From Candidatus Bipolaricaulota bacterium (GTDB lineage Bacteria; Bipolaricaulota; Bipolaricaulia; UBA7950; UBA9294): a stretch of 37,730 bases of DNA. The notes under the pieces are model-generated. The model saw nothing but the letters and a program-made list of their open reading frames with translations, made no database searches and was not told the DNA's origin. This document shows positions 1 to 37,730 of this stretch, piece after piece. The position numbers and the translations under genes are program-made. How positions within the stretch are numbered: the first letter of the stretch is position 1; each line of letters starts with the position of its first letter. The DNA is taken from the NCBI GenBank assembly GCA_015485945.1, contig WFSM01000027.1, positions 1 to 37,730 of the forward strand. The letters are read 5' to 3'.

Positions 1-595
1 CTGTCCCGATTCCGAGTTCACGCCGCGGATCCCATACCGGCGGACGTTGGAACAACTCCAAATTCACCCCGAACGGAAGCACGTGAATCGGACGACGCAC
101 CCCGTAGCTTAACAACGCCTCTTTCATTGGGGTGGACGGAGCGGTTATCACCGTACACCGATTGCAGAACGCCGCGGTCAGTTCCTCGGTCGTCCGTTTC
201 GGCGGCCGCAGCGGGAACGGGAGATAGTGGCGATATTCGACGAGGTGGGTATGGTACGTGTGCACGTGTGGGATGTGATACCGCAGTGCCGCACCCAGCG
301 CGACAAGGCCGAGGGAGAACGGTGTATGGCTGTGGATGATATCGAGGCGCTTGAACGTACGTGCCGCCCGCCGGTTGTAGGGAAGGGCAACGCGGCTCGC
401 AGCGTTAAACAGAAACCGCCGCGATCGGAACCGGTACACACGTTCCTCCTTATTATCCCGTGCCCCGATGTACGCGGGGACGTATACGTACACCTCATGT
501 CCCCGCCGTTCGAGCTCCTGCTTGAGCCACGATACCACGGTCGTCACCCCGCTTATCTCCGGAAGATACGCATCGGAGAACAAACCAATTCTCAT
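1..595 (-). CDS. Glycosyltransferase family 4 (GT-B fold), N-terminal part; the gene continues beyond the left window edge
   Basis: Absent from the ORF track because it is open-ended. My minus-strand translation from ATG 595-593 reads MRIGLFSDAYLPEISGVTTVVSWLKQELERRGHEVYVYVPAYIG...RLDIIHSHTPFSLGLVAL...HVHTYHTHLVEY. This is the characteristic N-terminal domain of GT4 enzymes (diacylglycerol glucosyltransferase-like). The ATG overlaps the TGA of the upstream amidohydrolase (ATGA, 592-595). Confidence 0.8.
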   Translation of the reverse strand, partial: MRIGLFSDAYLPEISGVTTVVSWLKQELERRGHEVYVYVPAYIGARDNKEERVYRFRSRRFLFNAASRVALPYNRRAARTFKRLDIIHSHTPFSLGLVALGAALRYHIPHVHTYHTHLVEYRHYLPFPLRPPKRTTEELTAAFCNRCTVITAPSTPMKEALLSYGVRRPIHVLPFGVNLELFQRPPVWDPRRELGIGT

Positions 596-2100
596 GATCT
601 CTCCTTTTTGTACACAAGCGTTCCCCCGACGAACGTCATCATGACCGTAATGTTGGAAATGCGGTTGGGGACGGCACTGGGATCGGAATCGAGCACGACA
701 ATATCGGCGTCCATTCCCGGTGCGAGCGTTCCGGTTTTGGTTTCCATCCTCGCGAGATACGCCCCGGCGGCGGTGTAGGCGCGGATTGTCGCGGCCACGG
801 GCAGGCGCTGCCCAGGGTGGGGCGCGGTTACCGCGGCATGGATCCCGTACAGCGGGGATAACGGCATGCAGTCGGACCCAAACGCAAGCGGGATATCGGC
901 GGCGAGGACGGCGCGGTGCGGATCGATGCGACGGTCACGATCGGGGCCTAACTGTGTTTCGTACATCCCGCCGTGGCCGGACCAGTTCGCCGCGAAGTTG
1001 GGCTGCATTGAGGCGCACAGGCCCAATTTCGCGGCACGCACTAGTTGACCCTCGTCGGGGAGCTCAAAGTGTTCGATGCGATGACGCAGCTCGGGGTTCG
1101 TCCCTGCTTGTGCGTGTACGCGTAGCACCTGCTCGATCGCTCGATCCCCGATCGCGTGGACCGCAGTCTGCAGTCCGGCGGCATCCGCCGTCGCGATCAG
1201 GCGGCGGAGCTCATCATCGGAGTAGATAAGGGTGCCATGTCCGCCCTCGATGTACGGTTCGCGCACCGCTGCGGTTTGAGCGCCGACAGACCCGTCGGCG
1301 AATAGCTTCACGCCACCGATGTGTACCCACTCATCCCCAAATCCAGATTCGATTCCCAATGTTCGCAGGTGATCAAGCGCGCTTACCTCCGGATACAGGA
1401 TGATGTGCAGGTCAAGTTCACCCCGCGTGCGCATGAACGGGCGCCACTCCGGGGGAGCGGCCATGGCGTGGGCGGACGTGATTCCCAGCGTGTGTGCCTG
1501 GTGGGCAGCCGCGTGCAGCGCGTCAACCATCGTCGCTTCATCGGGAGCACCGGCACGGAGCAGCACCATCATGGCATCTTCGCGCACGGTGCCGGTATGG
1601 GCATCCGCTTGATCGGAGGGGACAGATGGCGGGAGAAACTGGAGGGCAGTGGTGTTGGCGGTGAGGAGGTGTCCATCCACGCGGACGGCGATGATCGGGT
1701 TGCGGCGGGACGCACGATCAAGTTCCGCGCGGGAAAGGTAGCTGTGATCAGACCATCCACTCTCATCCCATCCCCGCCCGATCACCCATTCCCCGGGGCC
1801 GCGGGCCCGGCACGCCGTGGCGAGGGCGGCGATAACGTGCGCACGGGGCAGGCCGACGAGATCAACGCTGAACCCGATCCGCGTCAGGCCAGTATTGATC
1901 AAGTGGGTGTGCGCGTCGATGAACCCGGGTAGGACAGCGGCACCGGCGAGATCGATGACCCGCGTGCGGGCACTCGCATGTGCAATGACCTCATCCTGTT
2001 GACCGATACTAATGATCCCGTCCCGTCCAAACGCGATCGCCTCCGCGCCGGGCACCGTGGGGAATATTCCCGTGATCAGGATCGTCTCCGCCCCGTCCAT
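592..2100 (-). CDS. Amidohydrolase-3 family metal-dependent hydrolase (YtcJ-like)
   Basis: 502-aa ORF. It carries the metal-ligand motif LPGFIDAHTHL near the N-terminus, followed by HAIGDRA, IEHFE and FGSDC segments typical of the TIM-barrel amidohydrolase superfamily. The size fits the YtcJ/amidohydrolase-3 type. Confidence 0.85.
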   Translation of the reverse strand: MDGAETILITGIFPTVPGAEAIAFGRDGIISIGQQDEVIAHASARTRVIDLAGAAVLPGFIDAHTHLINTGLTRIGFSVDLVGLPRAHVIAALATACRARGPGEWVIGRGWDESGWSDHSYLSRAELDRASRRNPIIAVRVDGHLLTANTTALQFLPPSVPSDQADAHTGTVREDAMMVLLRAGAPDEATMVDALHAAAHQAHTLGITSAHAMAAPPEWRPFMRTRGELDLHIILYPEVSALDHLRTLGIESGFGDEWVHIGGVKLFADGSVGAQTAAVREPYIEGGHGTLIYSDDELRRLIATADAAGLQTAVHAIGDRAIEQVLRVHAQAGTNPELRHRIEHFELPDEGQLVRAAKLGLCASMQPNFAANWSGHGGMYETQLGPDRDRRIDPHRAVLAADIPLAFGSDCMPLSPLYGIHAAVTAPHPGQRLPVAATIRAYTAAGAYLARMETKTGTLAPGMDADIVVLDSDPSAVPNRISNITVMMTFVGGTLVYKKERS

Positions 2101-2109
2101 CGTGCCCTA

Positions 2110-2138
2110 ATTCTAGAGTAATCAGGAACCAGGAGCAA
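2110..2138 (-). promoter_or_regulatory. Sigma70-like promoter for the amidohydrolase/GT4 operon (TTGCTC-17 nt-TAGAAT)
   Basis: The minus strand reads TTGCTC (2138-2133), a 17-nt spacer, then TAGAAT (2115-2110). Only 9 nt (TAGGGCACG) separate the -10 box from ATG 2100, and there is no convincing SD. Confidence 0.4.
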
Positions 2139-2263
2139 CGGGGGATATTAAGACGGGAACGGTTTGCTGCTGATATTGTGAGGTTTGTGCCCCGGTTCAT
2201 TCCACCAGGATAGGCAGGGACAGTCAAGCACAACGCCAATGTTGCCCCTGCCGACGATGGGGA

Positions 2264-3193
2264 TCACTGCGCCTGCACTGCCGCATACAGCAGCTCCAAA
2301 AACCGCTCCCGCGATGCCTCGAGCACGACGTCGACATTTGGGGTGTTGTTAGTCACTCCGAAGTGGTCGACCACGGTCGCTCCCCGTGTGAGCTCGCTTT
2401 TTGTCTCGATCTCCACGTGAAGGCGACGGGTGACGGTTGCCACCCGGGGATCGATCGCCACCGCCATCGCGATCGGATCGGGGAGATCAAATCCCGCAAG
2501 CATCAAATGTTCGCGGCCAAAGTCGCGCAGCCGGCGTTGGATCGACACACAAAACTCACCGAGCGGGGAGACGCGCTGCAATCGATCGGCATCAGCGTCG
2601 GTGAACACCGCGTACCGTTGCGAGATATCCCATCCGACCATTGTGATCGGGATGCCTGACTCGAATACGATTTTAGCCGCCTCGGGGTCGACCCAGATGT
2701 TGTACTCCGCCGCCGGAACCACGTTTCCGTGTCCAAGGCCGATTCCCCCCATCACCACGCACCGATTGACCAGTCGGGCGATCTCCGGAGCGCGTGTGAT
2801 TGCGACCGCCACGTTGGTGAGCGGGCCGATGGTGACAAGGGTGATCTCGCCGGCGAGCCTGGTGATCGTATCGATGATTACATCGACCGCGTGTCCGGGC
2901 GCGGGCGTACGTCCGGATAGGGGCAGCCCGATGTCGCCCATCCCATCCGCGCCATGTACGAACTGCGCCGTTTCCAGCGGGCGCAGGAGCGGCTTGGCAA
3001 TCCCAGTGTACACCGGCACACCGCCGCCGCACTGTTCCACGGTGTACAAGGCGTTTTGCACGCCCTGGTTGACCGGGACGTTACCCGCCACTACGGTGAT
3101 CGCCTCCACCGCGATGTCCGGCGCGGTGAGTGCCATCACCAGAGCGACGGCGTCATCGGACGCGGTGTCAGTATCGATGATGAAGTGCCGCAT
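2264..3193 (-). CDS. Inosine/uridine-preferring nucleoside hydrolase family protein
   Basis: IIDTDTASDDAVALVMAL matches the DxDxxxDD fingerprint of IU-nucleoside hydrolases. I moved the start from 3253 to ATG 3193 (MRHFIIDTD) because GGGAGG lies 5 nt upstream and family members begin at this motif. Confidence 0.9.
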   Translation of the reverse strand: MRHFIIDTDTASDDAVALVMALTAPDIAVEAITVVAGNVPVNQGVQNALYTVEQCGGGVPVYTGIAKPLLRPLETAQFVHGADGMGDIGLPLSGRTPAPGHAVDVIIDTITRLAGEITLVTIGPLTNVAVAITRAPEIARLVNRCVVMGGIGLGHGNVVPAAEYNIWVDPEAAKIVFESGIPITMVGWDISQRYAVFTDADADRLQRVSPLGEFCVSIQRRLRDFGREHLMLAGFDLPDPIAMAVAIDPRVATVTRRLHVEIETKSELTRGATVVDHFGVTNNTPNVDVVLEASRERFLELLYAAVQAQ

Positions 3194-3296
3194 CAATCCT
3201 CCCTTTAGTGCCGCAGATGCATACAGCGTAGCGGATCGCGTCCCCGCGGGCAACCCACCTCGCCGTTGTTGTGGTCATCTGGTATCATCCTGCACC

Positions 3297-3974
3297 ATGA
3301 GAGGGGGAACCGAGTTGAAGGTTGTAATTGTATTGCTGGTGGTAGTTGTAGTTGTCGCCGGCGGTGTCGCTGCCGCCGGTTCCGCCGCTGAGGTAGTGTG
3401 GGACGCAAGCCGACCGCTGACATGGTCCGATTTTCGCGGGCTCCCGCCGCAAACACCAACTGCAGAGGCGGCGATGATCGATATGCGGATAAGTTGGCGA
3501 GTTGCGTACACTATTGTTTACGACCCGCTGCGGCGAATGTGGTCCGGAACGATTGATCAGGCCGGAGTTACGGTGGCGAACACCATGGATCCACGTGCAT
3601 CGTGGGTGCGCCCCGGGGCTGCAACCCCCGCGTTGCTCGATCACGAGCAGCACCACTTTGACCTGAACGAAGTGTACGCGCGCATGCTTGTGTCCGCCAT
3701 TACCGGGGTATCGGCATCTGGGGCGACGAAGAATGCCGTCGATGCCCACTTGCACCAGCTGATTGCCGCTGCTGGCTCCCGGGTCTTGGACGCCCTTAAA
3801 GTAATGCAGCGTGGGTATGACGATCAGACTGGGCATGGCACACATCTTGTACAGCAACGCGCGTGGGATGAGCAGATCGCGGCATGGCTTTGCACACCGG
3901 ATGCCGCTCCCGCCACCGCCGCGGATGCGCGCGCGGTTTTATCTGGTAAAATGGCGATAGGGGATCGAGGATGA
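3297..3974 (+). CDS. Membrane-anchored DUF922-like putative zinc metallopeptidase (HExxH)
   Basis: This is the 3' third of track ORF 2430..3974; the 5' part is an antisense shadow of the nucleoside hydrolase. From ATG 3297 (or TTG 3315 after GAGGGGG) there is a hydrophobic anchor VVIVLLVVVVVVAGGVAAAG. It is followed by LTWSDFRG...LLDHEQHHFDLNE, which matches my memory of DUF922/COG5661. The TGA overlaps the gltX ATG (3971-3974). Confidence 0.55.
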   Translation: MRGGTELKVVIVLLVVVVVVAGGVAAAGSAAEVVWDASRPLTWSDFRGLPPQTPTAEAAMIDMRISWRVAYTIVYDPLRRMWSGTIDQAGVTVANTMDPRASWVRPGAATPALLDHEQHHFDLNEVYARMLVSAITGVSASGATKNAVDAHLHQLIAAAGSRVLDALKVMQRGYDDQTGHGTHLVQQRAWDEQIAAWLCTPDAAPATAADARAVLSGKMAIGDRG

Positions 3975-5260
3975 TCAGAGTAAGATTCGCTCCCAGTCCG
4001 ACCGGTTATTTGCACGTTGGTGGGGCGCGTACCGCCCTGTTCAACTGGCTGTTTGCCCGTCATAACGAGGGCGTGTTCGTGTTGCGCATCGAGGACACCG
4101 ACCGCGAGCGCTCGACTGACGCGTCGATCGCCCAGATTATTGAGGCGATGCGCTGGCTCGGGCTCGACTGGGACGAGTACTACCGCCAGACTGACCGCAC
4201 CGCGATTCATCAGCAGGCCGCAGAGTCATTGCTGGAGGGAAGCCGCGCCTACGAAAAAGACGGGGCGTGGTGGTTCCGCGTCCCGACTGACGGGGAGACG
4301 GTGGTCCACGATGATCTCCTTGGGGACGTTGCATACCAGAACTCGCAGCTCAAAGACTTCGTCATCCGCCGATCCGACGGGAGTTTCGTGTACAACTTTG
4401 TGGTGGTGGTGGACGACGCCGACATGGGAATCACGCACGTAATCCGCGGTGATGATCATCTGAACAACACTCCCAAGCAGATCCTCCTTTACAATGCGCT
4501 CGGGCGGTCACTCCCGCATTTCGTCCACCTCCCGATGATCCTCGGGCCGGATCGCACTCGGCTCTCCAAACGGCACGGCGTGACGTCGGTCCTCGAGTAC
4601 CGCCAGCGCGGGTTTCTTCCCGACGCGCTCGTCAATTTTCTTGCCCGCCTCGGCTGGTCGCATGGGGACCAGGAATTTTTCACCCGCGACGAGCTGATCG
4701 AGCTATTTTCGCTTGGCCACATTGGGAAATCAGCGGCGGTGTTCGACGATGAGAAGCTGCATTGGCTGAACCAACAACACATGAAGGCCGTCGATCCAAC
4801 ACGGCTCGTGGATCTGGTGGCTCCGTTTGTGCGTGCTGAGGGCAAGATTACCGACGAGATGTGGGACAAGATCGATCGTGACCAGCTCGTTCGCGCGGTG
4901 GAGATACTCCGCCATCGCTGTAAAACTCTGGTCGATCTTGCTCGTGTCGTCGAGATTGTGTTTCCCGTTCCGCTTGATCGCGAGGAGGAGATTGAGCTGA
5001 CCGATCGCCAGCGGGAACTGATCGCAGCGTTAATCGACGTGTTTTCCGCATTGTCTGACTTCACCTCTGCGACAGTAGAGCGCGCGATGCGTGATACCCT
5101 CGCCGCCCACGGGGCAAAGCTGAAGGAAGTGGGACATGCGTGTCGGATGGCCGTAACCGGCAGGAAAGTCGGTCCGGGCCTGTTTGAGACGATCGCCCTT
5201 GTCGGGCAAGATATCACGATCGCGCGGTTGCGCGCGGTGCTTACGGGAGGAAACCGTTAA
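3971..5260 (+). CDS. gltX: Glutamyl-tRNA synthetase (compact 429-aa form)
   Basis: The N-terminus RFAPSPTGYLHVGGARTALFNWLFAR...RIEDTDRERS carries the HIGH-type motif. RLSKRHG is the KMSKS-type motif, and a C-terminal anticodon-binding helical region is present. Confidence 0.9.
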   Translation: MIRVRFAPSPTGYLHVGGARTALFNWLFARHNEGVFVLRIEDTDRERSTDASIAQIIEAMRWLGLDWDEYYRQTDRTAIHQQAAESLLEGSRAYEKDGAWWFRVPTDGETVVHDDLLGDVAYQNSQLKDFVIRRSDGSFVYNFVVVVDDADMGITHVIRGDDHLNNTPKQILLYNALGRSLPHFVHLPMILGPDRTRLSKRHGVTSVLEYRQRGFLPDALVNFLARLGWSHGDQEFFTRDELIELFSLGHIGKSAAVFDDEKLHWLNQQHMKAVDPTRLVDLVAPFVRAEGKITDEMWDKIDRDQLVRAVEILRHRCKTLVDLARVVEIVFPVPLDREEEIELTDRQRELIAALIDVFSALSDFTSATVERAMRDTLAAHGAKLKEVGHACRMAVTGRKVGPGLFETIALVGQDITIARLRAVLTGGNR

Positions 5261-6411
5261 TGAGAACCGTATTAATTACCACGTTAATCGTGGCCGTTAT
5301 CGGGGTTGTGGGGCTGTCTGCAACTGCCGATCTGCAGTATGTCAATTCCATCCTTGATCTCACGTCGTTGTTCATGCCGCAGGCGATTCAGTTGGCCTCC
5401 CCGCCGGCGAATGTCACGCTTCCGGCGGACGCATCCGGCACTCCGAGCTATGGGGTAATCCCGCTCAACAAGCAGGAGTTTCCGGCACTCATCGTGCGCG
5501 GTAAAAATACGGTGACACTGTACGTACGGCGCGAGGCCGACGCCGCGTTCACCCTGATCCCGTGGACCAACACGTTTCCCTCCGGACAACGCGTTGCCGA
5601 GTTTTCCGTGGATGTGTCGTACACGAGCGGGCGGGAACCGTACAACTTGTTCGCGATTTGGGATCCGGGATACCCGAGCGTGCTTGTGTACGCGCGTGAT
5701 TGCTACCGCGCCGGTGAGATCACTCTCAACGGAAAGACGTATAAAATCGCCGTTGTCGACGAAAATACGAACGGACGCTACGACGATCTTGCCAACGGCA
5801 CGTTGTTCATCGATGTCAACCAAGACGGGAAACTTCTCACAACGCGTGATTCAAATGAGCGGTTTACACTGTCGTCCCCGTTCAACCTTGGGGACAAGGC
5901 GGTGTACGCCGTGAAATCGGTGAGCGCGGATGGTGCTCACATTGTGATTGAAAAGAGCGCCAAATGGGTCCCGTTCAAGCCGTCGCTCGCGGTCGGCGCT
6001 GTAGCGCCCGATTTCTCGGGGACGACAAACACCGGCGCCAAGGTATCATTGTCCAAGCTCAAGGGGAAGATCGTGGTTCTTGATTTCTGGGCGAGCTGGT
6101 GTGCCCCGTGTGTCGCCGAGCTGCCGAATGTAAAAGCTCTTGCCGACCAGCACCGTGGTGATGGGCTTGTCGTTCTTGGGATTAACCTCGACCACAGCCA
6201 CGATGCGTTCACCACCGCGGTCACCCAGTACAAGCTCGATTACCCCCAGATCTACGACGGGGCCGAGGGGCAGATCGCAGATCTGTATAGGATAACGGCG
6301 ATTCCAATGACCTATCTCATCGGCAGAGATGGAAAAATCATCGCCAAGGGCCTGCGTGGTGACGCGCTGCGGCAGGCGGTGGAGAAGGCACTCGCGGCGA
6401 CCTCGGGCTAG
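5260..6411 (+). CDS. Signal-anchored TlpA/ResA-like thiol:disulfide oxidoreductase with a large N-terminal extracytoplasmic domain
   Basis: N-terminal anchor MRTVLITTLIVAVIGVVGLSA. The C-terminal thioredoxin fold contains VVLDFWASWCAPCVAELP (WCxxC) and IPMTYLIGRDGKI. The roughly 230-aa N-domain has Ca-loop-like DENTNGRYDD and DVNQDGKL. GGAGG lies 9 nt upstream, and the ATG shares a base with the gltX TAA (TAATG). Confidence 0.8.
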   Translation: MRTVLITTLIVAVIGVVGLSATADLQYVNSILDLTSLFMPQAIQLASPPANVTLPADASGTPSYGVIPLNKQEFPALIVRGKNTVTLYVRREADAAFTLIPWTNTFPSGQRVAEFSVDVSYTSGREPYNLFAIWDPGYPSVLVYARDCYRAGEITLNGKTYKIAVVDENTNGRYDDLANGTLFIDVNQDGKLLTTRDSNERFTLSSPFNLGDKAVYAVKSVSADGAHIVIEKSAKWVPFKPSLAVGAVAPDFSGTTNTGAKVSLSKLKGKIVVLDFWASWCAPCVAELPNVKALADQHRGDGLVVLGINLDHSHDAFTTAVTQYKLDYPQIYDGAEGQIADLYRITAIPMTYLIGRDGKIIAKGLRGDALRQAVEKALAATSG

Positions 6412-6422
6412 AAAGGAGCAGT

Positions 6423-7406
6423 GTGGCGAAACTGACGCTTGCGATCCTGATCATAGCAGTGATCAGTGTAACCGTGCTTAGTCAGACTCCTGTGCTTACA
6501 TTTTCCGTGGAGCCGACTACCGTATATCTCGCCCCTGGGCGGGCGGCGCAGTTCCAAGTCATTGCCACCAGTGGTGCGGCGTACACCGCCGACGACGTTG
6601 AGGTCTCGTTTACCATTCCACCCGGTCTGTCTGTGACTCCGCAGACGGGAACCATCGCCAAGATCGCTCCGTTCACGAAGGGGAAGCTGGCATTTTCCGT
6701 TACCGCCACTGCCGACCTCCCCCCCGGGAAATACACGATTACAGCCGCTGTTCTCTACACGTATTGCACAGCGACCAACTGCTTTCAGCTTGAAGATTCG
6801 TTGACCATCCCCGTACGGGTGACGGCGGAACTCACCGGCCCGGTTGCAACCACGAAGTCAGCCACGTTGCCGCCGTGGGCGCTCCCTACGCTCGGGCTCG
6901 TCCTCCTCGGGGTGGGAATCGGATTGTGGACGCGGGGAATAAAGGCACCGATCTACTTCGTGCTGCTGTTGTTCGTTATCGGTGGGTTTGTGTACGGAAT
7001 CAAGCTGAGGCAGCCGGAACAGGCGCAGGGGATAGCATCCGTTCTGTGCACATCGTGCGTAGGAATCGAGGCGGTGCAGCACGCCCCCCCCCACCTGTCG
7101 GACGCGGCGCGCGCTGCGCTGAAGCAAATCACTTCCAACATCGACCTCGTCGTGTTCTACGCACCGTGGTGTCACACATGCCCGTACGCCGAGGCAATGG
7201 TAAAGGACGTAGCGGCGATCAACCCACACGTCAAGTACACGTTCGTCGATGTAAGTGTTGACCGTGCCCGTGCCGCCCAGGCCGGAGTGATCCGCAACAA
7301 CCGCACGATCGTGCCCGCGATCATGCGCGCGGACACCGGCGCCGTGATCTTCGGGATTCGCGATCTCGAACCACGCCTGCTGCAACTGCTGGGGGTGGGG
7401 AAATGA
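6423..7406 (+). CDS. Fusion protein: signal peptide + DsbD-alpha-like Ig domain + 2 TM helices + CxxC + thioredoxin-like domain (WCxxC)
   Basis: GTG start after AAAGGAG. The N-terminal signal is followed by a beta-rich domain ending in VLYTYCTATNCFQLEDSLTIPVRV (compare E. coli DsbD-alpha [23 protein letters not shown], from memory). TM helices are LPTLGLVLLGVGIGLW and PIYFVLLLFVIGGFVYGI. After them come VLCTSCVG and DLVVFYAPWCHTCPYAEAMV. Confidence 0.6.
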   Translation: MAKLTLAILIIAVISVTVLSQTPVLTFSVEPTTVYLAPGRAAQFQVIATSGAAYTADDVEVSFTIPPGLSVTPQTGTIAKIAPFTKGKLAFSVTATADLPPGKYTITAAVLYTYCTATNCFQLEDSLTIPVRVTAELTGPVATTKSATLPPWALPTLGLVLLGVGIGLWTRGIKAPIYFVLLLFVIGGFVYGIKLRQPEQAQGIASVLCTSCVGIEAVQHAPPHLSDAARAALKQITSNIDLVVFYAPWCHTCPYAEAMVKDVAAINPHVKYTFVDVSVDRARAAQAGVIRNNRTIVPAIMRADTGAVIFGIRDLEPRLLQLLGVGK

Positions 7407-8230
7407 ACGTACGGCTGTCGTTGATGCGCCGCATCAGCCAGGGGTTTGGGCTCCTGTTGGGCCTGTTCGGATTCACCGGAATCGGAATGACGCACATCAT
7501 CTTCCCCGGACTGCACTGCTACGCGTGCCCACTTGCAGTTACCATCTGCCCGATTGGGTTGGCGCAGAATCTCGTGATCTACGGGACCGTCCCCTACTTT
7601 TGGGTGGCGACGATCGTTGCGTACGGCATCCTCGCCGGGCGCGGGTTCTGCGGCTGGTTCTGTCCGTTCGGAACGCTGAATGACCTGCTGTCGTTCCGCA
7701 AGGTGCGCATCAACGGGATCGCATCCTACTCCAAGTACGCCGTCCTCATTGGGACGATTATCGCGGCGTGGATGTTCGCCGACACGATGTTCTGCAAAGT
7801 ATGCCCGGTCGGGGGGCTGGAGGCATCGATCCCGTACCTGTTCCTCGGGGTGGCGTCGGTCAACCGCCCATTTTTGCTGCACTTGGGGGTGTTGGTGGCG
7901 GTGTTGGCGGGAATGGTGATTATCTCGCGGTTCTGGTGCCGCTACCTGTGCCCGATGGGCGCAATTTTGTCCCTGTTCAACCGGATTAGTTTTCTCCATT
8001 TGACGCTGAACCCCAACCGGTGCTCGTGGTGCGGCGACTGCGCAAAGGCGTGCCCGATGGGATTGCAACCACAAGAAGAATACGACTCGCACAACTGTAC
8101 GAAGTGCGGCGAGTGCACAACCGTCTGTACGATGGACGCCATTCAGCTTACTTTTTCGCCCCAGGTGGAACGCTCACGCCGTGTGATCCCACTATTGCTT
8201 AACCGCGAGCACGATCAGGGCGGTAGCTAG
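7403..8230 (+). CDS. NapH/NosR/NirI-type integral-membrane polyferredoxin (2x[4Fe-4S])
   Basis: Hydrophobic segments carry CYACP, CGWFCPFG, CKVCP and CRYLCPMG, the CX2-3CP motifs of the family. Two C-terminal ferredoxin motifs are CSWCGDCAKACP and CTKCGECTTVC. ATGA overlap with the preceding gene. Confidence 0.8.
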   Translation: MNVRLSLMRRISQGFGLLLGLFGFTGIGMTHIIFPGLHCYACPLAVTICPIGLAQNLVIYGTVPYFWVATIVAYGILAGRGFCGWFCPFGTLNDLLSFRKVRINGIASYSKYAVLIGTIIAAWMFADTMFCKVCPVGGLEASIPYLFLGVASVNRPFLLHLGVLVAVLAGMVIISRFWCRYLCPMGAILSLFNRISFLHLTLNPNRCSWCGDCAKACPMGLQPQEEYDSHNCTKCGECTTVCTMDAIQLTFSPQVERSRRVIPLLLNREHDQGGS

Positions 8231-9379
8231 GCTGATTAGAACCGCGATCCCGACCGCAACAGCAACTTCCTCCCATCCGCCCCCCGTGTAGGCGACGATG
8301 TGCGTCTGTGCGGATACGGCAGCGATCGCTGTCGCCACTCGGGTTCCCGGTCGCTGTGGATCCTCCAGCTGCACAAGGATGGTATACGTGCCGGATGGTC
8401 CGGCGTGCGTGTCGAGCCAGCCGATCACGTTCTTTCCTGGAACGATATCCAACGGTCCGGCAATGAGGGATGCCTTTCCCGGTGATAGTTGCATAGTCAG
8501 GGATGCGGCGTTCGGGCGCCGCGCGTAATACACGGTCCCGTCGGGACCCACCACTTGAACGAACACGAGATACTTCCCGCCGGTAGTAGCGGACAGGATG
8601 ACCGCTACCTCGTTGTGCACTGGCACCGGAGCGAAGGAGAGATGGACCGCTTCCGTGGGGTGGGTTGGGACCGGTCCCGTGGCGACGACGAATCGATCGA
8701 TCGTGTACGCCCCGAACACACCGCGGTTTAGGGTGGTCCGTATCCCGCGGGGATCATGTACGTCGCGGTTGTAGGGATCGGTGATCGTGTACGTCGTTCC
8801 CACCACGCCGGTGATCACTACCCAGTGACAGTTCTCGGTTTTCGCCGTCGTGCCGTGACAATGTGCGCCCCAGTGCACTCCAGCGATCACCGGATATCCA
8901 TGCGCCAGCGCGCTGTCGATCAGGGAACGTGAAGTGGAATCAAGGCCAGTTGTGGCGCTGTTGGTGTGCCCGGACAGGGTGATCCAAGGAATAGCGGTCC
9001 ACTCCAGGCAGCATTTCCCCACGCGATCGGTGGCGCAGCGGCCATATCCGCCGTGGGCACGCAGCCAATCGTTCAGAATGCCGGGATCCATTCCAGTGCG
9101 GACCTTGCCGGTGTCCGACTCCGCTGCGGGGATGGTCAGTTTTATCCCGTAGTAGTCAAGGACAGCGGCGAGCGAGGTGATCAAACATCCGGCTGTTTCG
9201 ATACGGTCCGGGCATCCGTTCGTTCCCATTGGATAGGCGCCCCAATACCCGTGGGAATCGCGGTACGCCTGGTTGAACCCGGGAATCGGCAGCGCCTGTG
9301 CGAATAGCGGAACGATAACCAATATAAGAATTAGTGCCGTGGACAACAGTGCGGTTGCTGTGACCTTGCGGTTCATCAT
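8192..9379 (-). CDS. Secreted, C-terminally membrane-anchored C39-like (clan CA) cysteine peptidase domain protein
   Basis: Signal peptide LLSTALILILVIVPLFAQA. The putative catalytic Cys is in ETAGCLITSLAAVLDYYGI and the His is in CHWVVITGV, as in Peptidase_C39_2-type domains. An Ig-like middle region and the C-terminal TM VAVAVGIAVLISLATALIVLAV follow. I moved the start from the track GTG 9388, which lies inside the SD, to ATG 9379, 8 nt after GGAGG. Confidence 0.6.
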   Translation of the reverse strand: MMNRKVTATALLSTALILILVIVPLFAQALPIPGFNQAYRDSHGYWGAYPMGTNGCPDRIETAGCLITSLAAVLDYYGIKLTIPAAESDTGKVRTGMDPGILNDWLRAHGGYGRCATDRVGKCCLEWTAIPWITLSGHTNSATTGLDSTSRSLIDSALAHGYPVIAGVHWGAHCHGTTAKTENCHWVVITGVVGTTYTITDPYNRDVHDPRGIRTTLNRGVFGAYTIDRFVVATGPVPTHPTEAVHLSFAPVPVHNEVAVILSATTGGKYLVFVQVVGPDGTVYYARRPNAASLTMQLSPGKASLIAGPLDIVPGKNVIGWLDTHAGPSGTYTILVQLEDPQRPGTRVATAIAAVSAQTHIVAYTGGGWEEVAVAVGIAVLISLATALIVLAVKQ

Positions 9380-9384
9380 GCTGA

Positions 9385-10716
9385 TCACCTCCCGGCGTGG
9401 TTCCTGATACCGGCGGCGGCGATCATACCGGTCACCGCAGAATACACGATCCCGCGGGAGTGTCCGGAGGAGTCGCCGGCGACGAAAAATCCGGGAACCT
9501 GCGTTTCCATCTCGTTTGTCACCGGGTAGCGTGTATCGTAGAACTTGATCTCCGGGGCGTACAGGAAGGTGTTGTCCGCGGTCAGTCCCGGGATGATGTT
9601 ATTGAGCTGCTCCAGACCCTCACGTAGATTCACCGCTACCCGATCGGGCAACGCCATCGAGATGTCACCCGGGGTGGCGTCGGTGAGGGTGGGGGAGATC
9701 GTAGCGCGGCGAAGGCGGTCCGCGGTCGACCGTCGCCCGCGGTTCAAGTCCTTCAGGCGCTGGATGATCGGGCGGCCACCTCCGATCGTCGTCGCCAATT
9801 TAGCGATCGCGCGGCCGTACTCAGTGGTGTCCTCCACCGGATCGGTAAGCTCAATGTGGGACAGGAGGGCGAAGTTGGTGTTCTCGGTCTTGACGTCGTT
9901 CTCCGCGTGCCCGTTGACAAGCGAAAATTCCTCATACTTTTCCCGCACCACGAATCCACGCGGATTCGTGCAGAACGTACGCACCATATCATCGTAGGTG
10001 GCGGTGCGTACGCGCAGCTTGGCGTCGTACATCACCCGTTCGATCGGGGTGTACAGCTCAGCGGGGAACTCAACGCGAACTCCAACGTCGATCGGCCCGT
10101 ATTCCGTCTCGATTCCCAGCTGCAGTGCTTCCTCCCGTAGCCAGTACGCGCCGGCACGGCCCGGGGCGGCGATTACGTACCGGGCGGAGATTGTCTCCGC
10201 GCCGTGGAGGATGAAGCGGTCATCAGTCCGCTCGATGCGGGTGATACGGTTCCCAAGCGACGCTTCGATCCCGTGAGAACGCAGATGCTCCCAGAATCGT
10301 TCCACCACCTTGCGCACCGGCGTGGTGCCCATGTGGCGTTGCCGCCCGCTGATAAATTCAATTCCGTACCGGCTTGCCGCTTTTTTTAACGCCATGAGGG
10401 CGTCGGCGTTTTCGCCCGAGTACTTTTTCGGCGCACCAAACCGGGTGAACGTGGCATCGATGCGGTCGATATAGTCCTGAATTTCCTCCGGAGTGCGGCC
10501 GATGCTTGCGGGATCACCGCCGATCTTGGGTGTGAGGTTGAGCTTTCCGTCGGAGAACGCGCCCGCGCCGCCAACCCCAAACGCGATGTGAGTGCGGCGG
10601 GCGACCTCCGGACCACGGTCGATAACCACTGTGGTCAGCCCGCTTTCGATGAGGACATCAGCGGCAAACAGCCCGGCGGGGCCGGCGCCGATGATCGCAA
10701 CGTCTGCTTGTTTCAT
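9385..10716 (-). CDS. COG2509-type FAD-dependent oxidoreductase of unknown substrate
   Basis: Rossmann motif DVAIIGAGPAGLFAA. GVGGAGAFSDGKLN is a hallmark of the uncharacterised FAD-dependent dehydrogenase family, and GFFVAGDSSG lies near the C-terminus. ATGA overlap with the upstream HAD gene. Confidence 0.85.
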   Translation of the reverse strand: MKQADVAIIGAGPAGLFAADVLIESGLTTVVIDRGPEVARRTHIAFGVGGAGAFSDGKLNLTPKIGGDPASIGRTPEEIQDYIDRIDATFTRFGAPKKYSGENADALMALKKAASRYGIEFISGRQRHMGTTPVRKVVERFWEHLRSHGIEASLGNRITRIERTDDRFILHGAETISARYVIAAPGRAGAYWLREEALQLGIETEYGPIDVGVRVEFPAELYTPIERVMYDAKLRVRTATYDDMVRTFCTNPRGFVVREKYEEFSLVNGHAENDVKTENTNFALLSHIELTDPVEDTTEYGRAIAKLATTIGGGRPIIQRLKDLNRGRRSTADRLRRATISPTLTDATPGDISMALPDRVAVNLREGLEQLNNIIPGLTADNTFLYAPEIKFYDTRYPVTNEMETQVPGFFVAGDSSGHSRGIVYSAVTGMIAAAGIRNHAGR

Positions 10717-11408
10717 AACACCTCCATCAACCGGGACAGGGCGTCAATTTCAACGTCAGGGTGGATTGAGTCCACCAGTTCGGTGTTGGTCGGGTGCTTC
10801 ACCCACACGCAGTGCAACCCGGCACGTTTCGCCCCGATCACGTCCATCGCGTAGGAGTCGCCGATGTACACTGCCGTGTCCGCAGTCCCTCCGAGGCGGG
10901 CAAGGGCGATGGTAAACACCCGTGGGTCGGGTTTGTAGATCCCAACGTCACCGGCAACAACAACCGTGTCGAAATACGAGGTGAGTCCAAGGCGGTGGAT
11001 CTTCGGCCACTGCATCTCGCTCGGACCGTTCGTGAGCAGCCCAAGCTGGAACCGCGGCCGAAGTGCGGTAAGGATGGAAACGGCGTCCGGGTCGAGCTCT
11101 AAACTAGGGAGGCGAATATCGATGTACATATCCCCGAGGCGACGCGCCAGTTCAGGATCATCGATCCCGTGGTCCGCGAGCAACCGGATCCAAATGCGCG
11201 CCCGGAACGGGATGTCCGACTGCACCTGTTCCTCGGCGTGCCACAGCTCCAGATACCGAGCGGCGGCGACGGTGAGATCGCCGAGTGTATCCGGCGGAAA
11301 ACCGGCCTGATTCAATGTCGCAGCGAGCGCGTCAGCAGTTGTGATCCGGTAGCGGCACAAGGTGCCATCGAGATCGAAAATGACGGTGCGCAGATTGGCA
11401 AACTGCAT
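10713..11408 (-). CDS. HAD-IA superfamily hydrolase/phosphatase
   Basis: Motif I is VIFDLDGTL, motif II is LLTNG, and motif III/IV is KPDPRVF...VYIGDSYAMDVIGAKRAG. Confidence 0.85.
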   Translation of the reverse strand: MQFANLRTVIFDLDGTLCRYRITTADALAATLNQAGFPPDTLGDLTVAAARYLELWHAEEQVQSDIPFRARIWIRLLADHGIDDPELARRLGDMYIDIRLPSLELDPDAVSILTALRPRFQLGLLTNGPSEMQWPKIHRLGLTSYFDTVVVAGDVGIYKPDPRVFTIALARLGGTADTAVYIGDSYAMDVIGAKRAGLHCVWVKHPTNTELVDSIHPDVEIDALSRLMEVL

Positions 11409-11512
11409 CGGTTGATAAGCCCCTCTTCGTTTCTTATCCTCTGGCGAACGCTATTCCCATGCGGCCAGCGACAAATGGTAGGGGCGGCTGGTTGCAAAGT
11501 CAAGGAGGGATG

Positions 11513-12100
11513 ATGCGCATCATCAGTGGCACCAGGAAGGGAAGAAAACTCGTAGATTGGGAGGAGAAGGGGATCCGCCCGATGCGCGATTTCGTGCGCA
11601 GCGCCCTGTTCAACATCATCGCCGATCTCGTTCCCGACGCCCGGTTTTTGGATCTGTTCTGCGGTACCGGAAGCGTGGGGCTGGAAGCGCTGTCCCGTGG
11701 GGCGCGGGAGTGCGCGTTCATTGACCGCTCTGCCGTTGCATGTGGAATCACCCGTCGCAACTTGGAAAAACTTGGACTTCTTGCGCAGGCACAGGTATTG
11801 CAGGCTGATTTCCTCGCCGGGATCGACCACTTCGCCCGACGGGGGCGTCGGTTTGAGTTGGCGTTTGTCGGTCCGCCGTATGGGAAAGGGCTCGCCGCTG
11901 CCGCCCTCGCTCGCATTGGAGCAGGGGACGTTCTTGCTCCGGACGCCGTGGTGGTGACGGAAATCTCCAAGCAGGACAAAGTCGCCGCGGATTACGGCGT
12001 TCTCACCCGTATCGATCGCCGCGGGTACGGAGACAACGTACTTGTGTTCTACCGGGCGTCTCTGTCACCGCCAGTTGGCCGTAACGGTACGATCGGCTAA
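11513..12100 (+). CDS. rsmD: 16S rRNA (guanine966-N2)-methyltransferase RsmD
   Basis: MRIISGTRKGRKL..., the SAM motif DLFCGTGSVGLEALSRGA, and FVGPPY (a DPPY-type motif). The start is placed at the second ATG after AAGGAGG (11502-11508). ATG 11510 and 11459 are alternatives. Confidence 0.85.
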   Translation: MRIISGTRKGRKLVDWEEKGIRPMRDFVRSALFNIIADLVPDARFLDLFCGTGSVGLEALSRGARECAFIDRSAVACGITRRNLEKLGLLAQAQVLQADFLAGIDHFARRGRRFELAFVGPPYGKGLAAAALARIGAGDVLAPDAVVVTEISKQDKVAADYGVLTRIDRRGYGDNVLVFYRASLSPPVGRNGTIG

Positions 12101-12130
12101 CATGAAGAAATATTTAACAGGAGGAGAGAG

Positions 12131-12934
12131 ATGCCGGAACGACTAATCCTTATCACCAACGACGATGGCGTAAATGCCCCCGGGTTAATGGCCTTGAAAG
12201 AAGAGCTTGGTCACGTGGCGCGGGTAGAGGTGTACGCGCCGGACCGCAATTGGTCGGCGGCGAGCCGGACAATGACGTTTCACAAGCCGCTGCGTGTTGA
12301 TCGCGTGCAGCTGCTCGACGGGACAGTGGGCCACGTGACGAGTGGAACGCCGTCTGACTGTGTGTCATTGGCGCTGCTTGGCCTGCTCGATACCCGCCCC
12401 AATCTCGTTGTATCCGGGATTAACGCCGGGTTAAACGTGGGTCAGGACATCACGTATTCTGGCACGGTCGCCGCCGCAATGGAGGGCGTGCGCAGCGGTA
12501 TCCCGTCGGTGGCAATGTCGCTTGACGTTGGGGTAGATCCACGCCCCGACGCTGACTATGGGTTGGCGGCCCGGTTCGCGGCGAAACTGGCGGCATTTCT
12601 GTTGGAGAACCCCTCACTGCCCAAGGGCATCCTGCTCAATGTGAACGTTCCCGCTGGGACACGGGGGAGAAATCCACAGGTGAAGCTCACCCGCCTCGGA
12701 GGATTGGCGTACAAGAACTACCTCGTCACTGGCAAGGACCCGCGTGGCCGCAGCTATTATTGGATCACCGGCGATCCGCTCACCGATGTCCCGCCCGAGG
12801 AGGAAGGGACCGATATTTGGGCGATCGCCAACGGACTTATCTCCATTACCCCGATCCACCTCGACATGACCGAGTATTCACTGCTGGAAAAGTTAGAGGG
12901 GTGGGAGAACCATCCCTGGTTTTCCGGGGATTAG
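12131..12934 (+). CDS. surE: 5'/3'-nucleotidase SurE
   Basis: ILITNDDGVNAPGL is the N-terminal signature, SGINAGLNVGQDITYSGTVAAAMEG is present, and AGGAGGAG lies upstream. Confidence 0.9.
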   Translation: MPERLILITNDDGVNAPGLMALKEELGHVARVEVYAPDRNWSAASRTMTFHKPLRVDRVQLLDGTVGHVTSGTPSDCVSLALLGLLDTRPNLVVSGINAGLNVGQDITYSGTVAAAMEGVRSGIPSVAMSLDVGVDPRPDADYGLAARFAAKLAAFLLENPSLPKGILLNVNVPAGTRGRNPQVKLTRLGGLAYKNYLVTGKDPRGRSYYWITGDPLTDVPPEEEGTDIWAIANGLISITPIHLDMTEYSLLEKLEGWENHPWFSGD

Positions 12935-13206
12935 GCGCGGACGATGGTCCAGATCCCGATGCCGATGAACAGGGCCCCGGCTACGTAATGAACTATCTTA
13001 AATCCTGATTCTGGAACCGTTCGCAGGAGAAACCATCCGGCGCCGACGGCAAGCGCAGTGGACAGCAATAACGCGCTCCCTGCCCCGATGAGGACAGCGA
13101 TGGGAGCGTTAAATCTGTCAGTGAGGCTCAGAATGGCAATCTGTGTCTTGTCACCGAATTCAGCGAGAAATACAGCGGCGAATGTAGTCACCACAATTTT
13201 CCACAT
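12931..13206 (-). CDS. UPF0016 (GDT1/TMEM165) family single-repeat membrane protein, putative Mn2+/Ca2+ transporter subunit
   Basis: 91 aa with three hydrophobic segments. FLAEFGDKTQIA matches the family E-x-G-D-(K/R)-(T/S) motif. AAGGAGG lies 5 nt before the ATG. Confidence 0.8.
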   Translation of the reverse strand: MWKIVVTTFAAVFLAEFGDKTQIAILSLTDRFNAPIAVLIGAGSALLLSTALAVGAGWFLLRTVPESGFKIVHYVAGALFIGIGIWTIVRA

Positions 13207-13468
13207 TTGTCCTCCTTAAGCAATTGCAGTGTTGCCCGAATTGCGGGTTAGCCGTAGACTGGCACTCGGGTGATTCCGAATGCGGGGCAGAACCTATTAT
13301 CAATATTACACGAACGTCATCTATTCGACACCGGAGCACTGTCTGGCATTGCACGGGAGGATTGCACGTGACCCAAGCGCGTTTGCTCCGGCCACGGACG
13401 GGTGTGTACACCGTATTCTCGCGTTCTCCCACAAGGAACTTTCCCATCACCGCGAGCAGGAGCGAAGG

Positions 13469-13798
13469 ATGCGTGCCATCGCCCAGGCAGAGCTGCACCG
13501 GCGTGAGCTGTTCGCCGCCGCGACGCGGGTGCTGGACGACGATCCTGATCAAGCGGTGAAACTATTCGCCCAAGCGGCGCAGATCGAGGTATATATCCCC
13601 GAGTTGGAGCAATTAGCAGCCAATAAAGAGACAACACTGGTGGCTCACCCTGACGTACGGGAACACCTGGGCAAGATCTTCTCCCGGGCATACTCGGACA
13701 AGTTCGGCCGCCCGCGCTACGAGCGGCTGTCTGAGCTGATGCGCCTCGCCCGCGAGCAGGCGGGATTAGCGCGGATCAAGGAGCTGTTTTTCCCATGA
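13469..13798 (+). CDS. Hypothetical alpha-helical protein (109 aa), translationally coupled to comEA-like gene
   Basis: This is an in-frame part of track ORF 13280..13798. ATG 13469 is preceded by AGGAGCGAAGG. I recognise no family. ATGA overlap with the next gene. Confidence 0.45.
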   Translation: MRAIAQAELHRRELFAAATRVLDDDPDQAVKLFAQAAQIEVYIPELEQLAANKETTLVAHPDVREHLGKIFSRAYSDKFGRPRYERLSELMRLAREQAGLARIKELFFP

Positions 13799-14187
13799 AT
13801 GTTCGTATTTCCTCGACGCAAGAGCGGGGGTTAATTATTTTGATCGCGGTTGCAATTATTGCCGCTGGGATCGCGTTCTACGTTCCGGTTATGCGCCGTG
13901 CCCGCGTGTCCGCGTCTGCACCGATCATGGTCGAGAATGTGCGTATTATCGTACCCCGTTTTCTGTCTTCACGCCCCAAGGTTAACGTGAACACTGGTGG
14001 AATCAGTGAACTCACGCGTCTCCCCGGCATTGGGGAAACGCTTGCTGCCCGGATCATTGCCTACCGCACTGTACACGGACCGTTCACCCGTGTGGATGAA
14101 CTGAAAGCCGTCTCCGGAATTGGGGACAAGGTGGTAACGCAAGTTCGCGATTTGGTGACGCTAGAACCGAAGAAAAGCGAGCGCTAA
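13795..14187 (+). CDS. comEA: ComEA-like helix-hairpin-helix DNA-binding protein with N-terminal membrane anchor
   Basis: TM segment LIILIAVAIIAAGIAFYV. The region VNVNTGGISELTRLPGIGETLAARIIAYRTVHGPFTRVDELKAVSGIGDKV is the ComEA HhH repeat region. Confidence 0.8.
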   Translation: MNVRISSTQERGLIILIAVAIIAAGIAFYVPVMRRARVSASAPIMVENVRIIVPRFLSSRPKVNVNTGGISELTRLPGIGETLAARIIAYRTVHGPFTRVDELKAVSGIGDKVVTQVRDLVTLEPKKSER

Positions 14188-14199
14188 CCAGCGCTCGCT
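14172..14199 (-). terminator. Intrinsic terminator of the riboswitch-controlled gene, embedded in the comEA 3' end
   Basis: Perfect 10-bp stem AGCGAGCGCT / AGCGCTCGCT (14176-14185 / 14190-14199) with a 4-nt loop. On the minus strand it is followed by TTTTCTT. It lies 30 nt after the stop at 14229. On the plus strand there is no U-tract. Confidence 0.6.
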
Positions 14200-14228
14200 G
14201 TACGTGAGGAAGCGTATCGGAAATAAGC

Positions 14229-14753
14229 TCAGTCACCGGTGATTGTGTACACGACAGTGAGCCCGTAATCACCTGGTTTGTAAGCAGCGGGATTGAGTTT
14301 AACACGGTAATCGATTGTCAGTCGGTATGCACCCCGTTGGCCGTGCGCCAGTGGCTGATCAAATTGGGATATCGGGAAGAACGTTCCACCGTTAACACGG
14401 ACGAGAAAATCGGAAAGAGGCTTTACGTAACTGCCGTCGGTGCTTGTGCCCATGTTTGGTTCCAACGCGTGCACGTTCACCGTCCATGGAATGTTACTTG
14501 CGGCGACCAGGGTGAGCGCTCCGTCCTGTTCGATGTAGCCAGCGGCGAAATCAGCGGCCGTGGGCTGTTTGAGATTAAATCGGGAGACGACGCTCGTCCC
14601 GGTGGTAGCGGATCCGACAACTGTAAGCGATTGGAACGGAAGTACCCGCCACGTTACGGTAACTGCCGCCGTCGTGGAGTTAGCAGCAAGACCGGACACA
14701 GCTACAGTGCATGCTGCAGCGATAAGGAGGAATAATCCAACCCATTGTTTCAT
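14229..14753 (-). CDS. Secreted beta-rich protein of unknown function (possibly pilin/SCPU-like surface subunit)
   Basis: Signal peptide MKQWVGLFLLIAAACTVAVSGLAA. The mature part is rich in alternating T/V strands and ends in PGDYGLTVVYTITGD, which only loosely resembles SCPU/DUF4402-type subunits. It sits downstream of the c-di-GMP riboswitch. Confidence 0.7.
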   Translation of the reverse strand: MKQWVGLFLLIAAACTVAVSGLAANSTTAAVTVTWRVLPFQSLTVVGSATTGTSVVSRFNLKQPTAADFAAGYIEQDGALTLVAASNIPWTVNVHALEPNMGTSTDGSYVKPLSDFLVRVNGGTFFPISQFDQPLAHGQRGAYRLTIDYRVKLNPAAYKPGDYGLTVVYTITGD

Positions 14754-14759
14754 CTTCGC

Positions 14760-14847
14760 ACTTCGGTAACCCGGCTGCCGTCTCAGGCCCGTGGCTTTGC
14801 GCCCCTCACTTCCATGTTCGTGAGGTTTGCCGTTATCGGTCCGAAGT
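14760..14847 (-). promoter_or_regulatory. c-di-GMP-I (GEMM-I) riboswitch aptamer
   Basis: The minus-strand RNA is ACUUCGGACCGAUAACGGCAAACCUCACGAACAUGGAAGUGAGGGGCGCAAAGCCACGGGCCUGAGACGGCAGCCGGGUUACCGAAGU. It shares the conserved blocks GGCAAACC-[hairpin]-G(A/G)CGCAAAGCC-[hairpin]-GC(G/C)GGGUUACCGA(U/A)G with the V. cholerae Vc2 aptamer (from memory). The closing stem is ACUUCGG/CCGAAGU and the hairpin stem is CCUCAC/GUGAGG. The aptamer ends 6 nt before the AUG. Confidence 0.85.
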
Positions 14848-14910
14848 AGTCACCTCCTTAAAAATCCCTCGATCCGGTTTTATTATTCCTCGTCCGCACC
14901 GATTTTAGAC

Positions 14911-15705
14911 TTACCGCACAATTAGCGTGACAGTGAACGAGTTTTGCGCCGGAACATTCTCCCACGAACGGAGATACGCGAACTTAAGGACCTCCGTGCC
15001 GGCTCTCACCGCCTTGTACCGGAACAGGAACCTCCCCCCGGAGCCGATCGCGGTGCCCGCGGGTTGGTAATCCGGACCGGGAACAGCTTGAAGGATCGAA
15101 TCCGCCAGTGACCCCACTAGTTTCCAACGGTAGCCGGTAGTGGGATTGCCGGGAAGGGTTATTATCACCATCTTGCCGGGCTGGATGGTGATCGCTGTTC
15201 CAGCGTCCGCTTTCGTGACGGCGCGATACACGGCAAGCCCAATCCCGCACACCGATGCGTGTGCGCTCATCCGCCCGTATGTCCCCGATGACGTCGGCGA
15301 TACGATTTTTATCGCAGCGCGAAACTCGCCGATCGAAGTTGCCACAATGACGGTGTAGTCACCGGACGGGACAGGTGTGCCCGCATCGTTCCGCAGGTTC
15401 CACAACCCAATCCACCGCGCGGAGTCCGTCGCAGCGATGTCTGCCGCGTATACCGAGGCTCCGTTGCTGGTGCGCACCGTCAGTCCCTGGATGAGAATCG
15501 GTCCGCACATGCACGGACACGGTGTCGTCCGCGTCAGTTCGAGCGCGATCGCGCTGCCCTGTGGAAACACGAACGTACCTACCGTGGCGCGCACCGGTCC
15601 ATTCGTCGTCGCGGAACTGGAAGCGGTTGCCTGTGCCAACCCTGTTGTGGGAATGAGGATTCCGATCAGTCCAATGAGAAGGATACGCGTGAGTACTGCC
15701 TGCAT
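14911..15705 (-). CDS. Secreted FlgD-Ig-like domain fused to a chagasin-family (MEROPS I42) cysteine-peptidase inhibitor domain
   Basis: Signal peptide ILLIGLIGILIPTTGLAQA. WNLRNDAGTPVPSGDYTVIV resembles the FlgD-Ig motif. The C-terminal domain has LPGNPTTGYRW, GSGG and YLRSWE, corresponding to the three chagasin loops NPTTG / GxGG / RPW. The start was moved from GTG 15714 (inside GAGGTGA) to ATG 15705. Confidence 0.8.
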   Translation of the reverse strand: MQAVLTRILLIGLIGILIPTTGLAQATASSSATTNGPVRATVGTFVFPQGSAIALELTRTTPCPCMCGPILIQGLTVRTSNGASVYAADIAATDSARWIGLWNLRNDAGTPVPSGDYTVIVATSIGEFRAAIKIVSPTSSGTYGRMSAHASVCGIGLAVYRAVTKADAGTAITIQPGKMVIITLPGNPTTGYRWKLVGSLADSILQAVPGPDYQPAGTAIGSGGRFLFRYKAVRAGTEVLKFAYLRSWENVPAQNSFTVTLIVR

Positions 15706-15795
15706 TGCTATCACCTCGATTCAGGTACACGCGGTTGTCAGCGCCGTTTCATCGTCCGTTTTATTTTTCGCGGTGGACCAGTACACTACCCACAA

Positions 15796-17022
15796 ATGGA
15801 CCACGAACGGATCTATCGCGTTTCCGAGCTCAACCAGGAAGCGAAGCGCCTGCTGGAAGAGGAGATCGGGCCGGTGTGGCTGCGTGGGGAGGTGTCCAAC
15901 CTGACACGGGCTGCGTCCGGCCACCTGTATTTCACCCTCAAGGATGAGTCATCGGAGATAAGGGCAGTGCGGTTTCGGGGGCGGGCAGAGCTGATGCCAG
16001 CACTGCCACTTGCCGATGGGATGGAGGTGATTGCGTACGGACGGCTGACAATCTACGCTCCGCGCGGGCGCTACCAATTTGTGGCGTCGATCGTACAGCC
16101 GGCTGGAATGGGTGCGCTTCAGGCCGAGTTTGAGCGGCTGAAGGCGAAACTAAACGCAGAGGGCCTGTTTGCTCCTGATCACAAGCAACCTCTCCCCCGG
16201 TTTCCGCGCCGAATTGGCGTGATCACATCCCCGACCGGGGCGGCGATCCGGGACATCGTATCCGTCCTCTCCCGGCGGTGGCCATTGGTCACGGTGTACC
16301 TGTTTCCGGCCCAAGTGCAGGGGACACAGGCGCCGGAGGAGATCGTTGCTGGAATCGACCGTGCGTGCGCGTTCAGCCAGACGGTGGAGCCGCTCGATGT
16401 TCTCATCATCGGCCGCGGTGGGGGATCGTTGGAGGATTTGGCGTCGTTTAACGACGAACGGGTGGCGCGCGCGATCTTTGCGTGTGAGATTCCCGTGATT
16501 TCCGCGGTCGGGCACGAGATTGATTTTACGATTGCTGACTTTGTCGCCGACCGCCGTGCCCCCACTCCATCGGCTGCCGCCGAGATCGCTGTTCCGGCCA
16601 AGGATGACGTTGTTTCCGCCGTCACCACCGCTGCCATTCGGGCGTTACGGGCGGTGCGCCGGCACGTTGACCGTCGTGACGCCGCACTCGCGGTAACGCT
16701 CAAGGGGTACATATTCCGTATCCCGGTCCGCGAGTTGGAAACACGGTTTCAGCAGCTTGATCTGCGGATGAACGCGCTCACGCGGGGGATTCGCGATGCG
16801 TATCTCACCCGAGTGAGAAATCGGGATCGACTTGCGGACCGGTTACACCTCGTCGATCCGCGTCTGCCCCTTAAGCGTGGATATTCCGTGACCCGATTGG
16901 CAGGGGGAAAGACGCCACTGCGAGACGCGGCGGCGGTAGAGGTAAACGCGGTGATTGAGACGGTGCTCGCCCGGGGAACGCTCGTTTCTACGGTGAAGGA
17001 GGTGTCACATGACGATCGATGA
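15796..17022 (+). CDS. xseA: Exodeoxyribonuclease VII large subunit
   Basis: VSELNQEAKRLLEEEIGPVWLRGEVSNLTRAASGHLYFTLKD (OB-fold N-terminus), RIGVITSPTGAAIRD and ISAVGHEIDFTIADFVAD. Confidence 0.9.
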   Translation: MDHERIYRVSELNQEAKRLLEEEIGPVWLRGEVSNLTRAASGHLYFTLKDESSEIRAVRFRGRAELMPALPLADGMEVIAYGRLTIYAPRGRYQFVASIVQPAGMGALQAEFERLKAKLNAEGLFAPDHKQPLPRFPRRIGVITSPTGAAIRDIVSVLSRRWPLVTVYLFPAQVQGTQAPEEIVAGIDRACAFSQTVEPLDVLIIGRGGGSLEDLASFNDERVARAIFACEIPVISAVGHEIDFTIADFVADRRAPTPSAAAEIAVPAKDDVVSAVTTAAIRALRAVRRHVDRRDAALAVTLKGYIFRIPVRELETRFQQLDLRMNALTRGIRDAYLTRVRNRDRLADRLHLVDPRLPLKRGYSVTRLAGGKTPLRDAAAVEVNAVIETVLARGTLVSTVKEVSHDDR

Positions 17023-17224
17023 ACAACTGACCAAGCTGGAGGAGATCACGAAGCGGTTGGAGGGGGAGATCCCGCTTGAGGAGGCGCTCGACCTGTTCGA
17101 ACAGGGTATCACCCTCGCCGCTGCCGTCAAGGAACAACTCGACGACGCGAAGATAAAGGTGATGAAGGTGGCGGAGAAGGCAAAGGGGACGTTTTCCCTC
17201 GCCGATTTTGACCTCACGCCGTGA
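17009..17224 (+). CDS. xseB: Exodeoxyribonuclease VII small subunit
   Basis: 71 aa, LEEITKRLEGEIPLEEALDLFEQGITL. It overlaps the xseA end by 14 nt. Confidence 0.9.
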   Translation: MTIDEQLTKLEEITKRLEGEIPLEEALDLFEQGITLAAAVKEQLDDAKIKVMKVAEKAKGTFSLADFDLTP

Positions 17225-17235
17225 GCCCCTATAAT
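17208..17235 (+). promoter_or_regulatory. Near-consensus sigma70 promoter (TTGACC-16 nt-TATAAT) for the tandem acyl-CoA synthetase genes
   Basis: TTGACC at 17208-17213 and TATAAT at 17230-17235, inside or just after the xseB 3' end and about 40 nt upstream of GTG 17276. Confidence 0.5.
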
Positions 17236-17275
17236 GGACAAATTGTGAATTGCGGCACGAGCAAGGAGAGATTTA

Positions 17276-18883
17276 GTGGCTTATTTAACCATTCCGGCGT
17301 ACTTTGCCCGTTCGGTTAGCAAGTTTGCCGACCGGGCTGCTATCGGTAATACACGCCCTCACCCGGGCGAGCCTGACGCGATCACATTTCGTGACCTCGA
17401 TCAACTGTCCGCCCGCGTTGCCTGTGGTCTCGTCGACCTTGGCGTGCAACAAGGAGATCGAGTGGCGATTATGTCCCGTCCCCGTATTCGATTTGCCGCC
17501 GCTCTCCTCGGGATTCTGCGCATCGGGGCATGGATGGTCCCGCTCGACCCCACTCTGGCCAAGCCGGAAGCAGAGACTCTTATCGCGGAGTCGGGAGCGA
17601 AGGTCGTGTTCGCCCCGGGGAAGTTGTTCGACCGTCTGCCGACGGAGGGATTGATCCGCATCGATTTTGACGACGAGACTGGTATGCGGTTTTCTTCCTT
17701 TCTTCGCGCTGGGGATCTACCAACGCCGGAGTTGACCGATGCCGATATCGCGGTACTGGCGTATACATCTGGGACGACCGGCAACTCCAAGGGAGTGTTG
17801 TTGAGCCACGGCAACCTCGTCGCCGACATCGAGGCGTGCATCACCGTGATGCCGATCGACGAAAATGATGTGTTTCTCACTATCGCTCCCTGGCACCACA
17901 TTCTCGGACTGACTACCTCGCTCCTCCTCCCGCTGTATACCGGTGCCCTTGCATTGTACACTGACGACTATCGCGCGATTGCTAAGCTGCTGGAAAAGTA
18001 CGGCGTGACCGTGTTTATCGGCGTCCCCAAGCTGTACCACGCGATGTACGAGAAGCTGATGAATCAGGTACGGGGAAATCTGATGGGACGAATCATGCTC
18101 CGCCTCGCTCCACGGTTGGTGGGCAACAAGGTGAAGCAGGCGCTTACCGGGGGGAAACTGCGGTTCTTCGTGTCCGGGTCGGCTCCGCTTGATCCCAACG
18201 TGAGCCACGGATTCCGGCGGCTGGGCATCGGCCTTCTCGAAGGGTATGGACTTACCGAAACTTCCCCGGTGGTGTCATTCTGCGACCCGTTTTCGCCCAA
18301 GGGAGGCTCGGTTGGTCATCCTCTACCCGGGATCGAGGGCAAGCTGATCACCACCCGTGCCGACGGTGTGGGAGAGCTGCTCGTGCGCGGTCCGACGGTG
18401 ATGCAGGGCTACTACAACAACGAAGCAGCAACACGTGAGGTGCTCGATGCCGATGGCTGGTTTCACACCGGCGACTTGGCGCTGATCGATCCCGACGGCG
18501 AGATATTTCTTAAGGGGCGAGCGAAGAACGTGATCGTGCTGGAAAGTGGGAAAAACGTGTATCCTGAGGAGATCGAGTGGGAGTTCTCCCGCATTCCGTA
18601 CATCGAGGAGGTGCTCGTACGCGGAGAGGAGGAAGAGGGGCACGAGGTGGTGAAGGCGATCGTGTACCCGAACATGGAACGGTTGCGCGCCGTCGGTCAC
18701 GCGGACGACGCACATGATGCGATCTGGCAGGAGATCAAGCGGCGCCAGCAGCGTCTTGCTCCGCACAAGCGCATCCGGCGCAAGAGCGACGTCGTCCTCG
18801 TCGATGCCCCGTTCCCCAAGACGAGCACCATGGACATCAAACGACATCTGTACCGAGGCGGAAATGGCATACCCAACTCTTAA
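17276..18883 (+). CDS. Long-chain acyl-CoA synthetase (AMP-forming, FAA1/COG1022 type), copy 1
   Basis: GTG start after AAGGAG. AMP-binding motif LAYTSGTTGNSKGVLLSHGNL, followed by GYGLTETSP, WFHTGDL and GRAKNVIVLESGKNVYPEEIEWE. Confidence 0.85.
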   Translation: MAYLTIPAYFARSVSKFADRAAIGNTRPHPGEPDAITFRDLDQLSARVACGLVDLGVQQGDRVAIMSRPRIRFAAALLGILRIGAWMVPLDPTLAKPEAETLIAESGAKVVFAPGKLFDRLPTEGLIRIDFDDETGMRFSSFLRAGDLPTPELTDADIAVLAYTSGTTGNSKGVLLSHGNLVADIEACITVMPIDENDVFLTIAPWHHILGLTTSLLLPLYTGALALYTDDYRAIAKLLEKYGVTVFIGVPKLYHAMYEKLMNQVRGNLMGRIMLRLAPRLVGNKVKQALTGGKLRFFVSGSAPLDPNVSHGFRRLGIGLLEGYGLTETSPVVSFCDPFSPKGGSVGHPLPGIEGKLITTRADGVGELLVRGPTVMQGYYNNEAATREVLDADGWFHTGDLALIDPDGEIFLKGRAKNVIVLESGKNVYPEEIEWEFSRIPYIEEVLVRGEEEEGHEVVKAIVYPNMERLRAVGHADDAHDAIWQEIKRRQQRLAPHKRIRRKSDVVLVDAPFPKTSTMDIKRHLYRGGNGIPNS

Positions 18884-20501
18884 CGAACTGTTCGATACCA
18901 CGGTGCGGCAGCACTCCGATCGGATCGCATTGCGCATGCCGATCCCCAAGGAACGGAAGCGCGGCGGTGGAATCCGGTTGGTGCTGAACGAAATCTCCTA
19001 CGACCGGTTGGGGGAGATGGTAGGGCGGTTCGCGGCCGCGCTCCGCGAGCTGGGAGTGAACAAGGGTGATAAGGTAGCACTGATCTCCAAGCCACGGGCG
19101 GCGTGGGTGACTGCATTCTTCGCGATCATCCGGCGAGGAGCAGCGGTTGTTCCACTCGATCCCGATCTGCAAAAGGCGGAGATTGAGCGGATCCTCGTCG
19201 AAGCCGAGGTAAAAGGAGCGGTCATTTCCGGCCTGAAGGAAGAAGCAGTCTCTGCGATTAAAAAAGACGATCTGCCCGACATGTTTATTGTGTCGATGGA
19301 TCGCCCGGCAGGAGAGGGTATCCTGTTTCTCGACGCCCTTCTCCTCGGGAGAAAGCCGATCGCGGCGGAAAATGTGTCGCCGGATGACATGACGATCCTG
19401 ATGTACACATCGGGAACGACCGGAAACGCTAAGGGGGCAATGCTCCTCCATCGCAATATTTCCTCCAACGCCCTCACCGCACTCAAGATCGTTGACCTAT
19501 CCGCAGCCGATAACTTTCTCACGATCGTGCCGTGGTATCACATCTACGGGCTCACGATCACCCTGATCACCCCACTGATTGCCGGTGCGACGACGACCTA
19601 CGCCCCGGTCGATCGTAATCTCAGTCAGGTGATGAAACGGGCACATCCGACGATCATCCTTGGAGTGCCGAAGCTGTATCACGTCCTGTACGCGCGTATC
19701 ATGGAATCGATTGAGAAGAGCTGGATCAAGCGGATGATCTATCACGCGTCGCCGACGCTGATGGGAAAACTGGTGAAACGGACGCTGTTTGGGAAGGGAT
19801 TTAGGTTCTTTACCTCCGGAGGAGCGCCCCTCAGTCCGGAAGTGGCGCAGGGATTTAGGCGAATGGGCATTGGGATCATGGAGGGGTACGGCCTTACCGA
19901 GACAGCACCGGTGCTCACCATGAGTCACAAATTCGCGACCGCACCGGGGATGGTTCCGTTCCCTGAAGTGGAGGTACGAATAGACAATCCGGATGATGCC
20001 GGGGTTGGCGAAATCGTCGCTCACGGACCAAACATCATGGCAGGCTACTATAAAAATCCAGCGGCAACTGCCGAGGTGATCGATCCCGACGGTTGGTTTC
20101 ACACCGGTGATCTCGGCCGCATCGAGGACGATCGCATCATCATCTCCGGCCGGGCGAAGAACGTAATCGTGCTCGAGACGGGGAAGAACGTGTACCCGGA
20201 AGAGATCGAGTGGGAACTTGCTACCATTCCCGAGATTGAGGAAATCATGGTGTACGAGGACGTGCGTCAGGGAGCGCCGGCGGTGGCAGCCAAGGTTTAT
20301 CCGAATTGGACCGCGCTTAAACAGCAGGAAATCATGGATCCGGACAAGGCCATCGATCTAATCTGGGATCGGATTCGGGAGAAGAACGAGAATCTCGCCG
20401 TGTTTAAACGGATTAAGTACAAGGATCTCGTCACGTTGGTTGACGAACCGTTTGAAAAGAGCGTCAAGCTTGATATCAAGCGCTACAAATACAAGTCTTA
20501 G
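18864..20501 (+). CDS. Long-chain acyl-CoA synthetase (AMP-forming, FAA1/COG1022 type), copy 2
   Basis: The start is placed at ATG 18864 (MAYPTLNELFDTTVRQHSDRIALR) after GAGG, not at the track start 18714. Motifs are LMYTSGTTGNAKGAMLLHRNI, GYGLTETAP, WFHTGDL and GRAKNVIVLETGKNVYPEEIEWE. It overlaps copy 1 by 20 nt. Confidence 0.85.
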   Translation: MAYPTLNELFDTTVRQHSDRIALRMPIPKERKRGGGIRLVLNEISYDRLGEMVGRFAAALRELGVNKGDKVALISKPRAAWVTAFFAIIRRGAAVVPLDPDLQKAEIERILVEAEVKGAVISGLKEEAVSAIKKDDLPDMFIVSMDRPAGEGILFLDALLLGRKPIAAENVSPDDMTILMYTSGTTGNAKGAMLLHRNISSNALTALKIVDLSAADNFLTIVPWYHIYGLTITLITPLIAGATTTYAPVDRNLSQVMKRAHPTIILGVPKLYHVLYARIMESIEKSWIKRMIYHASPTLMGKLVKRTLFGKGFRFFTSGGAPLSPEVAQGFRRMGIGIMEGYGLTETAPVLTMSHKFATAPGMVPFPEVEVRIDNPDDAGVGEIVAHGPNIMAGYYKNPAATAEVIDPDGWFHTGDLGRIEDDRIIISGRAKNVIVLETGKNVYPEEIEWELATIPEIEEIMVYEDVRQGAPAVAAKVYPNWTALKQQEIMDPDKAIDLIWDRIREKNENLAVFKRIKYKDLVTLVDEPFEKSVKLDIKRYKYKS

Positions 20502-20770
20502 CCGCGGATGAAGAACCCGGTTTCGCCGCTTGGGTCGGACCACTCGACTACAAGATCGTTCACCCGTGCTCCCGGTGGCCCAACACGAAGGAATTGGAGC
20601 AGTTCTTGCAGCGTGCTTTCCTCACCCTCGGCAACGAATTCCACTCGTCCGTCGGGGAGGTTGCGCACCCATCCCGACAACCCCAATTCCCGGGCGCGGT
20701 CGCGGGTGGAGGCGCGAAAGAATACCCCTTGCACTCGCCCGGAGACCGTTCCGTAGATTCGTTTTCTCAT
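20498..20770 (-). CDS. acyP: Acylphosphatase
   Basis: 90 aa, VSGRVQGVFFRASTRDRARELGLSGWVRNLPDGRVE. Confidence 0.9.
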   Translation of the reverse strand: MRKRIYGTVSGRVQGVFFRASTRDRARELGLSGWVRNLPDGRVEFVAEGEESTLQELLQFLRVGPPGARVNDLVVEWSDPSGETGFFIRG

Positions 20771-20788
20771 AATTTCACCTCTTTCCTC

Positions 20789-20817
20789 TTGTCGGGCGTT
20801 GCTTATTGTAGTATAGT
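20789..20817 (+). promoter_or_regulatory. Putative promoter (TTGTCG-17 nt-TATAGT) of the small RHH gene, with overlapping short repeats
   Basis: TTGTCG at 20789-20794 and TATAGT at 20812-20817. A tandem TAGTA TAGTA (20809-20818) and a 6-bp inverted repeat CTTATT/AATAAG (20802-20807 / 20819-20824) bracket the -10 box. Confidence 0.4.
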
Positions 20818-20844
20818 AAATAAGTGTGAAAGGAGGTGAACAAT

Positions 20845-21018
20845 ATGGTCAACAGGGTAAATACCTTATCGATTTACATTCCTAAAAGCAAAATGGATAA
20901 GAACCCAGTTGGACGCCTGACTAAACTTGCCAAGCGGCGGGAGCGCTCGATCAATTACCTCGTGGTCGATGCCATTATCCAGTACCTCGACCGCGAGGAG
21001 CGTAAAGACAAGAAATAG
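20845..21018 (+). CDS. Small ribbon-helix-helix (CopG/Arc-type) DNA-binding protein, 57 aa
   Basis: ATG 20845 lies 8 nt after AGGAGG (20831-20836). The pattern is a beta strand (LSIYIPKS) followed by two helices (RLTKLAKRRERSINYLVVDAIIQYLDRE). The local DNA is AT-rich. Confidence 0.65.
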   Translation: MVNRVNTLSIYIPKSKMDKNPVGRLTKLAKRRERSINYLVVDAIIQYLDREERKDKK

Positions 21019-21020
21019 AG

Positions 21021-21773
21021 TTACGTACCACGGTGCTGGTATAAAACGATGTAGTTGAGGAAAAACGCGAGTAGGATGCCGACAAACAGCCCAAGCACGG
21101 CGGCCACGGCGATATTGAGATGGCGGTGCGGGCCGACACGGGTGATGGTCGGTTCTCCGGTCGTGTTCAGGGTGAACAGGTCGGTCGGATGCGCGGTGGT
21201 GAGGGAATCAATTTGAACCTTCACTTGTGCGATTTGTAGGGCGAGATCGGCGATACGCTCGGCGATGGCAGCGGACAGATCGGGAGAGGACGTGGTTGTC
21301 ATCTGTCCGCGTAAGATTGCGCTTTCGGCAGAGAGTTGCGCCTGGCTGCGCTTGGCGAGGGCGAGCGCCTGCGCCATATCGCGCCGGACGATGTTACTTA
21401 TTCCTGCGGTAAGCAGCGGTGACACTTTGGTGAGCATTGTGCGTAGCACTGCGGGGGTAACTGCGCCCGTAATGGTGGCGGCCACCTGATTGTCCAATTT
21501 GTGCACGGTAAGCGTTACGTTGGATCCGAGGGCAGCGGGATCAATCGCAGTGGCAGCAGTAACGAGGGCTGTAGAGTCGATACTATATATTCCCACCGTG
21601 GATCCGAGCCCGTTGAGTTGGTACGTGACCGTGCCCGCGTACCGATCGGGGTGGGTATAGCTGACCGCCGCAGCGACAGCGACGGCAACGACGAAACATG
21701 CGACGATCACCCACTTCCAGTTCCATATCACCCGCAGATAATCCATTAAATCAACCTCGTATTCGTCGGTCAT
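21021..21773 (-). CDS. Wzz/YveK-like polysaccharide co-polymerase (chain-length determinant) family membrane protein
   Basis: The N-terminus DLMDYLRVIWNWKWVIVACFVVAVAVAAAV carries the Wzz motif plus TM1. A coiled-coil-like periplasmic region follows, then the C-terminal TM IAVAAVLGLFVGILLAFFLNY. The ATG overlaps the rarA TGA. Confidence 0.7.
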   Translation of the reverse strand: MTDEYEVDLMDYLRVIWNWKWVIVACFVVAVAVAAAVSYTHPDRYAGTVTYQLNGLGSTVGIYSIDSTALVTAATAIDPAALGSNVTLTVHKLDNQVAATITGAVTPAVLRTMLTKVSPLLTAGISNIVRRDMAQALALAKRSQAQLSAESAILRGQMTTTSSPDLSAAIAERIADLALQIAQVKVQIDSLTTAHPTDLFTLNTTGEPTITRVGPHRHLNIAVAAVLGLFVGILLAFFLNYIVLYQHRGT

Positions 21774-23113
21774 CGTTCCCCCTTCCTTAATTTTTTGAAC
21801 CGTTCAAGGCGCGTGGCGATATCCTGTTCGTCACCGCGGTCGGTCGGCTGATAGTAGCGGCGACCGCGCAGTGCCGCGGGCAGACACTCCATCGGGGCCA
21901 CTCCATCCGGAAAATCATGCGCGTATTTGTATCCATTTCCGTAGCCGATGTCACGCATTGTCCGCGTGGGTGCGTTGCACAGGTGAAGTGGCACCGGCTC
22001 GTTGGGGCGAGCGACCACGTCCGCGTGCGCCGCGTTCAAGCCGGTGTAGAGTGCGTTGCTCTTCGGGGCACACGCCAGGTACACCGCTGCGTGGGCGAGG
22101 GCGAGGTCGCACTCCGGTAGGCCGACACGATCAACCGCCGCTGCTGCCGCCACCGCGATCGCGAGCCCGTCCGGGGCGGCGAGCCCCACATCTTCTGACG
22201 CGATTCTGATCAGCCGGCGCGCAATGTAGCGAGGATCTTCGCCACCGGCGAGCATGCGCGCCAGCCAGTACAGCGCAGCATCGGGATCGGAGTTGCGGAT
22301 TGACTTGTGAAACGCGGAGATCAGGTTGTAGTGCTCTTCTCCGGCGCGGTCGTAGCGTACTGCCTTATGCTGCAGTGCCCGCTCGACCACCGCAACGTCG
22401 ATCTCCAATTGCGAGGTGATTGCTGCGCTCGTTTCCAGCGCGGTCAGGGCGCGACGGGCATCCCCGTCAGCGAACGCGATCAGCATCTCCTCCGCCTCCG
22501 GTGTGAGCCGATACTGTCCTCCCACGCCGCGGGGGTCGGATAACGCCCGGTGGATGACCCGGCGTAAATCGGCCGTGGTAAGGGGATGGAACAGAAACAG
22601 CTGGCACCGAGACAGGAGGGCGGGGACGAGGTAGAACGACGGATTCTCCGTTGTCGCACCGATAAACAGAACGCTGCCCTCTTCAAGGTAAGAGAGGAGC
22701 ACGTCCTGCTGGGCGCGATTGAAGCGGTGCAACTCGTCGAGAAACAGTAAGTCTCGCTTCCCTTCAAGATGAAATCGCTCCTGCGACCGCTCGAGCACCG
22801 CTCGTACCTCACGCACTCCGGTAAGGGCAGCCGACAGGTGGATGAATCGGGCACTGGAGCGAGCGGAGATTATCCTCCCCACCGTCGTTTTCCCTGTTCC
22901 CGGCGGCCCCCAGAACAGGAGGGCACGATAACTTCCACGCTCGATCAGGGCGCGCAGTGCGCCGGTCGGCCCGAGAATCTCTTCTTGGCCGATTACCTCA
23001 GCCAAGTCGCGTGGACGCATCCGCTCGGCGAGCGGAGCCGAATCGCCGCGGGAAAACAGGGTTTCTTCCGGCTCTCGGTTACTCATGATGCTCAATCTTA
23101 GAGGAACTGGCAT
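21770..23113 (-). CDS. rarA: Replication-associated recombination protein A (MgsA/RarA AAA+ ATPase)
   Basis: Walker A LFWGPPGTGKTT, Walker B LFLDELHRFN, and the MgsA C-terminal region YDRAGEEHYNLISAFHKSIRNSDPDAALYWLARM. The start is uncertain (ATG 23113 or 23086). Confidence 0.9.
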   Translation of the reverse strand: MPVPLRLSIMSNREPEETLFSRGDSAPLAERMRPRDLAEVIGQEEILGPTGALRALIERGSYRALLFWGPPGTGKTTVGRIISARSSARFIHLSAALTGVREVRAVLERSQERFHLEGKRDLLFLDELHRFNRAQQDVLLSYLEEGSVLFIGATTENPSFYLVPALLSRCQLFLFHPLTTADLRRVIHRALSDPRGVGGQYRLTPEAEEMLIAFADGDARRALTALETSAAITSQLEIDVAVVERALQHKAVRYDRAGEEHYNLISAFHKSIRNSDPDAALYWLARMLAGGEDPRYIARRLIRIASEDVGLAAPDGLAIAVAAAAAVDRVGLPECDLALAHAAVYLACAPKSNALYTGLNAAHADVVARPNEPVPLHLCNAPTRTMRDIGYGNGYKYAHDFPDGVAPMECLPAALRGRRYYQPTDRGDEQDIATRLERFKKLRKGER

Positions 23114-23129
23114 CCGGTGACAACGAAAA

Positions 23130-23158
23130 TTGACTTTCCCCCTCCGTCACGATAGAAT
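23130..23158 (+). promoter_or_regulatory. Near-consensus sigma70 promoter (TTGACT-17 nt-TAGAAT) for the GT2-rpiB-CaCA-rho gene string
   Basis: TTGACT at 23130-23135 and TAGAAT at 23153-23158, 55 nt upstream of ATG 23214. Confidence 0.5.
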
Positions 23159-23213
23159 AATCATAACTGAGTGGTCCCTGTCAGCTATCAAGCTGCCTTA
23201 ATATTCTAAACAG

Positions 23214-23843
23214 ATGAAGGTTTCCGCGGTGGTACCTGCCTATAATGAAGCGGCCCGCATTGGCGCTGTCCTCCGTCCCCTCCTCGACTGCTCCCTCGTC
23301 GATGAGGTGATCGTAGTTGATGACGGTTCGGATGACGGGACCGGTGATGTCGCGCGTAAGTTTGGGGTACAGGTGATTACCATGCCCACAAACCAGGGAA
23401 AGGCGGCAGCTCTCAATGCCGGGGTAGCCGCGGCGCGCAATGATATTCTTTTGTTTCTCGACGCCGATTTGGTCGGTCTGCAACCCGAGCATATCGAACG
23501 GTTGATCACCGCGTACAATGATGCGGATATGGTGGTGGGGGTATTCGCAGAAGGGCGGGTAAACACTGATCTCGCGCAGAAAATCAACCCGTTTGCCTCG
23601 GGACAGCGCGTCATCTCCAAGGAGCTGTGGGCCCGGGCCAAGGAAAAAGTGGGGGAGATGAACTACGGAATCGAGATCGCCTTGTCCAAGCTTGCGGTAA
23701 AAGACGGGTGGAAAACGGAAAAAGTTAAACTGGGCGGAGTAACGCACGTGCTAAAAGAGGAAAAACGTGGCTTTTCTGAGGGGATTAAGCAACGGTTCAA
23801 GATGTATGGAGATATGCTAAAATGGCTGATAAAAAAGATCTGA
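23214..23843 (+). CDS. Glycosyltransferase family 2 (small, 209 aa)
   Basis: [18 protein letters not shown]...[12 protein letters not shown]...LFLDADL (DxD), typical of the GT-A fold of GT2. Confidence 0.8.
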
Positions 23844-24262
23844 CAATTGCGATCGGTGCTGACCATGCCGGATTCGTCCTCAAACAAACGTTGATCGGCT
23901 CAGTGCTGTCCGACTGTCATGTTATCGACCTCGGGACTGACTCCCCCACGCCGGTCGATTATCCGGATGTTGCCAAGCGGGTAGCGGCAGTGGTCGCGGC
24001 CGGGAAAGCAGATTTTGGGGTACTGATTTGCGGCACCGGGATCGGAATGTCGATGGCGGCCGGGAAAATACGGGGAATCCGCGCTGCCCGCTGCACCGAG
24101 CCGGTGTCGGCCGAACTCAGCCGTCGCCACAACGACGCAAACGTTCTGTGTTTGGGCGCGCGAATAACCGGGGTGGAGTTAGCGAAGAAGACGTTAGAGG
24201 TGTGGCTGACCACTTCGTTTGATGGGGGACGACACGCCCGCCGGGTGGGAAAGATCGAATAA
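23822..24262 (+). CDS. rpiB: Ribose-5-phosphate isomerase B
   Basis: [14 protein letters not shown]..., [14 protein letters not shown] and [12 protein letters not shown]. These are RpiB/LacAB family motifs. Confidence 0.9.
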
Positions 24263-24281
24263 CGCGCGCGGGCCGGGATAG

Positions 24282-25283
24282 ATGATAATCCATTGGGTCA
24301 CTTTTCTAATTGCATCCGCGGCGATCGTCGTTGCGGGGACTAAACTTGCGGTGTACGGAGAAACGATCGGCGCGCACACCGGGATCGGACAGGGATGGAT
24401 CGGCCTCATCTTTCTCGCCGTCATCACCTCGATTCCCGAGCTCACGACCACGGTCACCGGCGCCACGATCGACGCCCCGAACATATCGGTGGGAAACGCG
24501 CTTGGAAGCAATTTATTCAACGTGGCGATCATTGCGGTGATGGACATTCTTCTCCTCGGGCGCGGGCCGTTCCTGCGGCGGGTGCACACGTATCACGTCG
24601 CCAGCGGAGGAATGGCGATCTTGCTCACTGTGTTCGCATTGCTGGGGATCTTCCTTCCTCAACCCGGATGGGGCATCCCGATCAGTCCGGTCAGTATCCT
24701 CATCATCGTCGGTTATCTGTTTGGCGTGTTCATCCTGTATCGTGCCGAACAACGGTTGAACGAACCGGAACCTGCGGCAACGACCGCGACGATCTCCCTG
24801 CGACACGCGGTCATCGGATTCAGCGTGTGTGCAGCGGTGATCATCACCGCGGGAGTGTTTCTTATCTACGCGAGCAAGGCGATCTCGATCGAAACCGGGC
24901 TGTCCGCGTCGGTTATCGGTGCGATCCTGGTGGCAATTGTTACATCTCTCCCGGAATTGTCCACCTCGATTGGGGCGCTGCGTATTGGGGCATATGACAT
25001 GATCGTAGGAAATCTGTTCGGATCGAATATGTTTAATATTTTAACGATCGCGTTCGCCGATATCGCGTTCACCAAGGGGCCGATCTACAGTGCCCTTGGC
25101 ACCGGGCGTAATGAGCAACTTCTCGTTGGCACGCTTGGCATTGGGATCACAACGGTGGCTATCATCGGGATCGGAGCGCGGTCCAACCGCCGCGTGTTGG
25201 GAATGGGAGTGGACGCTGCCCTGCTCCTGGTTTGTTACTTAGCAAGCGCTTATTTGATTATTGCGCACGGAATTCATCTTTGA
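24282..25283 (+). CDS. CaCA-family cation/Ca2+ exchanger (YrbG-like)
   Basis: Polytopic membrane protein with both alpha-repeats, GNALGSNLFNVAI and GNLFGSNMFNILTI. Confidence 0.85.
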   Translation: MIIHWVTFLIASAAIVVAGTKLAVYGETIGAHTGIGQGWIGLIFLAVITSIPELTTTVTGATIDAPNISVGNALGSNLFNVAIIAVMDILLLGRGPFLRRVHTYHVASGGMAILLTVFALLGIFLPQPGWGIPISPVSILIIVGYLFGVFILYRAEQRLNEPEPAATTATISLRHAVIGFSVCAAVIITAGVFLIYASKAISIETGLSASVIGAILVAIVTSLPELSTSIGALRIGAYDMIVGNLFGSNMFNILTIAFADIAFTKGPIYSALGTGRNEQLLVGTLGIGITTVAIIGIGARSNRRVLGMGVDAALLLVCYLASAYLIIAHGIHL

Positions 25284-25294
25284 GGTGATACAAA

Positions 25295-26545
25295 ATGGAA
25301 ATTACACAACTATCGTTAATGAATATCGACTCGCTGCAAAAGCTGGCGAAAAAAGTTAACGTCCAAAACGGGAACCATATGGCGAAACGCGATCTCCTGC
25401 GCGCAGTGATGGAATACTTCGCCAAGCGCAACGATCTTTACTTTGAGGATGGGGTGCTGGAAATTCTCCCGGATGGATATGGATTTTTGCGCAACGGTAC
25501 GAGTCTGCCTGGGCGCAACGACATCTACGTGTCACCGTCGCAGATCAAGCGGTTCCGACTGCGCGATGGAGACGCGATTACCGGGCTTATTCGCGCGCCC
25601 AAGAATGACGAGCGTTACTTTGCGTTACTCAAGGTGGAGAAGGTCAACGGCCGTGCTCCCGAGGAGGCATACCGCCGTCCCGAATTCCACGAGCTCACTC
25701 CCCTGCACCCCAATGAACAGATCAAGCTTGAGCACGATCCAAACGAGATTTCGACTCGGATCATCGATCTGTTCTGCCCTGTCGGGAAAGGGCAACGCGG
25801 GTTGATCGTGTCCCCTCCCAAAGCGGGAAAGACAACTCTGCTCAAGCAAATTGCAGCCGGGATTAATGCCAACTATCCCGATATCAAACTACTGGTGTTG
25901 CTCGTCGACGAGCGTCCGGAGGAAGTGACCGATTTCCGCCGTTCCCTCAAGAAGGGAGAAGTGATCGCTGCCACGTTCGATCTGGAACCGCGCCATCACA
26001 CCCGTATTGCCGAGCTTGTCACCAACCGTGCCAAGCGGATGGTGGAGATGGGGCAGGACGTGGTGATCCTGATGGATTCGATCACCCGGCTGGCGCGGGC
26101 GTACAACCTGTCGGTCGCTCCGTCCGGCAAACTCCTGTCTGGGGGAATGGATCCGACCGCGCTGTACAAACCGAAGGAATTTTTTGGTGCGGCCCGCAAC
26201 ATCGAAGAAGGGGGAAGCCTGACGATTATCGCCACCGCGCTCGTCGACACTGGGAGCAAGCTCGACCAAGTGGTGTTCGAGGAGTTCAAGGGGACAGGTA
26301 ACATGGAGCTTATCCTTGATCGTTCGTTGTCCAACAAACGCATTTACCCGGCGATCGACATTGAGCAATCCGGCACCCGTAAAGAGGAACTGCTTCTGCC
26401 GGAGAAGGTATTGAATCGGGTGTGGATTCTGCGTAAGATGATGGGTGGGCTTAATGATCCCCAGGCGGCGTTGGAGCTCGTAAAGAGCAAGATGGAGGCA
26501 ACGAAGGATAACGAACAGTTCCTCGAGTTGATGAACAGTGACTGA
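25295..26545 (+). CDS. rho: Transcription termination factor Rho
   Basis: [31 protein letters not shown], the P-loop [10 protein letters not shown], and [10 protein letters not shown]. Confidence 0.95.
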
Positions 26546-27533
26546 GAAAAAGCCGATCCGCAAAGACCGTGTGACGATCGCAGTGCTTGTCGTCCTCGCG
26601 GCGATTCTCATTCCGGTTTTACTTCACTCCGGCGGGAAGGCTCCCACTCCGACAGTGGTCGTGGAACAGCCGGCGACAACGACCCCGACACAGCCGACCA
26701 CTACAACGCCAACAACGACGAATCCAACGACCACCGGCGGGACCACAACTCCAACGACGCAACCGGCAGCTTCCACCCCCGCTGCGACGACGAAATCATC
26801 CCCGCTCCTTACCCACACTGTGGCCGCGGGAGAGACACTGTCCCAGATTGCAGCGCGCATGGGAGTGACGGTGGATCAGCTGATGGCGGACAACCGCATC
26901 TATTCGTCTCAGGGCATCAAACCAGGGCAGGTCCTGCATGCAGTCAAGGATGGTATTCTGGAGTTTGTTAAGCCCGGGCAGACCCTGACCGACATCTCGA
27001 TTACTTATTCCGTCCCGGTGGAGAAGATTGTGGACGCGAATAACATCACCGATCCGTCGAAGATCTACGCCGGCGAGGAGATCATTGTTCCCGGCGCGAC
27101 TCCGGCACTGTGGCAGGAAGTAATCAAGCTGTCCAAAGGCAAGCAATCGCAGTTTATCTGGCCGGTGTTGGGAAAGATCACGTCCGGGTTCGGATGGCGG
27201 ATCCATCCCGTATTGAAGACGCGCCAGTTTCATAACGGGATCGATATCGATGTTCCGGTGGGAACGACCGTGCACGCCGCTGCGCCGGGCAAGGTGTATT
27301 TCGTTGGGACGCAAGAAGGAATCGGCAATGTTGTGATCCTTGCTCACGCAAATAACTACTACACGCTGTACGGGCATCTGTCCAAGGCGCTTGTGTACAC
27401 CGGCCAGTTTGTGGACGCCGGTCAACCGATCGCCGCATCGGGCAACACCGGAATCTCCAGCGGTCCGCATCTCCACTTCGAGATCCGCTACGGCGCGGAG
27501 TTCCCTGTTGACCCCACGCGTTACCTCCCGTAG
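26538..27533 (+). CDS. LysM-domain M23 family metallopeptidase (murein endopeptidase-like)
   Basis: Membrane anchor, a Thr/Pro-rich linker and two LysM repeats (HTVAAGETLSQIAARMG..., VKPGQTLTDISITYS...). M23 motifs are HNGIDIDVPVGTTVHAAAPG and GPHLHFEI. The GTG start overlaps the rho end. Confidence 0.9.
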   Translation: MTEKKPIRKDRVTIAVLVVLAAILIPVLLHSGGKAPTPTVVVEQPATTTPTQPTTTTPTTTNPTTTGGTTTPTTQPAASTPAATTKSSPLLTHTVAAGETLSQIAARMGVTVDQLMADNRIYSSQGIKPGQVLHAVKDGILEFVKPGQTLTDISITYSVPVEKIVDANNITDPSKIYAGEEIIVPGATPALWQEVIKLSKGKQSQFIWPVLGKITSGFGWRIHPVLKTRQFHNGIDIDVPVGTTVHAAAPGKVYFVGTQEGIGNVVILAHANNYYTLYGHLSKALVYTGQFVDAGQPIAASGNTGISSGPHLHFEIRYGAEFPVDPTRYLP

Positions 27534-27537
27534 GTAA

Positions 27538-28782
27538 ATGCACCTTTCAATTCGCGGAGGAACTACACTATCTGGCACTGTGCCGATCGCAGGGGCAAAG
27601 AACGCCGTATTGCCCGGGTGTGCGGCGTCGCTCCTCACCGATGAACCGGTGATCATCCATCGCGTCCCCCGGTTGCGCGACGTAGCTACGATCATCGCCG
27701 TGATCTCCGAATTGGGCAAGGACGTGGAATACCGCGACGATACGATTGTCATTCGTCACGGCGCGCCCCTGCACTCCCAAGCAGCGCGGCGGTACGTGGA
27801 GCAGATGCGAGCGTCATTCCTCGTGCTTGGCCCCATCCTCGCCCGACTTGGGCGCGCGATCGTCCCCTTGCCCGGCGGGTGCACGATCGGCCCCCGCCCG
27901 GTGGATTACCATCTGCAGGGGTTGTCGGCACTGGGAGCACGCGTCAAGGACGGGATGGACCGGGTAGTGCTGACTGCAGACGAACTGCGCGGGGCACGGT
28001 TCCGGCTGCCGTACCCGTCCGTCGGGGCCACCGAACAGCTCCTGATGGCCGCGGCGCTCGCCAGTGGAGAAACAGTGATTGAAAATCCGGCTCGGGAGCC
28101 GGAGGTATTCGACCTTGTTTCTCTTCTCACCCAGATGGGAGCAAATATCGAGGCTGATCAGGACGTGTTTCGCGTTCGCGGGCGGACCGAACTCGGCGGT
28201 GGCGAGCACACCGTTATTCCCGACCGGCTTGAGGCGGGCACGTACCTGATCGCGGGTGCGATTACCGCCGGGACGGTGACGGTCACTGATGTCCGTCCCG
28301 ATGACCTCACCGCTGTTGTCGCTGCGCTCGGCGAATCCGGGGTTCACGTTGCAGTCGCCGATGACGCAATTACGGTGGACGGGAACGACCGCCCGCGGCC
28401 GATCACGATTACGACCGCGCCTTATCCCGGATTTCCCACCGATCTCCAGCCGCCGCTCGTCGCTCTCCTCGCGCGGGCTGACGGGGAAAGCGTGGTACGG
28501 GATACAGTATTCCCGACGCGGTTTGGATACGTCGCGGCCCTTAATAGAATGGGGGCAAAGATCGCTGTTTCTACTGGTGCGGCGCGTATCACCGGGGTGG
28601 ACGGGCTGACGGGGACTGATCTCACCGCGCCCGACATTCGCGCTGGCGCCGCGTTGGTCCTTGCCGCGCTCACCGCCGACGGGGAAAGCACGATCACCGG
28701 CGTTGATCAGATCGACCGTGGGTACACAGAGATTGAACGCAAACTGCAAAAATTGGGGGCGAAGATTGACAGACGCGATTAA
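27538..28782 (+). CDS. murA: UDP-N-acetylglucosamine 1-carboxyvinyltransferase
   Basis: IRGGTTLSGTVPIAGAKNAVLP and LPGGCTIGPRPVDYHL. The active-site Cys is retained. Confidence 0.95.
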   Translation: MHLSIRGGTTLSGTVPIAGAKNAVLPGCAASLLTDEPVIIHRVPRLRDVATIIAVISELGKDVEYRDDTIVIRHGAPLHSQAARRYVEQMRASFLVLGPILARLGRAIVPLPGGCTIGPRPVDYHLQGLSALGARVKDGMDRVVLTADELRGARFRLPYPSVGATEQLLMAAALASGETVIENPAREPEVFDLVSLLTQMGANIEADQDVFRVRGRTELGGGEHTVIPDRLEAGTYLIAGAITAGTVTVTDVRPDDLTAVVAALGESGVHVAVADDAITVDGNDRPRPITITTAPYPGFPTDLQPPLVALLARADGESVVRDTVFPTRFGYVAALNRMGAKIAVSTGAARITGVDGLTGTDLTAPDIRAGAALVLAALTADGESTITGVDQIDRGYTEIERKLQKLGAKIDRRD

Positions 28783-30079
28783 TTTCACCGAAGACTACAC
28801 TGGGAAACGGGCACGCGTTTACGGGGAGGAACGAGCGATTCTCGTCGCCGTCGCCCGCTCCGTCGGTCAGGGCGAGGACTCACTGCGCGAGCTGGAATCG
28901 CTCGCCGCCACCGCCGGTCTCACGGTTGTTGCCGTCATCGCCCAAACCCGGTTCCGCCCTGACCCCGCCACCGTGATCGGCAAGGGCAAAGTGGAGGAAG
29001 TGGCGACCGCAGCGCGCGCCCTCGATGCGGATGTCATCGTGATTGACCGCGAGCTCACCCCGGGGCAGGGGCGCAACCTTGAGGAACGGACAGGCTGCAA
29101 GGTAATTGACCGCACTCAGTTGATCCTGGACATCTTTGCCCAACACGCTGCGACTAAGGAGGCGCGTCTCCAGGTGGAGCTGGCGCAATTGCGTTACTTG
29201 CTCCCACGCCTACGTGGATGGGGAGAGGCCCTCACCCGGATCGGCGGTGGGATCGGGACACGCGGTCCCGGCGAGACCAAACTTGCCCTCGACCGCAAGA
29301 AGATCACCCGTCGCATCCACACAATCGAACGGCGGTTAGAAAAAGCCGGATCAGAACGAGAGACACGGCGAGCACGCCGCACGCGCGGCGACATCCCGCG
29401 AATTGCGATCGTTGGTTATACCAATTCCGGCAAGTCGACCCTGCTCAACCGGCTGTGCACCGCTGACTTGAAGGTGGAAGACAAGCTGTTCGCCACCCTC
29501 ACCACCGCAGTGCGACGCGGTGAGCTTGCGTCGGGGCGAATTGGACTGTTTATCGACACCGTCGGTTTTATCCGTGATCTTCCCCATCACTTGATTCCCG
29601 CGTTTTCGTCCACGTTGGAGGCAGCGGCGGCAGCCGACCTCATTCTCCACGTTACCGATGCCGCGAGCCCAAATCGGGACGCCGAATATCGCGCAGTGCG
29701 CGCCACTCTCGCCGATCAGGTGTTTCACGGCGAGACTGATGTGCCCCCAATCCTAAATGTGTGGAACAAGATTGACCTGCTATCCCCGGCCACGGCGCCG
29801 CCGGCGGACGGAGTAGCGATTTCTGCCCTCAACGGTGCCGGGCTTGCCGGCCTCCGTGCCCGCATGTGCACGCTGCTCGATCAATCCCGAACCCAAGTGC
29901 GCCTGTTCATCCCGTACCGCGCCCTCACTTTGTTCCATCGATTGGTCGGGACCGGAGGGAGCATCGACTATCAGCCCACTGGGATTGAAACATGTATCGC
30001 TCTGTCTCCGGCGGCATTAGCGCAACTGCGCGATGCCGGCGCTCGGATTCTTACCGCTACCTCCGATCGGGAACAATAA
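28766..30079 (+). CDS. hflX: GTPase HflX
   Basis: ERAILVAV..., the HflX N-domain QVELAQLRYLLPRL, and the G1 motif VGYTNSGKSTLLNRL. There is no ATG near the homologous N-terminus. I propose TTG 28766 after GGGGG; the track ATG 28661 lies deep inside murA. Confidence 0.85.
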   Translation: MTDAINFTEDYTGKRARVYGEERAILVAVARSVGQGEDSLRELESLAATAGLTVVAVIAQTRFRPDPATVIGKGKVEEVATAARALDADVIVIDRELTPGQGRNLEERTGCKVIDRTQLILDIFAQHAATKEARLQVELAQLRYLLPRLRGWGEALTRIGGGIGTRGPGETKLALDRKKITRRIHTIERRLEKAGSERETRRARRTRGDIPRIAIVGYTNSGKSTLLNRLCTADLKVEDKLFATLTTAVRRGELASGRIGLFIDTVGFIRDLPHHLIPAFSSTLEAAAAADLILHVTDAASPNRDAEYRAVRATLADQVFHGETDVPPILNVWNKIDLLSPATAPPADGVAISALNGAGLAGLRARMCTLLDQSRTQVRLFIPYRALTLFHRLVGTGGSIDYQPTGIETCIALSPAALAQLRDAGARILTATSDREQ

Positions 30080-30866
30080 CCTCCACTTCGGTCGGCGCTA
30101 CCTCTAACCGTTCATTGTTGTCAGTGAGGATAGTGATCGTGTGATGAAAGATATTGTGTGATATTACTTTACCGCGGCGCTTGCCATACGTCACACGCGT
30201 TCCCAACTTCGGCATTTTTGCGATCTCGCGTTTGTACATCCCGTGCTCGTAGGCAAGGCAGCACATCAGCCGGCCGCAGATTCCGGTAATCCGCTCCGGT
30301 GACACGAACAATTCCTGATCATAGGCGATCTCCATCGGAATTGACGGCGGTTCGCGCAGAAATGAGTGGCAGCACACGATACGACCACAGCGCCCGATTC
30401 CGCCCTTGATTTTGGCTTCGTCGCGCGCTCCCATCTGCCGCAGCTCGATGCGGGTGCTGAATACAGCGGCGAGCTCCCGCAGCAGTGCTCGAAAGTCGAC
30501 GCGATGAGGCGCGGTGAAGTAGATGCGAAGGTGCGACCGGTCGAGGGTGTATTCGGCTGCGACTAAGTGCATTGGCAAGCTGTGGCGGGAAACGATCTCC
30601 CGCGTTGACGACAGCACTTGGTCCGCTTCCTGGAGGTTGCGGGCGTACGCCGTGAGATCGTCGGTACCGGCGGGACGGACCACGCGGTCGAGGTGCTCAC
30701 CGAGCCCGGCGCCGGCATCGAGAAGGTTGAGCACCATTCCCATCTGCAGCCCGTTGTGATCGACAACGCATCTGTCCCCGGGAGCAAGTGCGATCCCGGC
30801 GGCCGAGAAGTACTCAGTGTCGCGTTCCAAGTTAAATACTCGCACCAATACAACCCGCTCATTCAT
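30057..30866 (-). CDS. ricT: PSP1-domain protein RicT (YaaT)
   Basis: PSP1 C-terminal domain with the cysteine cluster CGRIVCCHSF...ICGRLMCCLAYEH. It occupies the classical position downstream of holB. Confidence 0.85.
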   Translation of the reverse strand: MNERVVLVRVFNLERDTEYFSAAGIALAPGDRCVVDHNGLQMGMVLNLLDAGAGLGEHLDRVVRPAGTDDLTAYARNLQEADQVLSSTREIVSRHSLPMHLVAAEYTLDRSHLRIYFTAPHRVDFRALLRELAAVFSTRIELRQMGARDEAKIKGGIGRCGRIVCCHSFLREPPSIPMEIAYDQELFVSPERITGICGRLMCCLAYEHGMYKREIAKMPKLGTRVTYGKRRGKVISHNIFHHTITILTDNNERLEVAPTEVEVIVPDRR

Positions 30867-31848
30867 CGGCGATTACCCCCGCAATCGTAAGAAATAGCCA
30901 CAGCAACACAGGCTCCACCGGAGTATACCCGTCCACCGCGCGGCGTGCCTCCTCCACGGCATGTCCGATCACGATGAGCCGCTTCATCCCAAGGCGGCGG
31001 GCGATCGCAGCCGTCTCCGCATCCGGATATGCGGGCGGAAGCCCGGCCGCGGTGCGGAGCGTCGTGAATATAATGTGCTCCTCCAGCTCCAGAAAGGCGA
31101 TCATTTCGTCCCGTCCGCGCTTCGCCAGTGTGCGCGTCGTCGTGACGATCACGGCGGGGTCCCCGTCCACAATCCGCGCGAGCAGGACCACTCCCGCCTC
31201 GCGGGCGGTAATTCCGCCGCCAGTGACCAGGGCGCACAACTCGTCCGCGGTCGCCCTGTCAGCATGATCCCGTGCCGCTGCACGGCGCGCGGATACGTCC
31301 GCCACCGGTGCTGTTAGCAGCGATGCAATCTCCGATTCTGACAATACGTCCACCAGGTAGCGCGCGTCCACATCGGAATAACCGATCTCCAGCAACTGCG
31401 CGGCAACGGTGGCCATCGTTGGCGGCAGACGCACAATGCGGCTGCGGGAACGGATGGTGGGGAGAAGATCGCCGGGGTCGCGCACCATGATCACAAACGC
31501 GATGTACGGCGTCGGCTCCTCCAGCACTTTTAACAGCGCATTTTCCGCCTCCGGAGTGAGGGCTTCTCCATACGGGATCAGGCACACTTTGCGCTCCCCT
31601 TGTACCGGGGAAAACTGCCCCCGCCGGATTACATCGCGGATCTGATCGATTCCGATCTTCTCCTTGCCGGTTTTGGGAATGATCTCGAGCAGGTCCGGAT
31701 GAATTCCACGGTGGACAAGGTCAACCTGGTGGGCAGCAGCGCTAATCAGGGGAGCGGCGAGATGCCGGCCTATTTTGATGCGGGCTGCCCCGGAGGGAGC
31801 GATGACGATTGTTGCCCCGGCGGCGGTGAGAAGCATTCCTGTGTCCAT
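30859..31848 (-). CDS. holB: DNA polymerase III delta-prime subunit (degenerate P-loop)
   Basis: HPDLLEI...IGIDQIRDV...KVCLIPYGEALTPEAENALLKVLEEPTPYIAFV...TIRSRS. The N-terminal region APSGAARIKI replaces GxxGxGK, and no Zn module is seen. Confidence 0.75.
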   Translation of the reverse strand: MDTGMLLTAAGATIVIAPSGAARIKIGRHLAAPLISAAAHQVDLVHRGIHPDLLEIIPKTGKEKIGIDQIRDVIRRGQFSPVQGERKVCLIPYGEALTPEAENALLKVLEEPTPYIAFVIMVRDPGDLLPTIRSRSRIVRLPPTMATVAAQLLEIGYSDVDARYLVDVLSESEIASLLTAPVADVSARRAAARDHADRATADELCALVTGGGITAREAGVVLLARIVDGDPAVIVTTTRTLAKRGRDEMIAFLELEEHIIFTTLRTAAGLPPAYPDAETAAIARRLGMKRLIVIGHAVEEARRAVDGYTPVEPVLLWLFLTIAGVIADE

Positions 31849-31881
31849 GAAAAAAAGCGTATCACAAACTCACGGTGGCCG

Positions 31882-32370
31882 CTACCGAAACTGATCCTCG
31901 ATCAAGTCAGCAATCTCCTCAATTTGCCGCGGTGGAATCGTGGCCACCCCGTCGGGGAGGGCGACGTGCGCATCGGTGATCACCTCGATGACGTCGATCT
32001 CGCCGGCCAGGGGCTCGATTCGCGCTGCGCGGGGGGGATGATATACCTCAATCTTGGGGAACGGTCCGTGTTTGAATCCCTCAACAAGAACAAGGTCACA
32101 GTCCGGAAACGCTGCCGCGATCAGTCGTGTCAAGTTTTCCTCGGGATCGAAGAACAGTGCTGCCCCGTCCTCCCCGAGGAGGAGTGTGCGCGTCGCCCCG
32201 GCAAGGCGGTGGCGGGCGGAATCGGCGGTTGGATCGCCGTGCACCGCGACATGAGGTGCGTGCTTCACCGTACCCACGCGGTAGCCACGGTCCTGCAGCA
32301 CCGGAATCAGCGCTTCGATCAGCCGTGTCTTGCCCGCGTTCTTGTGGCCGATGATTGAAATCGCGTTCAC
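31882..32370 (-). CDS. mobB: Molybdopterin-guanine dinucleotide biosynthesis adapter protein MobB
   Basis: ISIIGHKNAGKTRLIEALIPVLQDRGYRVGTVKH. The GTG start overlaps the AOR TGA (GTGA). Confidence 0.85.
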   Translation of the reverse strand: MNAISIIGHKNAGKTRLIEALIPVLQDRGYRVGTVKHAPHVAVHGDPTADSARHRLAGATRTLLLGEDGAALFFDPEENLTRLIAAAFPDCDLVLVEGFKHGPFPKIEVYHPPRAARIEPLAGEIDVIEVITDAHVALPDGVATIPPRQIEEIADLIEDQFR

Positions 32371-34208
32371 CGGTTGATCACCCCGATGAGGTCGTCCATT
32401 CCCAGCCGGTGCAGTGTCGCGTCGGTAGGACCATAGCGGTCATACCCGCGCGCGCGGTAGTAATCGGCAATCGCCGTCTTCAACTCGTCGGGATCAACCG
32501 GCCGGCCGGCGCTCGCCCCGCGGGGGAGCGGTTCATGGAACCGGCGTGGAAGCCCGTCATGATCGATCGTGTATCCGGCACGGGCAGCGTGCAGGCGCAT
32601 CAGGGCGTAGTTACGCTCGCCAAAAATGAGCATGGATTGCGGGGAAACCTCAATTCCGATCACCGCAGTGAGGAGGTCCCTGATCTGAGGAAGATTGTAT
32701 TGCTTCCCCGTCGTGCTCACAGTGAACGCGCACATCACAAGCGAGTTGGTGAACGACCGCAGGTCCTCGTACACCTTTCCGATCTGTGGTTTGTCGAGCA
32801 GGGTGAACCGGTCGTACGGTTGATCGATCCCAAGCTCGGGTGTGGGATGATCCGTTTCGAGCATTGTATCGTGGATTCCCTCCATGTGCGTCGCCCCTCG
32901 CGGTGAGGTAGCGTAAGATAGACCGAGCGCCTGCTTGCCGCGCGGCTCGTGCATTGGGACTTCCACTCCCTTGATCGTCATCGCGAACTCGGCCCCGATG
33001 TTGGCGGCAAACGCAGCCACGCCGGCGGCAATGTCATTTCCGATTCCATCGCGGTGGGCGATCTTTTCCACGAGCTCGATGATCTTTTCCCCGTCCCCCC
33101 ACGGAATCCGCGCTTGGATCAGTCCCTGTTCCGCCGCCTCCATCACGGTAGCGATCGCCACTCCGGCGGAGATCGTGTCGAGGCCGTAATCGTTGCACAA
33201 TTGGTTGGCGAGGGAAATAACGCGGAGGTCGTTGTTCATGCACAGCGATCCGAACGCCGCCGCTGTCTCGTACTCCGGCCCGCCGAACCGGGGGTCGACT
33301 TTTCTCCCGCCGTACTCGGTTTCTACAACCCGTTTACACCGAACCGGGCAGCCGGCACACGTGCCACGCCTGACGAGAAGCGTGTCGTGCAGCCGCGCGC
33401 CGCTGATCTCATCTGCCTGATCGAACGTGCCCTCGCGGAAGTTCTTGGTAGGAAGGATTCCCCGTTCGGAGAGCCAGGTGAGCCCGTTGATCGTCCCATA
33501 TTCCCCGAATTGTTGTACATGTGGATCGAGGAGCGAGCGGGCGAACTCTGCCCGCAACTGTAGGAATCGATCGCGATTATGTACTGGCTTGTCTTGATTC
33601 CCGTGGACGACGATCGCCTTCAGATTCTTCGCGCCCATTACCGCGCCCAGCCCCGGCCGACCGGCGGCTCGGGTGACATCGTGCATGATGCACGCCATCT
33701 GTACCAGGTTCTCCCCCGCCGGGCCGATCGCTGCCACCCTCCCCCGTGGATGACGGGTACGTAAGGTTGCTTCGGTCTCTCCGACTCCCGTTCCCCACAG
33801 GTCATCGGCGGAATGAATCTCCACTTCCCCATTGATAAGGGAGACGTAGACAGGGTGCTCGGCCCGTCCCCGCACGATGATCCCGTCGTATCCGCTGCGG
33901 CCGAGCTCGTACCCGAAGAACCCACCGACATACGAGTCCGCGACCGCTCTTGTCTTTGGGGATAGAGAAAGGACGGCGTGCCGCCCGGCACCGGCGATGC
34001 CCGTCCCCTGAAACGGCCCGGTGGCGAACACGAGGACATTGTCCGGGGAAAGCGGATCCTCAGTTCCCGTCAGCTCGGCAAGCAGAATACGCGCGCCGAT
34101 TCCCCGTCCTCCGAGATAGAGTTCGTACCACCGTTCCGGGATCGCGTAGTCGGCAACTGTCCCGGTTGTGAGGTTGATATCCGCGTATTTCCCGAACGTT
34201 CCGTCCAT
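32367..34208 (-). CDS. aor: Tungsten-type aldehyde:ferredoxin oxidoreductase (AOR family)
   Basis: FGKYADINLTTGTVADYAIPERWYELYLGGRGIGARIL is the AOR N-domain. GCPVRC (a cluster Cys region) and the large C-terminal AFOR domain are present. The start was moved to ATG 34208, 4 nt after AGAGGTGA; the track start is 34235. Confidence 0.9.
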   Translation of the reverse strand: MDGTFGKYADINLTTGTVADYAIPERWYELYLGGRGIGARILLAELTGTEDPLSPDNVLVFATGPFQGTGIAGAGRHAVLSLSPKTRAVADSYVGGFFGYELGRSGYDGIIVRGRAEHPVYVSLINGEVEIHSADDLWGTGVGETEATLRTRHPRGRVAAIGPAGENLVQMACIMHDVTRAAGRPGLGAVMGAKNLKAIVVHGNQDKPVHNRDRFLQLRAEFARSLLDPHVQQFGEYGTINGLTWLSERGILPTKNFREGTFDQADEISGARLHDTLLVRRGTCAGCPVRCKRVVETEYGGRKVDPRFGGPEYETAAAFGSLCMNNDLRVISLANQLCNDYGLDTISAGVAIATVMEAAEQGLIQARIPWGDGEKIIELVEKIAHRDGIGNDIAAGVAAFAANIGAEFAMTIKGVEVPMHEPRGKQALGLSYATSPRGATHMEGIHDTMLETDHPTPELGIDQPYDRFTLLDKPQIGKVYEDLRSFTNSLVMCAFTVSTTGKQYNLPQIRDLLTAVIGIEVSPQSMLIFGERNYALMRLHAARAGYTIDHDGLPRRFHEPLPRGASAGRPVDPDELKTAIADYYRARGYDRYGPTDATLHRLGMDDLIGVINR

Positions 34209-34330
34209 CAGTTCACCTCTTTCGCTATTATCCATCCATTTTATGGCGTACGCCTCCGTTCTACCAGGTTGCAGCCCGCCGTCGATTCCCTGAAAATTAT
34301 AATAATCGAAAGTCCAAGTGAGGTGTACCT

Positions 34331-35950
34331 ATGAGAACGCTTTCTTCCGTCCTTTCCGAAACTGCGGCCAACTACCCCAATCGTAACGCGATCCGCTACC
34401 ACGGCGAGACGATCACCTACCGTGAACTGGACGACCAGGTCAACCGGCTCGCGCGCGGGCTGATTGAGCTTGGCGTGGAAAAGGGGGACAAGGTCGGCCT
34501 GTGGATGCCAAACATTCCGGAATGGATCGTGGCGTACTTTGCGATCGCCCGCAGCGGCGCGGTCGTCGTCCCGATGAATACCCGCTACAAGCCCCACGAG
34601 GTGAGTTATATCTTGGATAACTCCGAAGCGACTGCTCTGATCGCGGTCGATGCGTTCGTTGGTATCGACTACTTAGAGATGATCACTCAGATCCGCGGTG
34701 ACCTCCCCGGCCTGAAAAATGTGATTATCCATGGAAAGATCGCTGACGGGATGCGCGTATTCTCCGACGTCTCGGCCCTCGGGCAGAGTCTCCTCGGGGA
34801 CGGAAAACTGGCGGCGCGGGAGAAAAGCTGTGATCCGCTCGAGAACGTGTTTATCCTCTACACCTCGGGAACGACCGGAAACCCCAAGGGTGCGATGCTC
34901 TCCCACCACAACATCGCGGAGAACGCAAAGCAAGTGACCGAGGTCCTGCACACGACCGAGAAAGATGTCTTCCTCCTCGCCGTCCCGTTTTTCCACTGCT
35001 TCGGCTGCGTGATGGGGATCACCGGCGCTGTCACGTGGGGAGCGAGCATCGTGCCGATGCCGGTATTCAAGGCGAAAGAGGCGCTTGAACTTGTCGAACA
35101 AGAGAAAATTACGGTTCTTTACGGGGTTCCGACGATGTTCGTCCTTGAGCTTGAGGAGTACCGCAAGGGGAAAGAAGACGGAACCAAGTACGATGTTTCA
35201 TCCCTTCGCACCGGGATCATGGCCGGGGCGCCGTGCCCGGTCGAGGTGATGCGGGGAACAATGGAAGAGCTTGGGTGCAACGTCTCGATCGCCTATGGTC
35301 TCACCGAGGCCTCGCCTGTCATCACGATGACCCGGTTTGATGACTCGATCGAGAAGCGGGTGGAAACGGTCGGGCGTGTCCTCCCGGGAATTGAGGTCAA
35401 GATCGCCGACAACGATCATAACCCGCTTCCTCGCGGCGAAATGGGCGAGCTCGCCTGTCGCGGCTACAACGTGATGATGGGCTACTACAAAATGCCCGAC
35501 AAAACCGCCGAGGCGATCGATGCCGACGGGTGGCTGTACTCCGGCGATCTGGCCACCATCGATGCGGATGGATACGTGCGGATTGTCGGACGGAAGAAGG
35601 ACATGCTGATCACCGGCGGATTCAACGTCTACCCGGCCGAAATCGAAGAGTACCTGTTCACCCATCCCAAGGTGCAAAACGTCTCCGTTGTCGGGGTGCC
35701 GGACGACGTCATGGGCGAGGTAGCGATCGCCTACATCATCCCACGGGAAGGGGAGACAATCGACCCGCAGGAGATTGTCGATTACTGCACCGGTAAGATC
35801 GCCAACTTCAAGGTCCCAAGGTATGTTGAGATCGTGGACGAGTTCCCGATGACCCAATCGGGAAAGATCCAGAAATTCCGCCTGCGCGAGATTGCCAAGG
35901 GAGCGCTTGAAGCCGGGAAGCTGACCAAGCTCAAGCCGAGCAAGAAGTGA
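34331..35950 (+). CDS. Medium/long-chain acyl-CoA synthetase (FadD-like, COG0318 type)
   Basis: ILYTSGTTGNPKGAMLSHHN, YGLTEASP, WLYSGDL, GRKKDMLITGGFNVYPAEIE and SGKIQKFRLRE. GAGGTG lies 6 nt upstream. Confidence 0.85.
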   Translation: MRTLSSVLSETAANYPNRNAIRYHGETITYRELDDQVNRLARGLIELGVEKGDKVGLWMPNIPEWIVAYFAIARSGAVVVPMNTRYKPHEVSYILDNSEATALIAVDAFVGIDYLEMITQIRGDLPGLKNVIIHGKIADGMRVFSDVSALGQSLLGDGKLAAREKSCDPLENVFILYTSGTTGNPKGAMLSHHNIAENAKQVTEVLHTTEKDVFLLAVPFFHCFGCVMGITGAVTWGASIVPMPVFKAKEALELVEQEKITVLYGVPTMFVLELEEYRKGKEDGTKYDVSSLRTGIMAGAPCPVEVMRGTMEELGCNVSIAYGLTEASPVITMTRFDDSIEKRVETVGRVLPGIEVKIADNDHNPLPRGEMGELACRGYNVMMGYYKMPDKTAEAIDADGWLYSGDLATIDADGYVRIVGRKKDMLITGGFNVYPAEIEEYLFTHPKVQNVSVVGVPDDVMGEVAIAYIIPREGETIDPQEIVDYCTGKIANFKVPRYVEIVDEFPMTQSGKIQKFRLREIAKGALEAGKLTKLKPSKK

Positions 35951-36053
35951 TGTATCGATTTCCAAAAGCCACGCTTTAGGGGGATCTTGGAGCATTTCTA
36001 CCATGTGAGATAAAAGTTGGGTTTCAAGACCCGACCGCAGCACGCAGGTTCTG

Positions 36054-36062
36054 TGCTATAAT
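36054..36062 (+). promoter_or_regulatory. Extended -10 promoter element (TGcTATAAT) upstream of the SDR gene
   Basis: TG at 36054-36055 and TATAAT at 36057-36062, 27 nt before ATG 36090. I found no good -35 box. Confidence 0.35.
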
Positions 36063-36089
36063 GTTTGATGCATGCAGGAGGGCAAAGCC

Positions 36090-36950
36090 ATGATAGATTC
36101 TGGGTTAAACGGTAAAGTAGTTCTTATCACAGGGGCAAACAACCCCTACGGCATCGGCGCGGCTTCGGCCAGAGCGTTTGCCGCTCAGGGAGCGCGCGTA
36201 TTCATCCACTTCTTTCGTTCCGCAAACGTCCTCGACAAGAAACAGGAGCACACTCCTGGAGAAGCATTCTTCCAAGCACAACAGAGCAAAACAGCGGATG
36301 AAGTGCTTCAGGCGATTCACCAGAGTGGCGGGAAAGCAGCAGCCTGGGAAGCCGACTTGGCTGACCTCACGAATATCCCCGAATTGTTCAATCAGGTAGA
36401 AGTGGCCTTCGGGCCTGTGGACGTCCTGGTCAACAATGCCGCGGCCGGGGAAAGGGACACCTTCTTGCCATCGGGAGCAGAGGCAGTAATGAACCGTACG
36501 GTCTCAACGGTTTCCGCTGCGAGCCACGACCACAACTTTGCCGTGAACAGCCGGGCAGTGGCATTGATGATGGCCGAATACATGCGGCGGTTTGTGGAAC
36601 GCAATGCGGAATGGGGGCGAATTGTCAATGTAAGTACGGATGGGGCATCTGCATTTCCGGGCGAACTGTCGTACGGCGCGAGCAAACACGCGATGGAGAG
36701 TTACAGTCGAGCAGCGGCCATTGAATTGGGGCCGTATGGGGTAACGGTGAACGTGGTTTCCCTCGGACCCGTGCAAACAGGATACATCCCGCTAGAGATG
36801 GAAGAAAAGTTGAGGAAGGAAATTCCCCTTGGGCGAGTTGGAAAGCCAGAGGAAGTGGCAGACGCTATAATGTTTCTAGCTTCAGAGCAGGCAGGGTGGA
36901 TTACCGGTCAATTGCTGTATGTTGGTGGCGGTCATGTAATGCCTTTATAG
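36090..36950 (+). CDS. Short-chain dehydrogenase/reductase (SDR) family oxidoreductase
   Basis: KVVLITGANNPYGIGAASARAFAAQGARV is the cofactor-binding region and YGASKHAMESY is the YxxxK catalytic motif. ATG 36090 lies 8 nt after AGGAGG. G+C is visibly lower than in the rest of the window. Confidence 0.85.
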   Translation: MIDSGLNGKVVLITGANNPYGIGAASARAFAAQGARVFIHFFRSANVLDKKQEHTPGEAFFQAQQSKTADEVLQAIHQSGGKAAAWEADLADLTNIPELFNQVEVAFGPVDVLVNNAAAGERDTFLPSGAEAVMNRTVSTVSAASHDHNFAVNSRAVALMMAEYMRRFVERNAEWGRIVNVSTDGASAFPGELSYGASKHAMESYSRAAAIELGPYGVTVNVVSLGPVQTGYIPLEMEEKLRKEIPLGRVGKPEEVADAIMFLASEQAGWITGQLLYVGGGHVMPL

Positions 36951-37030
36951 AGCGGAGTGCAGGCTGACTGAGCGCCCGGCGAACGCACCACGGGCTCGCC
37001 TTCGTCAGGCCACACCTGTTGATATCTCAC

Positions 37031-37057
37031 CACGAAGAGCACGAAGGACACGAAGTG
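37031..37057. repeat. Three tandem 9-mers CACGAAG(AG/GA/TG)
   Basis: cacgaagag cacgaagga cacgaagtg, read directly from the sequence. It is intergenic. Confidence 0.7.
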
Positions 37058-37157
37058 ATCGTGCGGGGTTAAGCCTTGTATTCTGACACTCGATTCTAAT
37101 ATTATAAGCTATGTTGGTGTTGGGACGGCGGTGCCCCTGGTTCAGATCTCTCCAAGC

Positions 37158-37490
37158 TCAAGCCAAGGAAACGGTGAGCAGCAACGAGCTGGCGGAGTGA
37201 ACGCGCACCTTGGGCGATATGCTCCCTTGGACACCTGGGTTAAGGGTGATGATATGCAAGGATGCATATGGATATCTGGCTGCCGCCTCAATCAGGGAAC
37301 GTGTTTCGCGCTCGCGGACGTCGGGATTATCCAAGCTTGCGCTAACTTGAATCAGCTCTGCGTGTCCATCTGGGTATCGTGCAAGAAAGTCAACTTCATA
37401 CCCATCGCGCGGTGACTTCACGTATGACACTTCTGCGCTACGTCTCTCTAGCTCAAGATAAACGGCTGTCTCCAACGCGTGCCCTACATT
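37158..37490 (-). pseudogene. C-terminal remnant of a DUF4143-containing AAA+ ATPase gene (COG1373-like), 5'-truncated
   Basis: Track ORF 37158..37523. NVGHALETAVYLELERR...GYEVDFLARYPDGHAELIQVSASL matches the C-terminal DUF4143/restriction-endonuclease-like end of roughly 400-aa ATPases. The whole P-loop N-terminal part is missing, and its place is occupied by a plus-strand transposase fragment. Confidence 0.6.
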
Positions 37491-37730
37491 ACTGATCTTG
37501 GAGGGGATTGAGAAAGCGCTCAAACAAGGGACGAAAGCATTGGTCGGTAACCGTGGGTACCGCCGCTATCTCATCGCCGCCAAGGATGCGGTGAGGATTG
37601 ACTACAAGAAAGCAGAACAGGAAGCGCACTACCTGTCTGCCGTACCAGACACGGCACAGGCAGGCGACGGCAAGTGGGTGTTACGGACAAACACTGACCT
37701 ACCCGCTGCTGAAGTAGCGCAACAGTACAA
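37491..37730 (+). mobile_element. IS1634/IS4-family DDE transposase gene fragment (internal/C-terminal part, 5'-truncated, runs off the window)
   Basis: My translation of the frame starting at 37501 reads EGIEKALKQGTKALVGNRGYRRYLIAAKDAVRIDYKKAEQEAHY...DGKWVLRTNTDLPAAEVAQQYK. The GYRRYL and DGKWVLRTNT..L.A.EVA..YK blocks are typical of this transposase family (from memory). There is an in-frame stop at 37459-37461 and no N-terminal two-thirds upstream. Confidence 0.6.

Follow-up and report, generated by a model that had tools for sequence, protein, structure and literature searches.

Three consecutive genes of a Candidatus Bipolaricaulota contig, covering nt 5260-8230 of the 37,730-nucleotide stretch analysed here (hereafter the window), probably encode, as judged from their sequences, a membrane system that exports cytoplasmic reducing equivalents to outer thioredoxin-fold proteins without a channel of the DsbD/CcdA type. 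The proposed conserved core of this system comprises the polyferredoxin P5 and a transmembrane (TM) helix with a juxtamembrane CxxC-[ILVM]-G motif, a pairing that recurs in many anaerobic bacteria and archaea. Thioredoxin-fold modules have been fused to either partner repeatedly, in many independent events.

An ORF check of the whole stretch recovered five forward-strand ORFs between 3297 and 8230, in the order DUF922, GluRS, P3, P4 and P5 (see the table), with ATGA overlaps at 3971-3974 (DUF922/gltX) and 7403-7406 (P4/P5), a 1-nt overlap in the TAATG at 5256-5260 (gltX/P3), and an 11-nt gap at 6412-6422, enclosing AAAGGAG, between P3 and P4. These coordinates exactly reproduce the same-strand genes and junctions listed in an earlier note made from the DNA letters, and domain searches agree with its identification of the DUF922 protein, GluRS, the TlpA-like redoxin and the 4-TM polyferredoxin. 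The string stops at a convergent gene for a C39-like peptidase, which shares 39 nt with the 3' end of P5; in relatives (synteny of L001-L005) bacA/uppP lies between these two genes, and no bacA remnant was found in the window. The DUF922 protein (33.5 bits against a cutoff of 27 for PF06037, with HEQHH as its HExxH motif) is encoded by the first gene of the overlapping string and lies outside the redox core; a homolog upstream of gltX was seen in L001 only. GluRS is 40% identical to the E. coli enzyme in BLASTP but lacks the latter's Zn-binding insertion of ~38 aa, the alignment having a gap across E. coli C98-H127. The gltX gene lies upstream in every clade locus with enough upstream DNA and in no locus outside the clade; the adjacency of gltX and DUF922 is limited to Bipolaricaulota, and a role of either in the system is not supported.

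Table. Features of the gene string and its surroundings (nucleotide positions in the window)
Feature	Position	Strand	Basis
DUF922-like HExxH protein, N-terminal TM anchor	3297..3974	+	PF06037
gltX (GluRS, 429 aa)	3971..5260	+	TIGR00464, 461 bits
P3, signal-anchored, ~220-aa N-domain and TlpA/ResA-like redoxin	5260..6411	+	AhpC-TSA, Redoxin
P4, signal/TM1, then Ig-like beta-sandwich, TM hairpin, CTSC, thioredoxin	6423..7406	+	homologs, AF2, profiles
P4 Ig-like beta-sandwich	6489-6839	+	Foldseek
P4 Cys pair C115-x4-C120, within Ig-like domain	6765-6782	+	invariant in homologs
P4 TM2-TM3 hairpin	6867-7004	+	
P4 CD1871A-like juxtamembrane segment, residues 180-216	6960-7070	+	HMM
P4 CTSC, C209-C212, in CD1871A-like segment	7047-7058	+	
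P4 PDO/Grx-like thioredoxin domain	7098-7403	+	
P4 WCHTC, C250/C253 (position of CHTC)	7170-7181	+	
P5, NapH-related 4-TM polyferredoxin	7403..8230	+	Fer4_5
P5 outer-face Cys motif 1, CYACP-x5-CP	7517-7552	+	
P5 inner CX3CP 1, CGWFCP	7649-7666	+	
P5 outer motif 2, CKVCP	7793-7807	+	
P5 inner CX3CP 2, CRYLCP	7937-7954	+	
P5 two cytoplasmic [4Fe-4S] motifs, CX2CX2CX3C	8021-8128	+	
C39-like peptidase, convergent	8192..9388	-	Peptidase_C39_2, 5.9e-8

P5 reaches 57.8 bits against a cutoff of 22 for Fer4_5; its best NCBIfam matches, NapH and NapH/MauN, stay far under cutoff (79 vs 213 bits). Set against E. coli NapH in an alignment, P5 has C39, C42, C49, C131 and C134 as extra cysteines that sit in two outward loops, the fifth of them, C49 ('CP'), having been missed by the earlier note. 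All 17 of the 17 cysteines are invariant between the Bipolaricaulota proteins and Clostridia fusion proteins, at an identity of just 31-35%, and P5 is best viewed as a member of a distinct NapH-like subfamily with five extra outer cysteines. Hydropathy and the positive-inside rule were the sole basis for the topology of both P4 and P5: judged by K+R counts, P5 has its N-terminus and loop 2 inside and its loops 1 and 3 outside, and P4 has loop 170-175 inside and its Ig-like and thioredoxin domains outside. The AF2 models are silent on contacts between the Cys motifs, because the model of P5 is poor (pLDDT 58) and the CTSC stretch of P4 lies in a region (residues 202-215) that falls below 50 in a model with an overall pLDDT of 82.8.

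The six cysteines and the cis-Pro loop of P4 are invariant in 137 full-length homologs. Its thioredoxin domain gave weak matches in the domain search (E 4e-4), and the best PDB matches of its profile are the Pyrococcus protein disulfide oxidoreductase and glutaredoxin-like proteins. The N-domain, which had been called DsbD-alpha-like, is a generic Ig-like fold in Foldseek with a weak NPCBM_assoc match; DsbD-alpha is absent from its top 50 Foldseek PDB matches and phmmer with E. coli DsbD-alpha as query gave no match, so that the assignment could not be upheld. The N-domain resembles DsbD-alpha in one trait only, a conserved Cys pair on a beta-hairpin. P3 has a single N-terminal TM, and its redoxin domain (nt 5992-6363; WCAPC active site with CAPC at nt 6100-6111) scores 86 bits for AhpC-TSA (2.5e-24) and 68 bits for Redoxin (7.4e-19), with 94 bits, under the cutoff of 170, for the ResA subfamily model.

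A TM+CxxC-[ILVM]-G element was found directly upstream of 27/27 NapH-like genes with outer motif 1 (24 by script, and L002, L003 and L014 by inspection) and upstream of none of 59 NapH-like genes without this motif, a co-occurrence that is not phylogenetically independent, since the outer-motif proteins form one subfamily. Within 1.5 kb of outer-motif genes the CxxC-[ILVM]-G motif was counted 16 times, against none in 746 kb elsewhere; two archaeal loci, L016 and L018, have neither the CxxC of outer motif 1 nor the CxxC element. The element takes the form of a free mini-protein of 44-61 aa, a version with a thioredoxin domain extension (L011 of Bathyarchaeia and L014 of Methanofastidiosum), or a segment embedded in P4, whose residues 180-216 are matched at E 2.8e-5 by an HMM built from non-clade mini-proteins that gave no false positives among 4425 ORFs. 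With NCBIfam NF040920 (CD1871A family CXXC motif-containing protein), the free mini-proteins that precede P5-like genes reach 32.4-61.6 bits against a cutoff of 32, whereas P4 is recognized by our own profile only and not, at E<=0.1, by the curated model. This family is a name only, and our literature search found neither a function nor a paper for it. In the annotation of P. acidaminophilum a TlpA-family gene is followed by a divergent MFS transporter gene and then by overlapping genes for a CD1871A-family protein, one of the free mini-proteins, and a '4Fe-4S binding protein'. These distributions suggest that the CxxC element is an obligate partner of the P5 subfamily.

The synteny check showed that the P4-P5 junction is kept in relatives, the 4-nt overlap recurring in three distinct ones with P4 identity down to 38-45%; in L009, L010 and L012 P3 and P4 are merged in one ~695-aa ORF that retains all four Cys pairs. 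Among the 45 closest representatives with a length of 400 aa or more, 22 have an extra TM helix and, after it, a C-terminal Redoxin/AhpC-TSA domain. Searching with P0309, a NapH-like::TlpA-like fusion, retrieved 3957 proteins at E<=0.001, which may match either half of the query; among the matches listed, 120/120 are fusions, and the Clostridia possess a very large family of this kind. In P0281, P0330 and P0332 the NapH-like protein is fused to a TM, the motif PCLGCLAL and a thioredoxin, and in P0382 and P0346 to a GltD-like NAD(P)H flavoprotein. The carriers include Clostridia, Thermococci and methanogen relatives. At about half of the non-clade loci no thioredoxin-fold gene was seen within a few kb, and the core pair may therefore serve further acceptors too. 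The conserved overlap, the strict co-occurrence with the CxxC element and the many independent fusions support a functional tie of the polyferredoxin to thioredoxin-type modules, beyond mere adjacency, as the earlier note had proposed.

No PF02683 (DsbD/CcdA) domain was detected in window ORFs of at least 150 aa, the entire window translated in six frames gave no match to E. coli DsbD-beta, and the 27 related loci have no CcdA-like gene beside them. These searches, which confirm that the cluster has no CcdA-like channel, covered the window and the neighbourhoods of the 27 loci, and a CcdA elsewhere in the genome is possible. No description of the NapH-like/CxxC-element pairing was found in the literature and curated families consulted, and within that range the arrangement is uncharacterised. 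The overall interpretation of the earlier note is supported in part, as to the P5/thioredoxin coupling, the missing local CcdA and this novelty; DsbD-alpha homology and, outside this phylum, a functional tie to gltX are not supported.

The proposed job is that of DsbD, CcdA and ScsB, namely to send reducing power across the membrane to thioredoxin folds of the TlpA/ResA/CcmG type, and P4 mimics the module order of DsbD (Ig-like domain with Cys pair, membrane segment with Cys pair, thioredoxin), to which the P3::P4 fusions add a CcmG-like module. However, PF02683 is missing from the P4/P5 system, P4 contributes just a 2-TM hairpin to the membrane, and the channel role would pass to P5, an Fe-S protein of the unrelated NapH-like kind. 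No homology between the Ig-like domain and DsbD-alpha is detectable, and electrons probably come from ferredoxin or NAD(P)H via Fe-S clusters, in place of cytoplasmic thioredoxin. P5 shares the 4-TM core and two cytoplasmic CX3CP motifs (Fer4_5) with NapH, MauN, NosR, NirI and RdhC (PceC), and the two C-terminal [4Fe-4S] motifs with NapH as well as NosR. In the mau cluster one finds both the NapH-like MauN and the DsbE-like MauD, between which we know of no demonstrated direct link. In the FTR and Hdr enzymes, a [4Fe-4S] cluster beside a redox-active Cys pair turns one-electron Fe-S transfer into two-electron disulfide reduction, a conversion that the P5 system would also need; the analogy is one of chemistry only, as these enzymes have no sequence relationship to P5 and are soluble or cytoplasm-facing, and a cluster at the Cys motifs of P5 is putative. 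NapH-like modules, the 'NapH-like systems', have been described as interchangeable conduits that carry electrons across the membrane for partners outside the cytoplasm (Meheust et al. 2021, PMC8238504). They are known to work with NapG, with FMN-binding domains that ApbE flavinylates, with NosZ and with reductive dehalogenases; P5 differs by its five outer-face cysteines, seemingly obligate CxxC mini-subunit and thioredoxin-fold acceptors, and no FMN-binding domain or ApbE was found at this locus.

To the observed anatomy, conservation, co-occurrence, fusions and sequence-based topology we add a path in which we infer the direction of electrons, their donor, their substrates and the cofactors held by the Cys motifs: 1) The two [4Fe-4S] clusters of P5 would be reduced by a cytoplasmic donor of low potential, either ferredoxin or, in certain lineages, a fused GltD-like NAD(P)H flavoenzyme. 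2) Electrons would pass from the clusters via the inner CX3CP pair to the outer Cys cluster of P5, perhaps by Fe-S-assisted disulfide chemistry like that of FTR/Hdr. 3) The outer cysteines of P5 would reduce the juxtamembrane CTSC of P4 and, through it, the WCHTC of its thioredoxin domain. 4) The WCHTC would in turn serve the paired cysteines in the Ig-like domain of P4, the WCAPC of P3, or both, and thence envelope substrates. The earlier note had contrasted an Fe-S-based supply with a Cys relay, a distinction that was not supported: conserved Cys pairs of P5 lie on either side of the membrane, which makes an Fe-S-fed Cys relay (FTR/Hdr-like) at least equally likely.

The direction of this path bears on an oxidising pathway of the DsbB/VKOR kind, in which the thioredoxin-fold proteins would oxidise or isomerise envelope cysteines and P5 would carry electrons inward, to an acceptor in the cytoplasm or membrane. 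Redoxins of the TlpA/ResA/DsbE type with WCxPC act as reductants, and they are the commonest module fused to P5-like proteins; furthermore, electrons leaving a disulfide-forming catalyst would have to go thermodynamically uphill to reach low-potential [4Fe-4S] clusters, and GltD-like NAD(P)H modules on the cytoplasmic side better suit a donor role. We regard inward flow as unlikely on these grounds, even with a P4 thioredoxin domain nearest to the Pyrococcus protein disulfide oxidoreductase and glutaredoxin-like proteins, no DsbB or VKOR seen in the window, and NapH-like modules that are thought able to run in either direction and have been proposed for reductases and oxidases alike (PMC8238504).

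The cupric reductase CcoG/FixG/RdxA likewise combines a Fer4_5 membrane module with two [4Fe-4S] motifs, and an Ig-like domain outside the cytoplasm is present in both systems; here, though, the Ig-like domain is on a separate protein (P4) and the partners are thioredoxin folds. P5 might instead be a CcoG-like metal reductase or metal-binding membrane protein and the CxxC proteins (Sco/TlpA-like) metallochaperones, not thiol-disulfide oxidoreductases. Weak CcoG and Fer4_18 matches among relatives, a weak SCO1-SenC score on two neighbouring redoxins and the Cys-rich outer loops of P5, which might bind metal, are compatible with such a role. We nevertheless consider it improbable: P5 itself has no significant CcoG score; for the fused and adjacent domains, AhpC-TSA/Redoxin/Thioredoxin scores far exceed those for Sco, the window offers no context of heme-copper oxidase or copper transport, and the carriers are mostly strict anaerobes.

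The NapH and NapH/MauN matches also raise the prospect of an ordinary quinol dehydrogenase, with P5 oxidising menaquinol for an unrelated periplasmic enzyme, a CcdA elsewhere reducing the thioredoxin-type proteins, and the adjacency reflecting conserved gene order only. The whole region is indeed syntenic within the phylum, which makes local synteny alone weak evidence. Yet P5 falls far short of the NapH cutoffs, its five outer cysteines are absent from NapH, and NapG, NapA and NapC are not in the window; its subfamily strictly co-occurs with the CxxC element and shows many independent thioredoxin-fold fusions in distant phyla. To our knowledge, the Clostridia, Thermococci and methanogen relatives among the carriers mostly lack quinones, and this explanation is quite improbable. 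The paper on the closed Acetothermia genome mentions neither quinones nor cytochromes. That the P5-CxxC pair senses redox or assembles a cofactor with no steady electron flux is highly improbable, given that P3-P5 have no DNA-binding or signalling domain and the fused partners are catalytic redox domains (TlpA-like, thioredoxin, GltD-like), even if NosR/NirI relatives were at first taken for regulators, CX3CP motifs have no established role (PMC5928378) and a thioredoxin-fold neighbour is missing at about half of the loci.

Outward reduction of thioredoxin-fold proteins through P5 and its CxxC partner would, if true, constitute an uncharacterised alternative to DsbD/CcdA for sending reducing power across the membrane, and the recurrence of the pairing in many anaerobes gives it the appearance of just such a system.

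Re-reading the open reading frames (ORFs) of the window bore out the five same-strand genes and all four junctions described in the earlier note, and profile searches upheld the identities proposed there: a DUF922 protein, a glutamyl-tRNA synthetase (GluRS, gltX), a TlpA/ResA-like redoxin (P3) and a NapH-related Fer4_5 protein (P5), the last being preceded by P4, a β-sandwich/2-TM/thioredoxin protein. The window is chromosomal DNA of a Bipolaricaulota (Acetothermia) member, with a G+C content of about 60%. Among named proteins, those closest to P4 and P5 come from metagenome-assembled genomes (MAGs) labeled "Candidatus Bipolaricaulota" and "Candidatus Acetothermia". Since a promoter/terminator consensus scan of positions 3000-9500 gave no signal exceeding shuffled controls, the operon call rests on the gene overlaps. 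These favor the suggested operon from gltX to the redox trio, but the association is confined to the phylum: gltX lies upstream of the module in all loci of the clade with enough upstream sequence and in none outside it, and a DUF922 homolog occurs at the module in one relative only. Both genes are treated here as co-transcribed neighbors rather than as functional partners of the module. The GluRS itself is short (429 aa, and likewise 428-437 aa in clade relatives), and about 38 residues covering the zinc-binding Cys/His cluster of the E. coli enzyme (E. coli ~98-138) are absent from the window version. Elsewhere in the window we observed a c-di-GMP-I-GGC riboswitch match directly 5' of an ORF with no Pfam match, and two adjacent, overlapping AMP-binding ORFs, the second of which probably has its true start further downstream.

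Coordinates and anatomy of the features discussed (positions refer to the window unless a locus or protein is named)
Feature	Position	Strand	Remarks
Gene string	3297-8230	+	five ORFs
Junction DUF922/gltX	3971		ATGA
GluRS	3971-5260	+	
Junction gltX/P3	5256-5260		TAATG
P3 N-terminal domain	5260-5990	+	P3 residues 1-243
Junction P3/P4	start at 6423		11-nt spacer with AAAGGAG before GTG start
Junction P4/P5	7403		ATGA
P5 3' end/convergent C39-like peptidase gene	8192-8230		39-nt overlap
P4 model, N to C	P4 residues: β-sandwich 25-133; TM 153-170 and 175-194		N-terminal helix; β-sandwich; two TM helices; juxtamembrane helix; small thioredoxin fold
P3::P4 fusion	L009:5905-7995		one ~695-aa protein, four Cys pairs all kept
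P3::P4 fusion	L010:5914-7995		as above
P3::P4 fusion	L012:1397-3493		as above
Element, form 1			free 44-61-aa protein ending 2-3 residues past the motif
Element, form 2			extended by a thioredoxin domain: L011 (150 aa), L014 (171 aa)
Element, form 3			C-terminal end of a multi-TM protein (272-276 aa) that precedes the Clostridia fusions
Element, form 4	P4 residues 180-216		
Mini-ORF, WOR-3 MAG	L023:4846-4983		in-frame TGA at 4969-4971
Annotated set, P. acidaminophilum (L090)	NZ_CP007453.1, 777393-786226		plasmid EAL2_808p
c-di-GMP-I-GGC riboswitch match	14761-14840	-	RF03167; 59 bits, exactly the gathering score; E 1.3e-11
ORF 3' of riboswitch match	14229-14753	-	no Pfam match
Next gene	14911-15714	-	chagasin-type I42 peptidase-inhibitor domain
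AMP-binding ORF (acyl-CoA synthetase-like)	17276-18883	+	170-nt overlap with the next ORF, as listed
AMP-binding ORF (acyl-CoA synthetase-like)	18714-20501	+	
Aldehyde:ferredoxin oxidoreductase gene	32367-34235	-	adjoins the next gene
Third AMP-binding gene	34331-35950		

In three distinct relatives (P4 identity 38-45%) the order gltX, (P3), P4, P5, bacA/uppP, convergent C39-like peptidase gene is kept, together with the 4-nt overlap of P4 and P5. P3 is absent from one relative (L001). Because the whole neighborhood, including genes for a HAD hydrolase, RsmD and SurE, is also syntenic in these relatives, within-phylum synteny alone is weak evidence. We also noted bacA/uppP (undecaprenyl-diphosphatase) directly 3' of the NapH-like gene in every clade relative and in a Methanofastidiosum locus (L001-L005, L008-L010, L012 and L014); neither bacA nor a remnant of it was found in the window.

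P5 (275 aa) has NapH and MauN as its nearest curated families, yet it falls far below their cutoffs (79.4 bits against 213 and 81.9 bits against 234; models TIGR02163 and NF007013), and passes the more general Pfam model Fer4_5 (PF12801) in two stretches with 57.8 bits against a gathering score of 22. P5 shows no score at the level of CcoG/FixG (TIGR02745), a model that is absent from the best 25 of 40 P5 matches and reaches 19-27 bits in P5 relatives against a cutoff of 317. P5 has four TM helices, and an alignment with E. coli NapH shows that the two proteins share the inner CX3CP pairs (C83/C87 and C179/C183 in P5) and both [4Fe-4S] motifs (C207-C217 and C232-C242). Five further cysteines have no counterpart there: C39, C42 and C49, which lie between TM1 and TM2 (outer motif 1, CYACP-x5-CP), and C131 and C134, which lie between TM3 and TM4 (outer motif 2, CKVCP). 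Mean Lys plus Arg counts over 30 family members are high at the N-terminus (3.9) and in loop 2 (7.0) and low in loops 1 (0.03) and 3 (2.1), and for this reason we place the N-terminus inside and the extra cysteines at the outer face or close to it. This topology agrees with that of E. coli NapH, which is reported to be N-in/C-in. In the NapH/NosR/RdhC family the CX3CP motifs may serve either disulfide formation or cluster binding (PMC5928378). Homologs of P5 within the phylum are 64-84% identical, a conservation well above that of P4. An AF2 model of P5 from a 30-sequence alignment (pLDDT 58.4) was too poor for fold searches or geometry, and a sequence search against the PDB matched the ferredoxin part alone, providing no NapH-family membrane structure for comparison. 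The usual partners NapG, NapA and NapC (or MauM) were found neither among the window ORFs nor in the clade loci.

The P5 subfamily has a fixed companion, hereafter the element. A scan of one genome per species with a 7-sequence alignment recovered at least 80 loci from many phyla, which were sorted by outer motif 1, a loose regular expression for outer motif 2 having been set aside as it matched nearly everything. The outer-motif-1 set comprises 27 loci, five of them from separate look-ups of relatives, and the other set 59. The former are distributed across Bipolaricaulota, Thermotogae-labeled MAGs, Bathyarchaeia, Methanofastidiosum, Dehalococcoidia, Hydrothermota, Caldisericota, Eisenbacteria, WOR-3, Thermodesulfobacteriota, Oscillospiraceae, Lachnospiraceae and Tissierellia. 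Directly upstream of the NapH-like start codon, abutting or overlapping it, all 27 carry an element composed of a TM helix, approximately 12-15 residues and the motif [ILV]-C-x-x-C-[ILVM]-G-[ILV], against 0/59 at the loci without outer motif 1, these counts being phylogenetically non-independent. A script detected 24 of the 27 elements; those of L002, L003 and L014 lay below its thresholds and were seen separately. A stricter version of the motif occurred 16 times near these genes versus not once in 746 kb elsewhere. In two archaeal loci (L016 and L018) the CxxC of outer motif 1 has been lost and the element is also absent.

The element takes four forms (see the table). It is covered by a 38-aa NCBIfam model, NF040920 ("CD1871A family CXXC motif-containing protein"), which the free mini-proteins and the upstream proteins of L088 and L089 match with 32.4-61.6 bits against a cutoff of 32. 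P4 is not matched by this model at E<=0.1; a profile built from element members outside the clade matches its residues 180-216 at E 2.8e-5, with no false positives among 4425 ORFs. We found no paper on the CD1871A family, and the mentions of CD1871 that we found solely concern a conjugative-transposon region of C. difficile. Because the namesake of C. difficile 630 sits in this region, the module may be mobile. In the cultured Peptoclostridium acidaminophilum the set is carried on an 809-kb replicon, where RefSeq annotates within about 3 kb a TlpA-family gene, a divergent MFS transporter gene, and overlapping genes for a CD1871A-family protein (46 aa) and a "4Fe-4S binding protein". A mini-ORF of a WOR-3 MAG has an in-frame TGA at the second cysteine of the CxxC (LLCLS*IGLE, followed by TAA), and 13 nt downstream lies an 8-bp hairpin with a GGU loop, the stability of which is no better than that of shuffled sequence. 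This motif may be a CxxU selenoprotein variant, in which case the CxxC motif would be marked as redox-active.

P4 (327 aa) combines the element with two further domains, and has three cysteine pairs. It has 137 full-length homologs, and in an alignment of 28 sequences reaching down to 35% identity the six cysteines, the YxYC...CFQ context, LCTSCVGIE, WCxxCP and the cis-Pro loop are invariant. The AF2 model has a pLDDT of 82.8, with the juxtamembrane helix partly inside a low-confidence stretch (residues 202-215). The earlier description of the N-terminal domain as DsbD-α-like was not sustained as a family assignment and is best read as an analogy: Pfam gave only weak NPCBM_assoc, PKD and similar matches, the best 50 Foldseek matches of the β-sandwich in the PDB are generic Ig-like, macroglobulin (MG) and pilus-chaperone folds with no DsbD-α among them, and phmmer with E. 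coli DsbD-α was also blank. A β-hairpin of this domain does carry a conserved cysteine pair. Residues 226-327, with the invariant WCxxC and cis-Pro loop, match protein disulfide oxidoreductase (PDO), glutaredoxin-like and thioredoxin structures at 1e-11 in profile searches, the nearest relatives being the Pyrococcus protein disulfide oxidoreductase and glutaredoxin-like proteins. As the 170-175 loop is basic and the Ig-like and thioredoxin domains are acidic, both domains are predicted to lie outside, consistent with the extracytoplasmic location previously suggested for the thioredoxin domain.

P3 has the hallmarks of TlpA/ResA/DsbE-type redoxins, namely an AhpC-TSA/Redoxin fold (86 bits against a cutoff of 26 and 68 bits against 26.6, respectively), a WCxPC motif (WCAPC) and one N-terminal TM anchor, and remains below the specific NCBIfam cutoffs for ResA (94 bits against 170) and TlpA (56 against 230). 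No Pfam or NCBIfam model matches its ~220-aa N-terminal domain, which includes a stretch rich in D, N and G, DENTNGRYDDLANGTLFIDVNQDGKL; the corresponding part of the fusions described next is also D/G-rich. In some Bipolaricaulota and a "Thermotogaceae"-labeled MAG (L012), P3 and P4 form a single protein with the order N-domain, TlpA-like, Ig-like, 2 TM, CxxC and thioredoxin, a modular layout that closely parallels DsbD plus CcmG.

Gene fusions outside the phylum link the same parts. Searched in full with HMMER, 1.84 billion representatives yielded 7553 P5 relatives, 114 of them below 1e-30; the nearest from outside the clade (35-48% identical) belong to Thermotogota, Thermococci, Methanomicrobia and Methanofastidiosa and bear generic names only. 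A length of 400 aa or more is reached by 45 representatives, of which 22 end in a Redoxin/AhpC-TSA domain and 17 have a Thioredoxin score; as read from sequence, the cytoplasmic Fe-S domain is followed by an extra TM helix and then by a TlpA-like domain with WxxWCxxC. When one of these fusions (P0309) served as the query, 3957 proteins matched at E<=0.001, some of them perhaps over one half of it only; all 120 listed matches share the fused architecture, and the few named ones among them, from Clostridia MAGs, are annotated as "4Fe-4S binding protein" or "redoxin family protein". In P0281, P0330 and P0332 the NapH-like protein is fused to a TM helix, PCLGCLAL and one or two thioredoxin domains, which together make up a P4-like C-terminal half. 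In P0382 and P0346 the NapH-like module, including the outer cysteine motifs, is fused in either order to a GltD-like NAD(P)H/FAD/Fe-S oxidoreductase, which suggests that the cytoplasmic donor of some lineages may be linked to NAD(P)H. None of the fusion proteins scores above the cutoff of a curated NCBIfam model. Several archaeal relatives from Thermococci, Methanomicrobia and Methanofastidiosa (P0243, P0249, P0250, P0253 and P0319) carry long extensions at the C-terminus that lack an additional TM helix and are presumably cytoplasmic; those of P0253 and P0319 at least contain extra CxxCxxC-type motifs and thioredoxin/glutaredoxin-like segments devoid of CxxC.

Thioredoxin-fold proteins were sought at the loci by combining local HMMs with Pfam and DsbD-γ phmmer, as the narrow local HMMs alone under-detect them. 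Such genes lie beside the core pair of P5-type protein and element in L011, L013, L014, L015, L017, L021, L031 and L090 (by Pfam or phmmer), and the domain is fused to the core in L088 and L089; nine loci (L019, L020, L022-L025, L027, L030 and L035) have none within the flanks examined. Hence the core pair is universal among the outer-motif-1 loci, whereas the thioredoxin-fold acceptor is frequent yet not always adjacent. To our knowledge, extracytoplasmic thiol reductants (TlpA, ResA, CcmG, DsbC/G and Msr partners) are understood as being fed only by the DsbD/CcdA/ScsB cysteine relay from cytoplasmic thioredoxin. That the cluster has no CcdA-like channel, as claimed earlier, was confirmed for the window: PF02683 matched neither P3, P4, P5 nor any other ORF of at least 150 aa, and phmmer with E. 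coli DsbD-β was blank in six frames, as it was in 27 related loci. Among the loci scanned, the sole DsbD-β/CcdA-like match came from L044, a locus of another NapH-like subfamily.

The anatomy of these proteins fits a transmembrane conduit from a cytoplasmic donor to the outside. In such a conduit the donor would reduce the two [4Fe-4S] clusters, from which electrons would pass to the inner CX3CP pair, then to the five outer cysteines, the juxtamembrane CxxC and the thioredoxin domain, and thence to the cysteine pair of the Ig-like domain and/or the TlpA-like P3, and finally to substrates. We infer that converting one-electron Fe-S transfer to two-electron disulfide reduction would need chemistry of the FTR or Hdr kind. 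The reductive direction is favored because: 1) the WCxPC type of redoxin is indicative of reductants; 2) outward flow from low-potential clusters is thermodynamically favorable; 3) the GltD-like fusions fit a donor role; and 4) the system occurs in lineages that are, as far as we know, mostly quinone-free. The window encodes an aldehyde:ferredoxin oxidoreductase, and the paper on the Acetothermia genome portrays a fermenter that relies on ferredoxin, with no mention of quinones or cytochromes. As to purpose, cytochrome c maturation seems unlikely in this phylum, and repair or maintenance of envelope cysteines is our default guess.

We tentatively propose, granting the idea slightly less than an even chance, that the P5-type polyferredoxin and the CD1871A-type CxxC mini-subunit (possibly CxxU in one lineage) constitute a third class of transmembrane disulfide reductase, one based on Fe-S clusters, running from ferredoxin or NAD(P)H through cytoplasmic [4Fe-4S] clusters and cysteine motifs on both faces to FTR/Hdr-like thiol-disulfide exchange outside. 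In strict anaerobes from over ten phyla of bacteria and archaea, gut Clostridia among them, this class would replace or parallel DsbD/CcdA. The components are of known kinds. NapH-like modules have been presented as interchangeable conduits with flavinylated partners, and those systems differ from the present one in having an FMN-binding domain on or beside the NapH-like protein, together with ApbE (PMC8238504); neither FMN_bind nor ApbE matched P3-P5 or other window ORFs. The literature searched yielded no link of NapH-like proteins to thioredoxin-fold partners, and neither there nor in the curated family libraries did we find a description of this pairing, of the extra outer cysteines or of the obligate CxxC mini-subunit, in keeping with the earlier view that the arrangement is uncharacterized.

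With P. acidaminophilum as a cultured carrier and dsbD mutants of E. coli or ccdA mutants of B. subtilis at hand, the idea is directly testable. If the mechanism holds, it would represent a new class of transmembrane disulfide reductase, and would bear on the long-standing question of what CX3CP does in NapH, NosR and RdhC, given that here cysteine pairs on both membrane faces are combined with thiol-redox partners. It would also spotlight a conserved subunit of about 45 aa that is easily overlooked by gene callers, and would provide a function for thousands of proteins that so far bear no more than the label "4Fe-4S binding protein", "redoxin family protein" or "CD1871A family". It would further explain how envelope cysteines are kept reduced in anaerobes and archaea by reductant at the level of ferredoxin.

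Follow-up and report, generated by a model that had tools for sequence, protein, structure and literature searches.

A c-di-GMP-I Riboswitch and a Candidate Split Ribosome-Binding Site Upstream of a Secreted-Protein Gene in Bipolaricaulota

Introduction

How might a c-di-GMP-sensing RNA govern a gene whose only strong ribosome-binding site lies on the far side of the aptamer from the start codon? The question is raised by a minus-strand locus in a 37,730-nt stretch of DNA from a Candidatus Bipolaricaulota bacterium (the window, by which the whole stretch analysed is meant), where an initial annotation had placed a c-di-GMP-I (GEMM-I) riboswitch in front of the gene for an uncharacterised secreted protein. 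To our knowledge, the Bipolaricaulota phylum has no cultured representatives. As regards c-di-GMP, only GGDEF genes have so far been noted in it (PMC10086821). The annotation also held that the window contains no GGDEF, EAL or PilZ gene, which is true of the large open reading frames scanned.

The Aptamer and Its Predicted Ligand

An Rfam cmscan of the whole window returns an aptamer of the c-di-GMP-I clan on the minus strand at 14840–14761 (E = 1.3e-11), where the annotation had put it, and by its sequence this segment is a genuine c-di-GMP-I riboswitch, with c-di-GMP as the predicted ligand. The aptamer is kept upstream of the same gene family in all 26 alignable relatives, and its parts are located as follows.

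14761–14840, minus strand: c-di-GMP-I aptamer, limits of the Rfam match
14799–14830, minus strand: first hairpin
14768–14796, minus strand: second hairpin
14831, 14801, 14798, 14775 and 14766, minus strand: equivalents of G20, C44, A47, G83 and C92, respectively

Read directly, the conserved blocks run in the order GGCAAACC, the first hairpin (CCUCAC/GUGAGG), GGCGCAAAGCC, the second hairpin and GGGUUACCGAAG. Both hairpins are 99–100% paired, with compensatory changes at five pairs; by alignment cells the figures are 100% and 98.8%, against 25–50% in slid controls, and RNAalifold independently recovers the same aptamer fold together with the distal helix. Four of these five positions are invariant in the 26 aligned leaders, namely G83 and the ligand contacts G20, A47 and C92 (PMC4744006), while C44 is kept in 25. 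C14801 and G14775, assigned as the C44 and G83 equivalents by alignment to the Rfam consensus, are predicted to form the interhelical tertiary pair. At the position of G20 the annotation had read a G, and G14831 is indeed matched by a G in 26 of 26 leaders. An A there is said, in reports from Kellenberger in 2015 and Nelson in 2015, to be the mark of the c-AMP-GMP (GEMM-Ib) riboswitches. That class is named in PMC7266159.

The first loop, GAACAUGGAA in the window and 8–17 nt long across the family, is no GNRA tetraloop, and at 9–10 bp the second hairpin has no internal loop of receptor size; direct reading agrees with the annotation on both points. The GNRA tetraloop and its receptor belong to type 1 members only and are not required for the c-di-GMP-I class. 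Two other candidates at these hairpins were rejected: CsrA-type GGA motifs in the first loop are not conserved, and an AUG in the second hairpin loop, taken as the true start in some public gene calls (P0007, P0009 and P0017, beginning MAAGLPK), is missing in the window and in five other leaders.

Within the clan, the top Rfam model for the window copy is RF03167 (c-di-GMP-I-GGC), whose 59.0 bits lie exactly on its gathering threshold of 59; another model of clan CL00126 also reached its own gathering score in the window and was hidden by clan competition. The annotation had looked to an RF01051 score above cutoff for confirmation. The clan match stands at threshold, but RF03167 wins the window copy, and since it still wins after the P1 strands are trimmed, the RF01051 score of this copy is only bounded, between 35 bits (its threshold) and 59 bits. 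All 13 genome loci encoding homologues match, with RF01051 best in seven (54–63 bits against the gathering threshold of 35) and RF03167 best in six; for L001, the closest relative, RF01051 wins with 62.1 bits. RF03167 resembles the window aptamer in overall length and architecture, in the short second hairpin and in a cg...cgaag P1, and it is this likeness that lets it score slightly higher for the window copy.

The window aptamer is nevertheless classed here, by its sequence, as a standard c-di-GMP-I member lacking the tetraloop and receptor and not as the GGC variant, because position 47 is A rather than G and G20, A47 and C92 are canonical in all 26 leaders. Here the consensus of RF03167 is CGCGAA, against CGCAAA in the consensus of RF01051, in the window and in 26 of 26 leaders, so that the variant's diagnostic G (taking the meaning of "GGC" from the consensus lines of the Rfam models) is absent; before P1, the variant consensus has UGC, whereas the window and its relatives mostly have UAC. 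Membership of RF03167, with some other ligand in place of c-di-GMP, might be suggested by that model's best scores in the window and in six of the 13 related loci, but it is highly improbable given a canonical A47 equivalent throughout, a window score no higher than the threshold itself, the RF01051 win for L001, and two models that trade places on small loop differences. A metagenome scan with the pattern GGTGA N2-6 TTCGG N7-12 GGCAAACC was too loose, real aptamers making up 3 of the 120 stretches returned (L096, L105 and L121).

The Only Strong Shine-Dalgarno Box Lies Upstream of the Aptamer

On the 5′ side of the aptamer lies an element that the annotation had missed.

14850–14860, minus strand: Shine-Dalgarno (SD) box UAAGGAGGUGA, core GGAGG at 14857–14853, 99 nt from the AUG

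The motif GG(A/G)GGUG is present in all 27 leaders (the 26 aligned and L140), at 93–104 nt from the AUG across the family, and the larger conserved unit is 14860–14751, inside which the annotated segment of 14760–14847 starts. With a canonical 16S rRNA 3′ end assumed for the host, the anti-SD duplex energy at this box is −13.4 kcal/mol in the window and −11.9 kcal/mol in the family mean; the 29 other genes of the window have a median of −6.9 kcal/mol. Beside the AUG, the same measure averages −3.4 kcal/mol, against −3.3 kcal/mol for random sequence, and is at the random level in every one of the 26 leaders, so by anti-SD energy none of them has an SD adjoining the start codon of the riboswitch-controlled gene. 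Other genes of the genome carry GGAGG 4–7 nt from their start codons.

From 14760 to the AUG (14753–14751) there are 6 nt, GCGAAG, as the annotation had counted. It had also deduced translational control from this short distance. Control is indeed most likely translational, as there is no terminator between the aptamer and the AUG, but the distance is not the mechanism, because the AUG lacks an adjoining SD and the one that is near-perfect and conserved stands upstream of the aptamer. With the only strong ribosome-binding site about 95 nt from the AUG, translation probably depends on the folding of the helix that closes the aptamer, and the upstream SD would be the one used for initiation. A translated aptamer or upstream open reading frame was considered and rejected: no AUG, GUG or UUG lies within reach of the SD box, and the frame from SD to AUG is open in the window but the family distances are not congruent modulo 3.

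A Closing Helix With Two Possible Registers

Both strands of the closing helix are present twice.

14841–14848, minus strand: distal 5′ strand UACUUCGG, which can pair with either of two 3′ sites
14837–14840, minus strand: proximal 5′ strand ACCG, 5 nt ahead of G20 as in a canonical P1, aligned to RF03167 P1 positions 1–4
14759–14766, minus strand: 3′ site 1 CCGAAGUG, its first C being C92; predicted to pair with the distal strand (register A) or with the proximal CG (register B)
14754–14758, minus strand: 3′ site 2 CGAAG, which repeats the 3′ strand and abuts the AUG

The helix drawn in the initial annotation is real in its ACUUCGG/CCGAAGU part, five core pairs of which form in 26 of 26 leaders; its ACC/GGU part is wrong, GGU being the base of the second hairpin (positions 84–87 with 110–113 of alignment A2, 98.8% paired). 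The distal strand (CUUCGG) lies 4–7 nt 3′ of GGAGG in all 26 leaders, and its core UUCGG pairs with CCGAA in all of them, with one compensatory double change (L143), while the CG of the proximal strand is conserved in 25 of 26. In 22 of 26 leaders site 2 could form 4 bp or more with the distal strand, and in 17 of these 22 it ends exactly at −1; in 4 of 26 it is missing or poor, and on the fixed alignment it is 74% paired. Folds in which the proximal P1 is enforced show positions −6 to −1 paired to the distal strand in 19 of the 26. In 25 of 26 leaders, 4–7 nt separate the SD box from the distal strand and 5–7 nt separate site 1 from the AUG, and L140, read directly, has another helix sequence (GGCAACC:GGUUGCC) that is shifted by 5 nt, with the AUG moved too and the 5 + 5 nt geometry kept. 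As the closing helices are almost invariant, support from covariation is thin, consisting of the one double change at site 1 and variable sixth and seventh pairs. Nearest-neighbor energies favor register A by a mean of only 2.7 kcal/mol, a preference that we infer ligand binding could plausibly overcome.

Comparison of the leaders establishes, at the level of sequence, the identity of the aptamer, the fact that the SD box, the two 5′ strands and the two 3′ sites are conserved, and the geometry that links them. We put at about an even chance the reading that this canonical-pocket c-di-GMP-I riboswitch acts on a split ribosome-binding site, with c-di-GMP picking the register of the closing helix. 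The SD box and the AUG would be usable together only once the helix closes the aptamer and sets them side by side. In register A, the distal CUUCGG would pair with CCGAAG at the 3′ end of the aptamer, occupying C92, which would give an effective SD–AUG spacing of 9–13 nt and leave positions −5 to −1 free. In register B, the proximal CG would pair with the same 3′ CG, freeing C92 for the ligand, and the displaced distal strand would slip onto the CGAAG copy ending at −1, so that the effective spacing would be 4–7 nt and the AUG would sit flush against the helix. Binding of c-di-GMP should favor register B. A fuller version, tentative and held at somewhat less than even probability, makes the aptamer the intervening structure of the split site, where c-di-GMP would slip the closing helix by one repeat unit (spacing of ~11 versus ~6 nt) and alter pairing at −5 to −1 with neither SD nor AUG ever sequestered, the arrangement being conserved with the gene across Bipolaricaulota. 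As to direction, we lean slightly toward register A as the apo, ON state and register B as the c-di-GMP-bound, OFF state; a flush helix with 4–7 nt spacing could instead be the active form, by analogy with T4 gene 38. As a candidate OFF state, a hairpin formed locally by GGAG of the SD and CUUC of the distal strand was rejected, since it has only four weak pairs and is impossible in leaders with GGGGG or AUUCGG.

Alternative Accounts of the Upstream Box

The account that best survives beside the split site, though we regard it as unlikely, is a conventional translational c-di-GMP-I switch, in which P1 would hide or expose either a weak purine stretch by the AUG (GAAG or AAGG) or an SD-less start, and the upstream box would be a STAB-SD-type 5′ stabilizer, where a bound 30S subunit blocks 5′ exonuclease, or a standby site. 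AAGG(A) does fall within the 3′ strand of a few leaders, and the best near-AUG energy reaches −5.9 kcal/mol; near-AUG anti-SD pairing is nonetheless indistinguishable from random in 26 of 26, whereas the genome otherwise uses strong SDs. STAB-SD mRNAs, as far as is known, keep their own ribosome-binding site at the start codon. Strong SD sequences without a start codon stabilize Bacilli mRNAs such as cryIIIA (PMC3997798), and the present box resembles theirs in being strong, without a nearby start codon and near the 5′ end of a long leader, at a predicted 12–26 nt from the transcript 5′ end, as is expected of a stabilizer; ribosomes, moreover, can load at distant standby sites (PMC3936740). 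Unlike in STAB-SD leaders, there is here no ribosome-binding site at the start codon, and the box keeps a fixed register with the closing helix. A stabilizer needs no fixed 4–7 nt offset from that helix, does not predict the joint shift of helix and AUG in L140, and leaves unexplained why site 2 ends exactly at −1.

Improbable, and clearly less likely than the conventional switch, is that the upstream SD is functional but masked by a long-range helix with CU-rich codons 7–13, in the signal-peptide region, the aptamer state tuning this masking and not a register.

14723–14730, minus strand: CCUCCUUA in codons 8–11, complement of UAAGGAGG in the SD box (14860–14853); possible masking helix, on weak evidence

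The window holds this perfect 8-bp complement (UAAGGAGG:CCUCCUUA), which RNAfold pairs with the SD box and which exceeds synonymous recodings at p ~0.07. RNAfold ensembles leave the SD unpaired with a mean probability of 0.18, its partners lying at +19 to +39 in ~16 of 25 leaders. Across the family only a weak trend is seen (cluster-level mean z = −0.46, t = −1.8), cognate pairs reach −12.5 kcal/mol against −11.6 kcal/mol for non-cognate ones, and signal-peptide codons are CU-rich anyway. In 22 of 26 leaders, thermodynamic folds of either register mostly pair the SD core with the CU-rich codons; such pairing, if real, would mask the SD whatever the ligand state, and a helix predicted in both registers makes no switch by itself.

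The Transcription Unit and Its Secreted Product

The elements around the leader and gene are these.

14905–14910, minus strand: −35-like box GTCTAA, right after the stop codon of the upstream gene, found by eye
14882–14887, minus strand: −10 box AATAAT, preceded by AGG
14229–14753, minus strand: regulated gene, encoding a secreted protein of 174 aa that has a signal peptide and a weakly pilin-like beta-sandwich
14176–14199, minus strand: intrinsic terminator after the gene, a 10-bp GC-rich stem followed by a T run

An NAnAAT box occurs in all 25 leaders examined, ending 19–33 nt before the SD box, and most of them show, by eye and without a count, GTCTA(A/G) some 17 nt ahead of the −10 box, although the generic sigma-70 scan did not call the −35-like box GTCTAA. 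Transcription would thus start near 14875, and given the terminator the regulated gene is a monocistronic unit.

The product is, as annotated, an uncharacterised secreted protein: it has a signal peptide and no sequence match in Pfam, NCBIfam or PDB. It has 38 homologous clusters, and the source names given are of Acetothermia/Bipolaricaulota only. In the AlphaFold model the core has a pLDDT of ~90, while the conserved N-terminal residues 15–56 are unplaced, and the best Foldseek matches, all weak (E = 3e-3 to 5e-2, TM = 0.35–0.45), are PapA, CfaB, FimA, CsuA/B and Saci_0406, the top ones being chaperone-usher and thread pilins. The model suggests that the protein is possibly pilin-like; if it were a donor-strand-exchange pilin, a conserved WxVLPFQSL segment would be the candidate donor strand. 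No chaperone or usher gene was seen near the regulated gene.

Relation to Known Systems

The RNA shares with the RF01051 aptamers Vc2 and Vc1 of Vibrio cholerae the two-hairpin form, the cores GGCAAACC and ACGCAAAGCC, the G20/A47/C92 set and C44-G83, the canonical P1 position with a J1/2 of 4–5 nt, and its place in the 5′ UTR of a gene for a surface or secreted protein. It differs from them in having no GNRA tetraloop/receptor, a first loop of variable length and a short second hairpin, and in an expression platform that occupies both sides of the aptamer, with the SD upstream and both P1 strands duplicated, which would allow two registers. A literature search found no description of a platform that flanks its aptamer with an upstream SD and duplicated P1 strands.

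We know of no demonstration that the 30S subunit tolerates an 80-nt folded aptamer as an insert. Bridging of a split initiation region by a hairpin does work in phage T4, to a spacing of 5 nt in gene 38 and of 11 nt in gene 25 (PMC3014915); there, as proposed here, an SD too far from its AUG is brought near by structure. The present spacings of 4–7 and 9–13 nt are predicted from conserved complementarity. The T4 hairpins are small and constitutive, whereas here the bridging structure would be a much larger, ligand-binding aptamer whose closing helix can shift register, so that juxtaposition of SD and AUG would be regulated, unlike in T4. Lee et al. in 2010 reportedly found that splicing in Clostridioides difficile joins a ribosome-binding site to a start codon. 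In that c-di-GMP-II aptamer/group I ribozyme system, too, a c-di-GMP sensor decides whether translatable mRNA is made (PMC9481103), but with a class II aptamer, covalent splicing and a need for GTP, whereas the present aptamer is of class I and juxtaposition would be by folding alone.

Implications

One practical warning concerns annotation, in that aptamers with a canonical pocket can come out of Rfam clan competition labeled as the orphan "GGC" variant. If the split-site reading is true, the locus would represent a new kind of expression platform, exerting control through the geometry of SD and start codon and not through sequestration, and the 30S subunit would be able to initiate across an 80-nt folded aptamer; the compact modular design (SD, 5 nt, helix, aptamer, helix, AUG) would be easily tested and reused in synthetic biology. 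Taken as a plain c-di-GMP-I riboswitch, the RNA is an ordinary new member of its class, yet it provides a direct c-di-GMP link in Bipolaricaulota, and it identifies as a target of c-di-GMP a small family of secreted and possibly filament-forming proteins that is restricted to the phylum.

Aptamer Class and Ligand Pocket

The 37.7-kb window contains one Rfam match at the gathering threshold in all, to the c-di-GMP-I clan (CL00126) at 14840-14761 on the minus strand (E = 1.3e-11). The initial annotation had proposed RF01051 as the model by which a c-di-GMP-I riboswitch would be recognized here; the clan match stands at threshold, but the best model is RF03167 (c-di-GMP-I-GGC), whose 59.0 bits coincide with its gathering score. 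Another clan model reaches its own threshold and is masked by clan competition, and the RF01051 score of this copy is bounded only, between 35 and 59 bits, also after trimming of the P1 strands. The consensus sequences of the two models differ at a single core position (GACGCGAAgCc in RF03167, GACGCAAAgCc in RF01051), which by alignment to the Vibrio cholerae Vc2 aptamer is A47. In Vc2, A47 intercalates between the two ligand guanines, and G20, A47 and C92 are the ligand contacts (PMC4744006). Their equivalents in the window, by alignment to Vc2, are:

14831, minus strand: G, equivalent to G20
14798, minus strand: A, equivalent to A47
14766, minus strand: C, equivalent to C92

The leaders of 27 members of the gene family were collected, comprising the window copy, 13 genome loci, three from a metagenome scan and ten from exact-protein look-ups. 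The aptamer lies directly upstream of the gene in all 26 leaders where it can be delimited, including the divergent locus L140, and G20 (previously noted as G), A47 and C92 show no variation across the 26 sequences of alignment A2, in which the interhelical pair retains C44 in 25 and G83 in 26. With A47 canonical in the window and in every aligned leader, the G that defines the GGC variant is absent, and the pocket nucleotides indicate a canonical ligand pocket; membership in that variant was rejected, and A47 likewise contradicts a variant with a different ligand. Once the GGC label is set aside on these grounds, the proposed c-di-GMP-I identity is supported. In the 13 related loci either RF01051 or RF03167 wins, with near-equal scores (54-64.5 bits). 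The closest relative, L001, goes to RF01051 at 62.1 bits, and the choice evidently depends on loop details. Direct reading of the sequence reproduces the GEMM-I blocks listed in the initial annotation and its 6-nt gap between aptamer and AUG (14753-14751), and its description of the aptamer as receptor-less is fair, the first loop being 8-17 nt long instead of a GNRA tetraloop and the short second hairpin leaving no room for a receptor.

The two hairpins are 100% and 98.8% paired across A2, with compensatory changes at five pairs, against 25-50% pairing in a control with partners slid by 1-3 columns. Unconstrained RNAalifold recovers both hairpins together with a 5-bp closing helix, UUCGG:CCGAA. 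The 27th leader, L143 (720-920), has a degenerate core that reads GGCCAACC, not GGCAAACC, and GUGCCAAGGC, not GCGCAAAGCC, and keeps the Shine-Dalgarno (SD) box and a closing helix with a compensatory change (CUCGG/CCGAG); it could be a riboswitch in decay or put to another use, or reflect errors of a low-coverage Logan contig.

A Shine-Dalgarno Box 5′ of the Aptamer

A GG(A/G)GGUG(A/G) motif precedes the aptamer in 27/27 leaders. In the window this SD box, UAAGGAGGUGA at 14860-14850 (minus strand), comprises 11 nt complementary to a canonical 16S 3′ tail, and its predicted pairing far exceeds that of the sequence next to the start codon.

Predicted anti-SD duplex energies
Upstream SD box, 26 leaders: mean -11.9 kcal/mol
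18 nt preceding the AUG, 26 leaders: mean -3.4, best -5.9 kcal/mol
Random 18-mers: mean -3.3 kcal/mol
29 other window genes: median -6.9 kcal/mol

Many other window genes carry GGAGG 4-7 nt ahead of the start codon. In the leaders, 93-104 nt of linear sequence separate GGAGG from the AUG, a distance whose values differ modulo 3, and with no start codon after the SD box, translation of the aptamer is ruled out. The putative promoter consists of GTCTAA, a ~17-nt spacer and AGG-NAtAAT (window 14882-14910, minus strand). Its -10 box, present in 25/25 leaders examined, ends 19-33 nt ahead of the SD box, which is therefore transcribed and would lie 12-26 nt from the transcript 5′ end; the sequence between promoter and SD box is not conserved. 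The arrangement GTCTA(A/G), ~17 nt, AGG-NAtAAT is kept at the same position in 25 leaders; its -35 element is unlike TTGACA and is missed by a generic sigma-70 scan, and the pair may represent a lineage promoter consensus or a regulator site.

Closing Helix and Proposed Alternative Registers

A distal strand, (C)UUCGG, starts 4-7 nt past the SD core (window 14846-14841) and can pair with CCGAA(G) at the aptamer 3′ end (site 1, 14766-14761), the first C of which is C92. Five core pairs of this closing helix form in 26/26 leaders and a sixth, C-G or U-G, in 20/26; a seventh, scored in the alignment for eight leaders only, is G-U in three and A-U in two, and by eye U-A in L003 and L004. The helix ends 5-7 nt before the AUG in 25/26 leaders, giving a predicted SD-AUG spacing, counted through the helix, of 9-13 nt. 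At L140 (1075-1305), whose homologue P0035 is the most divergent, the post-SD strand has a different sequence, GGCAACC, and its partner GGUUGCC sits 5 nt upstream of the usual 3′ site; by direct reading the AUG is also shifted closer, so the geometry is again 5 + 5 nt, a compensating change of geometry, not of sequence. This leader has a ~110-nt insertion in the second-hairpin loop with the core nucleotides intact, in which repeated GGGUU and GAACCC units are abundant and presumably form a long extra stem.

A second 5′ strand, YCG (14839-14837), lies exactly at the canonical P1 end, 5 nt ahead of G20, corresponding to positions 3-4 of the RF03167 P1, and retains CG in 25/26 leaders; this strand and the distal strand are competitors for one 3′ CG. 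The 3′ strand also has another copy, CGAAG (site 2, 14758-14754), which directly adjoins the AUG. In 22/26 leaders this copy can form at least 4 bp with the distal strand, and in 17 of these 22 the helix would end exactly at -1, with a predicted effective SD-AUG spacing of 4-7 nt. Constrained folding compared register A, in which the distal strand pairs with site 1 and C92 is taken up in a G:C pair, with register B, which has the proximal P1 and leaves C92 free. Register A is the more stable by a mean 2.7 kcal/mol. In 19/26 leaders the distal strand released in register B pairs with -6 to -1. Of the positions -5 to -1, 1.8/5 are paired in register A, where they stay mostly open, and 3.7/5 in register B, where most are closed. 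This two-register scheme accounts for each conserved nucleotide outside the aptamer core. Because the ligand needs C92 free and the canonical P1, register B should be the form selected by binding. The translational control proposed from the closeness of aptamer and AUG is supported, but through a different architecture and not through that proximity alone.

Split initiation regions in which an intervening hairpin shortens the SD-AUG spacing have been established experimentally for T4 gene 38 (22 to 5 nt) and T4 gene 25 (27 to 11 nt) (PMC3014915). In E. coli thrS, a long hairpin is described as fitting within a split ribosome-binding site (PMC3936740), and where a group I ribozyme is joined to a c-di-GMP-II aptamer, splicing renders the mRNA translatable (PMC9481103). 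A limited full-text literature set yielded no natural example of an SD upstream of an aptamer, of a split-ribosome-binding-site riboswitch, or of an aptamer between SD and start, which is no proof of novelty.

The SD box could instead act as a 5′ stabilizer of the STAB-SD type (PMC3997798) or as a standby site, which would explain its conservation and position near the 5′ end but neither the lack of a start-proximal SD, the fixed SD-helix offset, the behavior of L140 nor the placement of site 2 flush with the AUG. Predicted folds also suggest masking of the SD box by CU-rich codons 7-13 in most leaders, with a perfect 8-bp match to 14730-14723 in the window; the signal is weak relative to synonymous recodings (window p ~0.07, cluster-level t = -1.8), and cognate and non-cognate pairing differ only as -12.5 vs -11.6 kcal/mol.

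The Regulated Protein and Its Genomic Setting

Downstream of the aptamer lie:

14753-14229, minus strand: regulated ORF, 174-aa protein with a signal peptide
14199-14176, minus strand: clean intrinsic terminator after the regulated gene

The product is, as annotated initially, an uncharacterized secreted protein, with no sequence match in Pfam, NCBIfam or the PDB. Public gene calls for the homologues P0007, P0009 and P0017 start at an AUG within the second-hairpin loop (MAAGLPK(T/A)K-MKRW...), so that the riboswitch is annotated as coding sequence; these starts add nine spurious residues and were rejected. AlphaFold2 models a confident C-terminal β-sandwich (pLDDT ~90) and leaves unplaced (pLDDT ~31) the conserved N-terminal segment with invariant W35, P39, S42 and L43; the most conserved stretch of all (V-x-W-x-V-L-P-F-Q-S-L-T, residues 24-56) falls in this unplaced part. 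Monomer models of donor-strand-exchange pilus subunits leave a conserved terminal strand unplaced, and the stretch is compatible with a donor strand for subunit-subunit complementation. Foldseek matches in the PDB are mostly such subunits with weak scores (E = 3e-3 to 5e-2, TM = 0.35-0.45), namely PapA, the PapG pilin domain, CfaB, FimA, CsuA/B, CS17 and the Sulfolobus 0406 thread; a pilin-like filament subunit is a lead only.

A search of 5.8 billion proteins returned 38 homologous clusters and no more, the source names given being Candidatus Acetothermia/Bipolaricaulota only; genome bins with the gene are labelled Bipolaricaulota, Acetothermia or Thermotogae, the last probably by mis-binning. 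The conserved order is an I42-inhibitor or Q-salvage gene, the riboswitch gene, a convergent ComEA-like gene, GDT1, SurE and RsmD. The upstream neighbor (14911-15714, minus strand) encodes a 267-aa secreted protein that ends in an I42 peptidase inhibitor domain of the chagasin family (E = 8e-21) and is syntenic with the riboswitch gene in several relatives (L135, L136, L137), and a secreted Peptidase_C39-like protein lies at 8192-9388 (minus strand). The convergent ComEA-like HHH_3 protein (13795-14187, plus strand) is preceded by a conserved 172-aa ORF without family match, and the pair (13280-14187) is syntenic in nearly all related loci. Two long neighboring ORFs of 535 and 595 aa at 17276-20501 (plus strand), by eye AMP-dependent (acyl-CoA) ligase-like, overlap by 170 nt as listed (17276-18883, 18714-20501), and the 595-aa ORF probably starts at a later ATG. 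Among related loci, a group II intron domain match lies near the riboswitch locus (L005:83-232), and in L011 (2473-2799) and L012 (6106-6431) the riboswitch gene has RNase P RNA ~2 kb downstream. A domain scan of the large window ORFs found no GGDEF, EAL, HD-GYP or PilZ domain; the initial annotation had likewise seen no GGDEF, EAL or PilZ gene. Bipolaricaulota genomes are reported to carry GGDEF proteins outside this window (PMC10086821).

Direction of Control

Two directions of control can be drawn from the registers. Repression by c-di-GMP draws on register A, which sequesters C92 and therefore must be the ligand-free form: here -5 to -1 are predicted to be open and the spacing resembles the one in T4 gene 25. 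In register B these positions are paired. The bridging helix of L140 agrees with repression, being incompatible with the folded aptamer because it takes the second-hairpin base together with C92 and C93, and this leader has no register-B equivalent. Activation by c-di-GMP draws on the register B spacing of 4-7 nt, which is normal for this genome, and on a helix that stops exactly at -1 and almost never covers the AUG, which looks like presentation, not occlusion. Adhesin and pilus genes are also commonly induced by c-di-GMP. Between the two, a riboswitch that is on in the apo form and switched off by c-di-GMP is slightly favored.
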